Origin: a virus
Virus record (IMG/VR): IMGVR_UViG_3300045988_132430
Coordinates: 1 to 63,469 of that record
Direction: 5' to 3' (one strand)
DNA: 63,469 bases
This document shows, one piece after another, positions 1 through 63,469 of this stretch. The translations under genes were made by a program, and so were the position numbers. A model generated the notes under the pieces. The model did no database searches. It saw nothing but the letters and a program-made list of their open reading frames with translations, and was not told where the DNA came from. The stretch's first letter is position 1; the number at the start of each line of letters is the position of its first letter.

Positions 1-49
1 TTGTCGGGGCGACGGGATTCGAACCCACGACCCCCTGCTCCCAAAGCAG
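1..49 (-). repeat. attL: duplicated 3' 49 nt of tRNA-Pro(UGG); not followed by the rest of a tRNA
   Basis: Exact copy of 63421-63469. The reverse complement shows anticodon arm CTGC/TTTGGGA/GCAG (anticodon UGG), T-loop GGTTCGAATCC, and acceptor CGCCCCG plus A. Confidence 0.9.
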
Positions 50-96
50 TGTAAAGATGTTCGCAACTTATTGATAATCAGTAATTTTATGAATTA

Positions 97-130
97 CTTA
101 TCCGTGCGTCACGGATTCCTCACGGATAAG
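97..130. promoter_or_regulatory. Putative integrase arm-type or accessory binding sites (CACGGAT motif, three copies including an inverted pair)
   Basis: CTTATCCGTG at 97-106 and CACGGATAAG at 121-130 form a 10-bp inverted repeat, with an extra CACGGAT at 110-116. The same heptamer recurs at 63289-63295 beside the integrase start. Confidence 0.35.
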
Positions 131-164
131 CCCAATTTTAACACTCTTGAAACTGCATTCTTTG

Positions 165-172
165 CAAAGATA
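165..172 (-). promoter_or_regulatory. Outward-facing Bacteroidota-type -7 box (TATCTTTG on the minus strand)
   Basis: The minus strand reads GGTATCTTTGCAAAG just downstream of the last prophage ORF and points toward attL and host DNA. Confidence 0.3.
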
Positions 173-177
173 CCAAT

Positions 178-531
178 TTATTTTAAACTCTGCATATAGA
201 GCCAAATCTTATTGCATGGTGCATCTTCATCCTCAAAGAAGAATGCGTGAGCCGTTTCTATGATTAGTTCGGTCGTAAGCGTTTTATTCAGGTCTGCGTA
301 AGCAGCATTGAACGCTACATACTTGTCGTAATCGGTTACACATTTCTTAAACTGCAAATCTTTTGTAGATTCAAGTACTTGTGCCAACGACCAGTGTGCC
401 CCATAGTGCTCTACACCATCTTTGGTGGTGTAGTATATACTCTTGACCGCTTCTTCTGCACTCTCTTTGTCAAAGTGTCTGCATTTGCCTTCTCCTTTGC
501 AAAATACCATATATAACCTTGCCATAATCAT
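178..531 (-). CDS. Hypothetical protein (terminal post-lysis module)
   Basis: 117-aa ORF whose start overlaps the stop of the upstream ORF by 1 nt. No motif recognised. Confidence 0.6.
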   Translation of the reverse strand: MIMARLYMVFCKGEGKCRHFDKESAEEAVKSIYYTTKDGVEHYGAHWSLAQVLESTKDLQFKKCVTDYDKYVAFNAAYADLNKTLTTELIIETAHAFFFEDEDAPCNKIWLYMQSLK

Positions 532-1010
532 TATTTCTTAAATTCGTTTACAAAATCGCGAAGAATTGCACCAAGGTTCTTAACCTCATTCTCAATTCCT
601 TCAATACGTTTGTCTTGGGCACGCTTTTCAGCAAACACTGGATTTAGTTCTTCAAGAAGTTGACTACAATTTGTAACCACCTGCTTATGCCGTTCAACTT
701 GCGAAAGTGCATCTTCACTTGCTGTCTTTATAGCTTCAACCTCTCTCAATATTCCGTCTTTGTCAGTTGACAAGACGAGTAGACCAGCATACGTTATTGT
801 TGCAGTTTCAGGTATAGTGTAGGTTTTGGTTGCGCCATTGGCTTCAATAGTTATGTCTACAACAAGCCCTGTTGGCTGTGCTCCGAATGCTTTTGGCTGA
901 TTATCGTAACGAGGAACTGCAACACTTACAACCTTACCTTGATAATACTTTACATCTTCTTTGTCAAGAAAATATATCGGATAACCTTGTTTTATGTCTT
1001 TGAATAGCAT
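531..1010 (-). CDS. Hypothetical protein (terminal post-lysis module)
   Basis: 159-aa ORF with a beta-rich N-terminal part and a helical C-terminal part. No motif recognised. Confidence 0.6.
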   Translation of the reverse strand: MLFKDIKQGYPIYFLDKEDVKYYQGKVVSVAVPRYDNQPKAFGAQPTGLVVDITIEANGATKTYTIPETATITYAGLLVLSTDKDGILREVEAIKTASEDALSQVERHKQVVTNCSQLLEELNPVFAEKRAQDKRIEGIENEVKNLGAILRDFVNEFKK

Positions 1011-1026
1011 AGTTCTTAATTATTAA

Positions 1027-1054
1027 GGAGTGCTACCCACAAGAATAGCACTCC
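1027..1054 (-). terminator. Intergenic 9-bp hairpin (GGAGTGCTA/TAGCACTCC)
   Basis: Perfect stem with a 10-nt loop between two minus-strand ORFs. No clear T-run follows. Confidence 0.3.
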
Positions 1055-1151
1055 ATGGTTACTTACTCCCACGTGACTTTTTAGACCTTTTTATTGGCGT
1101 CAATAAATTGGTCTGAAATTCTTCGGGCTTTGCTACATAGGTTTTACCGCT

Positions 1152-1982
1152 TCAAGTGGTTGCAGTTGTTGTCTTACCAAGTGCTGCAATCAAGGCAGCT
1201 GTCTGGCTTTGTTGTGACAATTCCAAACGTGCATCTTGATACTTGCGGTCTATGTCAGCATACCAATGGTTGTTCAAGGCATCAATTATACGCTGTGTGT
1301 TGTCTTGACCTGCGCGTATAACATCGCACTTATCCTGCGACATCTGATAGCCAACCGAGCTAAATCCGCGCTCCACCGATGAGTTAACAAAATTCAGGTT
1401 CTGTTGCAAAGCGTTGGTCTGACCTTGAATAGCTATTTGATTTTCATAGCCCATCTTCAAGATACTCTGCTGAGTATTGCAGCAGCAATTCTGAATAGCT
1501 TGAACAATGCTTGCATCTCCTCTTTCGGCTGCATTGATTACACGCTCTGCGGAGAAACCTACTTGACCTGCTACTTGTTCGACTGCCGAACGTACTGCGC
1601 AGACTCCTTGCTGCAACTGATTAAAGTCGCAATTAAGGTTTGCGCCAAGTGTGGTTAACGCATCGTTATTACCCTTGATAGCTTGCATCAGAAGGTCGGA
1701 ATTGTGATTGTCCGAGAGTTGCGTTCTAAGGCTCTGAATCTGTCCTTGAATTTCTGCATCCTGAACTGCATTTCCTCGGTTGCCCCATCCGCCAAAACCT
1801 CCATTACCGAACAAGGCAAGGAACATGATGTAAGCGAATGGATTGTTCATCCATTGATTACCCATACCTCCGTTCATCATTGCAGCCATCGCCATTGGGT
1901 CGTTGTTCTTGTTCGCCATTGCTGCATAAGCAAGCGCATCATTACCTCTGTCGCAACAGATTACTTTTTCAACTTCACTCAT
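1152..1982 (-). CDS. Hypothetical protein, Gly/Asn/Gln-rich with one hydrophobic segment
   Basis: 276-aa ORF. The N-terminal low-complexity region contains FAYIMFLALFGNGGFGGWG, followed by Gln/Asn-rich helical sequence and an NCCCN motif. Confidence 0.6.
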   Translation of the reverse strand: MSEVEKVICCDRGNDALAYAAMANKNNDPMAMAAMMNGGMGNQWMNNPFAYIMFLALFGNGGFGGWGNRGNAVQDAEIQGQIQSLRTQLSDNHNSDLLMQAIKGNNDALTTLGANLNCDFNQLQQGVCAVRSAVEQVAGQVGFSAERVINAAERGDASIVQAIQNCCCNTQQSILKMGYENQIAIQGQTNALQQNLNFVNSSVERGFSSVGYQMSQDKCDVIRAGQDNTQRIIDALNNHWYADIDRKYQDARLELSQQSQTAALIAALGKTTTATT

Positions 1983-2059
1983 GATAATATCATTTTTTGT
2001 TGTCGAGAAATATCTCCCGATGGCGCAAAGATGATGAATATTTGTTTGTAAGATATTTG

Positions 2060-2380
2060 TTACTTTTGTATGTTACATGTTAGTTCCTTAACTTGCTTCC
2101 AGATTTCATCTTTTAAAATCTTTGCAGCAAGACCGCTTAATCTGTATTTTGCGCTGTTCTTTAATGAGTTGATACGCTGTTGGCTCATACCACTTAATCT
2201 TACAATATCGTTTTCTGTTAAGCCTAATTTAATCAATGTTTCAACTATTACGACACGTGTTATAACACAATTTTCAGCACGACTATTTGCAAGCTGTTCA
2301 AGGGTCAATTCACTTTCGTGCATTGCACTCTCTAATACCTTGTTGTATATTTCTTTAAGTCTTTTCATTGTGGTAATCAT
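2060..2380 (-). CDS. Putative small HTH DNA-binding protein
   Basis: 106-aa ORF with an HTH-like segment LTENDIVRLSGMSQQRINSLKN. It is the first gene after the lysis-cassette terminator. Confidence 0.45.
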   Translation of the reverse strand: MITTMKRLKEIYNKVLESAMHESELTLEQLANSRAENCVITRVVIVETLIKLGLTENDIVRLSGMSQQRINSLKNSAKYRLSGLAAKILKDEIWKQVKELTCNIQK

Positions 2381-2386
2381 TATTGT

Positions 2387-2436
2387 TCATAAACACAAAA
2401 CAAGAGGGGAGCACCTCGCTTGATGTTCCCTCTTGT
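2387..2436 (-). terminator. Rho-independent terminator ending the lysis cassette
   Basis: 9-bp stem ACAAGAGGG/CCCTCTTGT (2400-2408 and 2428-2436), followed on the minus strand by TTTTGTGTTT. Confidence 0.65.
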
Positions 2437-2458
2437 AATAACAAAACAACAATAATAA

Positions 2459-2950
2459 TTACTTTCTTTTCTTGTAGATATTATGGTATATAATCATCAC
2501 GATTGATACCAGAACTGCGAATAGCACGTAGCTAAATAAGGATTGTAACCTGCTGGACGAGTGCTTCTCGATTTTTGTTTCTACATCCTTTGATTTAACC
2601 TTGTGCTCCTTTTTGACTTTGTTGTTTACTCTATTGGATATATGGTGTGCATCCGACAGAGCATTCTTGTTATGGTATACGTTTTTGTTATGTGTTACGT
2701 AAGTACCAATTACCTTACCTAACGTATCTACAATCACGTACTTTTCAGTCCGTTCTACAACACTATCAGTTGTTTCCATTTTGGAAACAACCTTTATTGT
2801 ATCACGAACAATCACGCTGTCAGTCTTGACTATTACAACACTATCCGTACTGCGCTCTACGCTTTGAATTGTCTTTCTCGCACAACTCTGCATAAAGACT
2901 GCGCAGATAATGAGTAGTAAACTGCAATATATTAGCTTAAACATTCTCAT
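2459..2950 (-). CDS. Putative unimolecular spanin (N-terminal lipoprotein signal plus C-terminal transmembrane helix)
   Basis: From Met18 of the tracked ORF: MRMFKLIYCSLLLIICAVFMQSC (signal with Cys) and a C-terminal LFSYVLFAVLVSIVMIIY segment. It lies directly downstream of the endolysin. An alternative start is at 3001. Confidence 0.4.
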   Translation of the reverse strand: MRMFKLIYCSLLLIICAVFMQSCARKTIQSVERSTDSVVIVKTDSVIVRDTIKVVSKMETTDSVVERTEKYVIVDTLGKVIGTYVTHNKNVYHNKNALSDAHHISNRVNNKVKKEHKVKSKDVETKIEKHSSSRLQSLFSYVLFAVLVSIVMIIYHNIYKKRK

Positions 2951-3365
2951 ACTCTTTCGTTGCGTTAAAGCATGGGCAAGCTTTGCCCTTGTTGAAATCA
3001 TGGTGTCCCACCACCCGAGCCTTCGGGTACTTTTTCTTCAGTCGTCTTATCAACGAAAGCAATGCTGCCTTCTGCTGTGTAGTGCGCGTGTCTTTTGGAG
3101 CGCGTCCATCAACTGTAAGACCGCCAATATAGCACACACCAAGGCTCATGCGATTCAAGCCAGCGCAGTGTGCGCCTACTTTGTCTTCTGGTCTGCCGAT
3201 TTCCACTTTTCCGTCCAAGTCTACTACATAGTGATAGCCGATTCCGTCCCAGCCTTGTTCGCGATGCCATCGGTCTATATCCTTTGCACTAAACTGCTTA
3301 CCCTCAGCCGTAGCCGAGCAATGTACAATGATATACTTTACCTTTTCTGCTAATAACTTTGCCAT
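2937..3365 (-). CDS. Endolysin, N-acetylmuramoyl-L-alanine amidase (Amidase_2/PGRP, T7-lysozyme-like)
   Basis: Motifs IIVHCSAT, WHREQGWDGIGYHYVV and GAHCAG..NRMSLGVCYIGG, in a lysis-cassette position. Confidence 0.85.
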   Translation of the reverse strand: MAKLLAEKVKYIIVHCSATAEGKQFSAKDIDRWHREQGWDGIGYHYVVDLDGKVEIGRPEDKVGAHCAGLNRMSLGVCYIGGLTVDGRAPKDTRTTQQKAALLSLIRRLKKKYPKARVVGHHDFNKGKACPCFNATKEYENV

Positions 3366-3423
3366 AATCTTTATTTGTTTTTAAGTTAGACTTTCATTGA
3401 TATTCCAAGAACAAAATATCTCT

Positions 3424-3431
3424 CAAAATTA
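3424..3431 (-). promoter_or_regulatory. -7 box TAATTTTG upstream of the endolysin gene
   Basis: The minus strand reads CGTATAATTTTGAGAG about 60 nt upstream of the ATG at 3365. Confidence 0.3.
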
Positions 3432-3512
3432 TACGATAATAAAAAGATATTTGTACCTTTGTTGCGTGATGAGTGATTAGTTTATATTCTGAATATTGTT
3501 GTTTTGGACGTG

Positions 3513-4028
3513 CTATTTTATAGTACGTCTTTTTTCGTCTAAGACTTCTTCTACAGCTTCTCCTACATCTGTATTCTTTCGTTTCAGGTAAGCAATAAAT
3601 AGCCGTTTTATGGACAATCGTTTTTTAATATTATGTATATCGCACACATGTCCATAGATGCTGTCTATCTCAATAAACAAGGCTGCAGCTGCACCGATAG
3701 CACCACCAGTCGTGTCTGAACCTAAACCAAATGGCTCTAACGTAGCCTTAGCAAGTAGTAGCCCGAAGATGATAAAGTTAATGTATTCAAGAAATTTGCA
3801 AATCGTTCTCCGCAAAGCTCGCGACAAACGAAAATCTTCCTTGCGTACCTTAACACTCGCTGTTAATCCGCTCCAAAAGTCAGTAAAGACCATAACAATG
3901 ATAAACAGAACTGCCCACCTTAAATCAAATAAGACTTGCAGTAACTCTGTGTAGAATGTTCCGCCTATTACCGCTCCACTCGCAGTCAACACTGGGTTCG
4001 CCCCACTCGTCGATACCGTCTTAATCAT
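3513..4028 (-). CDS. Putative holin (phage_holin_4-like)
   Basis: 171 aa with several hydrophobic helices, the pattern FTDFWSGLTASVKVRKEDFRLSRALRRTICK, and a charged C-terminus. It is adjacent to the endolysin. Confidence 0.55.
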   Translation of the reverse strand: MIKTVSTSGANPVLTASGAVIGGTFYTELLQVLFDLRWAVLFIIVMVFTDFWSGLTASVKVRKEDFRLSRALRRTICKFLEYINFIIFGLLLAKATLEPFGLGSDTTGGAIGAAAALFIEIDSIYGHVCDIHNIKKRLSIKRLFIAYLKRKNTDVGEAVEEVLDEKRRTIK

Positions 4029-4044
4029 ACCTTTCCTTTCTCTT

Positions 4045-5487
4045 TTACTTTATTTTAGCTTCTAATGCTTTAATTCTATCCTCAAGTTTTTTTAATTGCT
4101 TATCTAACGGGCAGTACCACCGACCAAATCCTTTCATGTTTGGAATAACTAAATCTGGGTCTTCACTATTATATGAATATTGAAAACCTGCAGTACAAAC
4201 ATATTCCTTAGGAAATCCTAAATCGTGATTGTGAGCATCACTAAATGTTCCATCGGTGTTCAACTCATAGTTGGTATAAAATTTTAAATGGACGGTGTGC
4301 CCCATACTGTCAGAAATTGCCGACAATGTACCTACAACAACATCCTTTGTACCGCGTTTTGTAATTACTAAATATAATGGAGCTGCTTTTAATACCTTGT
4401 CAATATCAATCACACCTTGTGCGTTATTACGGAACCAATGAGATTGTATTTCATCAAGATTGATTGTTGGCACAGATAACTTGTCAAGCTTAACTTTATC
4501 AGCAGCCGTCATTATACCAGCTTTAGTACTTGTTGCCTTAGAAATTGGTGTATCATATCTTCCACCATTTGAAAAATTTAGATAACGTAAATTGACATAT
4601 TCTTCTGTACTTTTATCTTCTTCAATGAATCTGAATTTTTCTCCACAATCTTTCATTCGTTGTCCCCATTGCCATGGTAAAAGTCCATCTTGATAACATG
4701 CACCATTATCACTACCCATATAAGGTATCATAAACTGTAATGTTTGATGCGATTCATTATCATGTTCATAATGTGTATTATTTTCAGCGCCCCATTTTTT
4801 CCAACGGACATATATTCTACCATCTTCTGAATAAATCCACCAATTACATGATGCAACACAATTCTTATCGTTGGTTATACCATTAGAATATATATAATTC
4901 TTATTACTTCCTGAAGCCGAACTCTGCACAGTTGGAACTTCGCTCTTTAAATCATCAAGAATGGTTTTCCAATTACTCCATGTCGCATCTACGCAAGTGC
5001 GATAAGCAATAGTAACACCTTTTTCAATATTAAGCGAAATTTGATTACTTGTCACCATAAGACAACCTTCAACCCAAATTGCAGATTTCTTACTTGCAGC
5101 ATGAAGTACAACAAACGTTACAAAAAGAGGTACACCGCCCACAATAGCCAAGTAACGTCCGCTTTTTAATTCCTTTTTATTCGTTCCTTTATAGTTAAGC
5201 CCGTTCAAGAAAGCATTAAATTCTGGCATTGTGAACTCGCCAGCCGTTGCGAACTCGCCAGCCGTTGCGAACTCATTCAACGAGCCAATAAACCATGTTT
5301 TCAGTGTTTCGAGATAAGATTTATCTTCTACGCCCATTATACCAGCTTGTGAGGTCGTAGCTTTTGGTAAATCCATTGTCTGTATTCTGAATGTTTCGCC
5401 ATTTCGCGAGACTATAATGCCATCAATAGCAAGACCTTTTGTTTGGTTAATTCGTGAGAGAACCTCACTCAATTTGATTGTTTCCAT
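4045..5487 (-). CDS. Tail fiber / receptor-binding protein
   Basis: 480 aa. Fiber-type motif occurs twice (TSQAGIMGVEDKSYLETL and STKAGIMTAADKVKLDKL), with a tandem ATAGEF repeat and a C-terminal coiled coil. It follows the Tal-like gene. Confidence 0.65.
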   Translation of the reverse strand: METIKLSEVLSRINQTKGLAIDGIIVSRNGETFRIQTMDLPKATTSQAGIMGVEDKSYLETLKTWFIGSLNEFATAGEFATAGEFTMPEFNAFLNGLNYKGTNKKELKSGRYLAIVGGVPLFVTFVVLHAASKKSAIWVEGCLMVTSNQISLNIEKGVTIAYRTCVDATWSNWKTILDDLKSEVPTVQSSASGSNKNYIYSNGITNDKNCVASCNWWIYSEDGRIYVRWKKWGAENNTHYEHDNESHQTLQFMIPYMGSDNGACYQDGLLPWQWGQRMKDCGEKFRFIEEDKSTEEYVNLRYLNFSNGGRYDTPISKATSTKAGIMTAADKVKLDKLSVPTINLDEIQSHWFRNNAQGVIDIDKVLKAAPLYLVITKRGTKDVVVGTLSAISDSMGHTVHLKFYTNYELNTDGTFSDAHNHDLGFPKEYVCTAGFQYSYNSEDPDLVIPNMKGFGRWYCPLDKQLKKLEDRIKALEAKIK

Positions 5488-5489
5488 CG

Positions 5490-8066
5490 TTACTTTGTTT
5501 TTAATTGTTTGATAGATTTTTCCAGGCTTGAGAACTTAGAATATATTGCTTTTTCGCCCACCATATAGACTGGGCTATCATAAGGTATATCCATCTTTCG
5601 CTCGTAGCCTATAATACGGCTGTCACGATAGCCTTTTTCGAAGAATGCAGCATTCCATAGCTTTACGCGTTGACCGATTTTAAAGATATTCTTGTTGCTT
5701 TCGTCAAGACCTGAAGCACTTTCGTCTGTTCGTATCGCAATCCCTCTTTCATCAGTCAGCACAACACCATTATCATCAGTCACAAGCGTTTCTTTAGCAA
5801 GTCCGTATGTGTAATCTGAGAACATTGTGCATTCGTATGTAGTAGGGTCAATATTCATCTTGTCAATCTCGAATCTTGTCCTTTCTGCCAATTTTCCTTC
5901 CGCTTTTTCTATGAGCTTAAGGTCTTCTATTCTTGAAGCGTCCCACCCAATCAAGATGAACTTATCGTCTAATTTTGGGTGCATCGCGTCACTTGGCAAG
6001 TAGATACCCCCATCGAATTGTTGACGCACAATCTGGAAGTATTGTTGTGGTGGTTCTTCTTGGTTGAATATTGCTTTTGGATGGAATATTGCTTCAAAGG
6101 TCAGCCCTGATAAAGCACCCGTTTGGAATTTGATTTCCAACTTATCTGCTGTATCGAGCTTGTAATCCTCATCAAACGTAAAGTCGTCAGTATGTATGTA
6201 GTATTCAGTATACTTAATATCGGTCTTTTCGTCACCTTCGTAGACATACTGCGGCTTTGGTTCTATCTTCGTGATAAAGCTTTCTATACGAGGATATATA
6301 TCATCAAAGACCAAGACTTTCTCGACAATGCTGTTGAAAGGAACATTGCTCGCTTCGACATAATAGGGGGCTGGAAGAGATAAACGTCTTTCCGCTATTG
6401 CTTTAATGCTTTTTGCGTTCTGAATATCCGTTTCGCTTTCAAAGTACCACGATGGCAACTTGCTTTCTATGATGTTTTTAATCGTGACCTTTCGACCCTT
6501 TAAAAGAATACTTTCTCCTTTAAAAAATTTGATATAGTTTGTGCCATAATCAGGAAATAGTTCTGCTGATGTTATTAACTCCGCCTCAACTGTGTCTGTT
6601 GGGGATTCTTCATATCCAGTATCAAATTGAACGACAACTCTTGTAAGAACCTCTTTTGAATTTCTGAAATAAGACAAAGTATCAGCAAATCCACCAGCAG
6701 GATAACCAATACCAAAATCTATTGTACCATTAACAGATGTGCTTGTAAAAGTTACCCCAACCAATATCTTAATGCTAATATTTTGTTCTTGAGTTAACTT
6801 GAATTTTTGAAACGTAACATCACCAAGATATTTAGAACCTTGGTTATTAGTTCTATTTACAGATATTTCAGTTGTAAACTTTTCAGAAGAAGTTATAACA
6901 TTTTCAACTTGTACATCTTTCCCGACATTAAAAGTCCGCTCAGAACCATCCTTATCACCACAAAGAATAACAAATGCAGTTATCGTATAAAAAGTAGACC
7001 CATCATTTAAAAAGTTTCTAAAAGAATAATTTATACAGACACCAAAATCTGTTGATTTAACATTATTGTTTAAATAGAATTTAGTGTCTTTATATTCACC
7101 AGAACCTAATACGATTGAAGATGTTTCAACCACATTAGTATTACAAATAACACCACTTACTCCAGCAGGTACTAATGTGTCTATAGTTCCTTTATTCAGA
7201 TTGAATGTCGGGTCTGAGTTATCAAGTCTATCGCTTTTATTGAAAAAGTTCGAATACAGAGGTTTGTCAGTTTTCAGATAGCCGTAAATATCCTTGAATT
7301 GCGGATTACTATCCATAGTAAACACTGCGTCACCCTTGCCGTAGTTCTTGGGCAAGTTCTTGTCCGAACCAAATGCGTAAACTCGCGTAGCATAATCTGT
7401 TTCAGATTTAGAACCACTCATCGAAACAACATTTTCACCCAACTTAAAATCAGTCGCTTCACCTGCATCTTGGCACTTACCGAAGCGGATAAAATTACCG
7501 TCAACCCACCATTCTGCATCCCATTCGTCTGCAATCTGGTTTAATGCTTCAATGAAGTTAACCGATGAATAAGTCATGGTCTTGACTTCTTTGTAATAAT
7601 CTTCATCAGGCACATCGCTGACGAACCCATTACCATTATAGCTGAAACCTTCCTTATTAAGGCATCTAACGAAGGTGTTGACTTGGTTTTCAAGATTTGC
7701 AGTTAGGCTAAATTCCGCTTCTCTTGTACCATTATCTTTATCATTCTTTTTATCAACATCTGGCGAGTACTTGTAGATTTTCATCTGCCATGCTCGGTAG
7801 TATGCTTCAAATTTAAGCACGTAGTTATAGCCCCCCGTACGTTCATCGTATGAAGGCTGCTGTGCTTCGATTATATAGTACTTCTTATCATTCCACGTAG
7901 TGTATGACCCAATCGGGAAATAGATTGGGTCTACACTATTGAAATGCAGTTCTATGTAATCTTCTTTCATAAGAGTAAACTTCTCGATACACCCTTCATA
8001 AATGTTGAGCATTTCGTAAAGCACATTTTCGTCTGATGTGTTTCCTGATGGGTCATATATTTTCAT
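5490..8066 (-). CDS. Tail-associated / baseplate protein (Tal-like minor structural protein)
   Basis: 858 aa, positioned immediately after the Dit-like gene and TMP, with overlapping start and stop codons. Confidence 0.6.
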   Translation of the reverse strand: MKIYDPSGNTSDENVLYEMLNIYEGCIEKFTLMKEDYIELHFNSVDPIYFPIGSYTTWNDKKYYIIEAQQPSYDERTGGYNYVLKFEAYYRAWQMKIYKYSPDVDKKNDKDNGTREAEFSLTANLENQVNTFVRCLNKEGFSYNGNGFVSDVPDEDYYKEVKTMTYSSVNFIEALNQIADEWDAEWWVDGNFIRFGKCQDAGEATDFKLGENVVSMSGSKSETDYATRVYAFGSDKNLPKNYGKGDAVFTMDSNPQFKDIYGYLKTDKPLYSNFFNKSDRLDNSDPTFNLNKGTIDTLVPAGVSGVICNTNVVETSSIVLGSGEYKDTKFYLNNNVKSTDFGVCINYSFRNFLNDGSTFYTITAFVILCGDKDGSERTFNVGKDVQVENVITSSEKFTTEISVNRTNNQGSKYLGDVTFQKFKLTQEQNISIKILVGVTFTSTSVNGTIDFGIGYPAGGFADTLSYFRNSKEVLTRVVVQFDTGYEESPTDTVEAELITSAELFPDYGTNYIKFFKGESILLKGRKVTIKNIIESKLPSWYFESETDIQNAKSIKAIAERRLSLPAPYYVEASNVPFNSIVEKVLVFDDIYPRIESFITKIEPKPQYVYEGDEKTDIKYTEYYIHTDDFTFDEDYKLDTADKLEIKFQTGALSGLTFEAIFHPKAIFNQEEPPQQYFQIVRQQFDGGIYLPSDAMHPKLDDKFILIGWDASRIEDLKLIEKAEGKLAERTRFEIDKMNIDPTTYECTMFSDYTYGLAKETLVTDDNGVVLTDERGIAIRTDESASGLDESNKNIFKIGQRVKLWNAAFFEKGYRDSRIIGYERKMDIPYDSPVYMVGEKAIYSKFSSLEKSIKQLKTK

Positions 8067-8491
8067 ACTGTGAATCTGTTTATCGGATTTGGCTCATAGA
8101 ACTTGAACTTGGCGATTCTTAAGAGTCTACCATCGTGCAGTTTATAATCTGTTGCATCAGTCACTTCGCGCAATATAAGTTTGAAGCCACATTTTAATTT
8201 CGGCACACTGAAATCAATATATCCAGCAGCATCCTCAGATAACGCGTTAAAATTGTATATCAGACTTTCGTAGTCACTTCCTTCTACGGCAATCTGAATT
8301 GTGAACTCGCGAGATTTTACATTGGGATATTGGCTCGGAACAACTCTATCGCCATCTTCTAAGCGACTTGTGTTAGAAACATAGTCCTTAAAGGCGAGAG
8401 CTCCCGTGAGCGTTTGGTATGCACCTTTAACGAGGTTAGCCCTATACTCGCTCCATATATCCTTGCCATTGATTTTTGCTTGTCCTATCAT
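8063..8491 (-). CDS. Distal tail protein (Dit-like)
   Basis: 142 aa, directly downstream of the tape measure gene with a 4-nt overlap with the next gene. The call is by synteny. Confidence 0.5.
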   Translation of the reverse strand: MIGQAKINGKDIWSEYRANLVKGAYQTLTGALAFKDYVSNTSRLEDGDRVVPSQYPNVKSREFTIQIAVEGSDYESLIYNFNALSEDAAGYIDFSVPKLKCGFKLILREVTDATDYKLHDGRLLRIAKFKFYEPNPINRFTV

Positions 8492-8496
8492 ATCGC

Positions 8497-11400
8497 TTAC
8501 ATGTTTCTTGTATTTCTTTCGATTTTAGTCAATTTTGCATTCATTGTATACAACTCATTTGTGTTCTTTTCGATTGCTGCTAAATGGCTAACCGATGTGC
8601 GCTGAATCTCAATACTCTCATCGTAGTACGCATTACGCTTATTCTCGATTGTTACAATTACTTGCAAGCCATCGTTAATGCTTACCAATGTAGCAGCGTC
8701 AATGAGTTGTTGGTTGCGTATTGAATACAGAGCTTCGTTGGTAGCAAGCGCACGACCGCTAAGTTCTTCGATACTCTCTTCTGACGCAGTAGCGTAGCCA
8801 CCTGACTTACTACTTTCTGTCGATGATTTACCAAGCCCTACATTTTCGGTAATTTGTTTCCGTTCTTCGTAGAACGCATTGCTCATTTCTTTCGCTTCAT
8901 CAATGAACTGCTGTTTCTGCGCTTCGGAAATTGTGCCGTTACCTGCCTTCATTGCTGCTTGATACCTTTCGGTATAATCCTTCATCCATGACTTAACCTT
9001 TTCGCCCATCATATTCTCAATAATCGCGCTTCGGATTTTGTCTTTGAAATCAGAGACCCAATCGTCTGCACTCTTACTCATGTCTGTTAGTGCGCTCATG
9101 AAGTTTGAGTACATGTCATCGAACTTTACACCAGTAAGTTTTTCAAGTGCTTCTTGCTGAAAATCTTCAGTACCTTTCTTGCACTCAATTAGCTTATCAA
9201 GATAATCTTGCATCTCAGTACCGAGTGAAGCCCAAAATTCACCATTATCAGCACCCTTTAATTTGACAAGTTGGTCGTAGGTGTAATTCTTTGAATATAA
9301 ATCTTCAATGCGTGAAATATTAACTCCTGCCAATCTACTCCATTTGTTAAATCCACCAGCATTATTGATAGCTTCATTTGCTCTGTAGGCTTGTGAATGC
9401 GCATTAAATGAACGCTTGCTAAGGAATGTTCTTGTCACGTTCTTAATGCTCTTTTCTTCTGCCTTATAGAGTGCTTCAACTTCTGCAATAGCCTTCTTAG
9501 CTTCATTGCCAAAGCTCATGTCTATATACTCTTTCTTCTTGTCAATAAGGTCACTCCAGATACCAGACAATTTCTCATAGTGCGCGAGTTCTTGCTTATA
9601 TGCCTTTTCTCCGCTGCCATGACCGAACAACGAAACAAAGCCACTAAACACATCAGCAACGCCACCAAATACACCCGTAATGGCGTGAACGTAATTACCA
9701 ACATCCAAGAATGAGCCTATCTTCGTCAGGTCGAAGCCTTCAAAAGCACTACCAATCGAACCGAACCCATCAAATACTTGTGTAAGACCATCAGGCATGC
9801 TTACACCAAATTTTTCAAGCATTCCGCTCACATCCTTGCCCATGGTGGATAAAGTCTTGAAGCCACTACCTACGGACTTCGTTGTTTCATTCGCGGTCTT
9901 TTCTGCTTCGGTGTAGTCTTTTGTTGCTTTTGCAGCACGTTCAAGGAGTTCGCCAAATGTTATAAGTTTCTTACTTACTGGGTCATATACTTGTTCATTT
10001 CTGATTTCAGCTTTCTTTTCTGTATCAGAGGAATTTTCAGCTTCCTTATAGCGTTTCCAAATAGAGCCACCAGCAACATTTTTAACTTGCTCGTTAGCTT
10101 TGTCCGCTGCATTTTTCTTGCTCTTTAAATCGCGGAAAGAACTAAACATATTACCAATTAACGAGCCTTTCTTGGCTTGTTCTGCACGCACCTTGTTAAT
10201 GGCTTCGTTTATGGTTTTAATGCTCTCAACTGAAAGGTTCTTGTCGTTTTGGATTAGTGTTTCAAGCTGCTTTTGCAAGTCCGCTAAAGCGGATTTACCC
10301 AAACGGCTAAGGTCGCCAAAGACATCTTCCCAGTTAAGTTGTTTCTTTATTTCCTCAAATTCAAGAGCCTTTGAGTTCTTTTCGTATTCCTTTTCATAGG
10401 ACTTGTATTCTGGAGAGTTTTTATCAAGCCCTTGCGTATCATGCAAGAACTTTTCTTCAAGTGCAGCACGCTTTTCGAGGAATGTTCCGTACTTCTGATA
10501 GTACTCGTTCCATGCGTCTTTGGACTGAGATACCCAATCTAATTGCGCTTGCGCATTTTGTCTTAGTTTATCAATTTCATTTTTGCTCGTTTCGTTTGTG
10601 GTCTTTTGCAGTTCTTGTTCGAGGAATTGTATATCAGACCTCAATTTCTTTATTTGTTTTTCCTTATCAGAAAGATTATCGTATTCAGCAAAATGTTCTT
10701 TAATGGCAGTTGCTTTGTCCTTAGAAGAATTATCTACTATTTGTTTATTACGCTTATTATACACAGCCGAAATCTTACTGTCAGATAAAACATCTTCTCG
10801 CCATTGAGCATCTGTTTTTTTCCCGTCTTTTGTATTTAGCCATGTTTCTCCTTTCTTGTGATTTCCAGCTTTCCATAATTTCTCTGATACAGATTTCCTG
10901 CTCTTTATGATTGCGTTCAGCCAATCTTCCAAAGCTTTTTCTTCTTTGGTTTTATTATTATCTATTTCTTTAATCTCCTTTTTAAGAGATTCATCCATAT
11001 ATTTTATGCTATCATCAGTAATTTCTTGCTGCATCTTAGCAATTTCATTGGCTTCCTTCTCTTTAGCATCTTTCTGAATTGAAATTCTGTCTGAGTTTAT
11101 TTCTGCGGCAGATTTCGTCCTTGTAGTACCTTTCTTTCCACTCTTTTTACCGCCTCCAGTTTCATTGCCTGCAGATTTATTCAATTTCTTTTGCTTTTTA
11201 ATAGCCTTGGCTTTAACCCTGACTAACATCTTGCGCAATTCAGTTCTATCATCTGCAGAATTAACCTTAGCTTTTAAATCCTTAACGATATTATCAATCG
11301 CGTCATTAGAATGAGCGTTATTTATTTGGTCTGTATACTTTTCTTCTATTTGATTTAGATAATCTTTTTGAGAGTGTTTATTTGTTTTGATTGTCTGTTT

Positions 11401-14400
11401 CTTTTTCGCTTGTTTTTTGGGTTGAGTAGATTTTTTTGTTGGTACGGGTGTTATAAATGGACCATTATATTGCGGTTGGGGCTTACTCCATGGGAGGTTA
11501 TTGTTAAAAGGGAATCTACCAAATCCACCATTTGTATTAGTACCATTTCCTTTTGGTGGAGTATTTCTATCAAATATAGATTTAATCCTTACATACCATT
11601 GTGTACCAGATAGTTTTGCAAGCAAATTTGAAAGCGTACTTACTTTATTCCTTGCTATGTCTGCTTCACTGGAATCTACTTTAGGCTTCGCTTTTTTCTT
11701 GTCTAAATTATCTGAAGCATTTGACGCTTTATCATGTTCTTCTGTTGCTTTTTCTGCATCAGAAGAATCCACTTTAGGCTTTGCTTCTTTTTCTCCGAGT
11801 TCAGATACACTTGAAGATGCTTCGTTGTAACTCTTTATCAAGTCTTCAACTGACATCTTTGTAATATCATTATTCGCTTCTTGCCTTGCAGCAGTTCTGT
11901 CACTATCTTCTTGAACTTTCTTTGCATATTGCGCTTGTGCTGCCATTAACACCGCAATATTATTCAATCCAGATTTAGCATAGTCAGCAAACCCAGTTTT
12001 TAGGTAAGTAATATCAACTCCCATGTTACTCATTTGTCCTTTAAACGATGAGTACATTTGCGATAATAGTTGATTTTGCTCATTTACATTACCATTAGCT
12101 TCTTTCCATTTGGAAGCGTACGATGTTATTATTGATGAAGCTACAACAGAAGCCTGCTCTGACATATTTGAGAACTTTTTCCACTGTTCACCAACTTCAA
12201 TTAACGCTTCTTTCATTTCAGTTCCTGCTGAAAATTTAGCATGAAGCGCATCTTTATCTATCACATCATAACTGCTTGAAAAAGATTTCTGTAATTCTTT
12301 TTTTAAATCGTCTGCTTCTTTTTCAATGCTCTTGTTATAGCTTTCAAGTGCGTTTGCATTTATCCTTGCTTGTCCTTCTTGTTGAATAAGGTTTATTAGC
12401 TCATTTCTCAACCGATTTACTTGAGATAATTTGTCTTTTTCTTCGTCTATCTGAATACCATATTCATTGTATATACCGCATAGTTCTTCTATACTATCTT
12501 TGTATACTTTTGAATTTTTATCAACAGAATTGACGACTGCAAGCAAAGTGTTTGCATTCGCTTGCGTTTTTACTGCTTCTTCTCCGAATTTCTTTACTTC
12601 TTCTGTGGCTTCTTCTGTACTATCCGAGAAAGCAGAGAATATGCCTATACCGATAGAAATAGCTGTAATAGCCATTCCTATCGGATTTGATGCGAAAGCA
12701 GCTTTAAGTCCGTTAAATGCAGTCGTTAACTGCCCAGTTGCCCAAGTAAGAGCCTTCGTTGCTAACGAGTTCGCAGACTTTGATGCTGTGTCTATATTTT
12801 GTTGAACAATTTGAGCCTTTTTGGATGTTGAACTTAAATTCGTTGCTGCCGTATTTTTCGCGATGGCTGCTGCTTGTACATTAGTTGCAGCTGTTTCTTT
12901 TGTTTTAGACGCAGTTGATAGATTTTCTGCAGCTGTTTCTTTCTGTTTTATAGCTGCGGCTAATTCTGCTTCTCCTGCTGCGAAGGCTTCTGCGTCACCT
13001 TCGTTGAATGCAACCGCGATTTTTTCTTTAATAGCGTCTATTTGCTCGTTTGTTGCGTCAACGACATTCTTTGCATCTTCTACTCCAGTTGATGCTGAAT
13101 TAAAAGACATTTGTGCTTCTTCCCATGCTTTATTAGCAGAATCGAAAGCGTCTTGTGCTGCTTGTATTTCTTCTTCGTGTAATGCTTTGAGTTGATTGCG
13201 TAGTTCTTGTATTTGATTCGCTTTGTCAAGGTCTATACTTCCACCTTTAACTTGTTGCCCGAGGTCATCGTCAAGAGCAGATATTCCATTCTTTTGTTGA
13301 ATGAGTGCAATTTGTTGTTCAAGATTCGCAATTTCTTGACTTGCTGCGGCATTATTAACGGCTGCGACTGCTGCTGTTGCTGCTTTATTCATTCCCCATG
13401 CTGCTGCAATACTGATTATAATAGAACCTATTTCTTTGTAATGGTCTACCATGTCAGCAGCGAGTTCTATAGCACCACCAATAGCACCTTCTGATTTTTC
13501 TCCAATCTCGTTAAACATCATATCGATATTATCTTCAAGATTGGCGAGTTGACCCGTTAACGTCTTACTTTGCGCATCCATAAGACCGCCAAATTTACCT
13601 CCCTCATTAGTTAAGTCTTCAATAGCTTTTTGAACTTCTGGAAACCCAACTTTACCTTCTGAAACGAGGTCTTTAACTTTGCTTTCAGACACCCCAAATT
13701 GCTTTGCAAGCTCTGCAATCATAGGTATACCACGACCAGTAAATTGCATAAGGTCTTGCGCATAGAGCCTTCCTTGGCTCATTGTTGTGCCATACAGATA
13801 AATTATATCATTTAGAGGGATTGATAACCCTGCAGCAATGTCACCCAATCTAACAAGAGTGTCGTTTACTTGATTTGCTTCTAAACCATAAGCTAATAAT
13901 TGCTTCGCGCCATTCGCAACCCCTTGTAAGTCAAAAGGAGTGGAAGCTGCTGTAGTCACCATCTGTTGCATGAGTGCAGTAGCTTTCTGTTCGCTTCCAA
14001 GCATTGTATTGAAAGCCATTTCAATTTGCTGGAATTGTCCTCTAATATTCGTTACATTAGAAGCAAATTCTTGAGCTGAAAAAGCAATACCGAAACTTGC
14101 TGCAGATTTCGCAAGAGAAGCAAACATTGCATCTGCTGATGCGCCAGCATCTTGCATCTTGTGTAACGTATTCACAAAATTTCCACCATCAGAACTTGCC
14201 TTCGCGTAGCTATTCCCAAGGTTCTTAATTTCTGTAGATGTTTTAGCTGCATTCGTAGCCTGCTTAGACATTCCTTCGTCAGATTTTGCAAAATTGGACA
14301 TAATAAGCGAAACATCTGACGATATGTTTTTTGCAGCGTTGTTTGCTTGCGTTTGCATATTCATCAATGCTTGAATAAAGTCATTTGCGCTTTTCTGAAT

Positions 14401-14454
14401 GTCGTTTGCATCAATCGTGGCTCTGATGCCTATTGCGCCATCAATATCTTCCAT
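8497..14454 (-). CDS. Tail tape measure protein
   Basis: 1985-aa ORF that is Ala/Gln/Lys/Glu-rich with extended coiled-coil character and a central Lys-rich low-complexity region containing a duplicated AKPKVDSS segment. The position is typical. Confidence 0.9.
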   Translation of the reverse strand: MEDIDGAIGIRATIDANDIQKSANDFIQALMNMQTQANNAAKNISSDVSLIMSNFAKSDEGMSKQATNAAKTSTEIKNLGNSYAKASSDGGNFVNTLHKMQDAGASADAMFASLAKSAASFGIAFSAQEFASNVTNIRGQFQQIEMAFNTMLGSEQKATALMQQMVTTAASTPFDLQGVANGAKQLLAYGLEANQVNDTLVRLGDIAAGLSIPLNDIIYLYGTTMSQGRLYAQDLMQFTGRGIPMIAELAKQFGVSESKVKDLVSEGKVGFPEVQKAIEDLTNEGGKFGGLMDAQSKTLTGQLANLEDNIDMMFNEIGEKSEGAIGGAIELAADMVDHYKEIGSIIISIAAAWGMNKAATAAVAAVNNAAASQEIANLEQQIALIQQKNGISALDDDLGQQVKGGSIDLDKANQIQELRNQLKALHEEEIQAAQDAFDSANKAWEEAQMSFNSASTGVEDAKNVVDATNEQIDAIKEKIAVAFNEGDAEAFAAGEAELAAAIKQKETAAENLSTASKTKETAATNVQAAAIAKNTAATNLSSTSKKAQIVQQNIDTASKSANSLATKALTWATGQLTTAFNGLKAAFASNPIGMAITAISIGIGIFSAFSDSTEEATEEVKKFGEEAVKTQANANTLLAVVNSVDKNSKVYKDSIEELCGIYNEYGIQIDEEKDKLSQVNRLRNELINLIQQEGQARINANALESYNKSIEKEADDLKKELQKSFSSSYDVIDKDALHAKFSAGTEMKEALIEVGEQWKKFSNMSEQASVVASSIITSYASKWKEANGNVNEQNQLLSQMYSSFKGQMSNMGVDITYLKTGFADYAKSGLNNIAVLMAAQAQYAKKVQEDSDRTAARQEANNDITKMSVEDLIKSYNEASSSVSELGEKEAKPKVDSSDAEKATEEHDKASNASDNLDKKKAKPKVDSSEADIARNKVSTLSNLLAKLSGTQWYVRIKSIFDRNTPPKGNGTNTNGGFGRFPFNNNLPWSKPQPQYNGPFITPVPTKKSTQPKKQAKKKQTIKTNKHSQKDYLNQIEEKYTDQINNAHSNDAIDNIVKDLKAKVNSADDRTELRKMLVRVKAKAIKKQKKLNKSAGNETGGGKKSGKKGTTRTKSAAEINSDRISIQKDAKEKEANEIAKMQQEITDDSIKYMDESLKKEIKEIDNNKTKEEKALEDWLNAIIKSRKSVSEKLWKAGNHKKGETWLNTKDGKKTDAQWREDVLSDSKISAVYNKRNKQIVDNSSKDKATAIKEHFAEYDNLSDKEKQIKKLRSDIQFLEQELQKTTNETSKNEIDKLRQNAQAQLDWVSQSKDAWNEYYQKYGTFLEKRAALEEKFLHDTQGLDKNSPEYKSYEKEYEKNSKALEFEEIKKQLNWEDVFGDLSRLGKSALADLQKQLETLIQNDKNLSVESIKTINEAINKVRAEQAKKGSLIGNMFSSFRDLKSKKNAADKANEQVKNVAGGSIWKRYKEAENSSDTEKKAEIRNEQVYDPVSKKLITFGELLERAAKATKDYTEAEKTANETTKSVGSGFKTLSTMGKDVSGMLEKFGVSMPDGLTQVFDGFGSIGSAFEGFDLTKIGSFLDVGNYVHAITGVFGGVADVFSGFVSLFGHGSGEKAYKQELAHYEKLSGIWSDLIDKKKEYIDMSFGNEAKKAIAEVEALYKAEEKSIKNVTRTFLSKRSFNAHSQAYRANEAINNAGGFNKWSRLAGVNISRIEDLYSKNYTYDQLVKLKGADNGEFWASLGTEMQDYLDKLIECKKGTEDFQQEALEKLTGVKFDDMYSNFMSALTDMSKSADDWVSDFKDKIRSAIIENMMGEKVKSWMKDYTERYQAAMKAGNGTISEAQKQQFIDEAKEMSNAFYEERKQITENVGLGKSSTESSKSGGYATASEESIEELSGRALATNEALYSIRNQQLIDAATLVSINDGLQVIVTIENKRNAYYDESIEIQRTSVSHLAAIEKNTNELYTMNAKLTKIERNTRNM

Positions 14455-14463
14455 ATCGTTTAT

Positions 14464-14679
14464 TTACATTAGAGAAGCAAAGAAGCTATTACCATTGTCA
14501 TTCTTAGCGTAGCTCTTGCGCTTTGGTTTTACTTGATTTGTGTTATTATTGCTTGGTTGCTCATCTTCATTATCTTCATCTAAAGGCTTGATTGAAGGGA
14601 TTGCTGCATTCAGCAAGAGCAAATTGAGATAGCTGCGTTTAAAAACAACCTCATCGTAGCTCATGCGGAAATACTTCAT
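14464..14679 (-). CDS. T segment of the tail assembly chaperone GT (now separated from G by the nested element)
   Basis: 71-aa ORF directly upstream of TMP. Its frame stays open upstream to the element junction at 14741. See the findings. Confidence 0.55.
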   Translation of the reverse strand: MKYFRMSYDEVVFKRSYLNLLLLNAAIPSIKPLDEDNEDEQPSNNNTNQVKPKRKSYAKNDNGNSFFASLM

Positions 14680-14741
14680 TACTCCTCCGATGAACCCCCA
14701 TGGACTTGTGCTGCGCGAGTATTCGTCGTCGTCTGTTTTGC

Positions 14742-14754
14742 ACCGCGCAGGAAA
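14742..14754. repeat. Left copy of the 13-bp att core of the nested element
   Basis: ACCGCGCAGGAAA, identical to 23119-23131. Confidence 0.8.
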
Positions 14755-14921
14755 TAAATATGTATTTTGTTTTGTTTCTGTATCAGTTAGTTATGTTTCA
14801 ATTTGCTTCTACTTGCACAACATTTGCACAACTTATTCCGCGTTGTTTTTCGTTTTAAGCGTGTTTTATTCGTTTTGTGGGTACTTGTAAGCCTCAACCG
14901 CTAAAACTCGCCTAAATCGTT

Positions 14922-15227
14922 TTATTTCGCTTTTATGGTCTTAAGCATTCCCTTTGCTTCGCATATCTCGCCCCATAGCCATGCGCCATTGGTTTGTATA
15001 TATGTAAGTAGTTCGGTAATGCTTTGCAATGCTTTGTAAAGCGTTTCTTTATCGCCTTGCGGTACTTCTGACTTGCCAACTATGTACGCAAGTGAAACAA
15101 GTGTACAAATGTCTTTTTGTCGGTTTATTACTAAAATATCTTCGCAGTTATCAAGGTTTTCGCAAAGTTCCTTGATGTCTTCCTTTGATGGTGTTTCTTT
15201 TGTTTGTTGGTTTGTTGTTGTATTCAT
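14922..15227 (-). CDS. Hypothetical protein (nested element)
   Basis: 101-aa ORF, last gene of a three-gene leftward operon. Confidence 0.55.
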   Translation of the reverse strand: MNTTTNQQTKETPSKEDIKELCENLDNCEDILVINRQKDICTLVSLAYIVGKSEVPQGDKETLYKALQSITELLTYIQTNGAWLWGEICEAKGMLKTIKAK

Positions 15228-15231
15228 TGTC

Positions 15232-15471
15232 TTATTTGTTTTTATTGTTGTTGTCTGTTTGAATTGTTGAGGCTTGCAAGTGCCAAACCTTGTAACGCGT
15301 TTTGTTGCCCTTGCGCCACTCGCTTTTTATTAAATATCCCTTTGCTCTTAGGTAAGAAATATTTTTGTGAGGGTCTGCCACGTTGGCAAGTTTAACAAGG
15401 TCTATAGTACCATAATAGCCCCCACCTTGCAAGACTTTTAAAACCCTCGTGTTGCCGTTAGTTGCTTTCAT
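15232..15471 (-). CDS. Hypothetical small protein, possibly winged-helix
   Basis: 79-aa basic ORF (YLRAKGYLIKSEWRKGNKTRYKVW) that overlaps the upstream ORF by 14 nt. Confidence 0.45.
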   Translation of the reverse strand: MKATNGNTRVLKVLQGGGYYGTIDLVKLANVADPHKNISYLRAKGYLIKSEWRKGNKTRYKVWHLQASTIQTDNNNKNK

Positions 15472-15841
15472 TGGCTTGTATTTCGTTGGTAATATATTGG
15501 AGTGCCTTTTTTGTGTTGTCTGTTACTCGCTTCGCATATTGTAAAAACGTTTGTATTGGGCACTTTGCGCTATCCATAAAGGCAAAGCAAAAAACATTGT
15601 CGCTACAAAGTGAATGTGCCTTTTGTATGTTTGCTTTATGTCCTTTGTTCGTGTTCGCTTGCCTTAATGCGTGCAAAATTCGTGTGGCTTCTGTGTTGTG
15701 CTCTTGTGCTTTGTGCATGTCGCGCAAGAAGTTGAAAAGGTGCTTTTGTGGTTCTGCCATTAGTGAAAGCACGTTTGCACTCTCTTGTAGGTGCTTTTGC
15801 AGCCTTGCAAGTGTTTCGTTTGTGGTTTGTGTTACTATCAT
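15458..15841 (-). CDS. Hypothetical protein (nested element)
   Basis: 127-aa helical ORF preceded by the AAGCCTCAGC/GTTGAGGCTC hairpin at 15861-15890. Confidence 0.55.
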   Translation of the reverse strand: MIVTQTTNETLARLQKHLQESANVLSLMAEPQKHLFNFLRDMHKAQEHNTEATRILHALRQANTNKGHKANIQKAHSLCSDNVFCFAFMDSAKCPIQTFLQYAKRVTDNTKKALQYITNEIQANESN

Positions 15842-16091
15842 TTCTTTTGTGGTTTGTGGTAAGCCTCAGCCGTGCAAGGTGTTGAGGCTCGCCAAAGTTA
15901 TTGTATGTATGTTTTTATCTGTTTTGTTTCGTTTTGCGGTGCAAATATAACACTAAAACAAAACCAAACAAAACAAAAGTACTTTTTTCTTGTTATTATG
16001 TTGCATTTCTTCTTGTTTTGCTCTTTTGTTATTTATATTCTGTTTGTTCTTGTTTGTTATTATATTACTTGCAAATCTCCCTTTTGCTCAC

Positions 16092-16099
16092 TACCTTTG
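16092..16099 (+). promoter_or_regulatory. -7 box TACCTTTG for the first XRE regulator
   Basis: CTACCTTTGCAAT lies 25 nt upstream of the ATG at 16124. Confidence 0.45.
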
Positions 16100-16123
16100 C
16101 AATATCACTATAATAAAACAAAC

Positions 16124-16393
16124 ATGGATATAAAAGGCACAATCAAAAAACACGGCTTTACACTTGAAAGGGTAGCTAATGAGTTGGGAGTATCTAAAGG
16201 CTCTTTTTCGACCGCAACAAAAGGCAATCCCACTATAAACACTTTGCGCAAAATTGCAAACGTGTTGGGGTGTTCTGTTACTGAATTTTTCGAAGACGAA
16301 ACGAAAGAACAAAGTAGTACTTTTGTTTGTCCTCGTTGTGGTGCTCCCTTGCATATCAGCGTAAAGGAGGAAAAGCACGAAAGCAAAGAGTAA
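16124..16393 (+). CDS. XRE-family HTH regulator with a C-terminal zinc-ribbon-like CxxC
   Basis: MDIKGTIKKHGFTLERVANELGVSKGSFS... with CPRCG near the C-terminus. The tracked ORF (15872-) extends through AT-rich promoter DNA, so the internal ATG was chosen. Confidence 0.7.
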   Translation: MDIKGTIKKHGFTLERVANELGVSKGSFSTATKGNPTINTLRKIANVLGCSVTEFFEDETKEQSSTFVCPRCGAPLHISVKEEKHESKE

Positions 16394-16443
16394 CTTTGTG
16401 CCCCCACTTGTTAACCTTGTGGGGGTTCTGCTGCTTTACTGCC

Positions 16444-16683
16444 TTACCATACATAAAAGGTAACCTTTAAGCCTCTACGCAATTTACAAATAACTTTATC
16501 CGCCTTGTACATTGCCTTTTTGGCACGTGTTACCAACTTGTTAAACAAGCCAATACCTACCAACTTTACAAGACCGCTAACACCTACCAAAGTATTTAAT
16601 TTCTTGCCATCAGCATTTTTGCCGTAAACCTTAATTTTAAAAAGGTCGTTAACTTGTTTCTTTGTATATTGCATTTGTGCCAT
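16444..16683 (-). CDS. Hypothetical small basic protein between the two XRE genes
   Basis: 79-aa ORF with no recognised motif. Confidence 0.4.
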   Translation of the reverse strand: MAQMQYTKKQVNDLFKIKVYGKNADGKKLNTLVGVSGLVKLVGIGLFNKLVTRAKKAMYKADKVICKLRRGLKVTFYVW

Positions 16684-16833
16684 GTCGAAAAGGTTTTAGA
16701 ATTATCTTTTTATGTTTGTTTTCGTCTGCAAATATACATAGCACGATAATACAAACCAAATAAAAACAGAATAAAATATACTTTTCATGTTGCTTTTCTT
16801 GCTTAAATACTCTTTTTGTGTTGTTTTTGTGCG

Positions 16834-16841
16834 TATCTTTG
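16834..16841 (+). promoter_or_regulatory. -7 box TATCTTTG for the second XRE regulator
   Basis: GCGTATCTTTGCAAAG lies 30 nt upstream of the ATG at 16871. Confidence 0.45.
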
Positions 16842-16870
16842 CAAAGTAAACAAATAAACATTCTAAGTAT

Positions 16871-17155
16871 ATGGATATAAGATTAAAAGAACTTTGCAAG
16901 CAAAAAGGCATAACACAAAAAGAACTTGCAAATACTTTGGGAGTTACTGAAATAACGCTTACACGCGTAAATTCGGGTAATTGTTCCCTTTCACTATTAG
17001 AACGTATTGCAACTGCCTTGAATGTTCCAATACAAGAACTATTTAACCCACCATCAGAAAACAAAATCACGCTTATTTGCCCACACTGCAAGGGGGTTGT
17101 AAATGTTTCGCTTTCGGTTCATGGAGAGCAAAGCGAAGAAACAAATAAAGAATGA
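16871..17155 (+). CDS. XRE-family HTH regulator with C-terminal CxxC (paralog of 16124-16393)
   Basis: MDIRLKELCKQKGITQKELANTLGVTEITLTRVNSG... with CPHCKG. The architecture matches the first copy. Confidence 0.7.
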   Translation: MDIRLKELCKQKGITQKELANTLGVTEITLTRVNSGNCSLSLLERIATALNVPIQELFNPPSENKITLICPHCKGVVNVSLSVHGEQSEETNKE

Positions 17156-17197
17156 TTTTTTTGTATGTGGTCTGTAGCCTCAACAAATTAAAAGTAC

Positions 17198-17300
17198 TAC
17201 CTTTGCACTCGTTAAGTACTCCGTTGTTTTGACTTAAAAAAGTTGTTTTGTATTTTGCACAAGTCGTTCTAATTGGTTCGGCTTGTGCAAATTGTTTTTT
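17198..17300 (+). ncRNA. Candidate small RNA unit (promoter box plus about 85 nt plus a strong terminator), or simply the terminator of the XRE gene
   Basis: TACCTTTG at 17198-17205. A 10-bp stem TTTGCACAAG/CTTGTGCAAA (17254-17291) is followed by TTGTTTTTT. Confidence 0.3.
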
Positions 17301-17388
17301 CCTCCTTGTTCCAACTGCACACTAAAAAAACGCTGCAAACCATCAAAAAACGGCTTACAGCGTCCAAACTATTAAAAATGAAAGATAT

Positions 17389-17598
17389 TTAGTTACTAAA
17401 TTCTATAGAAAAGGGTTTTATTTCTTCTTTGCACCTCCTTACAAGCAAATGAGCATACCAATTATGAAATTTATTGTACCTTGTTATATATTCCCTTGCT
17501 TTGCGCTCGCTTGTAAACATTGCACTTAGTTTGTCGGCTTCGCCCTTGGGGGTGCTTACCTTTGCGAGGACAAAGTAAACATTTACACACTTGCTCAT
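17389..17598 (-). CDS. Hypothetical protein (nested element)
   Basis: 69-aa ORF with a 4-nt overlap with the upstream ORF. Confidence 0.5.
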   Translation of the reverse strand: MSKCVNVYFVLAKVSTPKGEADKLSAMFTSERKAREYITRYNKFHNWYAHLLVRRCKEEIKPFSIEFSN

Positions 17599-17924
17599 TC
17601 CAAAAGGATTTTTTTTTCTTCCTCTGTCAAATTATCTATGATTTCTTTTTCTTCTTTGGTCGTTACTACAGAGATTTTTAAATCTTCTTCCCCATTCTTG
17701 CAAAGTTTTTCTGTTTCTTCTTCTGTCAAATTATCTATGATTTCTTTTTCTTCTTTGGTCGTTACTACAAAGATGTTTAAATCTTCTTCCATATTCTTGA
17801 TAAAAGATTTGTTTATCATCTTTATTTTTCCGTTTATGAATTGAAAAACGCGCGAACATGTTTTTTTTGGTTTTTCTCCTTTTGCTACTTGTAGAATGAT
17901 TTTTATATTTGCGTCCTTGCTCAT
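17595..17924 (-). CDS. Hypothetical acidic protein with a 33-aa tandem duplication
   Basis: The sequence EDL(N/K)I(F/S)VVTTKEEKEIIDNLTEEE occurs twice, reflecting a 99-bp period (17624 and 17723). Confidence 0.55.
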   Translation of the reverse strand: MSKDANIKIILQVAKGEKPKKTCSRVFQFINGKIKMINKSFIKNMEEDLNIFVVTTKEEKEIIDNLTEEETEKLCKNGEEDLKISVVTTKEEKEIIDNLTEEEKKILLE

Positions 17925-18274
17925 TGTTCACTTTCTGTTTGTTGTTTTTCTTCTTGTAGTTGCATCACCTTTAAAGCAATTTTTTGTACTGCTTCCTCGG
18001 GTGCTTCTTTTAGCAACTTTTCAAGTGCTGCGTATTCGGTTTCTATTTTCGCCTGTGCCGTTATGCTTGCTTGCTTGGGTATTGCATAGCCTAACAAGTT
18101 TATATAAGATTTTACGCGCTCGCTTGGCTCGAGTTCGTTTAGGTCGCTCATTACTTGCGCTTGCATACCTTGTAAAAGCATTTTAACCCATTCCGCTAAA
18201 TCAGCATTCCTTTTATTTCGTGTTCCCTTGGGTCTGCCCTTGGGGTTTCCTACTTCGCCTTTTCTAAATACCAT
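17921..18274 (-). CDS. DUF5681-like protein (GNPxGRPKG motif)
   Basis: N-terminus MVFRKGEVGNPKGRPKGTRNKRN. A promoter box (TATCTTTG on the minus strand) lies at about 18303-18312. Confidence 0.45.
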   Translation of the reverse strand: MVFRKGEVGNPKGRPKGTRNKRNADLAEWVKMLLQGMQAQVMSDLNELEPSERVKSYINLLGYAIPKQASITAQAKIETEYAALEKLLKEAPEEAVQKIALKVMQLQEEKQQTESEQ

Positions 18275-18322
18275 AATTGTGTTATATTTGTTTATTATAC
18301 TTGCAAAGATAGTGCTTTATTG

Positions 18323-19051
18323 TTATATATTACTTCTTTGTTTCTCTTGAAATTGTTTGAACTCATCAGACAAAGAAAAATTTTGCTTTGTTTGGTGTAG
18401 TGGCTGCTTTGTTCTCTCGTCTTCTTTCAGCCAATAAAGACAAAAGTTTTGTATTTCCTTTAGTGTGGCTTTTGTGCAAAATAAGTCCATCACGTATTGG
18501 CAAAATCTTGGAGCGTTTTTGGCTGCTGCTTCTGTATGGTATTGTATTTTTCCAAATGGTGTTGAGGCTTCAAAGATTTTGCTTTCTTGTGTCGTTGGGG
18601 TGCTGCTGCTTGTAGTGCTATTTTTATTACATTGTGTAGTACTATTTTTATTACATTGTGTAGTACTATTTTTATTACCTTGTGTTGTACTATTTTTATT
18701 ACCTTGTGTTGTACTATTTTTATTACCTTGTGTTGTACTAAATTTATTACCTTGTGTTGTACTAAATTTATTACTAATAAGGAATGTATAAGTACTTGAT
18801 TTGCTTTTTGTTGTGGAGTATTTTATAATACCTTTTTTGCTTAGTGTTTCGCGTATTTTCAAAAGGTGCGTTTTACAAGTTGTTCCATACCTTTTGCAAA
18901 CCTCTTCAAGAGTGGCTACAAATTGCCCTTTCTCGTTCGCTCTCTCTTGGTATAAACCAATTAGAGCAAATAAAAGTCTTGTTTCGCTCGAAGTGTACGC
19001 GCTTGCTTTGTCGTTCTTTAGAATGGTTTTTAAAATCTTTGTTATATCCAT
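18323..19051 (-). CDS. Winged-helix Rep/initiator-like protein with an internal STTQGNK tandem repeat
   Basis: N-terminal wHTH-like region (ATLEEVCKRYGTTCKTHLLKIRETLSKKGII), then seven 8-aa repeats. An iteron array lies nearby. Confidence 0.45.
   Translation of the reverse strand: MDITKILKTILKNDKASAYTSSETRLLFALIGLYQERANEKGQFVATLEEVCKRYGTTCKTHLLKIRETLSKKGIIKYSTTKSKSSTYTFLISNKFSTTQGNKFSTTQGNKNSTTQGNKNSTTQGNKNSTTQCNKNSTTQCNKNSTTSSSTPTTQESKIFEASTPFGKIQYHTEAAAKNAPRFCQYVMDLFCTKATLKEIQNFCLYWLKEDERTKQPLHQTKQNFSLSDEFKQFQEKQRSNI
18613..18780 (-). repeat. 24-bp x 7 in-frame tandem repeat (encodes STTQ(G/C)NK(F/N))
   Basis: Contiguous units TAGTACTATTTTTATTAC(A/C)TTGTG with a few substitutions. Confidence 0.9.
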
Positions 19052-19456
19052 TGTTTTGCCTTTTAAGTTTGTTGTTATTCGTTTTGTGGGCGTTTTGCCG
19101 TGCTTGTGGGTACTTGTTAAGCCTCAGCCGTAAAACTCGCTAAAATCGCAAATTTGCCAAAAATAACGGCTTTTGTTGTTGAGGCTTCGGAATGGTCTTG
19201 CACTCTACAAAGTTTGTACTAACTTATAGTGCAAGGCTATTCCGTTTGTGTTGTAAACTCTCCCACAATCGGATAAATAGGAGAGAGCAAAGCGACCGAC
19301 CCCCATAAACCCCCTATAAATTTATTTCTTGTTTCTTGTTGAGGCTTTAAATAGCTTAAATTTAGTGCTTTGTTTTCGCTCTAAGGGCGTTTTGTGCGTT
19401 TTGTGGTATCTTGTAAGCCTCAGCACAAAATAACGGCTTAAAACGCAAATTTTAAG
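19052..19456. other. 405-bp structured non-coding region (repeat units plus long hairpins)
   Basis: Contains two AAGCCTCAGC and two GTTGAGGCTT copies, a 16-bp stem 19189-19204/19228-19243 with two G-U pairs, and a 6-bp stem 19258-19263/19280-19285. Confidence 0.6.
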
Positions 19457-19888
19457 CTATTGCCTAAAAAGTAGCCCCATATCTACAGAAAAGGGGGTAA
19501 TACAAAATTCTACCCTTGGGCGTTCCTTGTCTGTTCGCTTTTCCGCATTTATCTTGCAGCAAAAGCAATCATTTGTAATTGCTCCTACATATTGCAAACA
19601 ATCTAAAAGCGTTTTTAATGCGTTGTCTAAATCGTTTTTTGTAGTTGCAAAATACACTACTACATTCAAGGCAAAAGGTGTGTTTATCTGTTTACCCTTG
19701 TATATTTTGCATTGCTTTATAAAACTTTGTTCATACCTCCTTAGTTTGTCGGTTTTGATTATTCGCCTTTTGCCGTCCTTGTCGGGCACTGCTTGGTAGT
19801 TGTTAGCCTTGCCAATTACTTGCCCCCAAATTATCTCTGTTTCCATCGTGAAGCGTTTTTGTGTTGTTGTTGTTGAAATTCTTCGCAC
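19457..19888 (-). CDS. rusA: RusA-like Holliday junction resolvase
   Basis: 143 aa. The pattern ...NDLDNALKTLLDCLQYVGAITNDCFC... and the length fit the RusA family. Confidence 0.5.
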   Translation of the reverse strand: MRRISTTTTQKRFTMETEIIWGQVIGKANNYQAVPDKDGKRRIIKTDKLRRYEQSFIKQCKIYKGKQINTPFALNVVVYFATTKNDLDNALKTLLDCLQYVGAITNDCFCCKINAEKRTDKERPRVEFCITPFSVDMGLLFRQ

Positions 19889-19997
19889 GTGCGAACACCA
19901 ACAACAGCAACAAAAATAACGAAGTATGAGTTATTTTTTTCTGTTGTTGGGTTATATATCATATTTCATATATCATATTTCATAAAGGTTTGCTTTC

Positions 19998-20072
19998 GGT
20001 TTCCCTTTGGTTTCCCTTTGGTTTTCCTTTGGTTTCCCTTTGGTTTCCCTTTGGTTTTCCTTTGGTTTTTTT
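19998..20072. repeat. Iteron-like array: 11-bp GGTTT(C/T)CCTTT x 6 plus a partial unit (33-bp super-repeat x 2)
   Basis: Read directly from the sequence. It is preceded by an AT-rich tandem TATATCATATTTCA x 2 (about 19955-19985). Confidence 0.85.
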
Positions 20073-20121
20073 ATTAGTTGTTATTTGTTGATATTCAAGC
20101 AAAAAAAGTTGTTTTTTTATT

Positions 20122-20679
20122 TTACCTATACCGCCCTTTTTTCCACTCGTTTTTTCTGTTTTGTAGTTGTATTCTTTCCCAATCTAAAAAGTGTGCCTTT
20201 ATATCGTTTTCGCTTGTATGTCGTTTCCCTTTAAATTGGCATTCGTTGAAAAAGTTATCAAAATCTTCATCGCTCCTATAGCATGCCATAGTATCACCAC
20301 CAAAGGGGGAACAATCAAGCCAAGACGATAGAAAATTTTCATCAGTTTTCAGCCGTTCAAAAATAGCCTTTTCTTCATCGTGCGAAAGGTATTTTTTTTC
20401 CTCTGTTTTCGCTTCTTCCTTTTCTTTCGGTCTACCTCCTTTTTTGCCGTTTGCTATACATTTTTCGTATCGTGTTTTACCCTCATCAAGCATATTTTTT
20501 AAAGCGTGAAAGACAATATTTTTAATTACGTCTTTTTGGTCTGGTGTTTTGCCTTCTCTTACGTAATAGTAAAGCATTTTTAAACATTGCCATGCTTCAG
20601 CCTCATTGGTTGTTGCAACGCTGTCTAACACGTTTAAAACTTGTTCGGATATTATTAAATTAGCCTTTTTATCTTCCAT
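20122..20679 (-). CDS. Replication-organizer-like protein (DUF6291-like N-terminus, GGRPK motif)
   Basis: 185 aa. The N-terminal region resembles that of the outer phage protein 53486-54421 (both carry a KGGRP(K/R)K motif). Confidence 0.4.
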   Translation of the reverse strand: MEDKKANLIISEQVLNVLDSVATTNEAEAWQCLKMLYYYVREGKTPDQKDVIKNIVFHALKNMLDEGKTRYEKCIANGKKGGRPKEKEEAKTEEKKYLSHDEEKAIFERLKTDENFLSSWLDCSPFGGDTMACYRSDEDFDNFFNECQFKGKRHTSENDIKAHFLDWERIQLQNRKNEWKKGRYR

Positions 20680-20681
20680 GC

Positions 20682-20975
20682 TTAAACGTTGCTTTTGGTG
20701 TTACTACTCGTTTGGTGCTTTCTTCTGTTTGCTCTTCTTCGGTCGCTCCTCCGTTTCTCGCTCTTTTGCTTTTCGATGATAGGGCGCAAAACCTTTGTGT
20801 AATATTCGGCTTGCTCCTCGTCTAAATCTCCTTTTTGGGGTTCTACTCCCTTAAATCCATAATCGCAAAAGGCTTTCAAAAGTTGGAATGCTCTTGCACC
20901 TCCGAAAAGGTTCATTTCTACCGCCAAATAAGGGGGTACTTTTATTTTGTCAAGTAATACGTTATCTTTTTCCAT
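20682..20975 (-). CDS. Hypothetical protein with an Arg-rich C-terminus
   Basis: 97-aa ORF with the tail KSEKRRSDRRRANRRKHQ. Confidence 0.5.
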   Translation of the reverse strand: MEKDNVLLDKIKVPPYLAVEMNLFGGARAFQLLKAFCDYGFKGVEPQKGDLDEEQAEYYTKVLRPIIEKQKSEKRRSDRRRANRRKHQTSSNTKSNV

Positions 20976-21180
20976 TGTTTTTTTGTTAGTGGTTTGTTGG
21001 TTTGAGCCTCAACACTTCAAAAAGTGCTTTATTTGCCTATTTGCTTTTAGTTTTAGCGTGCTTTGTGTGCTCGGTGGTAGTTTGTACACCTTACACACAA
21101 AAACGCTCTTAGAACAAATAAAAAGCCCTTTTAGGTGTTGAGGCTATAAAGTTGGTAAGTTATTTGCCATTGTTGAGGCT

Positions 21181-21486
21181 TCAAAGTGCGTTTTGTCTTT
21201 CGTTCAAAAGTGCATTTATATCGCTTTGTTTGTAGTAGTTCTTGTTACCTAATTTTATAGGCTTTAAGTACCCACGCTTAGCCCATACCCAAAGAGAAGA
21301 TTTTTGCACGTGAAAAATAGCCCTTACTTCCTCAGTTGATAGCAAATTTTCTTTTGTTGTACTCTTGTTTTCGTTCGCTTTAAGTTGTTCCATAAATTCA
21401 GCCATCATAGAACTAAACACACTTTGCAAATCTTCTTTTGTTATCATAAAGATTTGGCTTGCGTTTGTAATTGTTTTAGCATCCAT
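21181..21486 (-). CDS. Excisionase-like HTH (MerR/HTH_17-type) protein
   Basis: LSTEEVRAIFHVQKSSLWVWAKRGYLKPIKLGNKNYYKQSDINALL. It lies immediately downstream of the integrase. A -7 box TATATTTG sits at 21543-21550 on the minus strand. Confidence 0.6.
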   Translation of the reverse strand: MDAKTITNASQIFMITKEDLQSVFSSMMAEFMEQLKANENKSTTKENLLSTEEVRAIFHVQKSSLWVWAKRGYLKPIKLGNKNYYKQSDINALLNERQNAL

Positions 21487-21611
21487 ATTTGTAAATATTT
21501 TTCTATTTGTTTTACTTCGTTTATTTTGTTTCGTTTTCGTTGCAAATATACTGATTTATATTGCTTTTCTATATCTTTTGTATGTTTTTTTATTGTAAAT
21601 ATATATCTTAT

Positions 21612-22943
21612 TTATAATAGCCTTATAACTTCGCTTTTTATCTCATCGTCTATTGCCCTATATCGTGCAAAAGCGGTGCTATTTTGTGCGTGCCCACTCA
21701 TTGAGGCAATTAAATTTGGGTCTTTTACTTGTTTGTATAATAAGCCAATAAATGTGCGCCTTGCCATGTGTGTGCTAACTACTTCGCAAAGTTGCTTTTG
21801 TTCCTCCTTTCGTGTTATTGGGTTTAATACTTGTACTTGTCGCGTGAAGCCACAAAGGGCAAAAAGTTTCTTTAGCTTTCTGTTAATCCTTTCAGTGCTG
21901 CCACAATTCGGTAAAAGGTTTGCACCCTCTTTGTACTTCTCAATGATACGCAAAGCAACTGAATGTAACGGAATGCGTAAAACGCGCCCACGCTTTGAAA
22001 TGGTCTTTTGTGGTATGTATTCCAAATAGTTGCCTATTATGTTATGTTTGGTAAGCCTCAACAAATCACTAATACGGCAACCGCAAAAACACTGAAATAT
22101 AAATAAATCGCGTATCTTCGCAAGTTCGGGGAAATCTTGCAAATCGTATTCCGTTAGCGTGTCGCGTTCCTCCCTTGTAAGGTAGTAGGGAGTGCCGTAT
22201 ATCTCGGGACTTATCTTTATACTCGCCATAGGGTTTTTGTTTATTAGTCCTTTTCTTTCGGCAAAGTTTAAAACGGCTCTAAATTTTTTCATGTACCCTA
22301 TTATGGTGTTTATACTCCTTTGTTTTGGTGGTCTGCCTTTCCTTGTAAGGTCTTCAAATGGTTTGCTTTCGTATATTTCGTGGTGCTTTGCTACTTCTTC
22401 TTGTTCGTGCTTCAAAAAGTCTTCAAAGTTGGCAATATCATTTGCCGTAAGTGTGCGAATATCCGCAAAGTGTGTTGTTTTGCCTTGTGCTTGCTCGTTC
22501 ATTTTTAAGTGCTTAAAAATAGTTCTAAGTGCTTTGTAATACTCTTTGCTCCTTTTGCTCATTTCGTTTGCTTTTACGTATTGTTTTATAAGTTCGCAAA
22601 TGTCGTATATATTACCGCCATCCGTGCAAAGTTCACAAAATACTTCACCATTCATTGCCCTTGTAAGGTCGTGCGAGTTTTTTATAAAATCTTTGTTTTG
22701 TTCGTACACCTCCAAAAGTCGGTCTTTTGTATTTTGTATTTCGTTGTTTGTCGTTCGTCTGTATGTGTTATTGCAAATCTTTCTTGTACTTATTTCTCCC
22801 TTTTTAGAGTCCCAAAGAATAACATTTACAGAAATAGTACTTTTATAAAATAGTTGTACGTTTCGCCCATCAGACAAACGGAAACGAACAAAAGCGGTAT
22901 CTTTGCCCTTGGTCGCTCTTATTAGTGCTTTAATTGTTGCCAT
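21612..22943 (-). CDS. int: Tyrosine recombinase/integrase of the nested element
   Basis: 443 aa. The N-terminal arm-binding-like domain reads MATIKALIRATKGKDTAFVRFRL. The C-terminus carries ARRTF...GHAQNSTAFARY (R, HxxR and Y catalytic pattern). Confidence 0.85.
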   Translation of the reverse strand: MATIKALIRATKGKDTAFVRFRLSDGRNVQLFYKSTISVNVILWDSKKGEISTRKICNNTYRRTTNNEIQNTKDRLLEVYEQNKDFIKNSHDLTRAMNGEVFCELCTDGGNIYDICELIKQYVKANEMSKRSKEYYKALRTIFKHLKMNEQAQGKTTHFADIRTLTANDIANFEDFLKHEQEEVAKHHEIYESKPFEDLTRKGRPPKQRSINTIIGYMKKFRAVLNFAERKGLINKNPMASIKISPEIYGTPYYLTREERDTLTEYDLQDFPELAKIRDLFIFQCFCGCRISDLLRLTKHNIIGNYLEYIPQKTISKRGRVLRIPLHSVALRIIEKYKEGANLLPNCGSTERINRKLKKLFALCGFTRQVQVLNPITRKEEQKQLCEVVSTHMARRTFIGLLYKQVKDPNLIASMSGHAQNSTAFARYRAIDDEIKSEVIRLL

Positions 22944-23115
22944 ATTAGTATAACTTTTTGCCGTTGTGCAAGTTCTTTATTTTTGCACAACACAAACAGA
23001 AACAAAGCAAAAAACGAAAGAAACAAGTTAAATATACCTTTCTTTGTTTTTGCGCTGAAAGTGTTATAAATCATTCCTTTTGCTTTGCTTTGTTCTGTTT
23101 TAGTTTAACTTTGTT

Positions 23116-23493
23116 CTAACCGCGCAGGAAAGTCATAGATTGAAAAAAAAAGGATGCATTGAAACTTTGTGCGCAGAACGTAATAACTTCGTTATAGCGC
23201 GTCATTGTGGTTTTCTTAGCAATGTACCATCCGAATAAAAATCTTGCAATAGAGCTGCGGAAAATGGCTTTTATGACAACCTTTTGCAATACTCTAATAT
23301 CCTTGTGCATAGATAACATCTTTTCGATTCCATTAAATGTGCCCTGAATATCCAGTTGCTCACAAGTGTTTACAAGTTCTCCAATCTCCCAAATTTGGGC
23401 GAGCGTTAGAGGTTTTATGTGTACGGGTAACAAGCCAAACCTAATCCAAGTACCCTTTTCACTAAATGTTTCTTCTGTGCTTATCTTCGTCAT
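23116..23493 (-). CDS. Tail assembly chaperone G, C-terminally truncated by the nested element
   Basis: 125-aa ORF between the major tail protein and (after excision) TMP. It ends at a TAG supplied by the element and contains a T9 slippery run. Confidence 0.6.
   Translation of the reverse strand: MTKISTEETFSEKGTWIRFGLLPVHIKPLTLAQIWEIGELVNTCEQLDIQGTFNGIEKMLSMHKDIRVLQKVVIKAIFRSSIARFLFGWYIAKKTTMTRYNEVITFCAQSFNASFFFQSMTFLRG
23119..23131. repeat. Right copy of the 13-bp att core of the nested element
   Basis: ACCGCGCAGGAAA, identical to 14742-14754. Confidence 0.8.
23143..23151 (-). promoter_or_regulatory. Putative -1 programmed frameshift slippery run (T9 on the coding strand)
   Basis: The coding strand reads GCA TCC TTT TTT TTT CAA. 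The -1 frame is open from here across the reconstructed junction into ORF 14464-14679. Confidence 0.5.
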
Positions 23494-23510
23494 TTATTTT
23501 TCGATTTTAA

Positions 23511-23547
23511 TTAAAAAGCGACACAGCGGTATGACCCGTTGTGCCGC
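23511..23547 (-). terminator. Hairpin plus T-run between the major tail and chaperone genes (attenuator-type terminator)
   Basis: 12-position stem 23518-23529/23536-23547 with one G-U pair and one mismatch, followed by TTTTT on the minus strand. Confidence 0.45.
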
Positions 23548-23580
23548 CAAAAAACATGAATGAACAATCACACAATACGT

Positions 23581-24216
23581 TTACGCTTTCGCTACTTTAG
23601 AATGGTCATGTCCCGTATTGCTTGATGTAACACCTGCATCGGGCTTCCATCGAGTAGAAGGCATTTCATCACCCGTAAGAACATCAAATACCGCTTGCTT
23701 TGTACATTCGATATTGATGTTAGGGAAACCACTCTTACCGATAGTACCAGCCTTAGTTACAACGAGTTTCATGTTCGCCCACTCGAAAATCTTTGAGGGG
23801 AACTCATCGGTACTCTTTGTTTGAATCTGGACGGCATGATTCTGCAACTTAAATTTAGGGTCTTCCTCAATATAGCCGTCTGCACCCTCCTTGTAGCCGA
23901 AGAAAAACATTGCAGCTTCCTTACTCATATCGTATACCTGAACAGTAAATCCCTCTGTACCTGCGTCACTCTGCAACGTAGCGTAATAGGTATCGCTATC
24001 CTCAATCTCGATATTGTTTGTCGAAGGTGCTTGGTCGTTAAAGCTAAGAGAATCCTTAACGATTGCTTTTAGTCTAAATTCCTCCCACTTAGAGGGAAAT
24101 GCAGGGGTAGCCGTTAGCGTATCACCGTCAAGGTTACCACCCTTTACGTTAGGTTTGTCAACAAGTGGAGCAAACTTAATATGCTCAATACCGTATGCAC
24201 CAGTTTTATTTGCCAT
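23581..24216 (-). CDS. Major tail protein
   Basis: 211-aa ORF after the tail-completion genes and before the chaperone. The call is by synteny. Confidence 0.6.
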   Translation of the reverse strand: MANKTGAYGIEHIKFAPLVDKPNVKGGNLDGDTLTATPAFPSKWEEFRLKAIVKDSLSFNDQAPSTNNIEIEDSDTYYATLQSDAGTEGFTVQVYDMSKEAAMFFFGYKEGADGYIEEDPKFKLQNHAVQIQTKSTDEFPSKIFEWANMKLVVTKAGTIGKSGFPNINIECTKQAVFDVLTGDEMPSTRWKPDAGVTSSNTGHDHSKVAKA

Positions 24217-24229
24217 TGTCGTTAAATGC

Positions 24230-24637
24230 TTAGTTTGTAAATGTTACTTGAACTCTAAGATTGACGAAGTGAGTATTATCAACGTCTTTAATGCAGTTAC
24301 TATCAGCTTCTAAGTGATACCAACTACCATTGATAATAAGCTCACGCTCGTCATCTTCGGTCGTGGTGTTCTTTGGTGGGATTAACTCCATCACGCTTTG
24401 ACTTATTTGTTGCAGTTTTAGCGTGTCAGGCATTCCGTTATTCAAGTCTGGTACGTGAATATTGACATTCACAATGCAACTTGTATTAACCCACGAGCCG
24501 TATGAGATTGAAAGGTAATTCAAGCAGATGTAAGGTAATGCGTAATTCACGGGCTTCTCAATTTTAAACACCGCCACATCTTTTATTTTCTTGCTCAAAT
24601 ATAGCGCAAGGTCTGTTACTGCTTGCATTCCGTTCAT
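24230..24637 (-). CDS. Tail completion / tail terminator-like protein
   Basis: 135 aa, assigned by position in the connector block. Confidence 0.45.
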   Translation of the reverse strand: MNGMQAVTDLALYLSKKIKDVAVFKIEKPVNYALPYICLNYLSISYGSWVNTSCIVNVNIHVPDLNNGMPDTLKLQQISQSVMELIPPKNTTTEDDERELIINGSWYHLEADSNCIKDVDNTHFVNLRVQVTFTN

Positions 24638-25113
24638 ATCTTGTTATCGTTTATGTCTTGAATAAGTTTTTTTATTTTCTTATCGAGAGAACTTTGCAAG
24701 AATGATATTACATTGCAGCCTTTCGCTTCAACGTATCTTGCGTATTCCTTTCCAGCTACAACCACGACTTCCCACAAAGAGCCTTTCGCTTCAAATTTGC
24801 TTAATGCAGTTCGAGCAGCACTCTCGCCATCAGCACTACCTCTGCCATCAAAACCACCACTTGTAACCTCCTTGCTTTCAAAGAAAATTTTAAAGCCAAT
24901 GCTTCCGCGGAGATTTCGCGTATGGTCGTCGTACCCTCCGCTATCACGTGAAGGGTAGGTATTGCGAGCATCATTGCAAGCTTCTTCGGCAATGACTGTC
25001 AATTCCCTTAGAATGCGAGTGTCAAATTGTGGTTTTTGGCTTCTATGTGAACCAAGTTTCCTCAGCACCTCATCGAAGCCAAAGCTTTCTACTTTAGCCA
25101 TAATTTTAGCCAA
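24634..25113 (-). CDS. Head-tail adaptor (HK97 gp10-like) protein
   Basis: 159 aa, with overlapping start and stop codons with its neighbours. Confidence 0.45.
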   Translation of the reverse strand: MAKIMAKVESFGFDEVLRKLGSHRSQKPQFDTRILRELTVIAEEACNDARNTYPSRDSGGYDDHTRNLRGSIGFKIFFESKEVTSGGFDGRGSADGESAARTALSKFEAKGSLWEVVVVAGKEYARYVEAKGCNVISFLQSSLDKKIKKLIQDINDNKI

Positions 25114-25412
25114 TTTCGTAATGTGACAAATCCAATCACGCGAATATCTTTATCAATAGTACCATCTTTCTTTGTAATGTGTACCAAGTCATTTTCGCGA
25201 GGGATATTGTCATTGCTCTTTGGTTTTCGTAGGAAAATCGTGTAAGAATAGGAGTAATCATGCCCATCGTTTCCGCTTATCTTAGATGCAGAATTGTTGG
25301 GGATAATCTTGCATTTACCAAGCTCAAGCCATTCAGTTGTCTCTGTAGGGTTGAGTTGTTCGTCTGTACCCTCTATTCTTTTTTGTAGTTGGATAGAATC
25401 ATCGAGTTTCAT
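25089..25412 (-). CDS. Head closure / head-tail joining protein
   Basis: 107 aa, assigned by synteny. Confidence 0.45.
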   Translation of the reverse strand: MKLDDSIQLQKRIEGTDEQLNPTETTEWLELGKCKIIPNNSASKISGNDGHDYSYSYTIFLRKPKSNDNIPRENDLVHITKKDGTIDKDIRVIGFVTLRNWLKLWLK

Positions 25413-25747
25413 ATACTTATTACTTTAATTGTGTTTTCGCCATCATCAGCAAGAACGAGGTCTGCTGATATTCCTGCGTCATTGGCTATCGCTTGAATAG
25501 CTTTATCAATCTTGGTGACAGCATACGATTGCGAAATACCTCCGATATTTTCGCTTTCAAGAACTCGCAATTTCGATAAGCATAACATCGAAGCAAGTGC
25601 AACACACTTCTTTCCCTTTAAGGAATAGGTGTCTTCGGGGTTACATTCTCCGAAGCGTTCTCCTGCATCTATCAATGCTTTATCCAAGCTATCATCAGAC
25701 ACACTATAAGGTTCAATAGTGGCTGCAACTGCTTCTCTGTTATTCAT
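25409..25747 (-). CDS. Head-tail connector (gp6-like) protein
   Basis: 112 aa, first gene after the major capsid gene. Confidence 0.45.
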   Translation of the reverse strand: MNNREAVAATIEPYSVSDDSLDKALIDAGERFGECNPEDTYSLKGKKCVALASMLCLSKLRVLESENIGGISQSYAVTKIDKAIQAIANDAGISADLVLADDGENTIKVISI

Positions 25748-25780
25748 AACTCAACAAAAAATATTCTATGTAGTTTCTAC

Positions 25781-26890
25781 TTAATTATCTTCTGTTACTT
25801 CACCCGTTTTGTCTGTTTCAAGAATGTAGTAGTTATTCTTGCCAGTAAACACAGGGTGCGCCCACATCTCATAATCAATAAAACGTCCCTTCTCATTACG
25901 CCACATACCAACTTGGTTGTTGTCGTATGTTGAGTAAGTCTTGTTGGGTAGGGGGTCAACCGATTCAAGAGTGTCAGCAACTTTCAGCACCGCAACTGTA
26001 TCAGCGCACTGGAATACAACGCGGTCATCCTTCGTCATGTTCGTTGATGTACCATCAGCAAGAATGCAGTAACGCTCCTTCTCAATGGTGATAGTCGGTA
26101 AAAGAATTGATTCGAGATACTGGTTTACTTCGTTATAAGATACACGTGCAGCTGATACATCAACCTTGCCAAGTTTCAATTTGAACACATCACGCAACTG
26201 CTTTGATTTGCACATCTTGCGGAAGGTACGCACACTCATACGCATCTTCAAGACAGTCTTACCGATTGAACCAAGGTAGTCCACAATCTCTTGAATATCG
26301 TCAAGAGGTGTAGAATTTTCGTTACCCCATGCAGCAACTTTGGCATGGAACTTCTTGATACCAAGTTTGTAGGTGTAAGATACACCAGACTTCGTGTTGT
26401 TACCGCTGTTTACAGTCTGTGTGCCGTTGAATAAGCCCTCATAGTAGAGCATATCAATACGCTTATGAGGAGCGATTACAGCCTTCTCGAACGGGTCAAA
26501 GAGGAACTTAACCAACTTAGCATACTCTACGTTACGCTGCTCCTGCGAGAACGAATACTGCTTATCTCGGTATCGTCTTTCGAGGAAATAGTATTGGTCA
26601 AGTCTATCGTTATCCATCTGCCACTCATCGGCAATACGGCTCAGTGAACCAATCAACTGCTTTGCAGTTGGCATCTGATGAGTAGGTTTTTCACCATTCT
26701 TGTCAATAACTGAACCAACCATTGCTGCTGCATATTCTGCAATATAAGCGTTATAAACCTTAGATGCGCAATATTCGGGTGAAGGCATCTCGCTCTTCCA
26801 CTCGGCAACATAGGTTGAGTTCTTCATCTGCTCTTGAATGAAAGCATCAAAACGCTTCGGCTTTTCAAGCTCTTTGATTAAAGAATCCAT
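25781..26890 (-). CDS. Major capsid protein (lambda gpE-like size and position)
   Basis: 369 aa, preceded by scaffold-like and decoration-like genes. Confidence 0.7.
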   Translation of the reverse strand: MDSLIKELEKPKRFDAFIQEQMKNSTYVAEWKSEMPSPEYCASKVYNAYIAEYAAAMVGSVIDKNGEKPTHQMPTAKQLIGSLSRIADEWQMDNDRLDQYYFLERRYRDKQYSFSQEQRNVEYAKLVKFLFDPFEKAVIAPHKRIDMLYYEGLFNGTQTVNSGNNTKSGVSYTYKLGIKKFHAKVAAWGNENSTPLDDIQEIVDYLGSIGKTVLKMRMSVRTFRKMCKSKQLRDVFKLKLGKVDVSAARVSYNEVNQYLESILLPTITIEKERYCILADGTSTNMTKDDRVVFQCADTVAVLKVADTLESVDPLPNKTYSTYDNNQVGMWRNEKGRFIDYEMWAHPVFTGKNNYYILETDKTGEVTEDN

Positions 26891-26916
26891 ATTTGTTAAT
26901 GTTTTTATGTTAGTAC

Positions 26917-27459
26917 TTAAAGCTTAAACGCATGACGCGAAGTGAGTGCAGTTTTGATTGCGTCATTGAGGTAGTAAGGCAACGTTTCTTCCTCAATTTC
27001 GTATGCTTGTAGGGTGGGGGTGCAGCTCTGCATACCATCCAATTCCACTGTTGCGTAATTAAGACCTAAGACATTGCTTGCATTACCATCATCAAGGACT
27101 GCTCCCTTATCGGCTTTTTCCGCAAGATCTGCGATTGTGAATTTGTCAAAGTTTTCATTGCTTGAGTCAATAGCACTAATTGCAGAACCTGCAATGGTAT
27201 CACCAACAACAAAGCAATGTTTCTTGTCAACCTTGATTTCCGTAGCCGATTTAGTTGCGTTCTCGTACACCTTCGCAGTTTTGCACAACACAACCTTTCC
27301 GTTTGAATTAAGCGCAAGGGGAGCACCCTTAGACAACCATTTCAATGTTGCAGGCAATTTAGATTGGTCAATAGTAAAACCGCTCTGTCTACGCACGCAA
27401 GACTTTTCATCCCAAACACCTTCAGGAATATTCGAAGGGATTGTTTCTTTGTAAATCAT
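26917..27459 (-). CDS. Putative head decoration / auxiliary capsid protein
   Basis: 180 aa, between the scaffold-like gene and the major capsid gene. Confidence 0.35.
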   Translation of the reverse strand: MIYKETIPSNIPEGVWDEKSCVRRQSGFTIDQSKLPATLKWLSKGAPLALNSNGKVVLCKTAKVYENATKSATEIKVDKKHCFVVGDTIAGSAISAIDSSNENFDKFTIADLAEKADKGAVLDDGNASNVLGLNYATVELDGMQSCTPTLQAYEIEEETLPYYLNDAIKTALTSRHAFKL

Positions 27460-27482
27460 CTTGTTTCTTTTTTATTAGTTAC

Positions 27483-28121
27483 TTATTCAGACTTAGGGGC
27501 AAGAGCCTTCTGTGCCGATTGCATTTTCTTAAGAAAATCATCATCAGAATCTGCGCTACCATTACCGATAGGGGGAATATCAGAAATACCATACGCTGAG
27601 AGAATCTCTTTACGCTCTTCCGCATAGTCTTGTTCAATCTGAGAAGCAAGATTGTCTGCATCTTCCTCTTTTTCAAGTTTGTAGCGTCCAACGAATTTGC
27701 TCGGAATGTTCTTTAGCTTACTATGTGCAGACAAAATACCAGCAAGTCGTTTGTTTTGTTCAGCTTCCTTGTATGGCTTTAGCGCATCAGCAATACCAGT
27801 TTTGAGCATTTCTTCAACTTGTTCTTTTGTCAACATTCCTTCTGGCTTGTTTGGTTCGGGTTTGTTTGGCTCTGGCTTGTTTGGCTCTGGCTTAACATAA
27901 CCTTCGTACTTCTTTTCAACGGCAGATGCACAACGATTACTGAACTTTTGCATGAAACTTACATAGACCGATGCACCGCTTGCAGCGTTGTTGATATCGT
28001 CCTCTGTAGAGTCTTCAGTGAGATTTTGACCGACAATATCAGCCAACTCCTCGAGTTCTTTTTGGTTGAAACCCTTGTCATGATACAAGGTTTTTAACGC
28101 GTTAATCAGTTTCTTCTTCAT
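27483..28121 (-). CDS. Putative scaffolding protein
   Basis: 212 aa, helical and charged, with a KPEPN x 3 tandem repeat. Confidence 0.45.
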   Translation of the reverse strand: MKKKLINALKTLYHDKGFNQKELEELADIVGQNLTEDSTEDDINNAASGASVYVSFMQKFSNRCASAVEKKYEGYVKPEPNKPEPNKPEPNKPEGMLTKEQVEEMLKTGIADALKPYKEAEQNKRLAGILSAHSKLKNIPSKFVGRYKLEKEEDADNLASQIEQDYAEERKEILSAYGISDIPPIGNGSADSDDDFLKKMQSAQKALAPKSE

Positions 28122-28186
28122 TAGATTTTTTATTTATAGATAATCACAAATGTAGATAGTTATGTTTGTTGGCTTTAATATAGAAT

Positions 28187-28546
28187 TTAGAAATTCGCAT
28201 TTTTCTTAGCTTTTTCCTTGTTTTGATATCTTATTAGCAGTTTCTTGACCTTGTTTGCTGAATAGGCATTTGAATTGTTTATCCTATATATGTGCATTCC
28301 CAACCTACGCAAGCACGCACTTCTGTTGCTGTCAAGTCGCTTTTGGTTATCCGTAAAATGGTATTTCCCATCTACTTCAATAGCAAGTTTGAGCGTAGGT
28401 ATGTATATATCTATATAAAAGCACTTTCTTGCTGTTCTAACTGGGTACTGTCTTATAAATTGCACATTCAATGCGCTTAGTATTCTACACACAGACTTTT
28501 CAGCTGAGGTCGATTTGTTTAGTAGTTCATTTCTGTAGTTTGCCAT
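28187..28546 (-). CDS. DUF559 / Vsr-like endonuclease-fold protein
   Basis: SAEKSVCRILSALNVQFIRQYPV...YIDIYIPTLKLAIEVDGKYHF fits the DUF559 pattern. Confidence 0.55.
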   Translation of the reverse strand: MANYRNELLNKSTSAEKSVCRILSALNVQFIRQYPVRTARKCFYIDIYIPTLKLAIEVDGKYHFTDNQKRLDSNRSACLRRLGMHIYRINNSNAYSANKVKKLLIRYQNKEKAKKNANF

Positions 28547-28667
28547 AGAATTTTCGTTATTTCTGAGAAATCGTGATTTTTCTTCGTTTTTGAGAAAATG
28601 CTCCTAATTCGTTGGTTTTCAAGCAAAAATACAAGGAATTTATGAGATGACAAATTTAAATAATTCC

Positions 28668-28746
28668 TAAAATATTACTTTTTAGTGATTTATTCTTTGT
28701 TATATTACTTTTTAGTTATATCTTTGCAACGCAATTAAGAAATAAA
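28668..28746 (+). repeat. 79-bp perfect inverted copy of the switch promoter/operator region (partner 58752-58830)
   Basis: Position x pairs with 87498-x over all 79 bp. It contains ATATTACTTTTTAGT x 2 and TATCTTTG. Confidence 0.95.
28719..28726 (+). promoter_or_regulatory. -7 box TATCTTTG driving the plus-strand island
   Basis: Lies inside the 79-bp repeat, 49 nt upstream of the ATG at 28775. Confidence 0.55.
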
Positions 28747-28774
28747 TTTAGAAACAATTTAAAACAAAACAACA

Positions 28775-28975
28775 ATGAAATATTGTACTTGGAAAGAAAC
28801 TGGCAAGAGTTGGATTCTTGATGAATATGGTTTCTATATTAACCCTTATAATGGTCGCGAAGAATGCTACATGGGTGAAGAATTGTTCAAGGTATCTTAC
28901 AGAGAGCCGATAAAGAGTCAGATAATAATACGGGATTTTGATGATGTATACGACACAATAGAAAAGTATCAATAA
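28775..28975 (+). CDS. Hypothetical small protein (island gene 1)
   Basis: 66-aa ORF. Confidence 0.5.
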   Translation: MKYCTWKETGKSWILDEYGFYINPYNGREECYMGEELFKVSYREPIKSQIIIRDFDDVYDTIEKYQ

Positions 28976-28977
28976 AA

Positions 28978-29021
28978 GGGTAACCTTGGTGGCTCGGGTG
29001 GTTCGATTCCACCTTACTCAC
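28978..29021 (+). other. tRNA-like minihelix (T-arm plus acceptor-like stem only)
   Basis: GGTGG-TTCGATT-CCACC (28997-29013). GGGTAA (28978-83) can pair with TTACTC (29014-19). No D arm or anticodon arm is present. Confidence 0.4.
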
Positions 29022-29318
29022 ACACATGTACATGAATTGGTTACGGGATATTCTTTTCAGGTTTCTTCGCGACATTCCAACTGTAAAAAAATGGGCAGGA
29101 AGCAAACAGGGTAGACCACACCGACGTGGTGCGAGACAACGCAAAATCCGAGACAACGTAACCGCCCCATATCGTTATTGGGTTGAGCAAAACAACTAAA
29201 AAGCCGATAGGAATGTGCAACGTATACCGCACATGAGTTCTTCAATGGTTGGGCGATAACCTAAAGCGCATTTTTTACTTTGACAATAAACATAACAACA
29301 ATATAAAACCATACTACA

Positions 29319-30203
29319 ATGGATAATAAATTTTTCGACTTCGACAAAGCAAAGGTGCAGACAATCACACTCGAACAACTTGCACGCACACACAAAGAAA
29401 ATGATGTGTACAATCAACCTTTGAAAGGTATCTATCACTTTGAATTATTCCACAAGGTGATTGAAATGTGCAACGAACAACACTTTAATGTGGAGGTTTA
29501 CGACCTCTTTGCTGCACAGAATAAAGACCGCGCTCAGCCTGGAGTTGTGCTCCTTCCACAAGTTGAAGCCCAGTACGGAGATAAGGCTGTAGAAGCACAT
29601 ATCTTGCGTAGAGTGTTCGCAAATATTCGTATCACGGATTTTGACGATGACGAGAATACGACTAACCTTGCTGTTGCGTTCCATCAAAGAGGTATTCAAG
29701 CAGGGTTTGGTAACATGGTTAAGATATGCCACAACCAATGTATGCTCAATGCTGAGAGCTATATTTCTACGTATGCTGAGAAGGGTACTGGTCGCGGAGA
29801 TAAAGTTACTATTCAAGATGTTCTTGATGTTATCAAGTCGTGGCTCGTTGACGCTCGACACCTCATTGTAAAAGACCGCGAGCGCATGGAACGAATGAAA
29901 GCCATCGAACTTTCTGCAGAGCAAGTCTTTCAGCTGATTGGCATGCTTACAACTATACGCGTTAAATGCGATACAAATAACAAGGCTATCAAGTCTCCTT
30001 GCGTTTATCCGCTTAATCAAGCGCAAATTTCACGCTTTACAGAGCTGCTGCTGTTAAACTATCATGAAACGGGTAAAACTACCGTATGGAGCGTGTATAA
30101 CGCAGCAACGGAACTCTATAAAGCTGATAGCATGGAAATCCCTTCCCTGCTTACACAGAACAGAGCGATGGTTAATTTCTTAGCTGAACAATACAATATC
30201 TAA
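29319..30203 (+). CDS. DUF932/DUF945-like protein (family common in anti-restriction islands of ICEs and prophages)
   Basis: 294 aa. NLAVAFHQRGIQAGFGNMVKICHNQCML resembles the NSHDG...G.FR.VC.NG core. Confidence 0.4.
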   Translation: MDNKFFDFDKAKVQTITLEQLARTHKENDVYNQPLKGIYHFELFHKVIEMCNEQHFNVEVYDLFAAQNKDRAQPGVVLLPQVEAQYGDKAVEAHILRRVFANIRITDFDDDENTTNLAVAFHQRGIQAGFGNMVKICHNQCMLNAESYISTYAEKGTGRGDKVTIQDVLDVIKSWLVDARHLIVKDRERMERMKAIELSAEQVFQLIGMLTTIRVKCDTNNKAIKSPCVYPLNQAQISRFTELLLLNYHETGKTTVWSVYNAATELYKADSMEIPSLLTQNRAMVNFLAEQYNI

Positions 30204-30256
30204 AACAACAATGCAAGGGGAGCGCAAAAACTCTCCTTGCTAAAAACGAAACAACA

Positions 30257-30826
30257 ATGTACAACAATAAAGATTATCAATACGCAATTAAATGCGGTTT
30301 AGACGTGCGTTTCGCCAAGAGTTATGCAATCACTAAACGCGAGAATCCAGATGCTATAAAAAGCGTAGAAACGACTCAAGGCACGCTCATTTATTTCGTT
30401 GACTGGATTTGCACCGATGGCAGCGTGGTTATGCTCAATCCTAAGACAACATCATTGTATCACGAATTGAGATACGACACACATCCTGACGTTGATAAAT
30501 ATGGCGTATTCTTTGCTTTTAATCAAGAACAATTCGATGAAGGGTACAACCATCTTGTAGAACTCGGTTTTATATCAAATGGCGACAAAATCTCCATGGG
30601 CAATTGTGGTGTTTACGGAACACCCGAATCTATTAAAGCTTTCCTTGATTTTTACGAAAATAGGGATAAGGAAATACCAACTAAATGCGACCCACAAGAA
30701 GCTTACTTCTTTGAGTACAACAACTATGAGAGCATGATTGCTTGGGATGGAGATAAAGACGCGTATAACACAATAGTTGAATTGTGGGGTGAAGATGTTG
30801 CAAAAACAATCATACGAATTTACTAA
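30257..30826 (+). CDS. Hypothetical acidic protein (island)
   Basis: 189-aa ORF. Confidence 0.6.
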   Translation: MYNNKDYQYAIKCGLDVRFAKSYAITKRENPDAIKSVETTQGTLIYFVDWICTDGSVVMLNPKTTSLYHELRYDTHPDVDKYGVFFAFNQEQFDEGYNHLVELGFISNGDKISMGNCGVYGTPESIKAFLDFYENRDKEIPTKCDPQEAYFFEYNNYESMIAWDGDKDAYNTIVELWGEDVAKTIIRIY

Positions 30827-30838
30827 TACACAACAGCA

Positions 30839-31243
30839 ATGAAAATAACAGTAGACATTCCGAAGAATGATTACGTACAACATACAGAAGTACGACAAGA
30901 AGTAGTTCAATACATTTGTGAAGCGTTCCTCAGTAATAATATATGGAATATATTCCACCCAGAAAGCCAAGGCGAATATTGGAGTAGAACTCTATACGTT
31001 ATGGTATCTAAACGAAGTAGAAAGGCATACGGATTTGGAGGAAGTAAGCCATTTACTGTCTATGACGAAAGTATACGATTTTATGGCTGCGAAATGAAAG
31101 CAGCTTTTAAAGCTCTTCGTGAAGCTGGGTATCACATGTACCGTGTTTATGGATATAATTCTTGGATGGGCTATGTTTGCAACAGAAAGCCTTTTAATCA
31201 AGACGGAGAGGAAGTAACAACATTCGATGACTTTATTGATTAG
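30839..31243 (+). CDS. Hypothetical protein (island)
   Basis: 134-aa ORF. Confidence 0.6.
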   Translation: MKITVDIPKNDYVQHTEVRQEVVQYICEAFLSNNIWNIFHPESQGEYWSRTLYVMVSKRSRKAYGFGGSKPFTVYDESIRFYGCEMKAAFKALREAGYHMYRVYGYNSWMGYVCNRKPFNQDGEEVTTFDDFID

Positions 31244-31249
31244 CACGAT

Positions 31250-31480
31250 ATGAAAGCAAAAGACATGTTATTAGAGCTAAACAGAGGTTCGATATTTAAT
31301 GGAAACGCATTCTTGCGCGAAAAAAATTTAGGCAAGCGTCTAACTATCTTGAAGGGCAAACTTATCCCCAGTGCTCTGTATTATAGCTCATTCAATATGG
31401 CTGCACTTATTGATGAGCCTGATGTAATACTTACCTTATGCACAAACGAGAAACAGTTTCTTTGGAAAATTGAGATATGA
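31250..31480 (+). CDS. Hypothetical protein (island)
   Basis: 76-aa ORF. Confidence 0.5.
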   Translation: MKAKDMLLELNRGSIFNGNAFLREKNLGKRLTILKGKLIPSALYYSSFNMAALIDEPDVILTLCTNEKQFLWKIEI

Positions 31481-31530
31481 ATACTTGTGTAATGTTGTAA
31501 TATTTCATATTTTTGCAAAAAGTTCAATCT

Positions 31531-31761
31531 ATGAGAGGTGTTTCATATTGTGCAATAGCTTATGCACATTCAATAGGGTTCGATACTGCTATGCAGGTTG
31601 GAACATTTAATGGTTGTCCGCTATATATTTGCAAATTGCTTCATGTAAAAGAAGAGCCTTGCATCGGATTACCACAATACGTTATTGTAAAAAATAAAGA
31701 AGCTATTCCACTTACGTTGGAAGAAACTATGATTATTTTAAGAGCAAAGCGCAAAATATAA
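31531..31761 (+). CDS. Hypothetical protein (island; ATG start chosen inside tracked ORF 31513-)
   Basis: 76 aa from MRGVSY. A TATTTTTG box lies at 31508-31515. Confidence 0.5.
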   Translation: MRGVSYCAIAYAHSIGFDTAMQVGTFNGCPLYICKLLHVKEEPCIGLPQYVIVKNKEAIPLTLEETMIILRAKRKI

Positions 31762-31795
31762 ATTTTTTATTATTATCTTTGCAACAGATTTAGAA

Positions 31796-31859
31796 AAGGT
31801 GATATGATTCCTAATGTCGATATATTGAGCGACGCTGGACATATCACCTTCATTTTTTT
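31796..31859. terminator. Bidirectional terminator between the plus-strand island and the convergent MuF gene
   Basis: 11-bp stem AAGGTGATATG/CATATCACCTT (31796-31806 and 31840-31850) with an inner GTCG/CGAC stem. It is followed by CATTTTTTT on the plus strand and TTTT on the minus strand. Confidence 0.6.
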
Positions 31860-34215
31860 ACTTTAACCGAATGTTATAAGGTATTTCGATTCCATTTTTG
31901 TAGACTTCTGTTTTAATCAACCATACCTCATCATTCTTTTGTAATTCATATTCGTTATAATGAGTTACACCACGTTTCCTTTTTCTTTCAAGGTTTCGTA
32001 AATCAATTTTATTGTTTACATCTTTTACTTCACCAAATATAGACCTTCTACAGAATAGCATTTCTTTCGGATGGGTTACTACATATTTAAACATATCCAC
32101 TTCTTCTTTATTTTTAGCATGAACAATACTTCTTTTCAGAGAACTCTTGCTGTATTTCAATTCACCATCATGTAACTTTTGAATTGTATTGATTTCCAGA
32201 ATTTCAGACATAGCCTTATTTCTGTATTCTATTATCTTCTTTGAAAGATTTACCCTCGTACCAATAATTGAACTTTTATCACGGCTCAAAACAGCCTCAG
32301 TACCTGCCGTTTGTTCTTTCGGAGGTTTTGTCATAAAACTCTTTTTGTCAATAGGTCTTACAACTTTCCAGTTTTTAATATCGAACACAAGATTGTCTAC
32401 ACGATACGCACGCACACCCTTGATTTTCTTTGCATATTCCTTGTCAAAGAAGTTGCGCTCCCCAGTTTGTGGGTCATACCAAAGTGCTGTACCATCTGCT
32501 TTACGCTCCATTGTTACGATGTGTCCATACTTCTCACCTTTCCAACCAAAGGATACATGATAACGACCAACTTCTTTTGTATGTTCGTTTATTTGTTGAA
32601 TGGTCTCTTTGTATGGTAAACCAATAATATTACCACTCTTAGAGATTTTATATGCAAATCTTTCGGGTGTAGCAATACGTTTGCCATCATCATTTCGCCA
32701 ACATAGCCATGTGCAGTGAGATAAAATTTCGGGGTCATCTCCCATTCTCCAGTTAGGTTGAGCAGTTACATCAAACCCACGCATTCTCAATTCATGAGCA
32801 ACAACAGAAGATTGGCAATTTACGCGAAACGCTGTAATACCGCTCTTGTAATCAATATTCCCTTTTCCTTGGTTAGCTTCTTCAAAGTCCATTGAAATAC
32901 CACGTTTGATTTCCATTTTGTTTTCAATATCCTTGAAATTTTGTTGCTGAGCAAGTGAATATTTTCTTTCGTCCCAACGTGTAAGTATGTTTTCTATTTG
33001 CTTATCAGTTCTTGCTTCGTGACGAGTCTTTGCTGCAGCAAGTATTTTCTCACGGCTTGACATTGGTTCAGTTGCTTGCTTCTCCTCCCATCCGAGCAAA
33101 TCACCAACGACACGTTCGTTATCCTTCACAAAGTAAGGCAGTTTCCCTTTTTCACGTGCCAGTGCTAATTTCTTAGCATTGCGCTCGCACCATTTTGAGA
33201 ACTTCTCAGGCACGTTTTGTACAAGGTTGGGGGATTTGTAAGCCTTGTATTCTTTTTCGGGCAGAGAGCGCAAGTATTTCCATTCTTCGCTATCTCTATC
33301 AATTAGAATTGACGAAGCAGAACACATGCAACGTGGATGCCATCCGCGCCACATAAAATCTTTTGGGTAGTCACCTGCAAGCTCGTCACATATATCCTCC
33401 TCTGGATGATTGCCCGATAAGCGAATACGTATACCAAGCACAAACGGCTCACTACTCCACCTTTCACAATTAGCGAAGTTGTACGCCATGTTTGTTTCGG
33501 TAATGGTCAGGCGCAAGGCATTTTGACGTGCTGAGCGATAAACTCCAGTACCAACCTTTGCCAAGTCTTCCTTCACGAAATGCACATTCCCATCTTCATC
33601 CACAACTCGCCTACGCCATTCTATTACATCTTTTTTCGTGCCATCTGACATGGTTTTCTTAACGTGATAGCGTCTGTACATCATATCGGGGTTATTCAAG
33701 TGCTGACGTATTTTGCGACCAAGGCTTTCTGCCGATTCTCCCTTCTTAATGCCTTTTTCTATAGCATTAGACATTGCAAGTTCAAACTCAGCTTTTGTCT
33801 GTTGTGTGTAATTCCAAACTCTATCAGACAAATTCAGTCCGTCTGTTCTATCCCTTCTGCTACGTATGAACGCATTAGCGGTCTTATCCCTCCATTCATC
33901 AACGGCTTCGCCCTGCATACGTGTATATGCTTCAAAAGCCTTTTGTTGGGTTGTTGTTGAAAGCATAACTGCACGCGTTATTCCTTGCTGAATAAGGGAT
34001 TGTAACGCTTGTTTATAAGAATCAAGTAGAGCTTGCACCCTTTCCTTTTCGGTGGGGGTGCAAGCATTTGAAATCTTATAAAATTCTTCTGGTGTAACTC
34101 GTTCCGTTGAAACGATAGTTGCCTTCGTTAACTCATCTATAATATGGTTGTATAACTTATTGAAATCGGACGAAGCTTGCAGAAGTAATTTGATGATATT
34201 CTTTTGAATTGACAT
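31858..34215 (-). CDS. MuF/SPP1 gp7-like head morphogenesis protein fused to a papain-like domain and a C-terminal extra domain (polyvalent protein)
   Basis: 785 aa. The MuF-type core includes GNHPEEDICDEL...WHPRCMCS. Residues 440-615 carry NC467QSSVVAHEL, GH565IV and WYD581P in Cys-His-Asp order. Residues 650-785 form a further basic domain. Confidence 0.7.
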   Translation of the reverse strand: MSIQKNIIKLLLQASSDFNKLYNHIIDELTKATIVSTERVTPEEFYKISNACTPTEKERVQALLDSYKQALQSLIQQGITRAVMLSTTTQQKAFEAYTRMQGEAVDEWRDKTANAFIRSRRDRTDGLNLSDRVWNYTQQTKAEFELAMSNAIEKGIKKGESAESLGRKIRQHLNNPDMMYRRYHVKKTMSDGTKKDVIEWRRRVVDEDGNVHFVKEDLAKVGTGVYRSARQNALRLTITETNMAYNFANCERWSSEPFVLGIRIRLSGNHPEEDICDELAGDYPKDFMWRGWHPRCMCSASSILIDRDSEEWKYLRSLPEKEYKAYKSPNLVQNVPEKFSKWCERNAKKLALAREKGKLPYFVKDNERVVGDLLGWEEKQATEPMSSREKILAAAKTRHEARTDKQIENILTRWDERKYSLAQQQNFKDIENKMEIKRGISMDFEEANQGKGNIDYKSGITAFRVNCQSSVVAHELRMRGFDVTAQPNWRMGDDPEILSHCTWLCWRNDDGKRIATPERFAYKISKSGNIIGLPYKETIQQINEHTKEVGRYHVSFGWKGEKYGHIVTMERKADGTALWYDPQTGERNFFDKEYAKKIKGVRAYRVDNLVFDIKNWKVVRPIDKKSFMTKPPKEQTAGTEAVLSRDKSSIIGTRVNLSKKIIEYRNKAMSEILEINTIQKLHDGELKYSKSSLKRSIVHAKNKEEVDMFKYVVTHPKEMLFCRRSIFGEVKDVNNKIDLRNLERKRKRGVTHYNEYELQKNDEVWLIKTEVYKNGIEIPYNIRLK

Positions 34216-34218
34216 ACA

Positions 34219-35667
34219 TTATTCTTCTCCATTTTGCCCACTATTGATAGCGGAAGCAAATATGTCTAACTTGGCTTGTGCTGCGCTTTCTGCCTGCAAC
34301 TGCTTAATCGTTTGCTCTGGATTGCTCACAAGGGGGTTTAGCTTAACACCATCCTCTTGCGACATGGTTGCCTTGCTTTGTGTTGAGAGGTTTATCATTT
34401 GCAACATCTCCATCTCATTCTTAGGAATGTACGGAGTGAAAACTGGCTCAACATTCAAGGTATCCACAATACGCTGAGGTGTTGCTTTTATACAATTTGC
34501 AATGCCATTCTTTACAATGTTAAAACGTCTTGTAAACATTTCCCCAAATAGCTCAACCTTTGTTTCTGCCTTTAAGTGTGGGTCAGTAAACATTAGTCGA
34601 ATGGCTGCACCACTTGTATTGTTGCCAAGGGTTTTCATATTCTCAAACGAAACGTCAGGTGTCTGTGTGTATGAGAATATGATGTTTGTAAGATTTGCTA
34701 CTTCTTGGCGCATGCTTTCGGGTGCTGAGTTCCATGAAACGACCTTCATGTCTGCGCCATCTCCTTCGCCTTGATATATTCTGCCAACCTCGCCTTTCTC
34801 GGCAAAGCCTTTCATCTTGCCTTTGAAAAAGTAAGTTGGCGCACCAAAGTAATCATTCACATCTCCCCAATTAGAGAGCAATTCTTCAAGTCGCTCAATT
34901 ACGGGCTGCACTGATTCCCATTCCGTTTCTTCTTGTCTGTAATACACAACTGGGATTTTGCCAAAGCCATGTGTCTTCGCATCAAGCAAAACAAGGTTCT
35001 CGCCATCATTTACATATCTGTATAGCATTGAAGACGTGTAAACATCAAAATGCACAGTTGTATTTCCTAACTCATCAAGAACATTGTACTTTCGTGCAAA
35101 GCCATCCATGCGATGATAATCATCGAAGTGAGGGTACAGAATATCGCCATGTATTGGAGATAACATCATTACACGAATATCATATCCGCTGTTATCATCT
35201 TTTGGTATCATATACCACAATTCTGCGCATTCACGACAACGGAACAAATTACGGGCAAGACGCTTGTCAAAGTAGTTTATTTTGTTGTTTTGGAATACTG
35301 ATATGGTTTCATTGTACAACTCTTGCAAACTTGCATCAACAACACCCTTGATGTTATACTTCACTTCTTCGGACAAGAGAAAGCCTACATCGCGCTCGCA
35401 TATCAATCGTTGAGCAGGAACAGCAATACGACATCTATCTACAAACTTCTTCTTGTAAACTGCATTCCCATTCTCATCCTTCTTATCGGTCTTAACCTTT
35501 ATAGCCTTCTTCTTGCGCTTGGTTTCATCCATTACAGCATGAAGCATTGGGTTGTATTCGGCTTCTGTTTCTTCTATTGATTTCTTAAAGCCCTGCTTAC
35601 GCGATGTTAGCAAGGTGTATATCTGCATCGGGTCGCCCAATGCCATTATTTCTGTTATTGCTTTCAT
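34219..35667 (-). CDS. Portal protein (SPP1 gp6-type)
   Basis: 482 aa, located between TerL and the MuF gene. Confidence 0.8.
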   Translation of the reverse strand: MKAITEIMALGDPMQIYTLLTSRKQGFKKSIEETEAEYNPMLHAVMDETKRKKKAIKVKTDKKDENGNAVYKKKFVDRCRIAVPAQRLICERDVGFLLSEEVKYNIKGVVDASLQELYNETISVFQNNKINYFDKRLARNLFRCRECAELWYMIPKDDNSGYDIRVMMLSPIHGDILYPHFDDYHRMDGFARKYNVLDELGNTTVHFDVYTSSMLYRYVNDGENLVLLDAKTHGFGKIPVVYYRQEETEWESVQPVIERLEELLSNWGDVNDYFGAPTYFFKGKMKGFAEKGEVGRIYQGEGDGADMKVVSWNSAPESMRQEVANLTNIIFSYTQTPDVSFENMKTLGNNTSGAAIRLMFTDPHLKAETKVELFGEMFTRRFNIVKNGIANCIKATPQRIVDTLNVEPVFTPYIPKNEMEMLQMINLSTQSKATMSQEDGVKLNPLVSNPEQTIKQLQAESAAQAKLDIFASAINSGQNGEE

Positions 35668-35673
35668 TGTTTG

Positions 35674-36930
35674 TTACATTAAATCGATAAATTCGTCAGC
35701 GTCGAGTCCGTTGCTGTTTTGACCTAATAACTTGTCAAGAACAACATAGCGTATGCCGTCCAAGCAGTGATTATAGGCATCGATAGGCTCATTTAACCAC
35801 TTGCCTTCTTTGTTTTGTCTGTATGTGTAATTACGGAACTCTTTCAGCACGTTTGTACTTCTCCTCGTTACACACATCTTCATTTCCTGCATCTTCTGAA
35901 TACCTGCCATGATTGAACCTGAGAATTTCCGCACGGGGTGTATATCAAGTCCAGCGTTGGCTATTTCGTCAATTAGGCGAGGGTCTGCGCTCTCTGAGAT
36001 AATCTCTACGTTTTCACCGCATTCTTTATTTGCATCCTTCAGTACGCGTATTATGTCAGCAGCAAGCATGTGCGTTTGATAGCATACTTCGTCAATCCAC
36101 AGTGTACCATCATTGATGTACACATCCACGATAGCAGTTGGGTCGTTGGTGTAACCGAAGTCCATACCTCTGTAGTGGTGTTTCTTATGCCAACGTGGAA
36201 TCTCGTCTATTTCCTCGACATTCTCAAATATCAAGCCTTCTACCATTGCTTGCAGCCCAAGACCATAAATGCGCCACAGCGAAGGATTCTTGTGTTTAAG
36301 GCTTTCGATTTCATCAATAACCTTTTGCTCCAAGAATGGATTATCTTTGTAAGTAGTGATAAAATGATAAGTCTTAGGCTCTTTATTCAGTGTGCATAGC
36401 CAGTGGTCATCCGTAAAAGAGGGGTTGTAGTCAATAATAGAGAACTTAGTAGTACGCATTTGCAGCTGCTGCCATTCAATAAACTTTAGCTCGTTACCTT
36501 CATTAACGTACAAAATCTGACGCTTACGACCGCGCAACTTTTGCTCGTTATCGCATGAGAAAAACTCCACCCATGAACCATTTTGGAAGGTGCAAATCAA
36601 TTCTGATTTATTGAACTTGCATTCTCCCCAAATGTTCATATCTTGCATTACTTTTATAAAGTCACGGAGAACAGAACCTTTGAGCGAGGGTAGAGTAGCA
36701 CGAACAACTGACACTGTCGTATGTGGGTTATTCAAGCAATATGCACACAACCAAATAATGGTGTTGTATGTCTTTGATGAACGGCTACTTCCTTGTTCGC
36801 TAACTGTCGTATAACCGCGAATGTAGGCTTTGTTAATCTCTGAAAAGATTCTTGTTGTCTGTATTTTATTCTTCCTCTTCTTCGTCATTATCGTCCGTAT
36901 CAACTTGTTCTCTACTATCAATGATTTCAA
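35674..36930 (-). CDS. terL: Terminase large subunit
   Basis: 418 aa with a Walker-A-like GSSRSSKT. It is adjacent to the portal gene. The true start may be Met15 (36888). Confidence 0.8.
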   Translation of the reverse strand: MKSLIVENKLIRTIMTKKRKNKIQTTRIFSEINKAYIRGYTTVSEQGSSRSSKTYNTIIWLCAYCLNNPHTTVSVVRATLPSLKGSVLRDFIKVMQDMNIWGECKFNKSELICTFQNGSWVEFFSCDNEQKLRGRKRQILYVNEGNELKFIEWQQLQMRTTKFSIIDYNPSFTDDHWLCTLNKEPKTYHFITTYKDNPFLEQKVIDEIESLKHKNPSLWRIYGLGLQAMVEGLIFENVEEIDEIPRWHKKHHYRGMDFGYTNDPTAIVDVYINDGTLWIDEVCYQTHMLAADIIRVLKDANKECGENVEIISESADPRLIDEIANAGLDIHPVRKFSGSIMAGIQKMQEMKMCVTRRSTNVLKEFRNYTYRQNKEGKWLNEPIDAYNHCLDGIRYVVLDKLLGQNSNGLDADEFIDLM

Positions 36931-37477
36931 CCATTAAAGGCTCGCGAGCAATATCCTTTCCATTGGTAGTAACGTCAAGTTTCTTCGGAACATAAAGTCC
37001 TAACAACTTCCTACGCTCTATAAGCATCTTATTGATAAATTCAAGGTAGCGTATATCGCCATGACAATTCACATTCTCAGACATCTGTTCCATCTTTACG
37101 GTCACGACATTCTCACCGCCTGATTCCTCAGAAGGAACACCAACTTGCCTACTTTGCTTCTTGTCATAGTCAAGCTTCGATTTTTCCCACGCAGCCCACG
37201 CTTCCTTAATCAACTCGTCAATACGCTGCAATTCAAGTTGGATATTCGCGTCAATACTCTTTATCCTCGTTTCTTGCCATTCTGCTAATAGGCGATTAAC
37301 GTCTTTGTGTACAGTCTGTAAAGAGTACGTTGGTAAGTCAAGGCGAGCCATGACTTCCTCACGTATCTCACGGAACGTATACCCACGCTTGTACAACTTG
37401 CTTATAATATCCATTCGTACATATTGCGCGTGTCGGTAATCGCACATCTTCATCTTTTTTTTTATTAGGTTAGCCAT
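36866..37477 (-). CDS. Terminase small subunit (putative)
   Basis: 203 aa with an N-terminal HTH-like segment RGYTFREIREEV...SLQTVHKDVNRLL and an acidic tail. It is upstream of and overlaps TerL. Confidence 0.55.
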   Translation of the reverse strand: MANLIKKKMKMCDYRHAQYVRMDIISKLYKRGYTFREIREEVMARLDLPTYSLQTVHKDVNRLLAEWQETRIKSIDANIQLELQRIDELIKEAWAAWEKSKLDYDKKQSRQVGVPSEESGGENVVTVKMEQMSENVNCHGDIRYLEFINKMLIERRKLLGLYVPKKLDVTTNGKDIAREPLMVEIIDSREQVDTDDNDEEEEE

Positions 37478-38721
37478 TATTTTTCACCATTATATTTATA
37501 GATGAGATTTCCTTCTTCGTCTTTTCCAACTGGGATAATAACGCCTTCAAACATCTTGTAAGGATTCTGACCTGCTTGCGGATTATTCCAAAGCCAACGC
37601 ATATATGCAGCCATTGACATGCCTTCAAACTTTGCACGTCTTTCACAAGTGCACGTATTGAAACCTTCCGCTTTCTTCCACTCGTATTGATGTAGTTCTT
37701 CTATATCTTTCTTTATGTCTGAATACCTTACAAGCCCATCTTTTGCATGCTTGGCTATTTGCAAAGCTTCACAGAATTGCCCCTTTGAGTAATTCCATGT
37801 TGGCGGTAAGCCACAGCAAGAACCATTGTGGCAGAGTTCTTTGAAGTGTGCATCAGATACGTAAAAGCGCATTCCGAGTTCATCACAAAGATTCTTCATG
37901 TTCTTAAAGAACGGCTCTTTAATCTTTCTGTTAAGACGTAAATACCCAGTAGAAACGCTATATTTCTTGTAGAACTCCATCAGGTCGAAGCCTGCTAATT
38001 TATTCAACATTGGCATATAGTGTTTAAGCGTATTACTTCGTTGCTCAACGCAGAAGAACTCAGTACTGAGTGCAGTTGCACCTCTGTTGGCTGCTTCTCT
38101 GATAAGGTCAAGATACGTTTTTGAAGAAACACCAACAATGAATGGGCGAAGTCTTAAGGTTGCCCCACCTGCATCAGCTTCGGCAATTCTTCTGATAGCT
38201 TCAAGTCTTTGCAAGGGAGTTGGTACACCACGTTCTATGACGTGTGCATCGTGTTCATCAAGCGTAATAATGCTAAACTTGAAGTTCCAATTCTTCTGTC
38301 CGCGAATTAGCTCCATGTAGCGTTCATCTTCTGTAAACCATGCAGCTTTCGTTGAGAAACATAGCGGATAATCTATCTCTTTGAAAAAACGCAACAATTC
38401 AAGCGTTTTTCCATACTTACGCTCATAACCATCAAATTGGTCTGACATTCCACCCCACTGCATCACTCTTCGCTGTTTGATGTAGGTTGCGAATTGTCCT
38501 GCATACTTATCAGGGTCTGTGAACATTTTCTTTATCTTCTCAATATTCACATATTTCACATCCTTATTCAAATAATGCTCTTTACAAGAGCCTAATGCTC
38601 GCTGAAATTGAGCAAAACAATACATACAGCCGAAAGCGCAATTACTATACGTGTCGAACGTCATAGGCATTGAGCAATCGGCAATTTCTGCTGTCCATCT
38701 TGGAGAACTATAATATTGCAT
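37477..38721 (-). CDS. Radical SAM enzyme (SplB/COG1533-like)
   Basis: The CxxxCxxC motif occurs in YSNCAFGCMYCFAQ near the N-terminus. 414 aa. Confidence 0.75.
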   Translation of the reverse strand: MQYYSSPRWTAEIADCSMPMTFDTYSNCAFGCMYCFAQFQRALGSCKEHYLNKDVKYVNIEKIKKMFTDPDKYAGQFATYIKQRRVMQWGGMSDQFDGYERKYGKTLELLRFFKEIDYPLCFSTKAAWFTEDERYMELIRGQKNWNFKFSIITLDEHDAHVIERGVPTPLQRLEAIRRIAEADAGGATLRLRPFIVGVSSKTYLDLIREAANRGATALSTEFFCVEQRSNTLKHYMPMLNKLAGFDLMEFYKKYSVSTGYLRLNRKIKEPFFKNMKNLCDELGMRFYVSDAHFKELCHNGSCCGLPPTWNYSKGQFCEALQIAKHAKDGLVRYSDIKKDIEELHQYEWKKAEGFNTCTCERRAKFEGMSMAAYMRWLWNNPQAGQNPYKMFEGVIIPVGKDEEGNLIYKYNGEK

Positions 38722-38726
38722 CGATT

Positions 38727-39158
38727 TTAAATTTTGATTTTTAGTTCCATTTCGTAATCATTTCCTTTTACGTCTATGATATTTGCACCCATTTTGAGCC
38801 AAAAATGTTGTGCGCTCTCGTTAATAGGGGTTCTGAATGTTAAGGTGTCAAATCCGCTTTCTTTCATTTGTAGAAGTAAGCGAGAGAGAATTTTACGTCC
38901 AATACCATTTCTTTGATATTCGCTAATGACGGCAATTTCTATAAGTCGAATGTGGTTTTTACAGCGGTTTGCGTAGTAGAATGCTATTGGCAAACCATCC
39001 TTGCTCCAGACCTTGCTCCAGACCTTGCTCCAGACCTTGCCTTTTGTAACGTAATTTATTCTTCTAAAATAGTTATAAGACTGCTTAGCTGTCTTTGAAC
39101 CACAATTATAGCAAATATCCTTTACGAGTTCATCGTTGTAATTTTGCTCACTCCACAT
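38727..39158 (-). CDS. GNAT-family N-acetyltransferase
   Basis: IAVISEYQRNGIGRKILSRL (Q/RxxGxG motif). 143 aa. Contains a 12-bp x 3 repeat (KVWS x 3) at 39001-39036. Confidence 0.7.
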   Translation of the reverse strand: MWSEQNYNDELVKDICYNCGSKTAKQSYNYFRRINYVTKGKVWSKVWSKVWSKDGLPIAFYYANRCKNHIRLIEIAVISEYQRNGIGRKILSRLLLQMKESGFDTLTFRTPINESAQHFWLKMGANIIDVKGNDYEMELKIKI

Positions 39159-39681
39159 ATTTTTTTGCCGTTTTTAGAATGAATGACAATATGCGTTCAT
39201 GCTCTTCTTTGGTATTGTTCCAAACACGCTGCACATTGTATTTTTTTACAAAATTCTCTACCTTGCTTCTTCTGCTTTTTAAGAATGTTTCAGTCTGGTT
39301 ATCTCCTCGCTTTGCATGTCTTTTTTTAAGGACGCGCTCATCAGCGTCAATCAGCAATAACAGAGCCTTTGTTTCCCTTAAAAAGCGGATATTGAAAAGT
39401 CTGTCACCCTCAACGAATATCACATTTTTTTGTTTGCTTTTATCGAGTTGTTTTACATAAGCAATAGCATCGTCAATAACAGTCATACTTAGCCTATCTG
39501 TACCCTCAAATGTAGAGCCATCAAACACTCCAAGCATTTTGAATGCGCCATTCTCAACACCCTTACATTTGCCAAACTTAAACTCGGTTGCTTCATTAAA
39601 AAGATGTTCTCTAATCCTTTTAAATAAGGTAGTTTTACCGCTTGCAGGTACACCTGCTATGTATATAACATTTACACTCAT
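39148..39681 (-). CDS. P-loop kinase-like protein
   Basis: Walker A GVPASGKTT at residues 10-18. 177 aa. Start and stop codons overlap both neighbours. Confidence 0.65.
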   Translation of the reverse strand: MSVNVIYIAGVPASGKTTLFKRIREHLFNEATEFKFGKCKGVENGAFKMLGVFDGSTFEGTDRLSMTVIDDAIAYVKQLDKSKQKNVIFVEGDRLFNIRFLRETKALLLLIDADERVLKKRHAKRGDNQTETFLKSRRSKVENFVKKYNVQRVWNNTKEEHERILSFILKTAKKYVE

Positions 39682-40355
39682 AACAAACTGATTATAATGT
39701 TTTTATACTCAGAATCAACGATATTATCCAACAGCCTTTCAGTATAATAACCATCCCAACGAGTACCCTTGATAAACTTTGCAACTGCACATATGGAAGT
39801 TTCTATAGCAAAGCAATTGTCTGCTGTGTCCTTTTTAGCACGTTCTAAGAATGCATTGAGAGCGTTGAGGTCATTTGTTCCGATGATATGCACTGCACCT
39901 TTTGTGTAGTTTTCGTTGGTTTCCCACTTAAAACGCAGATTGTCATACCATTTAGGACGGAAGCAGTTATAATATACTTCGAGGAACAGAAATGCAGTGT
40001 AGCGACCAAAGAAAAACCACTTACGAACTGTGTTGTACGCTTCCTCGGTCGTTTTACAAGATTGTAGAGAATGAAGCATACTGACATTTAGCTCTTTAAG
40101 CAATCTATCGTATGCTCCATTGCAGCGCACAAAACGTCTGTCTGTACGGAACACGAGATCTTTCTTTTGAGTGTTTGTAGGCTTAAATAGCAGAAGCAGC
40201 GCACTCGGGATATGGTAAGTCATTGAGTAGAAATAAATCAACTTGAACGTGTCCCATTGTGACAAGTTAAAATATTTGGCAAGTGAAGCAATCATACGTT
40301 CCTCCACGGCTGCATCTCCTCTTCTATGGTACGCTATATATTCGTTGTAATTCAT
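39678..40355 (-). CDS. All-helical protein, candidate aGPT-pyrophosphorylase/HhH-glycosylase-like DNA base-modifying enzyme
   Basis: 225 aa. FRTDRRFVRCNGAY, FFFGRYTAFLFLEVY and TKGAVHIIG segments, with a translationally coupled P-loop kinase downstream. The assignment is tentative. Confidence 0.3.
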   Translation of the reverse strand: MNYNEYIAYHRRGDAAVEERMIASLAKYFNLSQWDTFKLIYFYSMTYHIPSALLLLFKPTNTQKKDLVFRTDRRFVRCNGAYDRLLKELNVSMLHSLQSCKTTEEAYNTVRKWFFFGRYTAFLFLEVYYNCFRPKWYDNLRFKWETNENYTKGAVHIIGTNDLNALNAFLERAKKDTADNCFAIETSICAVAKFIKGTRWDGYYTERLLDNIVDSEYKNIIISLL

Positions 40356-40360
40356 TGCAT

Positions 40361-41221
40361 CTACTTTTCGTTAGCATTGTCAGCAGCAATGTCTTCTCCA
40401 GTTATTTCGTGAATATTATAAACCACCTTATCAATCTTCGCAAGCCCGAGCAACATTGCAACATCTTGTTCTCTTTCGCTTGGGTAGACGATAATAACTC
40501 GCTTCATAGCAGTTTCATCAGAACCATGCAATTTAGGCAACTCATTCGGCTGCAAGTCAAGACCTTGCAATTCTGGTGGAAGATTGTCTAAGGAGTTTTC
40601 CCCTAACGATTCTTCAACATTCAAGTTTTCGCTTTGGGCATCTCCCCCTGCTTCAAAATCTACAGAAGGTTTATTCTCCGATGTGTTCGTGTTGCTTTCA
40701 CTACTACCGAAGTCGTTACCGAAGCTCATACTATCAGTATTCCACACTGGCACGCCCCAATCGTTAAGGCTTTCTGTATTCCATTTGTTGGCAAGGGCTT
40801 CGAAGTCCCATTGTCCTGAACTTACATTATCCTTGATGACAAACTGCTTGCGCTCGTTCTCTGTCAGTTCACTTGCGTTGATTACGAACGCATAAGGAGA
40901 GCAAATCCATTCGTTCCACCATTTAACGACTGCTTCTTTTTCTCCTTGTGCTTTTTCCTTGAAGTCGTTGACTTTTGATAGAGTTGACTTAATATCATCA
41001 ATCGACATTGTTGATATTTTTTTCAGCGCACGCAAACGCATGTTACCACCGATAACTTCATTCTTGCCATCAATTACGATAGGTCGAATAATTTGCATCT
41101 TAGGGAACACGAGGATTGAGCGTACAAGTTGCATGAACTTCTCGCTTGTAATCTCTCGAGGGTTGTTAACACTCTCTTTGATTTGACTGATTTTCAGTTT
41201 TTCTGTCTTTTCTAATTTCAT
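40361..41221 (-). CDS. ParB N-terminal (ParB/Srx nuclease-like) domain protein
   Basis: SVNNPREITSEKF...IIRPIVIDGKNEVIGGNMRLRALKK, with an acidic C-terminal half. Confidence 0.65.
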   Translation of the reverse strand: MKLEKTEKLKISQIKESVNNPREITSEKFMQLVRSILVFPKMQIIRPIVIDGKNEVIGGNMRLRALKKISTMSIDDIKSTLSKVNDFKEKAQGEKEAVVKWWNEWICSPYAFVINASELTENERKQFVIKDNVSSGQWDFEALANKWNTESLNDWGVPVWNTDSMSFGNDFGSSESNTNTSENKPSVDFEAGGDAQSENLNVEESLGENSLDNLPPELQGLDLQPNELPKLHGSDETAMKRVIIVYPSEREQDVAMLLGLAKIDKVVYNIHEITGEDIAADNANEK

Positions 41222-41309
41222 TGCTTTGTTTGTATTATAATTGTTTGTAATTTTCTACTTCCATTTACCCTTCTTAATCAAGACTTCATTCAACTTTTGT
41301 AGGTTGTCG

Positions 41310-41765
41310 CTATTTGTTGTTTTTTTTACCTACATTGTCAATGTTCCTTTTTAAAGAGTAAAGCTCGCTAACAACTTGTTCTGCTCGCGTTTTGTTGGAA
41401 TATCCTCTGTCTGCATTATATCTAAGAGCTTCGATTTTATCGCTAATCTTTGAGTTTAAAGAGCTTAATCGTTCTCTGTAATATGTTTCGATATTGTATA
41501 GTCCTTCAACACTTTCGAGATTGAGGTTGTTTACAGTATCTTTTACAGCGTCAACTGCTTCTTTGTACAGACCTTTTAGCTCTTTTGCAAGAGCGGTTCT
41601 TGAACCTTTATAGTAATCAGCATTTCGCTCTATCTCTGAAAATTCTTCGCTGTTCAGGATGTCTTTGCGCAACTCAGTCTTTAGGTTGCTTTCTGTCGAA
41701 GCGTTATTTGCCCTATTCCTTGTTCCTCCACTATACTTCATATTCAATTTGTTTTCTGTTATCAA
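41310..41765 (-). CDS. Hypothetical helical protein
   Basis: 151-aa ORF that overlaps the upstream gene by 35 nt. Confidence 0.5.
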   Translation of the reverse strand: MITENKLNMKYSGGTRNRANNASTESNLKTELRKDILNSEEFSEIERNADYYKGSRTALAKELKGLYKEAVDAVKDTVNNLNLESVEGLYNIETYYRERLSSLNSKISDKIEALRYNADRGYSNKTRAEQVVSELYSLKRNIDNVGKKNNK

Positions 41766-42483
41766 TAACTTGCTTGTCGAGCAAATCCTGCAGCGTTGGA
41801 ATAGCTTTGCCCATGTCCCATTCTTTCTTGAACAAGGCAGTATTCTGTGCCATTCTCTGAATAGACTTGTATTTGTTCTTTATGATGATGACAGGTGTAA
41901 CGTATACCGCGCCATGCTCTTTGCACCATTGTTTGATAACTTCACCACCGCCATACACAACGAATGTAAGGTTATTGCCATCTGCAATGCGCTTAGCAAT
42001 TTCGTATTCAAAGTTTAGCCCATTCACTCTATCCTCATAACCACGTGTACAGAATGCGCTCCAACCTTTCGGAACTCCAAGCAGATTGAATGCGTAGAAC
42101 TTGTTAGCGACATTCAGGTCAACGAATACGCGGATGCCTTTCTCCTGCATCTGCCTTGCAATTATTCGTTTTTTGTATACTGCTTGCAGACCGAACGCAA
42201 TAGGCGTTTCGTTGAATAGCGAGAAGTTAGGTTCTACAATCTGTGCTGGATTGTGTTGCAATATCTTTTCGGGGTGCTCAAAAATGCTGTTGAATCGATA
42301 ATCATCCGTGTAGAAATGTAGAGTACCACCTCCGTTCATTTTGAATGTTCGCTTTTGTTCTCCGAAGCAGACAAAGGGTATTTCGCAGCACGTTGCTTGC
42401 ATGTCAAGTCTTAGGCTTGGCACTTCGAAGTCGTTATCAGTCGGAAATAACGCGTCTGGTATGTACGATAATTCATTTTTCAT
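41731..42483 (-). CDS. DUF4417-like protein
   Basis: 250 aa. GTLHFYTDDYRFNSIFEHPEKIL is typical of DUF4417, which is often paired with ParB-like genes in phages. Confidence 0.5.
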   Translation of the reverse strand: MKNELSYIPDALFPTDNDFEVPSLRLDMQATCCEIPFVCFGEQKRTFKMNGGGTLHFYTDDYRFNSIFEHPEKILQHNPAQIVEPNFSLFNETPIAFGLQAVYKKRIIARQMQEKGIRVFVDLNVANKFYAFNLLGVPKGWSAFCTRGYEDRVNGLNFEYEIAKRIADGNNLTFVVYGGGEVIKQWCKEHGAVYVTPVIIIKNKYKSIQRMAQNTALFKKEWDMGKAIPTLQDLLDKQVIDNRKQIEYEV

Positions 42484-42542
42484 ATTGCGATATTACGCAA
42501 AAGAGCTAAGTACTTTAGTGTACTCAGCTCTAATTTCCCGAT

Positions 42543-42890
42543 TTATACCTCTTTTATTGCAATTCCATGCACATAACGCAATAATTTGCGTTTAATGATA
42601 TAAGTAGCATTTGAAAGTGTTATCGCAGATTTCACATCCTCAACAACTTGCTTTCCATCTTGAATATAGGTAAAATCAGCGACATAATTGCAAGCCCGTT
42701 CTACGACCTTCCCTTTTTCGTTTCGTTGTGATGGGATAAGTTCAAAGCTAACTTGTCGCTTTAAATCCTTTATTCTACCGCGTTTTTGTAGGTCAAGTAA
42801 GTAAATGTACCGCTTCCACTCTTTAATGCTGTCAAATCGCCCGAATTTGTTTTTAATCGTGGTGTTTTTGTATTTGTTCTCTCGCTTCAT
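42543..42890 (-). CDS. DUF1064 (resolvase/nuclease-fold) protein
   Basis: FGRFDSIKEWKRYIYL...YVADFTY...VVEDVKS...YIIKRKLL pattern. 115 aa. Confidence 0.6.
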   Translation of the reverse strand: MKRENKYKNTTIKNKFGRFDSIKEWKRYIYLLDLQKRGRIKDLKRQVSFELIPSQRNEKGKVVERACNYVADFTYIQDGKQVVEDVKSAITLSNATYIIKRKLLRYVHGIAIKEV

Positions 42891-42912
42891 TCTTGCTATC
42901 TTTATATTAAAA

Positions 42913-42920
42913 CAAAATTA
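42913..42920 (-). promoter_or_regulatory. -7 box TAATTTTG at the start of the late operon
   Basis: The minus strand reads GGGTAATTTTGTTTT about 25 nt upstream of the ATG at 42890. Confidence 0.35.
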
Positions 42921-42933
42921 CCCAATAATAAGC

Positions 42934-42970
42934 AAAAAACCGACAGACTTAATAGTCTATCGGTCTTTTT
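42934..42970. terminator. Bidirectional terminator separating the early and late transcription units
   Basis: A6 run, then stem ACCGA-c-AGACT / AGTCT-a-TCGGT, then CTTTTT. Confidence 0.6.
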
Positions 42971-42992
42971 CTAACTTATACCATTTAAATGT

Positions 42993-43229
42993 TCACTGTA
43001 TCTTGTTCTCTGCCTTAAGCTTACACAACTTTTTAGAGCGACGCAACCATGCTGAAAATCTTTGGCAATATCGATTTGCTTCCCTACCAGAAGGAGAATA
43101 ATGACTTACAACTATTGTTGCTCTATCATATTTATGTTTCAAAGTACAAAATTCTTTAATATTTTGTTCGTCTTTATGTAAAAATTCATAGAAACGTTTG
43201 ATATGTTTCCGTGCTTGCCTTAACTTCAT
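42993..43229 (-). CDS. Hypothetical basic protein
   Basis: 78-aa ORF, last gene of the early operon. Confidence 0.5.
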   Translation of the reverse strand: MKLRQARKHIKRFYEFLHKDEQNIKEFCTLKHKYDRATIVVSHYSPSGREANRYCQRFSAWLRRSKKLCKLKAENKIQ

Positions 43230-43230
43230 G

Positions 43231-43398
43231 TCAAATTGTTTTATTGGTTATAAACTTTGGGCAATCTCTACCTTCAACAAGGCATTTGTGCTCGTTTATG
43301 AATGTTTCTCCGAACCTTGCAGTGTGCGAGAGAGCGTACCGAAGACATGCTTCACGCTTGTTGCAGTTATTGCCGTGGCATGGATTTAGTTTGCTCAT
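43231..43398 (-). CDS. Small Cys-rich hypothetical protein (below the track threshold)
   Basis: 55 codons beginning MSKLNPCHGNNCNKREACLRY... The ATG overlaps the upstream stop (ATGA), and the stop lies 1 nt before the next ATG. Confidence 0.5.
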   Translation of the reverse strand: MSKLNPCHGNNCNKREACLRYALSHTARFGETFINEHKCLVEGRDCPKFITNKTI

Positions 43399-43970
43399 AA
43401 TCGTTTTATTTGTTCCTTAATCCATTTCCTTAACCATTGCTTTTGCTTTTCTGTAGCAGGATAGCAGTCCGTTATGTAGCCGTAATGATAATTGTACGGC
43501 TTATGCTGTAGTTCTCCGCGAGCATTATCGGCATAAGCAATGTAATGCACTTCGCCATTCGCACCAAGATGATGTATTTGCACAATCGAGTCATCTGACG
43601 CATGAACAATATCTCCACAATTTACCATGTTGGCTTCAAGCTTAAAACGGAACTGCCTACGAAGAAAAGCATTTTGCTTGATATATGCTTCCATTTCCTC
43701 TTTAGAATGCGTGCCTTCCCATAGGAAATCAGTGTGACAACCACCGCGTGCATCATCAACCGACCAAGGAACTGCATACACAGACCACTCAGAACCGAAT
43801 AATTTTGCTTGGCTATAAGTGCCATATTTTCTTATCCAGACAAGCATGGCACCATCGAAACGCGCCCAATAGTCATATTTTACATCAGGCAAATCTGAAT
43901 TGATAGGCAGGGCATAATGCCCAGCACAACCATTCGTTCCGTAATAGAACATTCGTTGTTTCTTTTCCAT
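43395..43970 (-). CDS. Hypothetical protein
   Basis: 191-aa ORF. Confidence 0.6.
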   Translation of the reverse strand: MEKKQRMFYYGTNGCAGHYALPINSDLPDVKYDYWARFDGAMLVWIRKYGTYSQAKLFGSEWSVYAVPWSVDDARGGCHTDFLWEGTHSKEEMEAYIKQNAFLRRQFRFKLEANMVNCGDIVHASDDSIVQIHHLGANGEVHYIAYADNARGELQHKPYNYHYGYITDCYPATEKQKQWLRKWIKEQIKRL

Positions 43971-43986
43971 ATTGTTTTGAGTAATG

Positions 43987-45036
43987 TTATTCTTTTACCT
44001 TAATTCCGTAGTATTGAAAGAACAAATTTTCAAACTGACGACCTGCATAAAGTGCTGCTTCCTCGCTGTTAAAGCACAAGGGGAAACCAAAATCCGCATG
44101 CGTACTCTCACCACGATGGTCTGCAACTGCACAGCGGACACCCGCACTCTCCGTAGCATACGCATCAGCACAGAAGAGGAGCTGCTTAATACCCTTTCTC
44201 TGCTTCTCCTCCTCACTCATGCGCTTCATTTCTTCCTTGGAGTAGAGCACCCAGTAAGGGTAATAGCTCCAGCCATCCTTATCACGCCAAACGTTATTGT
44301 TCATAGCCTTTTGGATAATCAACAGCTTGTAGAGTGCTTGTGCTTGTCCTTGCGCTTCTCTATCTCCACCCATAATGCCAGTAAGTAGGTGTTCTTTCAT
44401 GCCCAACTTCTCACAAGCATCTTTAAAGGTTTTGATTTCGTGAAAATCGAATTGTTTATCATCTTCAAATTCGACATCTTGAATTATTGAAGCTTGTTCT
44501 GCATCAGGTTCTTGATTTGTTGCAGTTAATTCAGCATCGAGTTCTTGTATGAGTTCTTTGTAGCTCTTTCTGGTGTCAGCCAATTTTTCTGTTACCTTAG
44601 ATAGTGGAAGGCAGTGTTCATGTGAACAAGTGCATCCGCGATGATAAAAAGTCGCTTTACAAGCTGAATTTCTTCCAGCACATACACAGATTTCCCATAA
44701 ATCTTTATCATTATCTCTCACCAAGCACGGCTGCCACTTGCATGGTACAAAGTTGGAGTAGTCTTTGTAATAAGTGGGGACTTCGATGTGAAGGTCGAGT
44801 CTGTCCTCTGCTGTAGTGCTACAACGACCATTATTCTTATATACACACACTGATTCGCTGTCGCTGCTATTTGAGACGAGTGCGATTATCGTCCATGAAT
44901 CATTCTTGCGGTCAAAGCAAACTATCCTTGCAGTAAGTCCGTCATCCGTTACTATTCTTCCCTTAACTTCCTTGTTCGTAATCTTCTTCGCCAGTTCAAG
45001 GTCAAAGGGAACTTTCTTAAATGTTGTTCGTGTCAT
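43987..45036 (-). CDS. Hypothetical protein; N-terminal domain paralogous to 45042-45587
   Basis: Shares FKKVPFDLELAKKITNKEVKGRIVT...CKWQPCLVRD... and ELIQELDAELTAT with its neighbour. It also has an extra C-terminal domain of about 170 aa. Confidence 0.65.
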   Translation of the reverse strand: MTRTTFKKVPFDLELAKKITNKEVKGRIVTDDGLTARIVCFDRKNDSWTIIALVSNSSDSESVCVYKNNGRCSTTAEDRLDLHIEVPTYYKDYSNFVPCKWQPCLVRDNDKDLWEICVCAGRNSACKATFYHRGCTCSHEHCLPLSKVTEKLADTRKSYKELIQELDAELTATNQEPDAEQASIIQDVEFEDDKQFDFHEIKTFKDACEKLGMKEHLLTGIMGGDREAQGQAQALYKLLIIQKAMNNNVWRDKDGWSYYPYWVLYSKEEMKRMSEEEKQRKGIKQLLFCADAYATESAGVRCAVADHRGESTHADFGFPLCFNSEEAALYAGRQFENLFFQYYGIKVKE

Positions 45037-45041
45037 TGTTG

Positions 45042-45587
45042 TTATTCTTTATTGTTAGTTGTTGCAGTTAATTCTGCATCGAGTTCTTTGATTAAATCTT
45101 CGTAGCTCTTGGAAGTACCAATTAGTCGTTTGGTTATATTTGAGAGTGGAAGGAAATGCTTATAATCTTCGTATCCATCACTATTATTTCTTGAATAAAA
45201 GATTGGAACTCCATTAGAATCCGTACCACAGCACACTTCTATTCTCCATGTATCAGAAGAATAATCTCTCACCAAGCACGGCTGCCATTTGCACGGCTTA
45301 AAGTTGGAGTAGTCCTTGTGGTAGGTGGGGACTTCGAGGTGAAGGTCGAATTCGTGCTCTCCAATAGCATTATAACAGCCATTATTCTGATATTCAAACA
45401 CTTCTTCTATGTCTCTGTTATTTAGAGCGAGTGCGATTATCGACCATACAGCATTCTTACGGTCGAAACAGATAATTCTTACTTGGCGTCCGTCTCGCGT
45501 AACGATGCGTCCTTTTACTTCTTTATTAGTTATCTTCTTCGCCAGTTCAAGGTCAAAAGGAACTTTCTTAAATTTCATTTGTGTCAT
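45042..45587 (-). CDS. Hypothetical protein (paralog of the N-terminal part of 43987-45036)
   Basis: 181-aa ORF with the motifs listed for its neighbour. Confidence 0.65.
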   Translation of the reverse strand: MTQMKFKKVPFDLELAKKITNKEVKGRIVTRDGRQVRIICFDRKNAVWSIIALALNNRDIEEVFEYQNNGCYNAIGEHEFDLHLEVPTYHKDYSNFKPCKWQPCLVRDYSSDTWRIEVCCGTDSNGVPIFYSRNNSDGYEDYKHFLPLSNITKRLIGTSKSYEDLIKELDAELTATTNNKE

Positions 45588-45600
45588 TGTTGTTTCTGAT

Positions 45601-46419
45601 TTATTTGTTTGAATTATGATTGTTCGATAGCACCATACTTTTTTTCAGGTGCTTATAATCAGGAAAAATTAAGCTTAAAATATTACCATCTCTCAGATTT
45701 GGAAGGACTTTTTTAAGCAACTTGAATTTTGGGTTTATTTTTTTCACCATTGCCTCTATTCTTTCCATTTCGTTGTCAAGGATAATATAGGTAATGCTCA
45801 TGTTGTCATAGTCCAACGCAAGCATAAAATCGCGGTGTTGCGCCCATTCTGGAAATGGACTATCAATGCTGTTGTAATACATGCAGCCATGAATCTGTTC
45901 GGGAACAAACCATTGGTCGCCAAGTGTTCCTTTTACGCCAATCACGAAGTAGCACTCAAGCAAACGTTCTGCTGGGTAATAAGCCTTGGGTGCGAAATAA
46001 AGCTTTATTCGTTTCCCATTCTCTTCATAAGAAAAGTCGTACACTCTGCCTTGACTCAATACGCAAAAGTCGCAACCGTCTATGTCGAGTCCAGTTGTCA
46101 CAATCGGGTTTTCGGTTTCTTCAATACATTTCCCTAATGACGTTGCATGAAAATTGTCTAAAATTTTACCGTTCAAACGAATCAAATCTTCATAGCACGC
46201 ATTATACTGTTCTTGCAAATCGTTGTTATCTTTTTTCAGCTCACGCATTTCCCGTTCGAGTGCATCGATTTCGCTCAACAAGGGTATGGCTTGCAGTTGC
46301 TTCACCACTTTGTTATAATCGCTCATAAGCTGCTTTACGCGCTCAGTCAATTCTACGTTCTCTTTTTCCATCTCGCCCAATCTTTGGGTGAGTGCTTGGA
46401 ATGTTTTATCTTCTGTCAT
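45601..46419 (-). CDS. Hypothetical protein with an N-terminal coiled coil
   Basis: 272-aa ORF. Confidence 0.6.
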   Translation of the reverse strand: MTEDKTFQALTQRLGEMEKENVELTERVKQLMSDYNKVVKQLQAIPLLSEIDALEREMRELKKDNNDLQEQYNACYEDLIRLNGKILDNFHATSLGKCIEETENPIVTTGLDIDGCDFCVLSQGRVYDFSYEENGKRIKLYFAPKAYYPAERLLECYFVIGVKGTLGDQWFVPEQIHGCMYYNSIDSPFPEWAQHRDFMLALDYDNMSITYIILDNEMERIEAMVKKINPKFKLLKKVLPNLRDGNILSLIFPDYKHLKKSMVLSNNHNSNK

Positions 46420-46685
46420 TGTTGTTCGTTTTCAGTTATTGTAAAACCTCTTCTTTCTAATTCTTCTATGAGGTAAGAATCATCAAGATTGCTGATAAAT
46501 CTCTGTTGTTGCTCTTCAGTGCATTCGCTAAATATATCTTCAAGCACTTTTGATTGTTCGTATTCATTTAGGTAATAAAGAATGTCAGTGGCTTCAATTA
46601 CTGCGTTAACTTCTACTTCCATGTTGTTACTTTTTGTCGTTGTTGTGTTTATGGTCTTTCTGGTAGCAAGCACCAATATTCCCAC
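46416..46685 (-). CDS. Hypothetical protein
   Basis: 89-aa ORF with a 4-nt overlap. Confidence 0.5.
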   Translation of the reverse strand: MGILVLATRKTINTTTTKSNNMEVEVNAVIEATDILYYLNEYEQSKVLEDIFSECTEEQQQRFISNLDDSYLIEELERRGFTITENEQQ

Positions 46686-46918
46686 TTGTCTCCAATTACC
46701 TTAGGTGTTGGTAAACCTACATTGTCATGAGTTGGTACTACCATATTTGTTACACCAAGTTTCTTACTCATAGAATACATACGCGCATTAAACTCGTCAA
46801 TTTGATTTTGTGTTTCGCGCACATCTAATTCTGTAAAGCCACGCTCACTAAGAAGTACTATCAATTTGTTGAATGGTGGTAGTTCTTCTGAAAGTTTAAT
46901 CCATTTTCCGTATACCAT
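46649..46918 (-). CDS. Hypothetical protein
   Basis: 89-aa ORF. Confidence 0.5.
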   Translation of the reverse strand: MVYGKWIKLSEELPPFNKLIVLLSERGFTELDVRETQNQIDEFNARMYSMSKKLGVTNMVVPTHDNVGLPTPKVIGDKWEYWCLLPERP

Positions 46919-46921
46919 ATT

Positions 46922-47314
46922 TTATATGTAGTTGTTTTCGAAGTATTCCTCATCAGCCATTTCGGTTGTTATTTTTTTTACTCTTGCTTTGTTATACTTA
47001 TACCTTTTGGCTTGGTATTCGGCAGCTGATTTTTTCTCAAATACCATAGCATAAATAGATGCTGGAGACCACCACATCTGTTTGGTCTTTGTTCTATCAA
47101 CAAGATATAATTTTGACACAACATTTCTATTTCGTCTTGTATCTTGTACAACAACATACTTGCCAACATCTTTCTTAGAGAAGCAATGACTTCTTGCTAT
47201 TACATAGAACTGCTTCTCTGTTGAAGAATAAGTATCTAAGTCATTGAAATCATAGTTACATGTTTCCGCTAAGTACTCAGCTTCTGAACCATTATCTAAT
47301 ATTAAATTCTCCAT
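46922..47314 (-). CDS. Hypothetical protein
   Basis: 130-aa ORF. Confidence 0.55.
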   Translation of the reverse strand: MENLILDNGSEAEYLAETCNYDFNDLDTYSSTEKQFYVIARSHCFSKKDVGKYVVVQDTRRNRNVVSKLYLVDRTKTKQMWWSPASIYAMVFEKKSAAEYQAKRYKYNKARVKKITTEMADEEYFENNYI

Positions 47315-47318
47315 AATT

Positions 47319-47720
47319 TTATATCGTTAAGTTTGCATCCTCTCCCAATGCCCAGAGAATGTGTTGCAGTTCGTGAACATATTTAATCTTAGGTAAGGAT
47401 AACGTATGATTACATATCCTTGCGTATGATGGCATCAAATCTAATTCAACTTTTAAGCATTCTCCTTTAGACGACACTTTTAGGTTGAAAACATCCGTGT
47501 TTCTATGCACAAAACAAACATGATTAAAATCATACGTTATTAACTTCCATCCATTCTTTTCAAGAATTTCTGTTGTGATAGGAATGGGAGTTAACTCGTT
47601 TTCTCCCAGAATTCTATGTTCAGTGAATACAGAACCAATGTTGTGTAATCCCGTTATTTTAAGAACGTGCGATTCGTGTTGTACGAGGTCACCAATTCTC
47701 AGGTCTTCAGCCTTAATCAT
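47319..47720 (-). CDS. Hypothetical protein
   Basis: 133-aa ORF. Confidence 0.55.
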   Translation of the reverse strand: MIKAEDLRIGDLVQHESHVLKITGLHNIGSVFTEHRILGENELTPIPITTEILEKNGWKLITYDFNHVCFVHRNTDVFNLKVSSKGECLKVELDLMPSYARICNHTLSLPKIKYVHELQHILWALGEDANLTI

Positions 47721-48129
47721 TTTGCACCTCCTCCCTTTTTAGTTTTTCAATGAGAGCATCTGCATATTTAATAGCAAGTTCAGTAGAAGACTCAACTCTT
47801 ACATCAACGTTTATAATACTATTTAAATCATCATAGTATTCTACGCAATCATGTAGCATTTCTTTCGCAATTTCGTATCTGCGCTGCTCCCAGTCGATGT
47901 TACAAGTTTCTCGGTCTGTAAGCATCTTTTTAACATGGTCTGTAATCTTCTTTCTAAAATGGTTTGTAAGTCTTGTTTTAATTTCTTCGTCACTATACTG
48001 CGAGTCTAAGATGAAGCCGTTGAATTTAGCAATGACTCGCATTCCTGTTTGTTCGGCTTTTTGTCTTAACATTTTAATACCCTCGTCCAATGTTGTGTTG
48101 AAGGGTAGTTGCATTTCTATTGTTTCCAT
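47713..48129 (-). CDS. Hypothetical protein
   Basis: 138-aa ORF. Confidence 0.55.
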   Translation of the reverse strand: METIEMQLPFNTTLDEGIKMLRQKAEQTGMRVIAKFNGFILDSQYSDEEIKTRLTNHFRKKITDHVKKMLTDRETCNIDWEQRRYEIAKEMLHDCVEYYDDLNSIINVDVRVESSTELAIKYADALIEKLKREEVQND

Positions 48130-48195
48130 AACTACTTTATTTTTGAATTGATAAATGGTATTTTTTTCGCCAGTTCGATGTCGAATTAAACTTTT

Positions 48196-48651
48196 TTAAA
48201 TGTTATTTGTGCCATTGTTGTTTTGTTTTTGGAGAGAGAGGTTTTGCTCCTCACATATTAAATTTTTTGCAATGAATTCGACTCTTGATGTCATCGAAGA
48301 GTCTATTTTCAGCAGTGCTTTGCGAATGGTTCTTCTGTCACGTATAAGTGCCTCGGTTTTTATGTTCCTTAAGTCGATGTCGTTGATAGAGATAATACCA
48401 TCACTACGTTTGTTAATTCTTAACTTCGTTTCTATTTTATCGCGTGACGGTTTTGCATCTGTGTTGAGCCTTCCTATTAGTACAAGGTCTATTTGGCACA
48501 GAGTGTCGCAAAGACTTCTTCTATAGCGCATGATTGTTCGGTCATCTATTAACTCTACTCTGTCTACGTTAATATAGATGTCACCATCGTTGTTTTTGCT
48601 GAGCCATAAATGTGGCTCTGTCATAAATCTGTGTCTGTCGTAATCTTTCAT
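48196..48651 (-). CDS. Hypothetical protein
   Basis: 151-aa ORF. Confidence 0.55.
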   Translation of the reverse strand: MKDYDRHRFMTEPHLWLSKNNDGDIYINVDRVELIDDRTIMRYRRSLCDTLCQIDLVLIGRLNTDAKPSRDKIETKLRINKRSDGIISINDIDLRNIKTEALIRDRRTIRKALLKIDSSMTSRVEFIAKNLICEEQNLSLQKQNNNGTNNI

Positions 48652-48908
48652 TCTGCACCTCCTTTCTTCAGCATTTCTGGGTTGTCGTAGATGTTACCAA
48701 CTATCTCTACATCGCCTTCATGGTCGGTGACAACAGCTTGTAGAGTGCTTGTGCTTACTGGGTCTACATATATTACATCGAAACAGTGACCGCGAACAAC
48801 ATCAACAACATGACCGATAACTCTGCCGTTGTGTGCTACAAGTGCTCCGAACTCTACTCCGCTGCGGTCGCCACGAATGATTACTTTTTTACCAACGTTT
48901 GTTTCCAT
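48648..48908 (-). CDS. Hypothetical protein
   Basis: 86-aa ORF. Confidence 0.5.
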   Translation of the reverse strand: METNVGKKVIIRGDRSGVEFGALVAHNGRVIGHVVDVVRGHCFDVIYVDPVSTSTLQAVVTDHEGDVEIVGNIYDNPEMLKKGGAE

Positions 48909-48910
48909 AA

Positions 48911-49136
48911 TTACTTAATTTTTTGAATTGAAAGTTGATATTTCCCTTGACCTATTTCGAGGTGATAATCCTTATATTTGATTGTAGGATATAGCTTTTC
49001 AGCTGCAAGAACAACACCTTGAATATCGAATTTAAAGCAAGGGTTGTGCTTGATTTCGAACGTGCTGTAATATCTATCACCTATCATTACATCTACCTCA
49101 ATCTTATCGGGGGGGGGTAGTTTTCTTCTTGTACAT
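48911..49136 (-). pseudogene. Small ORF split by a C9 (plus-strand G9) homopolymer
   Basis: ATG at 49134-49136 leads through MYKKKTTPPR to a stop. A 65-codon open frame (DKIEVDVMIGDRYY...QKIK) follows the run at 49109-49117 in another frame. An internal Met at 49087 would give 58 aa. Confidence 0.4.
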
Positions 49137-49146
49137 TGTTATTCTA

Positions 49147-49440
49147 TTATTTGATTACACCTTGTTTTCTTAAAACGCTTTCATTGTGTGCTGCAATCTG
49201 ACTAAACATTTTGCCATCGCTATAGCCTTGTTGTTCTCCATCAGCGAAGCCTTTTTTGTAGCCAGCTTCAAAGGTTTTTTTGAAAGAATCTTCGGTTTCT
49301 GCATGAAGCAATTTCTCATAATAATCTTTTGCCGCTTTTACGCTCTTTTCTTCGCCACGGATTTTGCCTATAAAGTAAGCAATGTATGCAGTCGCGCAGT
49401 AAACTACGGTAAAAATTGTAATGTGATAAAATATTGTCAT
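49147..49440 (-). CDS. Hypothetical membrane protein
   Basis: 97 aa with the N-terminal hydrophobic helix IFYHITIFTVVYCATAYIAYFIG. Confidence 0.55.
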   Translation of the reverse strand: MTIFYHITIFTVVYCATAYIAYFIGKIRGEEKSVKAAKDYYEKLLHAETEDSFKKTFEAGYKKGFADGEQQGYSDGKMFSQIAAHNESVLRKQGVIK

Positions 49441-49658
49441 AGCGTTTCTTTGTTTAATTCGTCAATCAAGTTTAACGCGCGAGAATGAGCTTCCCAGTCG
49501 TTTTCTTCATCAAACGTCTTAATGGTTATCCATCCGTACCACTTGCGCATTTGCACTGCGTAGACGTAGTATTTGGGTACTTCAACTATGAATGGTGTGT
49601 TAAGCCATGCTTCAATGTCTTCTATTTGTATTTTCTTTATTCTGAATTTTCTTTTCAT
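49437..49658 (-). CDS. Hypothetical protein
   Basis: 73-aa ORF. Confidence 0.5.
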   Translation of the reverse strand: MKRKFRIKKIQIEDIEAWLNTPFIVEVPKYYVYAVQMRKWYGWITIKTFDEENDWEAHSRALNLIDELNKETL

Positions 49659-49984
49659 TAGTAGTCCTCCTCTAATTCAAGCAACTTAATGATTTTTTCT
49701 TCATAATTTTGCCAATCCTCACGGAACAGCTCTCCGCCTTCACGTCCGTCTAAGAAAGTGTGAGCAAAGTCGCGTGTGTATTTGCACATTTCGTCAACAC
49801 TCTTATTAAATTGCTTCTTGTCCTCTCCGAGCAGTAATTTGTGCTTAGATAGCTTAGTTCCTGCTTCGTTATAGAAGTCTTGCGCAATAGTGAACAACAA
49901 AAATGCAGCACTAATCAGTCTGTCGCACTTCGCGAGTGTTCCGTCAGCTGTAGCTTCTTCAATTAGTTTCTTTCTCGGTTTCAT
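49658..49984 (-). CDS. Hypothetical protein
   Basis: 108-aa ORF. Confidence 0.55.
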   Translation of the reverse strand: MKPRKKLIEEATADGTLAKCDRLISAAFLLFTIAQDFYNEAGTKLSKHKLLLGEDKKQFNKSVDEMCKYTRDFAHTFLDGREGGELFREDWQNYEEKIIKLLELEEDY

Positions 49985-50253
49985 TCTTCTGATTTGTTTT
50001 TTTTGTCACTTATTTCAAATTTGCTCCAATCTCGTTGGTCTTTTGATGGGAAGAGCGTAGGTTCTTTGTGTTTCACATAGTTTTTGCCCTCCTTGTCAAA
50101 TCTCATTATATAATCTCGATATTCTGGGCAAGAGACCCTTATAGGATATTTTGAGTCATCGTCCATAACCTCCATGAGTTCTACTTCACCCCACAGTGGG
50201 CTATAGAGCTTTGTCCCCCTCGGGCACTTTTTCAATATTTCTGCTACATTCAT
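49981..50253 (-). CDS. Hypothetical protein (paralog of the N-terminus of 50255-50695)
   Basis: MNVAEILKKCPRGTKLYSPLWGEVEL compared with MNIAEILKKYPKGTKLYSPLYGEIEL. Confidence 0.6.
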   Translation of the reverse strand: MNVAEILKKCPRGTKLYSPLWGEVELMEVMDDDSKYPIRVSCPEYRDYIMRFDKEGKNYVKHKEPTLFPSKDQRDWSKFEISDKKNKSEE

Positions 50254-50254
50254 A

Positions 50255-50695
50255 TTACTCGGGTTTATTAGTTGTATTTAATAAATGCTCGTTGCCTTCG
50301 TATGGGATGCACTGCTTCCACCATGAATAAATGCAAATATATCTATTATCCTCAGCTATGTGACTAAAAAAATCGCATCCCCATTCTCTATCATTACGGT
50401 CTCGCACAAGAACTCGGTCGAACGGCTTGAACTGATGTTTGGTTTCTTGTTCAGTCACTCCAAACTTATTCCAATCTCGTTGGTCGCGAGAAGGATATAA
50501 CATTAACTCGGCATTATAATCGCGACATTTACCTTCTTCTGTAAATGTTCTGTAATACTCTACGTTGTTAACTTTATGTGAGCATACAATGGGATATTTT
50601 TTATCGTAAACACTTACGAGTTCAATTTCACCATAGAGTGGGCTATAGAGTTTTGTACCTTTCGGATATTTCTTCAAAATTTCTGCTATGTTCAT
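50255..50695 (-). CDS. Hypothetical protein (paralog pair)
   Basis: 146-aa ORF. Confidence 0.6.
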   Translation of the reverse strand: MNIAEILKKYPKGTKLYSPLYGEIELVSVYDKKYPIVCSHKVNNVEYYRTFTEEGKCRDYNAELMLYPSRDQRDWNKFGVTEQETKHQFKPFDRVLVRDRNDREWGCDFFSHIAEDNRYICIYSWWKQCIPYEGNEHLLNTTNKPE

Positions 50696-50713
50696 CTTCT
50701 TGTTTTTAAAAAG

Positions 50714-51145
50714 TTAAACACCAGTACTACCTAATCCGCCTTCACCTCGGTCACTCTCAGACAATTCGCAAGCGTCCACGTACTCAACTTCTGGTACTGG
50801 CAAGATAACAGCTTGCGCAATGCGTTCTCCGAGTTTATAGCAAGCATTCATTCCTTTAAAAACCACCCGAACTTCACCTTTGTAGCCTGAACTTATCACG
50901 CTTACGCAATTAGCCATTATAGCTGCATGCTTGTAGCACGAAAAGAGAGGGAAAATGAACATCGCATAACCTCGGGGAATCTCAACTCTTAAACCAGTGC
51001 CGTAGACCATGCAGTTGTTTTCTAAGTCCACCTTGCGAGAGTTTGCAACGAGGTCGAAACCTGCGTCACCAACGTGCATTTGTTTAGGAAGTGCAGCTAA
51101 TGCACCTTTTCGAATGACTTTAATTGTGATTTTATTTTGTTCCAT
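50714..51145 (-). CDS. dut: Trimeric dUTPase-fold protein with substituted catalytic motifs
   Basis: Motif I GDAGFDL, motif IV RIAQ and motif V RGEGGLGSTG are present. Motif II reads PLFS instead of PRS(S/G), and motif III reads ISSGYKGE instead of ID..Y.GE. Confidence 0.7.
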   Translation of the reverse strand: MEQNKITIKVIRKGALAALPKQMHVGDAGFDLVANSRKVDLENNCMVYGTGLRVEIPRGYAMFIFPLFSCYKHAAIMANCVSVISSGYKGEVRVVFKGMNACYKLGERIAQAVILPVPEVEYVDACELSESDRGEGGLGSTGV

Positions 51146-51150
51146 TGTTG

Positions 51151-51402
51151 TTAGTTATTCGTGTAACACTTATATTCAGTTATTGTATTTCTAATTTTGT
51201 CGAGCGCGTCAACGATGTTAATGCTAAGACATTCTTCTGAAATCATAGGAACATTGTCTACAGACACATACATCTTTCCGTTGTATTCCTTTACTTGAAT
51301 ACGCTCTTGCATTTCTTGCGCGATACGCTTAGACTTAGCTTCTGCCTTGCGTTTTGCTTTGTCGTCGTATGCATCGTAAAATAATTCTCTAAGAATGTTC
51401 AT
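51151..51402 (-). CDS. Hypothetical protein
   Basis: 83-aa ORF. Confidence 0.5.
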   Translation of the reverse strand: MNILRELFYDAYDDKAKRKAEAKSKRIAQEMQERIQVKEYNGKMYVSVDNVPMISEECLSINIVDALDKIRNTITEYKCYTNN

Positions 51403-51414
51403 TGCTTTAAGAAA

Positions 51415-51738
51415 TTAAAGAGGTTGTTGTGTATCAATCTTATGTCCTACAAGTTCAAGCTCGTATACAGACAAGTCCATTACCGCTGATGCTAAGTTTT
51501 GTTTGTTGATGTACGCGTGACATGATATTCTGCCCATTACCGCTACTTTTTGCCCTTTGGTTAGATAAGGTATAAGTTTGTTGTTATCACCATTCTTGAT
51601 ACATTCAACGTAGAGCGTAGCGTTATTGTCTTTATATTTAGTATTAACAGCGATCGTAAATGTTATGAATGAATTTCCATTTGCGCTTTTTGCAACAGCA
51701 GGAGCGACTAAATTTCCGATAAATGTAGCTTGGTTCAT
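51415..51738 (-). CDS. ssb: Single-stranded DNA-binding protein (short OB-fold form)
   Basis: N-terminus MNQATFIGNLVAPAV..., with ...LYVECI...YLTKGQKVAVMGRI. 107 aa, with no acidic tail. Confidence 0.6.
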   Translation of the reverse strand: MNQATFIGNLVAPAVAKSANGNSFITFTIAVNTKYKDNNATLYVECIKNGDNNKLIPYLTKGQKVAVMGRISCHAYINKQNLASAVMDLSVYELELVGHKIDTQQPL

Positions 51739-51762
51739 ATTGCAGTTACTTTATTTCGTTGG

Positions 51763-52092
51763 TTATCTATAATCCCCATTGCCGTGCAATTTATCCATCG
51801 CTATTCTACGATTAACTTTGTCGATGTTGCATTTAGCAATGCTCCACAATGGTACTCGCAATTTAATAGCGAGTGCAGCAAGATACCACAGCACATCACC
51901 TATTTCCATTGCTATTTCGTGTTCTGTTACCCCGTCCACAATACCCTCGTGGTCGCGATAGATTTTCTTTACCTTGTCTGCAACTTCTCCTGCTTCACCG
52001 CACATTGCTACGGTAAGATATAGAATGTCGTTGCACATATTGTCTTTTGTTTGTTCTACGAATTTCTCGTAATCTAAGAAAGAAGTTTCCAT
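51763..52092 (-). CDS. MazG-like nucleotide pyrophosphohydrolase
   Basis: CGEAGEVADKVKKIYRD and EIGDVLWYLAALA motifs. Confidence 0.7.
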   Translation of the reverse strand: METSFLDYEKFVEQTKDNMCNDILYLTVAMCGEAGEVADKVKKIYRDHEGIVDGVTEHEIAMEIGDVLWYLAALAIKLRVPLWSIAKCNIDKVNRRIAMDKLHGNGDYR

Positions 52093-52104
52093 ATTTTGTT
52101 GAGT

Positions 52105-52671
52105 TTAAATGATTATTGAATAGGGGCAAGGTTCTGGGTCGTAAGACTTGATTTCAACATCTTGCCCGACTTCCGCGAACGTATATCCATGCTTTGAATA
52201 TCGCTTTTCAACTTGTTCGCTTCGTTTTGTCTGCTTGTTGTAATAGACTATTTTGTTGTCGCAGTTAACGATATATCCCTTACTGCGTAGGTAGTACCGC
52301 TTACGTGCATTGTCGCGAATTTCACGCGGAGTAAAGATTGTCAAGCGTGTTTTTTTCTTGCGTGGAAAACCATACTTTATTCTCAATCTTTCAGCCTTAA
52401 TCATCTTGGCAAGGCTGGATGATTTCTTTTGTTGAGCTTCATCAGTGTACATTGTATGTCCAGTGTACATTGTATGTCTATTTCTCATACCGATTGTACG
52501 ATGTATATGCTTTCTAAATTCGAGAGTTTTTTTGAGTTTAAGTCGCGATGCTTGCGCTCTGATTTTCTTTCTGCTCACCCCGAGGAGAATGACGAGTTCT
52601 TCCATCGTGCAAGTTGGATAGCACTTGACAAGGGTTTCTAATTCTTCTTTCGTCCATTGTTTTCTTTGCAT
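52105..52671 (-). CDS. Hypothetical DNA-binding-like protein with an HTMYT(G/D) tandem repeat
   Basis: 188 aa with a basic N-terminal HTH-like segment and an 18-bp x 2 repeat at about 52443-52478. Confidence 0.5.
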   Translation of the reverse strand: MQRKQWTKEELETLVKCYPTCTMEELVILLGVSRKKIRAQASRLKLKKTLEFRKHIHRTIGMRNRHTMYTGHTMYTDEAQQKKSSSLAKMIKAERLRIKYGFPRKKKTRLTIFTPREIRDNARKRYYLRSKGYIVNCDNKIVYYNKQTKRSEQVEKRYSKHGYTFAEVGQDVEIKSYDPEPCPYSIII

Positions 52672-52738
52672 ATAAGCGTTTATTTTGTTTTAGCTGTAAA
52701 CTTGTGCGTCCAACATATTTAATCGCGTTAAACTCGCT

Positions 52739-52960
52739 CTAATCGCGCTTTTTCGCGTTGTTTGGACTGATTGTGTATGCTTTATTTCTTATTTTCAAAT
52801 AACCTCGCTTCAAAACTTCATTGAATAGTGGCAAATCTTCATCTTTGATGCACGCTTCAGTCTCTCCGTTTACAGTCGTGTGTCCGTTAATTCCGAATTG
52901 CTTTATAATCTTTTGCTTTGTATCGCGAGTGCATGTCCAGTAGATTGTGACGAACTTCAT
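52739..52960 (-). CDS. Hypothetical protein
   Basis: 73-aa ORF. Confidence 0.5.
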   Translation of the reverse strand: MKFVTIYWTCTRDTKQKIIKQFGINGHTTVNGETEACIKDEDLPLFNEVLKRGYLKIRNKAYTISPNNAKKRD

Positions 52961-53649
52961 TTTATTTTGCCCGTTACTGAATCTCGTTCATACCCCATGT
53001 TGAATAACCATTTCAGTTCTTTCCATTCTTCATAGGTTATGCAATCTGGATTACACGAAGGTTTTTCTTTGCTATCCTTAATCAATACTTCTGCTTGTTC
53101 AATCTGCTTTAGCATACCGCAACGCCAATTATTGAACTTCTGTAATGCTCCAGTAATAACAAGAGGGTCTATAGCTCCGTAAAAGCTTCCGTACATTCCG
53201 ACTTTGAACTTAAAGAAGAAAAGCATTAACTCAGATAGTTTCAGGAAATGGAATTCTGATGTTATCAGCCTTGCAATTTCCTCTTTCTGATAATCGTTAA
53301 GTTTCTTGTTAACGCCAGTATATTCAGAAAGGTCGTGTATTTGATTTGCGAGCCATATCGCGACATTGGTTTCGCCCCAGATGTCTTTTACATCTTTGAG
53401 AGAGGGACAATCACCAACAAGACTTTTTATTGGCTGTTCTGCAAACAATATTTGATACTGAGGTAAGAACTTAATTGCTAATCCTTCAAAGGTCTTGTAA
53501 CGGGTCAGGTATCTTTTCTGATTCTGAGTTAGCTGCTTCAAGTCTTTGCGTTGCGTAAGCTCTCCATGCTGCGTCGCGTTGTGCTCGCCCGTTGTCAGCT
53601 GCACTTGTGCTTCGTTGTATGCTTGTTCTATTGTCATAATTTCCTTCAT
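52957..53649 (-). CDS. Hypothetical replication-module protein
   Basis: 230-aa ORF. Its first 164 nt overlap the 3' end of the upstream gene, so the true start is uncertain. Confidence 0.5.
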   Translation of the reverse strand: MKEIMTIEQAYNEAQVQLTTGEHNATQHGELTQRKDLKQLTQNQKRYLTRYKTFEGLAIKFLPQYQILFAEQPIKSLVGDCPSLKDVKDIWGETNVAIWLANQIHDLSEYTGVNKKLNDYQKEEIARLITSEFHFLKLSELMLFFFKFKVGMYGSFYGAIDPLVITGALQKFNNWRCGMLKQIEQAEVLIKDSKEKPSCNPDCITYEEWKELKWLFNMGYERDSVTGKIK

Positions 53650-54421
53650 ATATCTTTGGAAAATTTGTTGGTCTGAAAATCCAGTCGAAAGTAGCTAAGA
53701 AACCTCTGTTGTTATCGCCATTCAAGAAATTGCTGTTTGCTGTCTTAACGATGACTTGCGCAACTGCTTCCTTTCCGTACTCCTTTGTTCGAGCTAAGAT
53801 TTGCGACATTCTACTTTGATTTAGCCTTACAATCTTCCTAACTTGCTTTCCTTGCATCTGCTCATTGAAGTATTTCGCTACATTGTTGCAGTATTCTCTA
53901 TTCTCTTTTTCTTCATCAGACTTTACGATTGTAATTTTTCCGTCAGATTCAGTTTCAGAGTCAACGGAAGCCGTTGACGTAGATTCTGAGTGTAATGAAG
54001 AATCTATATTATCTTTTTTATTTTTATTTTCTTTTTTATTTTTATTATTGGTTTCGTTGGGTTTTTCTGGGTTTTCCAAATAACCCATGGGTTTTGTTGG
54101 GTTTTGTTCGGTTTCTACACTTTTTCGCGGTCTTCCACCCTTACTGCCATTATCTTTTTGTTTATCAATAAACGCTTGTTGTTTTGCGCGATTCTCGTTA
54201 ATAGTCAAGCGAATATTGTCAAGAATGCTTTCAAGATAGTATGCAAGATTGGATTCTTTATTTTCAAAGGCATAGTCACAAATAGCATCGTATATCAGTA
54301 ACCGCTCATTGTCTGGCAAACGCTTCATTTGTTCGCGCCACCTCTGATAAAATAGAAACGCTTGCTCTTTCATTCTTAATAGTTTTAAGTTGTAAAACCG
54401 CTGGGTTAATTTAAAAACCAC
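53486..54421 (-). CDS. Replication organizer (DnaD-like conserved phage C-terminus)
   Basis: AKYFNEQMQGKQVR...SRMSQILARTKEYGKEAVAQVI...FLATFDWIFRPTNFPKIYEGNYDN. The N-terminus resembles nested-element ORF 20122-20679. Confidence 0.6.
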   Translation of the reverse strand: MVFKLTQRFYNLKLLRMKEQAFLFYQRWREQMKRLPDNERLLIYDAICDYAFENKESNLAYYLESILDNIRLTINENRAKQQAFIDKQKDNGSKGGRPRKSVETEQNPTKPMGYLENPEKPNETNNKNKKENKNKKDNIDSSLHSESTSTASVDSETESDGKITIVKSDEEKENREYCNNVAKYFNEQMQGKQVRKIVRLNQSRMSQILARTKEYGKEAVAQVIVKTANSNFLNGDNNRGFLATFDWIFRPTNFPKIYEGNYDNRTSIQRSTSAADNGRAQRDAAWRAYATQRLEAANSESEKIPDPLQDL

Positions 54422-54437
54422 TGGGTTATTTGGGTTA

Positions 54438-54872
54438 TTATTTTATCACATCTACGATATTACTCTCAGCTATTGAAGCTATTAGTGTTACATTGGCAAT
54501 GCTACCAAGCTCTTTATTTAGTCGCTTAATTGCTCCTTCTGTGCTATCAGCTTGCACAAGAACGTACTCAGATGTTTTCTTTTCCTTCAAGCTCTTTTCG
54601 TCAATCGTGATGTACACAATCTTAGCTTTAAAGAAATGGTCATCTTCTGCTTCATTGCTCAGATAAATATCACTTATCGTTGAACTCTTCATGCTTAAAA
54701 TGTCGATTTCACCTTCTGTAAGCGGTGTAAGATTGCCTGTTGCAATAGTCTCGACATCTGCAAAACTAAGAGCATGAACCACTACGTAGTTCTCAGTAAC
54801 TTTGCGTACAGAACCATTATCATGATTGGTACGTTCGTAGCGTACTTTGCATTCAAACAAACTACTTGTCAT
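54438..54872 (-). CDS. DUF4494-like protein
   Basis: LFECKVRYERTNHDNGSVRKVTENYVVVHALSFADVE fits the Bacteroidota DUF4494 N-terminus as I recall it. Confidence 0.4.
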   Translation of the reverse strand: MTSSLFECKVRYERTNHDNGSVRKVTENYVVVHALSFADVETIATGNLTPLTEGEIDILSMKSSTISDIYLSNEAEDDHFFKAKIVYITIDEKSLKEKKTSEYVLVQADSTEGAIKRLNKELGSIANVTLIASIAESNIVDVIK

Positions 54873-55476
54873 TATTCTTATTGATTTTATTTGTTAATTT
54901 AGTTGATAACAGACCAGCTACACGTGCTTTGTTTTGACTTTCGTTGCTTGGGTTTAGCTTGTATGTATCTTTAGAGTAATCAAGATATTTTACAATGTTA
55001 CAAGCGTCTGTCTTGCTTATTGAGATACCTTTTTCGGCTGCTAATTTTTTGTCAGCGAGCTTTTCAAATTGTATGCCGTTATCATACATCCAATCTCCAA
55101 GCTTAATCAGCATTTCTTTTGTGCAGTTTACGTAGAATGTGCGTTCAAGCATTTCTTCTTGTTCGTTATTCTGTTCCACGTTATCTTCTGCATTCGGAGC
55201 GTTTATTTCCGTTGCTATAATGTAGTGTCCATTGCGTATCAGATTGGGAATCATCCTTTCAAAGATGCTGTTTGGTATAATCATGTACTTTATATGCCCT
55301 AATTTCCCATCATAAACTTCGTAAGGTGCTATTGACGAGAAGTCTGCTATTTCTTCTACATCTTCGCAAAAACAACTGACAAAATCATCAGTCTTGACAA
55401 ATACAACTTTATCAGGCTTCTGAGCCTTTATATTTTTCCATTCCTTGAATGCGTCTGGATTAAATGTATTGTTCAT
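54862..55476 (-). CDS. Hypothetical protein
   Basis: 204-aa ORF. Confidence 0.6.
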   Translation of the reverse strand: MNNTFNPDAFKEWKNIKAQKPDKVVFVKTDDFVSCFCEDVEEIADFSSIAPYEVYDGKLGHIKYMIIPNSIFERMIPNLIRNGHYIIATEINAPNAEDNVEQNNEQEEMLERTFYVNCTKEMLIKLGDWMYDNGIQFEKLADKKLAAEKGISISKTDACNIVKYLDYSKDTYKLNPSNESQNKARVAGLLSTKLTNKINKNNDK

Positions 55477-55493
55477 TGCCTTAGTTTTTAGCG

Positions 55494-56261
55494 TTATACA
55501 GATTTCTTCTTGCCGTGCAACAAGTCTTCTACAAGCATCGTGATATATTCATCAGCTGCTATAATCTTCGCTCTCATTTCGTTAAGAATATCTTCGTCAC
55601 GTTCTATTTCAAGAATGAAGATTGGGTTAACTTGGAATGGGTTGTAGATTACAAAGTAGGTCTTACTTGCTACAGTAGCAAGCATGTGCGCGTAGCATTG
55701 CCAATAGTAATTCGCTTCTGCTTTCTTTAGTCCATCAAGAGCTTCTTGTTGTGTTAACTTATCTGTGAATACATTGCTGACGAATTTTGCGAATGCAGCA
55801 GCTTGCGGACATTTAATTTCAACACAACATTCTTCACCCGTTTCTGGGTTGTAGAATACGCGGTCGGGACTGCTTGCAAAATGTGGCAAGTCTGAACATT
55901 TAACTGATGAAGGTTCTTCAAGGTCAAGCGTAAATCTCTGACCATTCTTAGCAAAGTACTTGTAATATTCCATAGCGAACAAATGTGCTGCTTCACCTTC
56001 CATTTTGTGTCCCCATTGAATAGCTTTACTTTTTACATCTGTAAGAGCTAAGTATTGAGAGAACAAATCATCGTTATTTACGATTATAGGGTTTATAGTG
56101 CGCTCAAATGCTACCTGATTAAAGTAGTTTAGAGCCGTTGCAGTCCACTTGTCGCTTTTGCTTCGCGGAGTTCCCATTATGTTGCCTACGACACTACCAG
56201 TAATATTGCCCAAGCGTGCTCTGAACCATTCGATATTGTTTTGATTCTTATTGTCGTACAT
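55494..56261 (-). CDS. YqaJ-type (lambda Exo-like) recombination exonuclease
   Basis: WFRARLGNITGSVVGNIMG near the N-terminus, and SPDRVF...CCVEIKCP. Confidence 0.75.
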   Translation of the reverse strand: MYDNKNQNNIEWFRARLGNITGSVVGNIMGTPRSKSDKWTATALNYFNQVAFERTINPIIVNNDDLFSQYLALTDVKSKAIQWGHKMEGEAAHLFAMEYYKYFAKNGQRFTLDLEEPSSVKCSDLPHFASSPDRVFYNPETGEECCVEIKCPQAAAFAKFVSNVFTDKLTQQEALDGLKKAEANYYWQCYAHMLATVASKTYFVIYNPFQVNPIFILEIERDEDILNEMRAKIIAADEYITMLVEDLLHGKKKSV

Positions 56262-56272
56262 AATATTGTATT

Positions 56273-57214
56273 TTAAAGAAGTGATGGACGTTTTTGTTGT
56301 TCTTGTTTCGGCTTTTCTTCTGCAGCAGTGTTAACTACTTGCGCTTGCCCTTGTTGTTCTTGCCCTTGTTGCGCTTGCTCTACTTGAGCTTGTCCTTGTT
56401 GTTCTTCTTCTTTTTGTTCTTGCGCATTATCAGCTTCGACAATTACGTCTTGTGCTGCTTGCGCTGCAACGCTTGTAAGTGAAGGTCTACCAAGTTCATC
56501 TGTAGGAATTGCATTTGTATTTGCTGATGGTTGCTTAATTTCCTCATAAGTTTGCGCGAATGTGTCTTGCGCTTCTTCTGCGGTAATCAATCCCATGCTA
56601 ATCTCTGGGCAGTAGGCACGTTGCCAAAATGCTGCTGCTCTGTATCGTAACATTTGTGTCGGCATTGTCGACCATTTACTACCTTTCCTGCCTACCCAAC
56701 CTTCAGCCTTAGCCATTCGCATGCTAATCCAATCACCTTCAAGAGGTTCTTTGTGTTTAATATCGTTTGCTTCGTATGCGATTGCACGACAAGCATATTC
56801 GTCAGTACCTTCTTCACCTTTAAACTCGTAGCGAAGCGGTGAAAAACGTTTGCTCGCATTGATACAAGCTATAAGGAATTTACTGTTGAATGCTGGTTGT
56901 CCGTAAACAATGTAGAGGTTCTGCATTACCATAAGTGGGTTAGCTTGCATACGTGTTGCCATTTCCAGTGCAATAGTACAGTTGGCTAATACCACTTTTG
57001 GGTCGAATGGTTGCCCATTTTTGTCGTACTTGTAGCTTTGTGGTATGAAATTCGACATCGCGTACATCATAGCCATGCGTTGTATCGCTTCAAATTGCTT
57101 AACTTGCTGACCAATAGGTGTAAGGTCGAACTCGGTTTGACGCTTAATTTGCAAAATCTCAATTTCTTGCTGTTGCGGTGTTAATACCACATTTTTATTT
57201 TTTTCTTGTTCCAT
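56273..57214 (-). CDS. recT: RecT-family single-strand annealing protein with a Gln-rich C-terminal tail
   Basis: 313 aa, paired with the YqaJ exonuclease, with a QGQAQVEQAQQGQEQQGQAQV tail. Confidence 0.65.
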   Translation of the reverse strand: MEQEKNKNVVLTPQQQEIEILQIKRQTEFDLTPIGQQVKQFEAIQRMAMMYAMSNFIPQSYKYDKNGQPFDPKVVLANCTIALEMATRMQANPLMVMQNLYIVYGQPAFNSKFLIACINASKRFSPLRYEFKGEEGTDEYACRAIAYEANDIKHKEPLEGDWISMRMAKAEGWVGRKGSKWSTMPTQMLRYRAAAFWQRAYCPEISMGLITAEEAQDTFAQTYEEIKQPSANTNAIPTDELGRPSLTSVAAQAAQDVIVEADNAQEQKEEEQQGQAQVEQAQQGQEQQGQAQVVNTAAEEKPKQEQQKRPSLL

Positions 57215-57234
57215 TGTGATTGTGATTTAGTTAA

Positions 57235-57441
57235 TTAAATAATTGTATCTTTCCAAAATGCAAGTATACTTGCACCCGTGTAGAAGGGTCTTAGATTTGC
57301 TTTGCGGTATTTAACCGAAATATGACCTGCTATTGTGTGACGTCTTAGGGTTTCTCGGCTTATACCAAGAGCCTTGCAAGCCTCGGTAATAGTGTACCGA
57401 CCTAAGGGCTTAACATCTGGTTGTGTGTTGATTATTGGCAT
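57235..57441 (-). CDS. HTH_17/excisionase-like small DNA-binding protein
   Basis: YTITEACKALGISRETLRRHTIAGHI. Confidence 0.55.
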   Translation of the reverse strand: MPIINTQPDVKPLGRYTITEACKALGISRETLRRHTIAGHISVKYRKANLRPFYTGASILAFWKDTII

Positions 57442-57443
57442 AA

Positions 57444-57665
57444 TTATCCATTTTTACGTTCTCTCTTGCTGATAGCACCCTTCTTGAGAAGTACCATTCT
57501 AACAGTCTGTCCAGTTGTATTCTCCTTCTTCGCGATTGCTTGAATAATGCGCCAATTCGAAACACCTTTGTACTGGGCTGACATACTTCTAAATTCTTCT
57601 ACAAAGCGGTTGTTTCGCACCGCAAGAGCAAGTTCATGCTCAGTCATTAAATGCTTGTTTACCAT
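57444..57665 (-). CDS. Hypothetical small protein, possible HTH
   Basis: 73-aa ORF with the segment TTGQTVRMVLLKKG. Confidence 0.45.
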   Translation of the reverse strand: MVNKHLMTEHELALAVRNNRFVEEFRSMSAQYKGVSNWRIIQAIAKKENTTGQTVRMVLLKKGAISKRERKNG

Positions 57666-57686
57666 ATTTCTTCTTTTTGTGTGTTA

Positions 57687-57920
57687 TTAGTCTTCGGACG
57701 TAATTTTATACATAATTCGCTCAAAAAAATCAGGGAGCAAATTATTCTTGTACAGAATACTCATTGCAGCGAACGCGATGCAATAGAGTAGTGGAGATAA
57801 AATTGTTATCAAATCGTAGATTGTTAAACATTCTTCGTTTGATGTGATTGTAAGGCTTATGGTTGCAAGCGCAATCAGTGCCATTACAACAATTAAGTTG
57901 AACCATTTTATAACCTTCAT
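57687..57920 (-). CDS. Small membrane protein
   Basis: 77 aa with two hydrophobic helices. Confidence 0.55.
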   Translation of the reverse strand: MKVIKWFNLIVVMALIALATISLTITSNEECLTIYDLITILSPLLYCIAFAAMSILYKNNLLPDFFERIMYKITSED

Positions 57921-57942
57921 ATCGTTGTTGTTTTATTGTTTG

Positions 57943-58017
57943 TGGCAAGTCATGGGGTCGAACCATGTAATGTTGCGGTTTTATCAGGTCTATCCGTTTA
58001 GCCTGCTATACTTGCCA
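57943..58017 (-). ncRNA. tRNA-like element (canonical acceptor stem and T-arm, non-canonical centre), part of a 190-nt structured spacer
   Basis: The minus strand has GGCAAGT...ACTTGCC as a 7-bp acceptor stem and CATGG-TTCGACC-CCATG as a T-arm. I could not fold a D arm or anticodon arm. Confidence 0.35.
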
Positions 58018-58117
58018 GTGCTCGTCTTTCCGAGCTGTCAGCCCTATAAACTCCTAAGCCTGCTTGTGCGCTTCGAAGCAAGATATACCGCTGTATACCT
58101 CATGAGCAATTCTTTAA

Positions 58118-58558
58118 CTATTCCCAAATTTTCTTGAACTCTTTCCTATATTCCTTCATGTTATCTTTGGTTAGGTATGTATCGTAAATAACCTTGCCAT
58201 TCTTCTTGATTGTTACTGTTCTGGTTTTATCCTTTACAGCACTTCTTCCTGCTGAAGCTCGATATGTATTGCTAACGACTACCTTGACTTCAAAAGTACC
58301 ATTCTTCGTAAGGTATTCTCTTGTACCTCCAGACGTAGGTGCAGATGATTCTTTGCTGTAATACCATTTGTTTAGTATTTCCTCTTCGGATTTTCCAGCC
58401 TGAATATCCTCTGTTACGCCTTCTCTGTAAGCTTCTTTCATCAAGAGAAACTTATCTCGCTTGATTATTTTATCAATAAGATTCTGTTTCCAAGATGTTG
58501 TGTTTCTTGTTCCTCCGCTATTTTTCATTGTGTTTCTTGTTCCTCCGCTATTTTTCAT
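58118..58558 (-). CDS. Hypothetical early protein with a duplicated N-terminus (MKNSGGTRNT x 2)
   Basis: 146-aa ORF. A 30-bp exact tandem duplication (58499-58558) includes the start codon. Confidence 0.6.
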   Translation of the reverse strand: MKNSGGTRNTMKNSGGTRNTTSWKQNLIDKIIKRDKFLLMKEAYREGVTEDIQAGKSEEEILNKWYYSKESSAPTSGGTREYLTKNGTFEVKVVVSNTYRASAGRSAVKDKTRTVTIKKNGKVIYDTYLTKDNMKEYRKEFKKIWE

Positions 58559-58586
58559 TGTGTTTAATTTTATTGTGTGTTACAGT

Positions 58587-58679
58587 TTACTTGTTTTTTG
58601 CCCATTCTTCAAATGCGTTGTGGTGGGTTGCTCTGAGAACAGATACAACCTCTTGTACTTGATTTAATGTTCTATCCAT
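58587..58679 (-). CDS. Possible 30-aa first early ORF
   Basis: MDRTLNQVQEVVSVLRATHHNAFEEWAKNK, the first ORF downstream of the leftward switch promoter. Confidence 0.3.
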   Translation of the reverse strand: MDRTLNQVQEVVSVLRATHHNAFEEWAKNK

Positions 58680-58715
58680 TTTTGTTATTTGTTTTGTTGT
58701 TACTAATTTTATTTA

Positions 58716-58723
58716 TATCTTTG
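58716..58723 (+). promoter_or_regulatory. -7 box TATCTTTG, rightward (lysogeny operon) promoter
   Basis: ATTTATATCTTTGCAACT. Confidence 0.45.
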
Positions 58724-58751
58724 CAACTATCTTACTTATGCTTTTAAGCAT

Positions 58752-58830
58752 TTTATTTCTTAATTGCGTTGCAAAGATATAACTAAAAAGTAATATAACA
58801 AAGAATAAATCACTAAAAAGTAATATTTTA
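58752..58830 (-). repeat. Switch-region copy of the 79-bp promoter/operator repeat (partner 28668-28746)
   Basis: Perfect reverse complement of 28668-28746. It contains the leftward -7 box (58772-58779) and two ACTAAAAAGTAATAT units. Confidence 0.95.
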
Positions 58831-58845
58831 AGAATATTTAATAAT

Positions 58846-59520
58846 ATGAACGCATTTAAATCAAATATTCAATATGGGTATCAAGATTGGATGGGAAAGG
58901 ATAATTTTATATACATTGCTCATCTTATCGAAGAAAAAAGATTCGATGAAGCTATATCTATAGGGGAAAAATTGTATAGTAAAAACCCCAACGATGAAAT
59001 GATTTGTATAAACCTAATGGTTGCTTTTAATAAAATAAATAAGTCCAATAAATATAACAATACAGTTATAAAATATGCTCGAGCTGCAATGATAAATGGT
59101 CACAATACTGGATATGCTGCAAGTAGATTGTGTATAACTTTATATAAAGAAAAGAGGTATAATGCTGTTATAAATGTATGCAATGCTGTTTTAAATATAA
59201 AATACCATTTTTCTGCAATTACAGATAAATCTGAATTTTATAAAAGGAAACAACGTGCTCAAAAAAAAGCGTTAGAGTTAAATGATTGCAATGATGATAT
59301 AATATTTAATTCTTCTGATTTTGAGCTAATGACAAATACAATAGATAGAAAACTGGAAGAACATCATAAAGAGTTACTTGATTTGGTAAAAAAAAGACAT
59401 TATTCAACTGAAGAAGATAGAATCAAAGATATTGAATATTGGAATAAGATTATAAAAAGGAATATTGACAGTATAAAATATATGGAATCATTCTCAATCA
59501 AAGAAACATTTAAATATTGA
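58846..59520 (+). CDS. Hypothetical AT-rich helical-repeat (TPR-like) protein, first gene of the repressor operon
   Basis: 224-aa ORF. Its stop overlaps the next gene region. Confidence 0.6.
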   Translation: MNAFKSNIQYGYQDWMGKDNFIYIAHLIEEKRFDEAISIGEKLYSKNPNDEMICINLMVAFNKINKSNKYNNTVIKYARAAMINGHNTGYAASRLCITLYKEKRYNAVINVCNAVLNIKYHFSAITDKSEFYKRKQRAQKKALELNDCNDDIIFNSSDFELMTNTIDRKLEEHHKELLDLVKKRHYSTEEDRIKDIEYWNKIIKRNIDSIKYMESFSIKETFKY

Positions 59521-59525
59521 ACATT

Positions 59526-60272
59526 ATGGAATGTAATCATCTAAAACAACTGAAAGATTTTTTTAAACAAAGAGGTATTAAACAAGACGAGTTAACTAAT
59601 GAATTTAACGTGAGTCAGTCGTATATAAGTCAGCTAATCAATGGCAAAAAAGAAGCTGGAAAAAAAGTTGCTTCAAAATTGTCTGAGAAATATGGTATTT
59701 CAGAAGCTTGGGTTCTTACTGGAAAAGGCGAAATGCTTGCTCAACCGCAATCAACCACGATTATTGCAAGTAATAACTCATACGGAGATAATGCGAGCGG
59801 AAATAATAACATTACCATAACGCCCAGTCAAGAAACAAATATTGATGATAATGTTCATTCGGTTATCCTACGACCGATAGTTAACAAGCTACTGGCATCA
59901 AGACCTAATACAGATGTCTATAAGATAGTGAAGGGAGATGGGGTAAAACTGCAGCACATTCTTGCATTCCCACAATACGATGATTTTGATTTTTATTATC
60001 AGGTAAGACAAGATGCAATGTTCCCTACTTACGATAAAGGAGATATTCTTGCACTTATGCACATGCCTGTTGACGCAAATATAATACAAGGTTCTGCGAT
60101 GGTGATAGACACAAAGAGTTTTGGCTTTTTATTCAGAAGGGTCTATGACAACGGAGATTCTTACGAATGTAAATGTATTAACGAGAACAGCGTATTCAGG
60201 AATCAGTCAATACCTAAAGATGATGTTATACGTTTGTATCGTGTTATATACTCTATAAAGAGTGGAGATTAA
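59526..60272 (+). CDS. cI-like repressor: XRE HTH plus an S24-like C-terminal domain lacking the Ser/Lys dyad
   Basis: The HTH reads QDELTNEFNVSQSYISQLINGKK. In the C-terminus, VRQDAMFPTYDKGDIL aligns to G(N/D)SM.P..GD (Ser to Ala), and FLFRRV aligns to F.FKKL (Lys to Arg). The ATG at 59526 was preferred over the TTG at 59517. Confidence 0.7.
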   Translation: MECNHLKQLKDFFKQRGIKQDELTNEFNVSQSYISQLINGKKEAGKKVASKLSEKYGISEAWVLTGKGEMLAQPQSTTIIASNNSYGDNASGNNNITITPSQETNIDDNVHSVILRPIVNKLLASRPNTDVYKIVKGDGVKLQHILAFPQYDDFDFYYQVRQDAMFPTYDKGDILALMHMPVDANIIQGSAMVIDTKSFGFLFRRVYDNGDSYECKCINENSVFRNQSIPKDDVIRLYRVIYSIKSGD

Positions 60273-60360
60273 ATAATATGAGTAACTTTGCCAATAGAAT
60301 CTTGATTTAAATCGCTTATGAAAGCGTTGGCATTTAGATTTACTCTATCAGAAAAACAGC

Positions 60361-60697
60361 ATGAACAAATTTGATGTTATAATCACAAAATATGCTGATG
60401 AATTTCTTTCATCCATATCAGAGAAAGCACGAGACAAAATTATTTACAATCTAGACAAATGTTCCAATGGATATGCAGACAAAAACCTATTCAAAAAAAC
60501 TTGATGGAACAGACATTTGGGAATTTCGCACTTTGTATAATGGCGTATGTTATAGATTGCTGTCTTTTTGGGACACAGAAAAATCAGCTTTAGTAATAGC
60601 AGCCAACGGATTTCAAAAGAAAACTCAGAAAACACCAAAACAAGAAATTCAAAAAGCAATAGAAATAAGAAAAGAATATTTTAACTCAAAACATTAA
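60361..60697 (+). pseudogene. higB: HigB/RelE-superfamily (Gp49/DUF891-like) toxin gene, frameshifted at an A7 run
   Basis: Frame 1 gives MNKFDVIITKYADEFLSSISEKARDKIIYNLDKCSNGYADKNLFKKT*. Frame 2 continues KKLDGTDIWEFRTLYNGVCYRLLSFW...GFQKKTQKTPKQEI. The A7 run is at 60493-60499. Confidence 0.65.
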
Positions 60698-60700
60698 ACT

Positions 60701-61003
60701 ATGGAATTGTATACATTAGAAAATATTAAAGATAAGTACATCGGTAAGAAAGGTTCTCCGAAACGTGATAAATACGAAACAGATTTAAACGCATTTCTTA
60801 TGGGTGAAGCTATCAAGGAAGCACGATTAAAGAAACAATTAACCCAACAACAACTCAGCGAACGCTCAGGAATTGGTCGTACTGCAATCTCACGTGTAGA
60901 AAATGGCAAGGATTGCTCACTTAGCACTATCTCGCGTATATGCCGTGCTATTGGCATAAAAACAGAAATAGGGCTTAGTGGTATTGGACGATTTGCTTTG
61001 TAA
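60701..61003 (+). CDS. higA: HigA-like XRE antitoxin
   Basis: LTQQQLSERSGIGRTAISRVENGK, starting 3 nt after the toxin stop. Confidence 0.7.
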   Translation: MELYTLENIKDKYIGKKGSPKRDKYETDLNAFLMGEAIKEARLKKQLTQQQLSERSGIGRTAISRVENGKDCSLSTISRICRAIGIKTEIGLSGIGRFAL

Positions 61004-61024
61004 GGTTTGTAAGAACAAGAATGT

Positions 61025-61270
61025 ATGAGTAACTTTGCAAATAACATACAAAACAAGGAACGACAATATCAGAAAGATAAAGCAAGAAGAGAAAAACTTG
61101 CTACGTACTTCTTTGATGTGTCTAAACTGTTTATCGGTGGATGGGTAATTGGTGTAGTATTACCATTACTATCTTCCGATGATATAACTTTATCAACATA
61201 TTTAATAATCTTAGCTGGCATATTAACTGCAATAACTTTAGCATTGATTGCCAACAAAATACTAAAGTAA
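61025..61270 (+). CDS. Small membrane protein (cassette family A, copy 1)
   Basis: REKLATYFFDVSKLFIGGWVIGVV... with two TM helices. It is a paralog of 61654-61860. Confidence 0.6.
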   Translation: MSNFANNIQNKERQYQKDKARREKLATYFFDVSKLFIGGWVIGVVLPLLSSDDITLSTYLIILAGILTAITLALIANKILK

Positions 61271-61271
61271 T

Positions 61272-61376
61272 ATGAACGCATTAGCATTTGGATTTACCCT
61301 ATCTGCAATCATCGCAATAGGATTTTACTTGTGGCTTTTCACAAAGAGTGGCAAGAAATGGTTACGCGAATTATAA
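61272..61376 (+). CDS. 34-aa single-TM peptide (cassette family B, copy 1)
   Basis: MNALAFGFTLSAIIAIGFYLWLFTKSGKKWLREL, starting 1 nt after the previous stop. Confidence 0.45.
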   Translation: MNALAFGFTLSAIIAIGFYLWLFTKSGKKWLREL

Positions 61377-61407
61377 TCAAGAATTAAAACCAATAACAAA
61401 CAACATT

Positions 61408-61638
61408 ATGGGAAACAGCATCACAATACAAAAAGACGGAATAGCAATTTCTGTTTCAGTTTTAGTATTCAGAGATAATGGCGTGTACATAGTATATTGC
61501 CCTTCGCTTGATTTGTCTGGATATGATAATACGGTAAGTGGTGCAACGGATAATTTCTCTTACGTTCTTAAAGAATGGATAAAGGAACAAACTGCAAATG
61601 GAACATTAGAAAAAGACCTAACTTCTCATGGATGGTAG
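61408..61638 (+). CDS. HicB-like (UPF0150-fold) small protein
   Basis: From the internal Met: MGNSITIQKDGIAISVSVLVFRDNGVYIVYCPSLDLSGYDNTVSGATDNF... Confidence 0.4.
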   Translation: MGNSITIQKDGIAISVSVLVFRDNGVYIVYCPSLDLSGYDNTVSGATDNFSYVLKEWIKEQTANGTLEKDLTSHGW

Positions 61639-61653
61639 GCGATAACAATTGAA

Positions 61654-61860
61654 ATGGATAAACAATCAAGAGAAAGATTAAACAAACTTGCAACGTATTT
61701 CTTAGACTTGTCGAAGCTTTGTTTTACTGGGCTTGTCATCGGAATAGTTGTAATTTTAGCAACGGAATATCAAAACATAATCATGTGGGCTATATTGCTT
61801 CTTGGTGCTTTATCTACAACACTATTTGCAATGATTGCAAACAGATTATTAAAACAATAA
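61654..61860 (+). CDS. Small membrane protein (cassette family A, copy 2)
   Basis: RERLNKLATYFLDLSKLCFTGLVIGIVV... Confidence 0.6.
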   Translation: MDKQSRERLNKLATYFLDLSKLCFTGLVIGIVVILATEYQNIIMWAILLLGALSTTLFAMIANRLLKQ

Positions 61861-61864
61861 TAGT

Positions 61865-61987
61865 ATGGAATATTTGGCAGCTTTATTTGCATTGACTTTT
61901 GTTTTTGCCCTTTCTTTCTATATATGGCTCGGGACAGATAAGGGTCGCAAATGGATGGTAGGTGATAACAATCACGTCAAGAATTAA
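61865..61987 (+). CDS. 40-aa single-TM peptide (cassette family B, copy 2)
   Basis: MEYLAALFALTFVFALSFYIWLGTDKGRKWMVGDNNHVKN. Confidence 0.45.
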   Translation: MEYLAALFALTFVFALSFYIWLGTDKGRKWMVGDNNHVKN

Positions 61988-61992
61988 CAAGT

Positions 61993-62036
61993 AAGGGATT
62001 ATGGGAAAATCAAAAGTCCCATAATCCCTTTTCTTA
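61993..62036. terminator. Bidirectional terminator between the moron block and the integrase
   Basis: 13-bp stem AAGGGATTATGGG/CCCATAATCCCTT followed by TTTCTT. Confidence 0.65.
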
Positions 62037-63272
62037 CTTATCCGAATTTACATAGTCAATCACAGCCCTCACAGCTTCATCAACCTTCTTTTGGTTTCGC
62101 CTTACATATATATCCGTCATAGGGTAAGGCGATTTATGCCCTAATGCCATATCTATAACTGCATCGGGAATGTCTATATCCGCTGCAATAGTTGCCCATG
62201 TATGACGTGCCCAATAGCTCGTTATTTCTGGAAAGTCAGCAATGTAATGCTTTGACTTATGTATTGCCCCGTTCTTCGCTTGCTTGTATTCGTAGAACAT
62301 TGTGCCAACCTTCTGTAAGTTTTCATTCATGCGATGCAAGAAGTCTTTATGATTTTTGTATTCTTCGCCAAAACGCAACATACGTTCTTTGCCTTCGTAT
62401 TTCTTTATTAACTGCAATGCTTCTTGTGGCACATTTAGCTGACATAGTATGCCCGTTTTGCTGCGTCTATATTCTATGCGCCCACCTTCAAGTTTGGGTA
62501 ACTGCAAAAGGTCTATCATGTTAATACCAGCAAGGTAGAACGATATGAAGAACACGTCTATATATTTACGTATGTGCGCCTCGCCTGAATAATCCCGAAG
62601 CCTACGCAACTCGTCAACATTCAAAGAACGTTTTGCTGTTTGCTCTGTCTTTATACGAAACTGACGAAATGGGTAGTTTTCTTGACTAATTAAACCTTCT
62701 CGAATAGCTTCATTGTAGACTGCTCTTAGGTTGCGCAAGTGTATGGAACGTGTATTAACTGCATTACCACGCTGCTCCATCCACGCTTCCAAATCTCGTA
62801 GCCATGTGTAGGTAATATCAGCGAAGCGTAGATTGTCCACATCGCAATATTTTCCGAGCATGGATAACGTAGTTTTATAAACCTCGGCTGTTTTAGGCTT
62901 ATCTTTTCTATCTATAAATTTAGACCAATATTCAGCTACAAGTGTTTTGTCTTTAACCTCCTTCTTCCTTTCTAAAGAATCTGGAGCGATTAAGGCGACA
63001 AGTTCCTTGCCCGTCATCATTCTAACGTTATGCGTTGCACAGATTGAAGCTAACTTTAGTTTGAGCGATGAAAGTGTAAGGTCAAGCAACTTGTTTAACT
63101 GCTTGTCTTGTGTTGTTCCAACGATTTTTCCATCATGCCAATTTTCCTTTTTGATGATGATGTCAGTTGGGATGTAAGCTACGGTATTTTTTGAACGAAC
63201 ACAAATTCGGATTCTATATGTTTCCGTCTTTGTTTTCTTTCTACTATCTAAATATGCTGTTATTGTTGCCAT
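62034..63272 (-). CDS. int: Tyrosine recombinase/integrase of the prophage
   Basis: 412 aa. The N-terminus reads MATITAYLDSRKKTKTETYRIRI (arm-binding-like). The C-terminus carries ARHTW...LGHKS...MTDIY. It is adjacent to attR. Confidence 0.9.
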   Translation of the reverse strand: MATITAYLDSRKKTKTETYRIRICVRSKNTVAYIPTDIIIKKENWHDGKIVGTTQDKQLNKLLDLTLSSLKLKLASICATHNVRMMTGKELVALIAPDSLERKKEVKDKTLVAEYWSKFIDRKDKPKTAEVYKTTLSMLGKYCDVDNLRFADITYTWLRDLEAWMEQRGNAVNTRSIHLRNLRAVYNEAIREGLISQENYPFRQFRIKTEQTAKRSLNVDELRRLRDYSGEAHIRKYIDVFFISFYLAGINMIDLLQLPKLEGGRIEYRRSKTGILCQLNVPQEALQLIKKYEGKERMLRFGEEYKNHKDFLHRMNENLQKVGTMFYEYKQAKNGAIHKSKHYIADFPEITSYWARHTWATIAADIDIPDAVIDMALGHKSPYPMTDIYVRRNQKKVDEAVRAVIDYVNSDK

Positions 63273-63371
63273 AATCTCACGTTTTTCTCACGGATTTCGT
63301 GGCAAAAATAGCCATTTATTTGCAGAATGTGGCAATATAAGGCATAGATTTTAGCATATAAAGCAAAAGAA

Positions 63372-63417
63372 AAACCACTGATTTACTTGCTAATTGCTTG
63401 TAAATCAGTGGTTTTTA
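63372..63417 (-). terminator. Phage-supplied terminator for the reconstituted tRNA-Pro gene
   Basis: 16-bp stem AAAACCACTGATTTAC/GTAAATCAGTGGTTTT immediately 3' of the tRNA end, followed by a T-run on the minus strand. Confidence 0.65.
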
Positions 63418-63420
63418 AGC

Positions 63421-63469
63421 TTGTCGGGGCGACGGGATTCGAACCCACGACCCCCTGCTCCCAAAGCAG
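63421..63469 (-). tRNA. tRNA-Pro(UGG), 3' 49 nt only (the gene continues past the window edge); attR core
   Basis: Same sequence as 1-49: anticodon loop TTTGGGA, T-loop TTCGAAT, acceptor CGCCCCG plus A. Confidence 0.8.

Follow-up and report, generated by a model that had tools for sequence, protein, structure and literature searches.

Does the block of genes that splits a tail gene in a prophage of gut Bacteroidales (Prevotellaceae) belong to the phage, or is it a mobile element that uses a phage late gene as its integration site? We analysed this locus in a window of 63,469 nucleotides, the whole stretch of DNA under study. The window holds a complete prophage with its own att repeats, which represent the 3' half of a tRNA gene (probably tRNA-Pro), an integrase beside them (62034-63272), and its own RecT/exonuclease and replication initiator outside the block. 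All further coordinates are collected in Table 1.

A discrete element interrupts a tail gene

A preliminary description of the locus had proposed a second, integrase-bearing element nested in the prophage and bracketed by a 13-bp direct repeat, and this delimitation holds. ACCGCGCAGGAAA is an exact repeat with only two copies in the window, and 0/100 shuffles contained any match. Counting one core, the element unit comprises 8,377 bp, and the majority of its genes point in the direction of the phage late operon. The start codon of the integrase (ATG at 22943) lies 175 bp from the right repeat, as had been noted.

By gene order the insertion falls between the major tail and tape measure genes, as the earlier description had it. 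The name tail assembly chaperone is given to the interrupted gene from gene order and frameshift architecture only, and an AF2 model of the protein (low confidence, pLDDT 60) gave no fold match. In silico deletion of 14755-23131 extends ORF 23116-23493(-) by 20 in-frame codons (...TFLRG-AKQTTTNTRAAQVHGGSSEE*), rebuilding a gene of 145 aa whose stop overlaps the ATG of ORF 14464-14679 (TAATG). In the integrated state the stop codon is derived from the element (GGT TAG). Both the restored reading frame and the truncation by an element-supplied TAG had been predicted and were reproduced here. The -1 frame is open from a T9 run through the 71-aa ORF 14464-14679, and across 12 phages it is more conserved than the 0 frame (0.875 versus 0.804). 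The 71-aa ORF most likely encodes the T part of a G/GT -1 frameshift product, which would place the 13-bp repeat in a doubly coding stretch.

Table 1. Features of the embedded element and of its target locus (strand:., none assigned).
Feature	Position	Strand	Basis or remark
Host prophage att repeat	1..49; other copy 63421-63469	.	exact 49-bp terminal repeat
Tape measure protein gene of host phage	8497..14454	-	PHROG 9959, E = 7e-194
Chaperone locus, 3' remainder	14464..14741	-	final 20 codons of G in frame 0 (to 14680); T part in frame -1, with the 71-aa ORF
att core copy, T/tape-measure side	14742..14754	.	ACCGCGCAGGAAA; in gene orientation TTTCCTGCGCGGT; exact 13-bp repeat
Embedded element body	14755..23118	-	absent in L001 and L002; 93-95% identical to free form L014
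Tandem pair of GTTGTGCAA arm motif	14813..14832	-	59-78 bp from core
Three conserved small genes, distal end	14922..15841	-	127 aa, 79 aa (weak wHTH), 101 aa; order kept in all relatives
Second XRE-type HTH regulator	16124..16393	+ (opposite strand)	Pfam HTH_26/HTH_3 on enclosing ORF; start inferred from translation
XRE-type HTH regulator	16871..17155	+ (opposite strand)	Pfam HTH_26/HTH_3
DUF5681-motif protein, 117 aa, all-helical	17921..18274	-	Pfam PF18932, residues 3-31 (N-terminal); function unknown
242-aa protein with internal QGNKNSTT repeat	18323..19051	-	PHROG 186/270, E ~1e-4
RusA-like Holliday junction resolvase	19457..19888	-	Pfam PF05866 at 4.4e-12; PHROG 140/34
Putative origin	19954..20068	.	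AT-rich repeats (19954-19984) and 7.5 copies of 11-bp iteron GGTTTCCCTTT (19987-20068)
DUF6291/DUF7833 protein	20122..20679	-	Pfam; PHROGs 15768/16304
97-aa conserved protein	20682..20975	-	kept in relatives; no family match; function unknown
HTH_17 excisionase-like protein	21181..21486	-	Pfam PF12728 at 4.6e-10; PHROG excisionase families
Tyrosine integrase, 443 aa, Bacteroidota type	21612..22943	-	N-terminal SAM-like domain; Pfam PF13102 (Phage_int_SAM_5) and PF00589 (Phage_integrase)
Inverted pair GTTGTGCAA-N11-TTGCACAAC	22963..22991	.	between core and int start codon; putative arm or operator site
att core copy, chaperone 5' side	23119..23131	.	TAG stop right after core comes from element
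Tail assembly chaperone gene (G), 5' part	23116..23493	-	cut at codon 125 of 145; between major tail and tape measure genes
T9 run (A9 on + strand)	23143..23151	-	candidate -1 slippery site for G-T fusion; 13 nt upstream of core
Unoccupied target TTCTCGCAGGAG of capsid-targeting sister lineage	26540..26551	-	inside the window's intact major capsid gene; from L104 attL/attR and L105 attP versus window capsid gene

Gene content of the element

The element integrase has 1190 homologues, the close ones on contigs of element size; it shares only 22% identity with the integrase of the phage itself and gave no match among enterobacterial phage records. The HTH_17 gene follows int in every relative, and its product is a probable recombination directionality factor. 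A role as replication initiator or organiser is probable for the DUF6291/DUF7833 protein, judged from its family matches: the replication initiator encoded by the phage is hit by the same PHROGs in its N-terminal part, with similarity confined to a GGRPK motif when the two proteins are compared directly. The putative origin iterons are intergenic, flanked by the DUF6291 gene on one side and RusA on the other. A 24-bp repeat (6.8 copies, 18611-18774) lies within the gene of the 242-aa protein, which found no match in the PDB and may be weakly tied to DnaD-like or replication proteins. The DUF5681-motif protein (AF2 model, pLDDT 70) gave no match in a fold search and showed no resemblance to the presumptive small terminase of the phage. 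In circular forms the three small distal genes come immediately before attP and int. Four of the five exact copies of GTTGTGCAA in the window lie inside the two element arms, and this arm layout is kept in L105, L236, L237, L238 and L240-L253.

The inventory given in the preliminary description stood for the integrase, the excisionase-like HTH, RusA, the iterons, the two XRE regulators and DUF5681, while its 'wHTH Rep-like' protein came down to weak PHROG matches only (E ~1e-4). As it had also stated, capsid, tail and lysis genes found no match in the block, nor did terminase. Searches of the element with Pfam, PHROGs, NCBIfam and PADLOC revealed no known satellite marker, terminase, capsid or capsid-size gene, and Rfam no immunity RNA; partition, mobilisation, relaxase, primase and known defence genes were not found in it either. 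We found no DNA segment common to element and phage, whether of pac/cos type or other (the best match spans 33 nt, E = 0.04), and their proteins have in common only generic HTH or integrase similarity.

Empty sites, free circles and relatives

The phage L001, about 94% identical on both flanks, lacks the element and carries one repeat copy; the alignments of its two flanks have exactly the 13-bp core in common, and its 145-aa chaperone gene is intact at 99% identity. It thereby provides the empty site that had been predicted from the sequence, with the exact core and one flanking mismatch, for which reason an exact-string search returned no match. The chaperone gene is likewise intact in 13/13 IMG/VR relatives recovered with the chaperone query, and occupied sites form a small minority of phage copies.

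The predicted circular junction was present in many independent assemblies. Closed circles of 7.4-9.5 kb were assembled independently from many gut metagenomes; their terminal overlaps equal the assembler k-mer (119 bp in L230; 141 bp in L231 and L016; 55 bp in L232 and L233; 30 bp in L234), their start points differ, and all six carry the predicted arms. The free form L014 is circularly permuted and contains the attP junction. For each of two integrase variants, 7/7 contigs are element-sized, and some lineages are known as circles only. Scaffold L236 carries attR, attP and attL together, and contig L015 runs phage-attR-element-attP. A set of 4-5 contigs, up to 108 kb long, carries both the window's exact integrase and the truncated chaperone gene; with the same junctions on several contigs, the suspicion of an assembly chimera was not borne out. 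The element is real, active and mobile, with precise integration and excision products (attL, attR, attB and attP) and closed circular forms. Since free circles are so common, it may also lead a plasmid-like life independent of the phage.

At the chaperone site of related phages we found relatives with integrases 50-97% identical. The same site is occupied in L015, L102, L106, L320, L240, L241 and L253, with integrase identity ranging from 84% down to 50%. A second chaperone site, 55 bp downstream of the first, is used in L238, the insertion in L104 divides the major capsid gene and L105 has the matching attP, and a look-alike chromosomal site is occupied in a Prevotellamassilia-like genome. 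The L017 lineage is stable in a bacterial chromosome (19 contigs). Late genes are targeted repeatedly, and all embedded copies lie in the phage late-gene direction. Composite contigs, holding phage and element, were found among IMG/VR viral contigs.

Proposed life cycle and alternative explanations

We consider it fairly probable that the block represents an integrative element of gut Bacteroidales (Prevotellaceae) that is embedded in its helper, resembles a satellite and spreads with its phage; the satellite character is an inference, as neither a packaging-related gene nor a pac/cos segment common to both was found. The integrase, probably with the help of the HTH_17 protein, would recombine attP, a TTTCCT-N6-GG core between doubled GTTGTGCAA motifs, with the matching phage site, which lies in the overlap of the G and G-T frames of the chaperone gene, 13 nt downstream of the candidate T9 slippery site. 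In the integrated state G ends 20 codons early and the T part lies 8.4 kb away, so that the prophage should be unable to make normal G or any G-T fusion; the interrupted gene is presumably essential. The int-xis pair begins 175 nt downstream of the truncated chaperone gene on the same strand, and no terminator-like hairpin was found between the chaperone stop and int. With this arrangement late phage transcription should read through into int-xis, switch it on and trigger excision, which would rebuild the chaperone gene precisely and free the circle. The latter could replicate from its own iteron origin via the DUF6291 protein, the 242-aa protein and RusA, and would then spread with the phage, either packaged in its particles or by inserting again into the genomes of phage progeny.

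An integrative plasmid-like element that hitch-hikes as cargo would account for several of these observations. The block would then be a small iteron plasmid of Prevotellaceae for which the phage gene is one of several attB sites, transferred only via the packaged composite and devoid of helper-exploiting functions. Iterons and replication-type proteins, the many closed circles including circle-only lineages, the use of a chromosomal site, the composites among viral contigs and the failure to find a packaging signal or packaging gene in the element are consistent with such a plasmid. However, one phage group is hit at three different sites, in two presumably essential late genes and always in co-orientation, which speaks for phage specialisation rather than chance. 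At 63.4 versus 55.0 kb the composite exceeds the helper in length by 15%, more than the roughly 10% extra length tolerated by lambda (PMC10111431), a particle containing it would transfer a phage whose tail gene is interrupted, and no partition or mobilisation genes were found. We regard this explanation as unlikely.

The highly constrained, doubly coding positions of its targets in presumably essential late genes also fit an anti-phage or prophage-locking element, whose main effect would be to inactivate essential morphogenesis genes of resident or incoming phages of this group by insertion, to the benefit of the bacterium, while phages recode the target core. Episomal copies would be at hand against incoming phage DNA, and the copy in the Prevotellamassilia-like genome is chromosomal. 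Two alleles of the core are known, AAGAGG and GCGCGG; they encode the same residues in the G frame and are found in separate phage sublineages; element and phage agree within each composite, and the L238 phage, with the GCGCGG allele, is struck at a different site. Repeated integration and excision could, however, equally well have left this allele pattern passively. Searches revealed no known defence gene, occupied sites are few among phage copies, and co-orientation together with int-xis placed for read-through points to timely excision rather than a permanent block, so that we give this possibility little weight. Although integrase, repressor-like HTH proteins and replication genes resemble a lysogeny module, an ordinary module of the phage or an assembly chimera with a coincidental 13-bp repeat is refuted almost beyond doubt by the separate integrase, tRNA att repeats, RecT/exonuclease and replication initiator that the phage has outside the block, by the precise absence of the block in close relatives with one core copy left, by junctions recurring in independent assemblies from different samples and assemblers, and by the observed circular junction.

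Comparison with known systems

Elements that regulate gene integrity, such as skin in sigK and SPbeta in spsM of Bacillus, phi10403S in comK of Listeria and SpyCIM1 in mutL of Streptococcus, likewise insert site-specifically into an ORF, act as an off switch while integrated and rebuild the gene by precise excision. They interrupt cellular genes and their switch serves the cell or the phage-host relationship, whereas here a prophage gene is interrupted and the switch presumably serves the inserted element. The mobilisable NBUs of Bacteroides are integrative elements of Bacteroidales of roughly 10 kb with the same broad class of tyrosine integrase (IntN1/IntDOT), a short common core and a circular intermediate; one homologue of the element integrase (39% identical) is labelled intN1 by its source. 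NBUs, in contrast, carry a relaxase/mobilisation gene and oriT, integrate beside tRNA-Leu and rely on conjugative transposons for their transfer, while the element described here targets phage late genes and revealed no relaxase or primase. With classical satellites (P4, PICI/SaPI, cfPICI, PLE, PICMI) it has in common a small integrative genome with integrase, excisionase-like regulator and replication module, the lack of a complete virion gene set and a tie to a specific helper phage group. Those satellites integrate into the bacterial chromosome, interact with the helper in trans and owe their definition to packaging shown to depend on the helper and to marker genes (small terminase, capsid-size/capsid, Psu/Sid/Delta, primase), none of which were found here.

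The closest parallel are the helper-embedded phage-inducible chromosomal islands (HE-PICIs) of Enterobacterales, which target prophage late genes (Tommasini, Mageeney & Williams 2023, PMC10111431). Both are small (about 8-11 kb), integrase-bearing, inserted in a prophage late gene in co-orientation and disruptive to it, with an attP that lacks a replacement sequence. In both, a single integrase clade has switched repeatedly among late-gene sites including the major capsid gene, with occasional look-alike chromosomal ('off-target') insertions, and both have an HTH_17/AlpA-type gene after int and their own replication zone. The attP core is flanked on either arm by doubled short motifs, which lie at comparable distances (69/80 and 138/158 bp in the present element, 81 and 132 bp in HE-PICIs), although the motif itself differs. 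The element from Bacteroidota further differs in its integrase, which has a SAM_5 N-terminal domain and no enterobacterial phage match, in its main target, the G/GT overlap of the tail chaperone gene, and in the abundance of free circles in metagenomes. Bro-N proteins, primase/DUF5906, captured capsid or other late genes, C4/isrK-type RNAs and a cos-like segment common to element and helper were not found in it. Experiments with HE-PICIs established that the composite excises first and then replicates, while the satellite excises late (PMC10111431); the present family is known from sequence data. According to the preliminary description, such an element is not known to be described for Bacteroidota phages, and our literature search found no report of helper-embedded satellites in them; the general idea is known from Enterobacterales since 2023 (PMC10111431). 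A layout previously known only from Enterobacterales, the relatives of E. coli, is thus found in a gut Bacteroidales prophage, where the element shows the HE-PICI configuration with an unrelated integrase of Bacteroidota type and different cargo.

Evidence for an active integrative element in the chaperone gene

The 13-bp sequence ACCGCGCAGGAAA occurs exactly twice in the window, as an exact direct repeat bracketing the integrase-bearing block, and none of 100 dinucleotide-preserving shuffles contained any match. The preliminary description had proposed that removal of this block rebuilds the tail assembly chaperone gene, and both the ORF map and the sequence agree with its account. Deleting positions 14755-23131 joins the truncated chaperone ORF on the minus strand in frame to 20 more codons, giving a protein of 145 aa whose stop codon (TAATG) overlaps the ATG of the 71-aa ORF just 5' of the tape measure gene. 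With the element inserted, the truncated chaperone ends at once in a stop codon that comes from the element (GGT TAG). The element splits a gene located between the major tail and tape measure genes, displacing the last 20 codons of the 0-frame part (G) as well as the -1-frame part (T), and the junction of the circular form (attP) contains no replacement sequence.

A search of IMG/VR with the in silico fused protein returned 13 related phages, all 13 of which carry an uninterrupted gene of 140–146 aa. L001, a phage found through this search, matches the window at about 94% identity to either side of the insertion; the alignments of the two flanks share exactly the 13-bp core, of which L001 has one copy, and the intact gene corresponds to the in silico excision product. 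The predicted empty site (attB) thus exists, although the exact string proposed for it had 0 matches in IMG/VR because L001 differs at one flanking base. Junction strings also had 0 matches in IMG/VR, and a metagenome scan with the degenerate junction TTTCCTNNGNGGTTAGAAC, a pattern that was too loose, gave 120 matches, none of them related to the window by blastn. Among GTDB representative genomes integrases were at most 47% identical, with no close copy among species representatives. In deposited phages and plasmids neither the region (megablast) nor the element (sensitive blastn) had a match, the best protein match being 35%. Occupied sites are the minority: among chaperones of the window's own 90% cluster, 4 contigs have the truncated form and dozens the full-length form.

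The nearest homologues of the integrase are mostly located on contigs of element size, and for two integrase variants this applies to 7 of 7 contigs each. L014, a contig with a 97% identical integrase, is circularly permuted, the distal gene being followed by the core and then by int, which represents the attP junction. Six further contigs from different samples and with different start points are closed circles, the ends of each overlapping by the k-mer length of the assembler. Five of these (L230-L234) belong to the window's own element lineage and show the arms predicted from the window; the sixth, L016, represents an 84%-identity lineage with its own variant of the circular junction. The circular junction anticipated in the preliminary description was hence recovered both from the permuted contig and from closed circles of different samples. 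Scaffold L236 contains attR, attP and attL from one sample, attL and attR being the element-phage junctions, and contig L015 leads from phage via attR and the whole element to the attP junction.

The exact window integrase is found together with the truncated chaperone on 4–5 contigs of up to 108 kb, and L021 shows the same junction as the window in an independent assembly, so that an assembly chimera, named beforehand as a possible objection, is excluded. Taken together, these data show site-specific integration, precise excision and circular forms, and we have very high confidence that the chaperone gene contains an active integrative element. Because of insertions of this kind an intact prophage can seem defective, and metagenome assemblies can break at att sites.

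Features of the element and the surrounding prophage (window coordinates)
Feature	Coordinates	Details
Core repeats	14742-14754; 23119-23131	13 bp
Truncated chaperone ORF	23116-23493	minus strand
71-aa ORF	14464-14679	probable T part
Tyrosine integrase, element		start codon 175 nt from right repeat; Pfam/PHROGs
HTH_17 excisionase-like protein		Pfam/PHROGs
DUF6291/DUF7833 protein	20122-20679	Pfam/PHROGs
RusA		Pfam/PHROGs
DUF5681-motif protein		Pfam/PHROGs
Two XRE regulators		strand opposite to the other element genes named
Iterons	19987-20068	11 bp x 7.5
Intergenic motif	14847-14919; 15840-15872; 19076-19148; 19373-19445; 21044-21116; 22037-22063	repeated
Coding tandem repeat	18611-18774	24 bp x 6.8 (QGNKNSTT units), in 242-aa ORF
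Coding tandem repeat	17601-17822	99 bp x 2.2, in 109-aa ORF
Divided gene	16444-16861	70- and 79-aa ORFs
Major capsid protein	25781-26890	host phage
Capsid-site target	26540-26551	unoccupied
Head morphogenesis protein and DUF559/PvuRts1I-like nuclease (given jointly)	31858-34215; 28187-28546	host phage
Replication initiator	53486-54421	host phage
Tape measure protein		1985 aa, host phage
Prophage integrase	62034-63272	host phage
Prophage att repeats	1-49; 63421-63469	49 bp

The interrupted locus

Xu, Hendrix and Duda reportedly described in 2004 a conserved G/GT architecture of tail assembly chaperones with a -1 frameshift. In the window a T9 run lies 13 nt upstream of the core, and from there the -1 frame is open into the 71-aa ORF. 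In a comparison of 12 phages the mean identity was 0.875 for the -1 frame versus 0.804 for the 0 frame. Gene order and frameshift architecture match a chaperone G/GT locus with a predicted frameshift. Since the core is positioned in this putative doubly coding overlap, insertion would remove the tail of G and also separate T from G. A -1 frameshift at GGGGGT near the end of G was rejected, since conservation is seen for the T9 run and the -1 frame that follows it but not for this string.

Pfam and PHROG searches of the interrupted gene gave no match, and the AF2 model of the intact chaperone (pLDDT 60) had no Foldseek match at E ≤ 0.001. In L241, a contig with a related element, T7 replaces T9 at the putative slippery run (about 9790-9800) and the ORF is called directly in the -1 (T) frame, which reflects either a natural difference in run length or an error of sequencing at this position.

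Gene content of the element and its host prophage

Pfam and PHROGs searches bore out the gene content previously read from the sequence and detected no virion, lysis or terminase genes in the block. Apart from the integrase all ORFs of the element are at most 242 aa long. PADLOC, NCBIfam and PDB sequence searches of the small element proteins yielded nothing useful, an Rfam scan gave no family at threshold, and structure prediction of the DUF5681 protein (pLDDT 70) with a subsequent fold search gave no significant match. The idea of its mimicking the small terminase of the phage was rejected, there being no similarity. The DUF6291 protein and the N-terminal part of the phage replication initiator match the same PHROGs (15768 and 16304) and have a GGRP[KR] motif in common, being otherwise not alignable, which hints at a common domain class and not at mimicry.

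Several further sequence features were noticed. A motif up to about 70 nt long (TTTTGTGG...TTGTAAGCCTCA[A/G]C) recurs between genes across the element, together with the inverted partners GTTGAGGCTT, and may represent promoter, terminator or regulator sites. Two tandem repeats lie in frame within coding sequence, and such regions differ in length among relatives (226–248 aa). The window counterpart of a 138-aa gene of L014 is divided by a frameshift, either a true inactivating mutation or a homopolymer assembly error.

On its minus strand the window contains a single temperate tailed prophage, which is complete, with genes for its own integrase, RecT, an exonuclease, a replication initiator, large terminase, portal and a head morphogenesis protein. 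Its ends form an exact 49-bp direct repeat adjoining the prophage integrase gene. As these are the prophage's own att sites, the window represents the whole prophage bounded by them. The repeat is the 3' half of a tRNA gene with the T-arm GGTTCGAATCC, and the anticodon loop suggests a tRNA-Pro (UGG). The arrangement is a three-level nest of tRNA gene, prophage and element, the composite of 63,420 bp consisting of 55,043 bp of phage and 8,377 bp of element. A region of the head morphogenesis protein matches a Bxa ADP-ribosyltransferase PHROG, and the nuclease gene just upstream of the head genes keeps its position in all related phages.

Distribution of the element family over target sites

Embedded copies and closed circles related to the element
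Contig	Integrase relative to window	Location	Length	Terminal overlap
L015	84% identical	chaperone site 1
L320	same 90% cluster	chaperone site 1
L102	77%	chaperone site 1
L106	59%	chaperone site 1
L240, L241, L253	50%	chaperone site 1
L238	60%	chaperone site 2, ~55 bp downstream
L104	62%	within major capsid gene
L017	78%	bacterial chromosome, intergenic
L230		circle	8369 bp	119 bp
L231		circle	7528 bp	141 bp
L232		circle	7453 bp	55 bp
L233		circle	7453 bp	55 bp
L234		circle	7428 bp	30 bp
L016		circle	9672 bp	141 bp

All elements at site 1 are carried by related phages. The element of L238 leaves site 1 intact and is located further downstream within the same G/T overlap. In L104 the major capsid gene is divided into parts of 151 and 218 aa, with the cores TTCTCGCAGGA at attL and TTCCTCGCAGGA at attR, and the matching attP is present in a free form, L105. 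The intact capsid gene of the window contains the same target, TTCTCGCAGGAG, in unoccupied form; in principle two different elements could be embedded in the same phage. The neighbouring genes of the chromosomal copy L017 match Prevotellamassilia timonensis and its flanks carry the same TTTTCCTAAGAGG core. Since this copy and a site-1 element have integrases that are 91% identical, its position looks like a look-alike or off-target site.

A simple neighbour-joining tree (no support values) shows a clade in which the deepest branch uses site 1 and which also includes the lineages of the capsid gene and of site 2. All embedded copies have the orientation of the late genes: int-xis and most genes of the element are located on the late-operon strand in the window, L015, L021, L102, L104, L106, L238, L240, L241, L253 and L320. 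Tropism for late genes and co-orientation with them are thereby shown.

Two further contigs were noticed. L237 (ERZ15610075, 15 kb) encodes a 59% identical integrase with the same arm layout of the 9-mer GTTGTGCAA, is far more GC-rich and has two long low-complexity ORFs, suggesting that the family extends to other hosts. L239 (NZ_OY725957.1), a 15.9-kb circular 'plasmid' of Bacteroides finegoldii, encodes a 35% identical integrase followed by DUF6043, ORF6N (KilA-N/Bro-N network), HTH and DUF5906 genes; this layout resembles the integration, Bro and replication zones of PICI and may represent another unrecognised satellite type in Bacteroides.

Core alleles and arms

Across sites the core follows the pattern TTTCCT-N6-GG, and its variants are AAGAGG (the common allele), GCGCGG (window lineage) and CGCAGG (capsid-site core). 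Of exactly five copies of the 9-mer in the window, four are located in the arms of the element: a tandem pair 59–78 bp from one side of the core and an inverted pair between core and int, a layout kept even in the most divergent members. Three bases distinguish GCGCGG from AAGAGG, without an effect on the protein in the G frame but with A in place of K in the T frame. The two alleles are found in separate sublineages of the phages (window and L001 versus L002; L010 and L012 versus L005-L009). In each composite both junctions share the allele of the phage, GCGCGG in the window and L021, AAGAGG in L320, L102 and L236. The free circles found so far all carry AAGAGG or, in L016, a one-base variant.

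This pattern fits either selection for escape with subsequent pursuit or an imprint left passively by recombination. An arms race at the core is an improbable extension of the former: insertion into essential late genes at doubly coding, hard-to-change positions would disable the phage, which would escape by the three-base recoding of AAGAGG to GCGCGG, and the elements would follow with matching cores or jump to new sites (chaperone site 2, capsid gene). If this were true, a resident episomal copy would act as a programmable integrase-based defence against incoming phages of the group, and Bacteroidota would also have their first described satellite system.

A possible helper-embedded life cycle

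The best-supported reading of the data as a whole, to which we attach moderate confidence, is the full mechanism of a helper-embedded satellite. The integrated element would block tail assembly, and late transcription reading through into int-xis would trigger excision; no terminator-like hairpin is present on that strand between 23116 and 22943. The circle would then replicate from its own iteron origin and the element spread with the phage. The route of transfer is the weakest step, and no DNA segment (pac/cos-like) or protein common to element and phage was found.

The reading given in the preliminary description is supported as regards an embedded, active integrative element. Its satellite-like character is not backed by marker genes: Pfam, PHROGs, NCBIfam and PADLOC revealed no small terminase, capsid or capsid-size genes, Psu/Sid/Delta, primase or PLE core genes as in P4, PICI, cfPICI or PLE. 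Nor was any known defence marker found in the element.

Comparison with known systems

Phage satellites are well known in Proteobacteria and Firmicutes, and Bacteroidota are one of the dominant phyla of the human gut. Literature searches for 'helper-embedded' gave no Bacteroidota case, those on satellites in gut Bacteroidota with helper or PICI found no report, and a large satellite survey does not mention Bacteroidetes. The literature searched is thus consistent with the earlier claim that such an element is undescribed for Bacteroidota phages. The configuration as such was described in 2023 for helper-embedded satellites of Enterobacterales, the HE-PICI, in a survey that covered Proteobacteria only and found members in Enterobacterales only (PMC10111431). 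There, 491 elements were reported from 14 sites in nine lambda-cognate late genes, without exception in the orientation of the gene; the study also describes off-target copies in the chromosome and doubled arm motifs at 81 bp (upstream) and 132 bp (downstream) from the attP centre (PMC10111431).

Our family resembles the HE-PICI in its insertion into a prophage late gene (the same gene or, in sister elements, the capsid gene), in the co-orientation of key element genes with the interrupted gene, and in the disruption of a target that precise excision restores, attP lacking replacement sequence. For the HE-PICI an induction experiment established the order of composite excision, replication and late satellite excision (PMC10111431), whereas our evidence is static, consisting of attP circles and of attL, attR and attP in one sample. 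The integrase is set apart from the HE-PICI/PICI/P4 clade by its N-terminal SAM_5 domain, which is typical of Bacteroidota, and by homologue taxonomy. All homologues with a named organism are from Bacteroidales, and tblastn against 50,697 phage records gave no enterobacterial phage match. Unlike HE-PICI, the element has no Bro-N, primase/DUF5906, captured capsid or late genes or immunity RNAs (Pfam, PHROGs, NCBIfam, Rfam), and the position of AlpA is taken only by the HTH_17 protein. It also differs from the NBU-type elements of Bacteroides, in that no relaxase or primase domain was found and phage genes are targeted instead of the tRNA-Leu 3' end.

The family therefore shares the HE-PICI configuration and not phylogenetic membership, and most likely represents an independent origin of the helper-embedded strategy. 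While the general principle is already published, the family extends it to another phylum and to the human gut, and shows three target sites, abundant free circles and an intriguing core-allele pattern. The hallmarks are convergent (late-gene targets, co-orientation, site switching in one integrase clade, doubled arm motifs) with an unrelated integrase and gene set, and this convergence suggests that the layout confers a real selective advantage. An 8-kb element whose attP and attB are defined and whose core has two natural alleles is suited to study how tyrosine integrases acquire new targets, and the family offers a means to test how an insert controls the timing of phage tail or head assembly and how gut prophages are held in check.

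Follow-up and report, generated by a model that had tools for sequence, protein, structure and literature searches.

A nine-T run as the candidate frameshift site of a G/GT-type tail chaperone gene split by a satellite-like integrative element in a Bacteroidales prophage

The window analysed here, the whole of a 63,469-nucleotide stretch of viral DNA (IMG/VR record IMGVR_UViG_3300045988_132430, positions 1 to 63,469), contains a gene that we read, with a probability of about 0.8, as a lambda-type G/GT tail assembly chaperone cassette that shifts frame at a run of nine T residues (T9) and is split by a satellite-like integrative element, such that excision of the element would restore the frameshift product GT and thereby gate tail formation in cis. 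The window represents a prophage of a temperate siphovirus, from a gut Bacteroidales host, and extends from attL to attR within a tRNA gene. The composite of phage and element is ~15% longer than the phage alone. The outer features are:

1..49, no strand assigned: outer prophage att repeat, identical to 63421-63469 and comprising the 3' half of a minus-strand tRNA
62034-63272: phage integrase

Results

A slippery T9 run near the end of a truncated chaperone gene

Positions 23143-23151 read A9 on the plus strand and hence T9 on the minus strand, which is the coding strand of the interrupted gene:

23143..23151, minus strand: T9 slippery run, with zero-frame codons TCC TTT TTT TTT CAA and the in-phase heptamer T_TTT_TTT (X_XXY_YYZ)
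23116..23493, minus strand: truncated tail assembly chaperone gene G' (125 aa), whose TAG stop is formed by the first 3 bases of the insert

The zero-frame peptide of this ORF (23493..23116 on the minus strand, 125 aa) ends ...A S F F F Q S M T F L R G, followed by the stop. In the integrated state, the -1 frame taken from the last T of the run reads SIYDFPARLEQS and then encounters TAA, giving 12 codons. An earlier note on this DNA, made from the letters alone, had claimed both a valid X XXY YYZ site within TCC TTT TTT TTT CAA and a TAA inside the element after 12 codons of the -1 frame, and both are borne out, the former by the phase of T_TTT_TTT and the latter by the translation of the integrated state. 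T9/A9 runs are rarer in the whole window (3 observed) than in dinucleotide shuffles (15.2 +/- 6.4 expected), and thus the T9 run is not an effect of composition.

G' retains all conserved residues, the missing part being a poorly conserved tail of 20 residues. Thus it is GT, and not full-length G, that is clearly excision-dependent, and the loss caused by the insert is, judging from the sequence, probably that of GT only. The earlier note had made the production of both full-length G and GT depend on excision; this clearly holds for GT, but probably not for G, given the residues that the truncated G' still carries.

Removal of the insert opens a -1 frame that extends to the tape measure gene

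Two copies of a 13-nt direct repeat, TTTCCTGCGCGGT on the minus strand, flank the insert; they are located at 23119-23131 and 14742-14754, 8,377 bp apart. The features on either side are:

23119..23131, no strand assigned: G-proximal att core copy, TTTCCTGCGCGGT on the minus strand, beginning 11 nt past the T9 run
14742..14754, no strand assigned: T-proximal att core copy, the other half of the 13-nt direct repeat
14464..14741, minus strand: T part of GT, in which the -1 frame continues from the att core up to its stop codon; it includes the annotated ORF 14464-14679 and has a coding-type substitution pattern
8497..14454, minus strand: tape measure protein gene, 1,985 aa (phrog_9959, E 7e-194), beginning 10 nt past the T stop
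23581..24216, minus strand: putative major tail protein, 211 aa, directly upstream of G, assigned from operon position and synteny (match to phrog_6767, function unknown)

When the insert and one repeat copy are removed in silico, G becomes 145 aa and the -1 frame is open for 100 codons. It passes through the reconstructed junction into ORF 14464-14679, as had been proposed, reads ...SPWGFIGGVMKYFRMSYDE...FFASLM and ends at 14464, thereby spanning that ORF, with its stop 10 nt before the tape measure ATG. The attB sequence rebuilt by excision is …GACTTTCCTGCGCGGTGCAAAAC…, and the fusion protein is predicted to contain the G-T junction peptide ...NASFFFSIYDFPAR... / ...SFNASFFFSIYDFPAR.... The operon runs in the order capsid, head-tail genes, tail protein, G, insert, T, tape measure and distal tail, which places G between the putative major tail protein, so assigned by its position, and the tape measure gene.

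In phage lambda, G and GT are reportedly produced by a programmed -1 frameshift that is said to be conserved across tailed phages, and the slippery site is G GGA AAG. The cassette described here resembles that of lambda in its location between the major tail and tape measure genes, in the overlap of its two frames, where an in-phase X_XXY_YYZ site is placed close to the 3' end of G, in a T that is reached only via the shift, and in a T stop that adjoins the start of the tape measure gene. It is distinct in having a nine-T homopolymer where lambda has G GGA AAG, in its lack of homology to catalogued chaperone families and in the splitting of the overlap by a mobile element. Indeed, family searches with G, T and GT (Pfam, PHROG, NCBIfam) were empty or insignificant, and G matched no chaperone family. 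The structure model of G is of low confidence (pLDDT 62); a PDB fold search with this model was empty, and its matches in BFVD are weak (E >= 0.03), many of them being labelled tail assembly chaperone, including the GT of N15. A blastn search with the structural region gave no match among GenBank phages. We suggest that the T9 run is the recoding site of a chaperone gene family that was previously without annotation.

The run and the -1 frame are conserved in uninterrupted relatives

The junction reconstructed for the window is present in 13 uninterrupted viral loci (L001-L013), where T9 is kept in 13/13, G comprises 142-146 aa and the -1 ORF comprises 101-116 codons, stopping just before the tape measure gene. 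Comparison with intact homologues had been set beforehand; the overlapping -1 ORF is present in all of them, and the chaperone C-terminus as reconstructed matches that of intact relatives, L001 being 99% identical to the reconstructed G over residues 1-145. In L003-L013, the -1 frame opens just 6 nt upstream of the T9 run, so that the shift must happen at the run, no other site being possible. T9 is invariant in 22 related sequences; across all relatives examined, whether interrupted or uninterrupted, the exceptions are two T7 variants, in which G and T lie in one frame and form a fusion GT of 205 aa. More distant relatives at 59% and 54% identity still have T9, which in the relative at 54% stands in a different codon phase and encodes different amino acids.

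Codon evolution was assessed as the synonymous share of differing codons across 15 sequences. This share is 0.57 for G, 0.61 for the -1 frame of the overlap region compared with 0.38 for the zero frame, and 0.59 for the -1 frame of the T-only part compared with 0.07 and 0.06 for the other two frames. Purifying selection on the -1 frame begins at the run, upstream of the internal ATG. The G/GT arrangement claimed in the earlier note is therefore supported by the intact relatives, each of which has the overlapping -1 ORF together with the T9 run, and whose -1 peptide is strongly conserved.

Possible ribosomal or transcriptional slippage at the run

The shift could occur via tandem tRNA slippage on T_TTT_TTT or via the addition of one U by RNA polymerase. 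The latter is an alternative because the run is a nine-T homopolymer: slippage of the polymerase on the tract would generate mRNAs with ten U, and the resulting GT would be identical to the -1 ribosomal product. Runs of about 9 A or T are known to support productive transcriptional slippage, as in the Shigella type III secretion genes, among them mxiE, in Shigella spa13, in Thermus dnaX and in IS elements. The site studied here shares with such cassettes a homopolymer of ~9 nt at the junction of two frames and a C-terminally extended product, but differs in that the run doubles as a valid slippery heptamer for the ribosome.

Polymerase slippage, to which we assign a probability a little short of even, would account for the conservation of all nine Ts, although the ribosomal heptamer needs just seven, and for the length polymorphism (T7/T9) seen between near-identical contigs. 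The T7 contigs, in which the shorter run may be a variant of the DNA or may stem from RNA, belong to SRR19416397 and SRR19416399, and T9 contigs to SRR19415655, SRR19415667 and SRR19415674. In L106, moreover, the run length is kept despite a different codon phase and different residues (ACT TTT TTT TTA = T F F L, compared with CCC TTT TTT TTT CAA = P F F F Q). The search for a stimulatory RNA structure downstream was negative: folding of the window sequence is no better than that of its shuffles (z = 0.01), the consensus from the alignment is weak and includes one covarying pair only, and CTAAGAGG variants do not conserve the CTGCGCG...CGCGCAG stem of the window. Lambda-type G/GT sites, however, commonly function without stimulators, and T_TTT_TTT is also an in-phase X_XXY_YYZ site in every relative. 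The ribosomal and transcriptional routes are not mutually exclusive, and cassettes of both types, G/GT frameshift and transcriptional slippage, are covered in a review (PMC5009743).

The insert carries a satellite-type gene set

The features of the inserted element are:

14755..23118, minus strand: body of the nested satellite-like integrative element, 8,377 bp from core to core, with genes co-oriented with the phage late genes
21612..22943, minus strand: tyrosine integrase, 443 aa, with Phage_int_SAM_5 and Phage_integrase domains
21181..21486, minus strand: HTH_17 protein, excisionase- or AlpA-like by domain match
19457..20975, minus strand: replication/recombination module, consisting of the next three entries
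20682-20975 and 20122-20679, minus strand: two DUF6291 proteins
about 19976-20080, minus strand: 11-nt iteron-like array
19457-19888, minus strand: RusA resolvase
18323-19051, minus strand, within 17921..19051: DnaD-like protein (weak match) with seven tandem repeats of 24 nt
17921-18274, minus strand, within 17921..19051: DUF5681 protein
16871-17155 and the C-terminal part of 15872-16393, plus strand: two divergently oriented Cro/CI-type HTH regulators
17328..17365, minus (late-gene) strand: terminator-like hairpin with a 17-bp stem and a T tract, by pattern match only

This gene set is of the satellite type, with integrase and HTH_17 protein, repressors and a replication module, and without a complete virion module. 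Structural, mobilisation, recognisable small terminase and capsid-remodelling genes were not found among the genes of the element, and PADLOC was empty for its small ORFs, leaving no evident defence cargo. The element shares no DNA with the phage, and hence no common pac or cos site is visible. Scans for sigma-70 promoters and terminators, made with a tool that does not cover Bacteroidales promoters, were at chance level except for one long hairpin. The hairpin at 17328..17365 may have a polar effect on T as well as on the tape measure and distal tail genes.

The integrase is ~39% identical to proteins labelled intN1 (e.g. P0104), and its relatives are all from Bacteroidales. IntN1 of NBU1 and IntDOT of CTnDOT, both from Bacteroides, recombine despite non-identical overlap ('coupling') sequences. 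The element integrase has the same domain architecture, with a SAM-like N-terminal domain followed by the tyrosine recombinase, and heterologous overlap is likewise tolerated, as the attL and attR of a related insertion (L022, below) show. NBU and CTn elements carry genes for mobilisation or conjugation and integrate at tRNA or chromosomal sites, whereas the element described here has no such genes and targets a phage late gene.

Related elements occupy the same site and exist as free circles

Three element lineages, with integrase identities of 100, 84 and 59%, are located at exactly the same site and in the same orientation in three diverged phages, the insertions outside the window being L016 and L022/L023/L025 (integrases 84% and 59% identical). 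In all cases the inserted element brings an early zero-frame stop. Both boundaries of the L022 insertion are present, and the core at attL (CCTAAGAGGA) is not identical to that at attR (CCTGCGCGGA); together with a 3-nt dimorphism of the core, this points to recombination between att sites with differing overlap sequences. The dimorphism has been exchanged between phage backgrounds and attP copies, and it reappears in three phage backgrounds whose sequences differ otherwise at only 11-15 of ~650 nt.

Free circles of relatives range from 6.3 to 9.5 kb. L014 is permuted across attP, and three contigs are circular, namely L017, L113 and L114, whose ends overlap by 141, 55 and 55 nt, respectively; the attP junction of the element reads …TTTATTTCCTGCGCGGTTAGAAC…. 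Over aligned blocks, nucleotide identity to the window element is 87-96% for L014, L113 and L114, and 69-86% for the more distant L017. Since empty sites (L001-L013), attP junctions and circular contigs exist, excision is real for the element family, the free forms and empty sites coming from close relatives and not from this exact copy of the element.

An additional relative, with an integrase 78% identical, resides at an intergenic site with the same core on a bacterial chromosome, and thus the phage gene is not the sole target. Scans of the viral contig collection yielded no relative with the integrase protein and no match with the right arm and core of the element, the latter indicating that the window is absent from this collection. 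A scan of genome contigs with the integrase alignment recovered only Bacteroidales integrases at 32-49% identity, and thus the element family is absent from species-representative genomes.

The chromosomal copy raises the question of whether the insertion is simply an accidental, inactivating hit by a general Bacteroidales chromosomal element, in which case the prophage would be defective and the element would have no helper-satellite or regulatory role. The intergenic insertion at the same core, seen in 16 similar places, would be compatible with this explanation, as would the increase of the composite by ~15% and an element without packaging or capsid genes and without DNA similarity to the phage. 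We nevertheless consider it unlikely, because three lineages have used one exact site in one orientation in three diverged phages, each time supplying the early zero-frame stop, and because free circles were assembled from several independent samples. In addition, the recurring core dimorphism keeps both frames coding across phage backgrounds, which argues for repeated entry and exit. In HE-PICIs, the helper-embedded satellites of Enterobacteriaceae prophages (Tommasini, Mageeney & Williams 2023; PMC10111431), chromosomal copies are read as off-target events. As a counterpoint, the prophage in the window could itself be an inactivated dead end.

Independent initiation of T and assembly artefacts

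Without any recoding, T would be an independent small protein initiated from its own ATG (MKYFRM..., ORF 14464-14679), perhaps stop-start coupled (TAATG/TGATG), and the T9 run would be incidental. An ATG is conserved in the -1 frame, and the G stop overlaps it in the window, L001-L004 and L013. In L005-L012, however, the G stop precedes this ATG by 9 nt, and thus the stop-start overlap is not conserved. Moreover, T9 is invariant while nearby third codon positions vary. The 28 codons of the -1 frame upstream of the ATG are its best-conserved part (DDEYSRSTSPWGFIGG) and evolve as coding sequence, with the synonymous shares of 0.61 and 0.38 given above, and two contigs carry G and T as a single ORF. 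This conserved coding frame, the variable stop-start spacing and the single-ORF contigs lead us to reject independent initiation, which we regard as very improbable.

That the junctions are an assembly chimera of the phage with an unrelated contig, for which nothing specific speaks beyond the fact that metagenome assemblies can be chimeric and a read-through of the L016 end into the attP path, is rejected as having a negligible chance, given the perfect 13-nt direct repeat that flanks the insert, the same architecture in other samples and from other assemblers (L016, L022, L023, L025), and the existence of matching empty sites and circles.

Discussion

Under the G/GT reading, most ribosomes would stay in the zero frame and synthesize G, and a minority would enter the -1 frame at T9 to produce GT, the coding sequence of its T domain reaching as far as the start of the tape measure gene. 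The 8,377-bp element would have entered the G/T overlap, 11-24 nt downstream of the run, through site-specific recombination by an IntN1/IntDOT-type tyrosine integrase tolerant of heterology in the crossover region. The immediate zero-frame TAG brought by the insert would yield the 125-aa G' with its conserved residues, which may be functional, and the TAA 12 codons into the -1 frame would preclude a T domain. The insert would also place 8.4 kb and a terminator-like hairpin between G and the genes for T, the tape measure and the distal tail. Precise excision would restore the overlap and GT, enabling the element to gate completion of the helper tail in cis; that tail production waits for excision we infer from lambda G/GT biology and the HE-PICI precedent. 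The element would presumably depend on the phage for packaging.

A single HE-PICI, Xpo1.16.T_DUF4035_17 of a Xenorhabdus prophage, is located in a cognate of lambda T (PMC10111431). The element described here is a HE-PICI-like analogue and not a member of the HE-PICI family, as the integrase and AlpA types and the host group differ. In common with HE-PICIs, it is a small integrase-bearing element without full virion genes that lies co-oriented within a prophage late gene, its attP provides no replacement for the disrupted gene, related copies are chromosomal, and the late gene would be restored only via excision of the satellite. It is distinct in its Bacteroidales host, compared with Enterobacteriaceae, in its Bacteroides SAM_5/IntN1-type integrase, compared with the P4/PICI clade, in having HTH_17 in place of Phage_AlpA, in lacking primase, Bro-N and capsid genes, and in a site within the G/T overlap right behind the shift site. 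It also differs in occurring in several lineages and as free circles, and in having a heterologous crossover region that is exchanged with the phage.

Regulated gene integrity, or active lysogeny, is established for skin in sigK of B. subtilis and for phi10403S in comK of Listeria. As in those systems, a gene is split by an integrated element and would be rebuilt through precise excision at a defined time; the interrupted gene is, however, that of the phage and not of the cell, and the part cut off is a recoding-dependent frame as opposed to a conventional ORF. The concept is cited in the HE-PICI study (PMC10111431).

More tentatively, and at slightly less than an even bet, we propose that these are the first phage satellites recognised in Bacteroidales: helper-embedded elements of 6-10 kb with IntN1/IntDOT-type integrases, which would represent an independent instance of the HE-PICI strategy, target a G/GT recoding overlap, withhold only the frameshift product until excision and leave a 3-nt coupling footprint (CTGCGCGG <-> CTAAGAGG) that is swappable with each cycle of entry and exit. 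The swapped footprint may have to suit both overlapping frames, as L-R-G in one and P-A/K-R in the other. To our knowledge, nearly all catalogued satellites, helper-embedded ones included, are from Proteobacteria and Firmicutes.

Although a frameshift of this kind belongs to textbook biology, the gene family is unannotated, with no Pfam or PHROG match, and recognition of T9 as a recoding site would fix the annotation of a common human-gut Bacteroidales phage group. A lineage of gut Bacteroidales phages repeatedly hosts a small integrative element at one exact position, where insertion would disable only the frameshift-dependent chaperone. If the helper relationship is true, this would provide a tractable system for studying how a parasite times the tail assembly of its helper, would indicate convergent evolution of the helper-embedded strategy on the basis of another integrase family, and would explain the apparently broken tail modules in some viral contigs from gut metagenomes.

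Genomic setting of the candidate chaperone gene

The window corresponds to a complete prophage, whose terminal 49-nt stretches (1-49 and 63421-63469) are identical and form a perfect direct repeat comprising the 3' half of a minus-strand tRNA, which indicates that the outer prophage was cut exactly at its att sites; ARAGORN detected no complete tRNA in the window. Further phage genes encode a CI-like S24 repressor, RecT, the large terminase and the portal protein. The candidate chaperone gene (G), the -1 frame part (T) and the tape measure region all lie on the minus strand, where the late order is major capsid, DUF6706 and HK97-gp10-like head-tail proteins, a 211-aa protein, G, the insert, T, tape measure and distal tail. 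G/GT cassettes canonically occupy the position that G holds here.

Phage features
25781-26890, minus strand: major capsid protein
between the major capsid and 211-aa genes, minus strand: DUF6706 protein and HK97-gp10-like head-tail protein
directly 5' of G, minus strand: 211-aa protein in the major-tail position, assigned by position
23493..23116, minus strand: G', the truncated G ORF, 125 aa, ending ...A S F F F Q S M T F L R G, stop
23143-23151, minus strand coding (A9 on the plus strand): T9 run, codons TCC TTT TTT TTT CAA
downstream of T, minus strand: tape measure protein, 1,985 aa (phrog_9959, E 7e-194)
3' of the tape measure gene, minus strand: distal tail protein
62034-63272: phage integrase, 197 nt from the right end of the window

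A head-morphogenesis protein of 785 aa (SPP1 gp7-like) is encoded elsewhere in the window (31858-34215); it has additional matches to a Bxa-like ADP-ribosyltransferase PHROG and to the glutamine deamidase toxin domain PF15644, and may act as a virion-delivered effector.

A conserved recoding site in G

The earlier note, made without database searches, had identified the T9 run as a valid slippery site, and the run indeed presents T_TTT_TTT as an in-phase heptamer suited to tandem -1 tRNA slippage. In the integrated state, the -1 frame read from the last T of the run gives SIYDFPARLEQS and then the TAA inside the element that had been described. A 13-nt direct repeat (TTTCCTGCGCGGT on the minus strand) is present at 23119-23131 and 14742-14754, with a spacing of 8,377 bp. 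Upon deletion in silico of the insert and one repeat copy, G extends to 145 aa and the -1 frame is open for 100 codons (SIYDFPARCKTDDDEYSRSTSPWGFIGGVMKYFRMSYDE...NDNGNSFFASLM, stop), passing, as the note had proposed, through ORF 14464-14679 and stopping 10 nt ahead of the next gene. T9/A9 runs are depleted in the window compared with shuffled sequences (3 observed, 15.2 +/- 6.4 expected), and thus the T9 run is not explained by base composition. The only two other 9-nt homopolymers, both A9 on the coding strand, are located 14-22 nt into ORF 37477..36866, just 5' of the large terminase gene (37455-37463), and, within the element, at the 3' terminus of ORF 17595-17924 (17609-17617).

When viral contigs were searched with the reconstructed G, 13 loci with an uninterrupted gene emerged (L001-L013). 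Over residues 1-145, L001 shows 99% identity to the query, confirming the reconstructed C-terminus and the empty site. The sequence (T/C)CC TTT TTT TTT CA(A/G) is found at all 13, as is an overlapping -1 ORF (101-116 codons, ending just 5' of the tape measure gene), the absence of which from homologous phages had been named as counter-evidence. The -1 frame of L003-L013 becomes open a mere 6 nt 5' of the run, which leaves no other place for a shift of frame. The pattern of codon substitution across frames argues that the -1 frame is translated from the T9 run onward, well 5' of the internal ATG (MKYFRM) chosen by gene callers.

Synonymous share of differing codons among 15 distinct sequences
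G-only region, zero frame: 0.57
T-only region, -1 frame: 0.59
T-only region, other two frames: 0.07 and 0.06
G/T overlap, -1 frame: 0.61
G/T overlap, zero frame: 0.38

Together, the T9 run and -1 ORF at 13/13 loci and the codon evolution support the G/GT-type frameshift suggested previously and, at the level of sequence comparison, mark the run as a genuine recoding site of this type. The chaperone label for G rests on synteny and recoding architecture, not homology; sequence-family searches returned no match for G, and a low-confidence structure prediction (pLDDT 62) gave weak fold matches, many of them labelled tail assembly chaperone, including N15 GT.

Ribosomal or transcriptional slippage

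The run is kept in the distant relatives L107 (59% identity) and L106 (54%), in the latter in a different codon phase, encoding T-F-F-L rather than P-F-F-F-Q. Within a GC-richer sister lineage, T9 is present in four near-identical contigs (L109-L112) and T7 in two (L015 and L108; SRR19416397 and SRR19416399), where G and T are joined in a single 205-aa ORF (in-frame GT). The T7 contigs either reflect a true length polymorphism, in which case the phage makes GT alone, or stem from the library or the assembly. Transcriptional slippage, whereby RNA polymerase adds one U, would yield the same protein product, and we consider it, at somewhat below even odds, a main or contributing route. Shigella type III secretion genes and Thermus dnaX exploit runs of about nine by this route (PMC5009743). 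Conservation extends to all nine Ts, even where the codon phase changes, no conserved RNA structure that could act as stimulator was found 3' of the run, and a T7/T9 polymorphism exists; however, T_TTT_TTT is also a valid heptamer for ribosomal tandem -1 slippage, and these three features suit polymerase slippage and a ribosomal shift equally well.

The inserted element and its relatives

The genes of the insert are co-oriented with the late operon.

Insert features
443 aa: tyrosine integrase, N-domain Phage_int_SAM_5; identity to proteins carrying the intN1 label about 39%
HTH_17 protein, Xis/AlpA-like
20122-20975: two DUF6291 proteins
19976-20080: 11-nt iteron-like array, 7-8 copies, between the RusA and DUF6291 genes
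RusA resolvase
DnaD-like protein (weak match)
DUF5681 protein
two divergent Cro/CI-type regulators
several small ORFs
14873-14899, 15263-15280, 15845-15871, 18558-18575, 19175-19192: examples of motif AAGCCTCA(A/G)C or its complement GTTGAGGCTT
19335-19352, 19399-19425, 21005-21024, 21134-21186, 22037-22063: further examples of this motif

Structural, conjugation and mobilisation genes are absent from the ORFs of the insert, PADLOC gave no match on it, and it has no similarity to the phage DNA; its content is, by annotation, satellite-like. A 24-nt tandem repeat (seven copies, 18587-18802) inside ORF 18323-19051 encodes STTQGNKN peptide repeats, and this repeat together with the 11-nt array is likely to constitute the origin and initiator region of element replication. 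The element-specific motif, with about ten copies in intergenic regions (14847-22091), often as inverted pairs, may be an operator or terminator. DUF6291-domain proteins, presumed to be replication-associated, are encoded by both phage (53486-54421) and element, with no similarity detected by blastp between the phage protein and those of the element.

Integrase relatives occupy the same site in the same orientation in L016, from a Hadza gut metagenome (84% identity), and in L022/L023/L025 (59%), directly 3' of a 126-128-aa G' in related phages; for L022 both boundaries of the element are present, and the T frame and then the tape measure gene come after it. Free forms are represented by L014 (integrase 97% identity), permuted across the attP junction, and by circles with terminal overlaps of 141 nt (L017) or 55 nt (L113, 8,355 bp; L114, 6,302 bp). 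L113 and L114 are 91-96% identical to the window element over most aligned blocks, with one L113 block at 87%. The L016 contig passes out of the occupied site and continues along the attP path, indicating that integrated and free forms coexist in one sample. In L018 (integrase 78%), a copy (9367-18960) occupies an intergenic site of a bacterial chromosome, with a PBP1a gene on one side and genes for DUF5715 and PhoH on the other; it is flanked by the same core, TTTTCCTAAGAGG, and surrounded by GC-rich palindromic repeats, and 16 similar places were found. A scan of species-representative genomes with the integrase revealed no close relative. The element family has a variable accessory region, as seen from a WYL_2-domain gene present in L016 (17882-18187), L017 (1026-1331) and L018 (17235-17567) but absent from the window's copy, and from L114, a 6.3-kb deletion variant.

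Probable exchange of the att core

The core exists in two main versions, CTGCGCGG and CTAAGAGG, with variants CTACGCGG in L107 and CTAAAAGG in L106. In the G frame the two main versions both specify L-R-G; in the T frame they specify P-A-R or P-K-R. Copies of attP carry either version. In L022, attL bears one main version and attR the other, which indicates that the integrase recombines across a heterologous overlap, a property of IntDOT/IntN1-type enzymes. The 3-nt core cluster switches, in three separate backgrounds, between phage sequences otherwise differing at 11-15 of about 650 positions. The simplest reading would be that elements repeatedly entered and left these phages, swapping the overlap each time.

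Consequences for G and GT

The insert supplies a TAG right 3' of the core (in L022 the stop falls two codons later), and therefore G' loses only a weakly conserved tail of variable length and retains every conserved residue. The -1 product of the integrated state lacks the entire T domain; T, tape measure and distal tail genes are displaced by 8.4 kb, and a terminator-like hairpin (17365-17328, a pattern match only) lies between them and G. The proposal that both full-length G and GT depend on excision thus goes slightly too far, GT being the product whose loss is clear. Since lambda tail assembly needs both G and GT in balanced proportions (PMC5009743 and the work it cites), tail assembly would be expected to require excision.

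Comparison with known systems

The G/GT frameshift is long established. Helper-embedded PICIs (HE-PICIs), described in 2023 in Enterobacteriaceae, are co-oriented satellites that interrupt a prophage late gene, which excision restores (PMC10111431). In that study, 491 elements were assigned to 14 sites across nine lambda-cognate genes, and experiments confirmed the order of excision, the composite leaving first and the satellite after it (PMC10111431). The present element has the same layout, a co-oriented insertion in a prophage late gene, but falls outside that family, differing in host phylum, integrase type and accessory genes, in its site within the G/T overlap immediately 3' of the shift site, and in its heterologous crossover. 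A limited full-text search of the literature found no account of satellites or helper-embedded elements in Bacteroidota. While the frameshift alone is ordinary, its combination with a satellite-like element that recurs in Bacteroidales phages and excises from them appears to be what is new.

Follow-up and report, generated by a model that had tools for sequence, protein, structure and literature searches.

The stretch of DNA analysed here, referred to as the window (63,469 nucleotides), begins and ends with the same 49 bp (1-49 and 63421-63469), which by inspection correspond to the 3' part of tRNA-Pro(TGG). A 412-aa ORF beside the right-hand copy is taken to be the integrase, from its position and its relatives. 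Given these terminal repeats and the putative integrase, the window can be read as a prophage bounded by att repeats, and we infer that it is a temperate phage integrated at tRNA-Pro of a Bacteroidota host; the hosts of this phage group are probably Prevotella or Bacteroides. From the right end, the integrase gene (minus strand) is followed by a repressor operon (plus), the switch region, an early operon (minus), the terminase, portal and head-morphogenesis genes (minus), an island of plus-strand ORFs, and finally an HNH-like gene and the major head gene (minus) (Table 1). The presence of RecT-like and YqaJ genes identifies the leftward operon as a genuine early operon. Rfam gave no match anywhere in the window, and a DNA search of a cultured-phage collection with the island and switch regions gave none either. 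In a protein search of the same collection the repressor found no match and the 294-aa island protein matched only three unannotated faecal phage contigs.

Table 1 Features of the window, in order of position
Feature	Position	Strand	Remarks
Late genes on the island's other side	25781-28546	-	include two genes of no assigned function
Major head protein	25781-26890	-	
HNH-like gene	28187-28546	-	
Island cassette copy	28663-28746	+	O1 28672-28686; -33 TTTG 28696-28699; O2 28702-28716; -7 box TATCTTTG 28719-28726
Plus-strand island	28775-31761	+	seven ORFs (66, 57, 294, 189, 134, 76 and 82 aa)
294-aa ORF	29319-30203	+	DUF932 fold (structure model and distant homologues)
189-aa ORF	30257-30826	+	DUF7659 (Pfam)
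Likely island terminator	31796-31858	+	hairpin AAGGUGAUAUG...CAUAUCACCUU, then U-run; -21.4 kcal/mol, z = -3.6
Late genes convergent with the island	31858-36930	-	
Head-morphogenesis protein	31858-34215	-	
Portal	34219-35667	-	
Large terminase	35674-36930	-	
Proximal early operon	55494-58679	-	ORFs, RecT-like, YqaJ exonuclease
YqaJ exonuclease gene	56261-55494	-	
RecT-like gene	57214-56273	-	
Three small early ORFs	57441-57235 (HTH_17)	-	one encodes a 68-aa HTH_17 protein
146-aa ORF	58558-58118	-	variable; first long early gene
30-aa ORF	58679-58587	-	in the early operon
Rightward promoter candidate of the repressor operon	58686-58735	+	-7 box TATCTTTG 58716-58723; TTTG 19 nt upstream
Switch cassette copy	58752-58835	-	O1 58826-58812; -33 58802-58799; O2 58796-58782; -7 box 58779-58772
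First gene of the repressor operon	58846-59520	+	224 aa, TPR-like; weak Pfam hits only
CI-like repressor	59517-60272	+	251 aa from TTG, 248 aa from ATG at 59526
Gp49/HigB-like toxin and HTH_3 antitoxin pair	60467-61003	+	just downstream of the repressor gene
Putative integrase	62034-63272	-	412-aa ORF

The repressor carries an N-terminal HTH_3 domain (E = 3e-10) that aligns to the DNA-binding domain of the 434 repressor, including helix 3, the recognition helix, and its residues 11-248 match PHROG 4 ('transcriptional repressor'). The C-terminal part scores 23.0 bits against Peptidase_S24, for which the Pfam cut-off is 23.3. It has QDAMFP where G(D/N)SMxP is expected, and FRRV aligned to VKRL of LexA (the Lys position was aligned by the tool and the Ser position by inspection); this QDAMFP/FRRV motif is identical in 10/10 aligned relatives. 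With Ala and Arg at the two positions, the S24-like domain seems to be devoid of the catalytic Ser-Lys dyad, which suggests a repressor that does not cleave itself and answers to another induction trigger. The gene for the 224-aa TPR-like protein lies between the operators and the repressor gene and is found only in phages of operator types A and A2 (defined below); in the other types the repressor is the first gene of the operon. The TPR-like protein could be a sensor or a co-regulator. The toxin-antitoxin pair is ~97% conserved across immunity types (window versus contigs 086121 and 112417). On the early side of the switch, an exact 30-nt tandem duplication at 58498-58557 forms the 5' end of the 146-aa ORF, whose product begins MKNSGGTRNT-MKNSGGTRNT.

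The island is antisense to the head genes that surround it and is placed between the head-morphogenesis gene and the capsid genes. It has traits of a moron, namely a predicted promoter and terminator of its own, the opposite strand and a position between late genes. The possibility that it is a dispensable add-on of this kind was rejected, as 54 viral contigs have the 294-aa gene and the island is found at the same place in relatives. Variation among relatives is limited to its first and last small genes. The terminator hairpin is possibly bidirectional and shared with the convergent head-morphogenesis gene. A third -7-like box, TATCTTTGCAAC, lacking a -33 element, stands directly before this hairpin. 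Contigs from a clade with only 79% identity in the DUF932 gene match the window at every position of the stretch 31764-31858 (+) that contains both; a small RNA may be encoded here, or the stretch may be no more than the terminator.

Over 2,600 unnamed homologues exist for the 294-aa protein, which gave no Pfam hit at E <= 0.01, DUF932 (PF06067) included. Homologues 38-45% identical to the 294-aa protein of a relative are, however, named DUF932, and one of them carries PF06067. An AlphaFold2 model (pLDDT 90; an earlier model from a shallow alignment, pLDDT 61, was not used) matches viral DUF932 proteins with probability 1.0, and had no match in a fold search of the PDB. A PDB sequence search with the island proteins was likewise without match. 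DUF7659 is the sole family match among the other island ORFs in Pfam, PHROGs, NCBIfam and PADLOC. Searches of the literature found nothing on DUF7659 and no established function for DUF932.

A promoter with two putative operators, present twice

The switch and the island share one element. A repeat search of the window showed that 28663-28746 (+) is the reverse complement of 58752-58835 over 84 nt with one mismatch (99%). An earlier note on this DNA had described an exact inverted copy of 79 nt (28668-28746 and 58752-58830); the perfect core stands, and the repeat proves to be slightly longer. The longest exact inverted match in the window is thus 79 nt, whereas 30 sequences simulated from the window with a first-order Markov model gave 16.7 on average and 21 at most, and a chance origin is excluded. 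Sequence flanking the 84 nt has no similarity between the two loci, in agreement with the unrelated surroundings noted earlier. The copy at 58.8 kb faces left and heads the early operon, next to the repressor operon, and the copy at 28.7 kb faces right into the island ORFs, both as the note had it.

Each copy contains two 15-bp direct units, O1 and O2, whose 30-bp spacing and ACT-N4-AGT symmetry were confirmed; the symmetry is a true dyad and can be extended to AT(T)ACT-TTTT-AGT(G/T)AT. The only four occurrences of the 15-mer ATATTACTTTTTAGT in the window are O1 and O2 of the two cassettes, any other site having at least 2 mismatches. In both copies the units are followed by the -7 box TATCTTTG, as had been claimed. 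Promoters of Bacteroidota sigma-A have the form -33 TTTG, ~19-21 nt, -7 TAnnTTTG. Here TTTG and the -7 box are separated by 19 nt in both copies; O2 fills this spacer and abuts the -7 box, and O1 lies 30 bp upstream, beside the -33 element. About 20 nt of leader past the -7 box are included in the copied segment, and transcription of the island would be predicted to start near 28732-28735. These features support the identification of the cassette as a complete housekeeping promoter of Bacteroidota type plus putative operators.

A scan of one genome per species with the core promoter pattern found the -7 box and leader, ATCTTTGCAACGCAATTAAGAA, ahead of tRNA genes as well, in MAGs of Alistipes, Prevotella and Bacteroides; they are thus a generic strong promoter and not a phage-specific signal. 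The scan with this pattern returned only host housekeeping and tRNA promoters and no phage relatives, and a generic sigma-70 and terminator scan was uninformative for this organism.

At the switch, the cassette ends 11 nt from the ATG of the rightward repressor operon. The candidate rightward promoter of this operon has its -7 box opposed to that of the cassette, so that the pair is arranged face to face, ~35 bp separating the predicted starts, and a transcript from the predicted rightward promoter must traverse O2 and O1. This rightward -7 box is kept in all immunity types. The segment copied at the island ends just short of it.

The island cassette itself stands back to back with a leftward -33/-7 pair at 28624-28654 (-) (TTTG, 19 nt, TATTTTTG). 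The pair faces the HNH-like and capsid genes, O1 being ~60 bp upstream of the predicted start, and relatives do not strictly keep its TATTTTTG -7 box. The pair may serve to transcribe the second late-gene block.

Matched operators in related genomes

Relatives were collected with the 294-aa island protein (54 viral contigs) and with the conserved repressor C-domain (27). Both loci were present in 13 of the related contigs, and for each of these the sequence 1.0-1.5 kb upstream of the 294-aa gene was compared with the contig's own switch; sampling was narrow, with a single metagenome project (3300045988) as the source of nearly all relatives. In 13/13 contigs a segment of 74-143 bp is common to the island promoter and its own switch, with 87-99% identity, so that with the window the duplication is kept in 14/14 genomes, and the boundaries of the shared segment are the same throughout. 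In contig 104405 the two copies are up to 99% identical over 143 bp.

The operators themselves are of at least 8 types in these 14 genomes. The window is type A, and contig 060982 has a close variant (A2). Types B and B' (the latter in contig 086121) have TATAA-N5-TTATA, type E has AAGAA-N3-TTCTT and type G has TCCAAA-N5-TTTGGA; types C and F are further operator types. The dyads of B, G and E are perfect, and that of type A is weak, with arms of 3 to 6 bp and a mismatch. The architecture is common to all types: O2 sits in the spacer, abutting or overlapping the -7 box, and O1 is 30-32 bp upstream. Types F and G depart from A to E even in the -7 box and leader, yet these again agree between both copies of one genome. 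From -62 to -1, the identity of island and switch copies is 82-98% within a genome, compared with 32-65% between different types. With one genome per type, the true pairing of islands with switches is the single best of 720 permutations. In type D (contig 136204) the identity of the two copies is no more than 58% over the 52 nt that could be compared, and an operator-like word is common to both only in opposite orientation. The exact type A operator-pair pattern had no hits in viral contigs, and in a distant clade (143201, 160314) a search with the island operator word matched the island copy only.

In some relatives (contigs 064904, 152760 and 088394) this -7 box and leader recur in a third promoter. 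It is placed beyond the integrase, has TTTTGCA words and no repressor operators upstream, and is absent from the window.

Comparison of the proteins encoded around the switch indicates which of them follows the operators. The repressor is modular: its C-domain occurs as two alleles, alpha and beta, ~43% apart, and the operators sort in step with its N-domain types (A/A2, B/B', C, E, F and G) but not with the C-domain alleles. The window and 086121 are 97% identical in the C-domain and only 37% in the N-domain, and their operators differ. The window and 060982 are only 56% identical in the C-domain and 69% in the N-domain; they share an operator family and have nearly the same recognition helix (VSQSYISQLING and VSQPYISQLING). 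None of the other proteins compared tracks the type: the first early ORFs are common to A2, B and E, and to B' and C; the HTH_17 gene belongs to a block with 86% conservation among A, B' and C; and the HTH_3 antitoxin is conserved across operator types. No type-specific Cro was found among the early genes compared. The earlier note's proposal that the same repressor acts at both loci is therefore strengthened at the level of sequence, as the 434-like N-terminal domain is the one feature tested that tracks operator type.

Binding of the units by a different protein would be an alternative. The non-conserved immunity region (~58115-59720) also holds the genes for the TPR-like 224-aa protein, limited to the A and A2 types, and for the 146-aa early protein, either of which might take the part of a Cro-like binder in place of the S24-type repressor. 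This is very unlikely, since types B, B', C, E, F and G keep the duplicated cassette without a TPR-like gene, the first early ORFs do not respect operator type, no DNA-binding domain was detected in either protein, and the repressor N-domain alone follows the operators.

Backbone clades were defined by the DNA of the DUF932-like gene. Clade 1 (the window, 086121 and 112417; 92-96% identical) contains types A, B' and C, clade 2 (95-99%) contains A2, B and E, and clade 3 (97-98%) contains F and G. As A/A2 and B/B' each span two clades, there have been at least five type changes in close backbones, always at both loci together. Shared ancestry thus does not explain why the operators match at the two loci. 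The earlier note had offered selection or recent copying as the cause of the identity, and both appear to apply: the duplication is retained in 13/13 relatives, and copies resemble each other more within than between genomes. The near identity of positions outside the operators (83/84 over the whole segment in the window) argues that, besides selection acting on the operators, the sites have been copied one from the other or exchanged jointly. Identity at non-operator positions could stem from recent conversion and not from selection at every base.

One relative differs in the arrangement of its modules. Contig 086121 is circular, its ends overlapping at window position ~36.4k. Compared with the window, its early and immunity module is flipped with respect to the structural module; the end points of this inversion lie near window 43k and 61k, away from the cassettes. 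Its two cassettes are therefore direct repeats, and the inverted orientation seen in the window is incidental. In 086121 each cassette still adjoins its own unit, the early operon or the island, which argues against a role of the repeats in inversion or as a cruciform. No integrase homologue was seen beside the repressor operon of this contig.

Proposed switch and its relation to known systems

We propose that a single repressor controls both cassettes, with the island silent in the lysogen and derepressed together with the early operon, and we hold this to be likely. The leftward early promoter would be strong and carry two dyad operators, O2 in the spacer and O1 three helical turns upstream. 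Repressor dimers on O1 and O2 would exclude RNA polymerase at both promoters. The rightward promoter of the switch would read through the operators and is probably autoregulated. The island would form a separate rightward transcription unit, driven by the distal cassette and ended by its own terminator. Since both cassettes are the same, the island is expected to be silent in the lysogen; it would come on with the early operon at induction, or at infection before repressor accumulates. Immediate-early timing of the island is therein a prediction, as it had been in the earlier note. An island promoter with the operators of the switch is predicted to be under repressor control, which is the opposite of the lysogenic expression of morons. 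The concerted changes of type imply that immunity specificity would consist of a matching repressor N-domain, switch operators and island operators. The island copy may have been repeatedly re-copied from the switch by gene conversion, or both copies may have been exchanged by recombination.

The distal copy could instead serve mainly as a pair of auxiliary operators that loop to the switch and so reinforce or adjust repression, in the manner of lambda OL-OR or the 186 FL/FR sites, with driving of the island secondary or absent. Two identical operator pairs and a repressor with a C-domain of the oligomerisation type would suit such a role, and distal operators that aid repression are documented for 186 CI (PMC3675496). 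Yet the copy goes beyond operators to include the -33 and -7 elements and the leader, it is always correctly oriented and directly upstream of the first island gene, and this arrangement persists in 086121 despite the flipped immunity module. The distance of ~30 kb is also far from the 0.3-2.4 kb of known loops. We consider looping as the main role highly improbable.

There is similarly only a slim chance that the second cassette is a neutral by-product of recent duplication or conversion and the island a moron that captured a strong promoter. Such an origin could account for the 83/84 identity of the window copies, which extends to positions unlikely to be contacted, and the -7 box and leader are indeed those of a generic strong promoter that is also found on host tRNA genes. 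A neutral copy would hardly be expected in 14/14 genomes with at least 8 operator types, to be replaced in concert with the switch at least five times in close backbones, and to have its boundaries in the same places throughout. Finally, RecA might act on a near-perfect inverted repeat of 84 bp, and 086121 does carry an inverted early and immunity module, but it is extremely unlikely that the cassettes serve as substrates for recombination that flips the 30-kb segment, given that the end points in 086121 (~43k and ~61k) are not at the repeats, its cassette junctions are unchanged, its copies are direct repeats, and with such an inversion each operon would only exchange its promoter for an identical one, with no regulatory effect.

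Control of both promoters by one repressor leaves room for a more specific part for the island. In a switch that lacks Cro and whose repressor cannot be cleaved, the island might act as the commitment arm, one of its products inactivating the repressor through the conserved C-domain or otherwise locking in lytic growth. That product could be the DUF932-fold protein or come from a small ORF, and an island promoter repressed by the very protein that is inactivated would give rise to a positive-feedback loop. This is speculative, and we regard it as improbable. If true, it would explain why the cassette always matches the immunity type and is re-copied after each swap, and it would provide a first function for DUF932, a widespread orphan family of mobile elements.

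The regulatory principle of the proposed switch is textbook; what differs is the full second promoter 30 kb away in the head-gene cluster and the DUF932 island that it heads. In lambda, cI represses PL and PR via OL and OR, and operators and DNA-binding specificity change together between heteroimmune phages. The two lambda promoters, with three operators each, flank cI within ~2.4 kb and form one exchangeable immunity block. The proposed switch is like lambda in that one repressor is predicted to act on two early promoters with matched operators, and in the N-terminal HTH and C-terminal LexA/S24-like domains of that repressor. In contrast to lambda, the second promoter is ~30 kb off, inside the morphogenesis module, each promoter has two operators, no type-specific Cro was found, and the S24-like domain is apparently without catalytic Ser and Lys. 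Because the second promoter is ~30 kb away, the cassettes must change separately or by copying.

Repressors with repeated operators across the genome, acting on several separate transcription units, are P1 C1, N15 CB, mycobacteriophage L5 gp71 and phiC31 c. Those systems have 3 to more than 30 dispersed sites, whereas here there are exactly two near-identical whole-promoter cassettes. For phage 186, work by Dibbens et al. in 1992 is said to place CI at the distant promoter pB of the late activator gene. The 186 lytic and lysogenic promoters are face to face (Dodd et al. 1990, in the account given of it by PMC3675496), and CI of this phage also acts at the distal sites FL and FR (PMC3675496). 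The likeness to 186 and P2 extends to the face-to-face promoters, here predicted from the DNA letters alone, and to a small excisionase-like HTH early protein, here the 68-aa HTH_17 protein. The repressor family is, however, unrelated to 186 CI, and the distal target is a full early-promoter copy with a seven-gene island and not a late-activator gene.

Bacteroidales prophages such as LoVE have repressors of HTH and S24 type at the prophage end, and RNA-seq after mitomycin C revealed early-expressed regulatory genes beside capsid and tape-measure genes (bioRxiv 10.64898/2026.06.25.734096). That study concerns a different phage and does not describe operators or promoter duplications; its repressors are described as complete, self-cleaving CI, in contrast to the seemingly missing catalytic dyad here.

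The proposed switch would be the first operator-level model of lysogeny, based on sequence, for the widespread, uncultured and little-studied temperate phages of Bacteroidota. Its at least 8 natural pairs of repressor domain and operator are candidate orthogonal parts. Immunity specificity held at two loci 30 kb apart would constrain how heteroimmune recombinants can arise and would explain the concerted evolution of the cassettes. The placement of a DUF932-fold gene in an early unit predicted to be under repressor control offers a functional lead for an orphan family found on phages, plasmids and ICEs.

Further repeats and promoter-like boxes

Boxes of the -7 type are present close to both ends of the window, at 165-172 (-) and 63303-63310 (-), the left-end box facing outward across attL. 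In the circular form this box would read across attP toward the integrase, which has a -7 box of its own, and expression of the integrase may depend on the circularity of the genome.

In the tail region, intergenic repeats of ~73 nt lie between minus-strand genes (14847-14919, 19076-19148, 19373-19445 and 21044-21116, with 15845-15870 and 22037-22062). They have the core TTGTAAGCCTCA(A/G)C, no Rfam match and often an adjacent -7-like box; a function as late promoters or RNA elements is possible. Also present are tandem repeats of 24 nt and 11 nt in the tail region and two paralogous early gene pairs (18587-18802, 19976-20080, 44517-45540 and 49993-50698).
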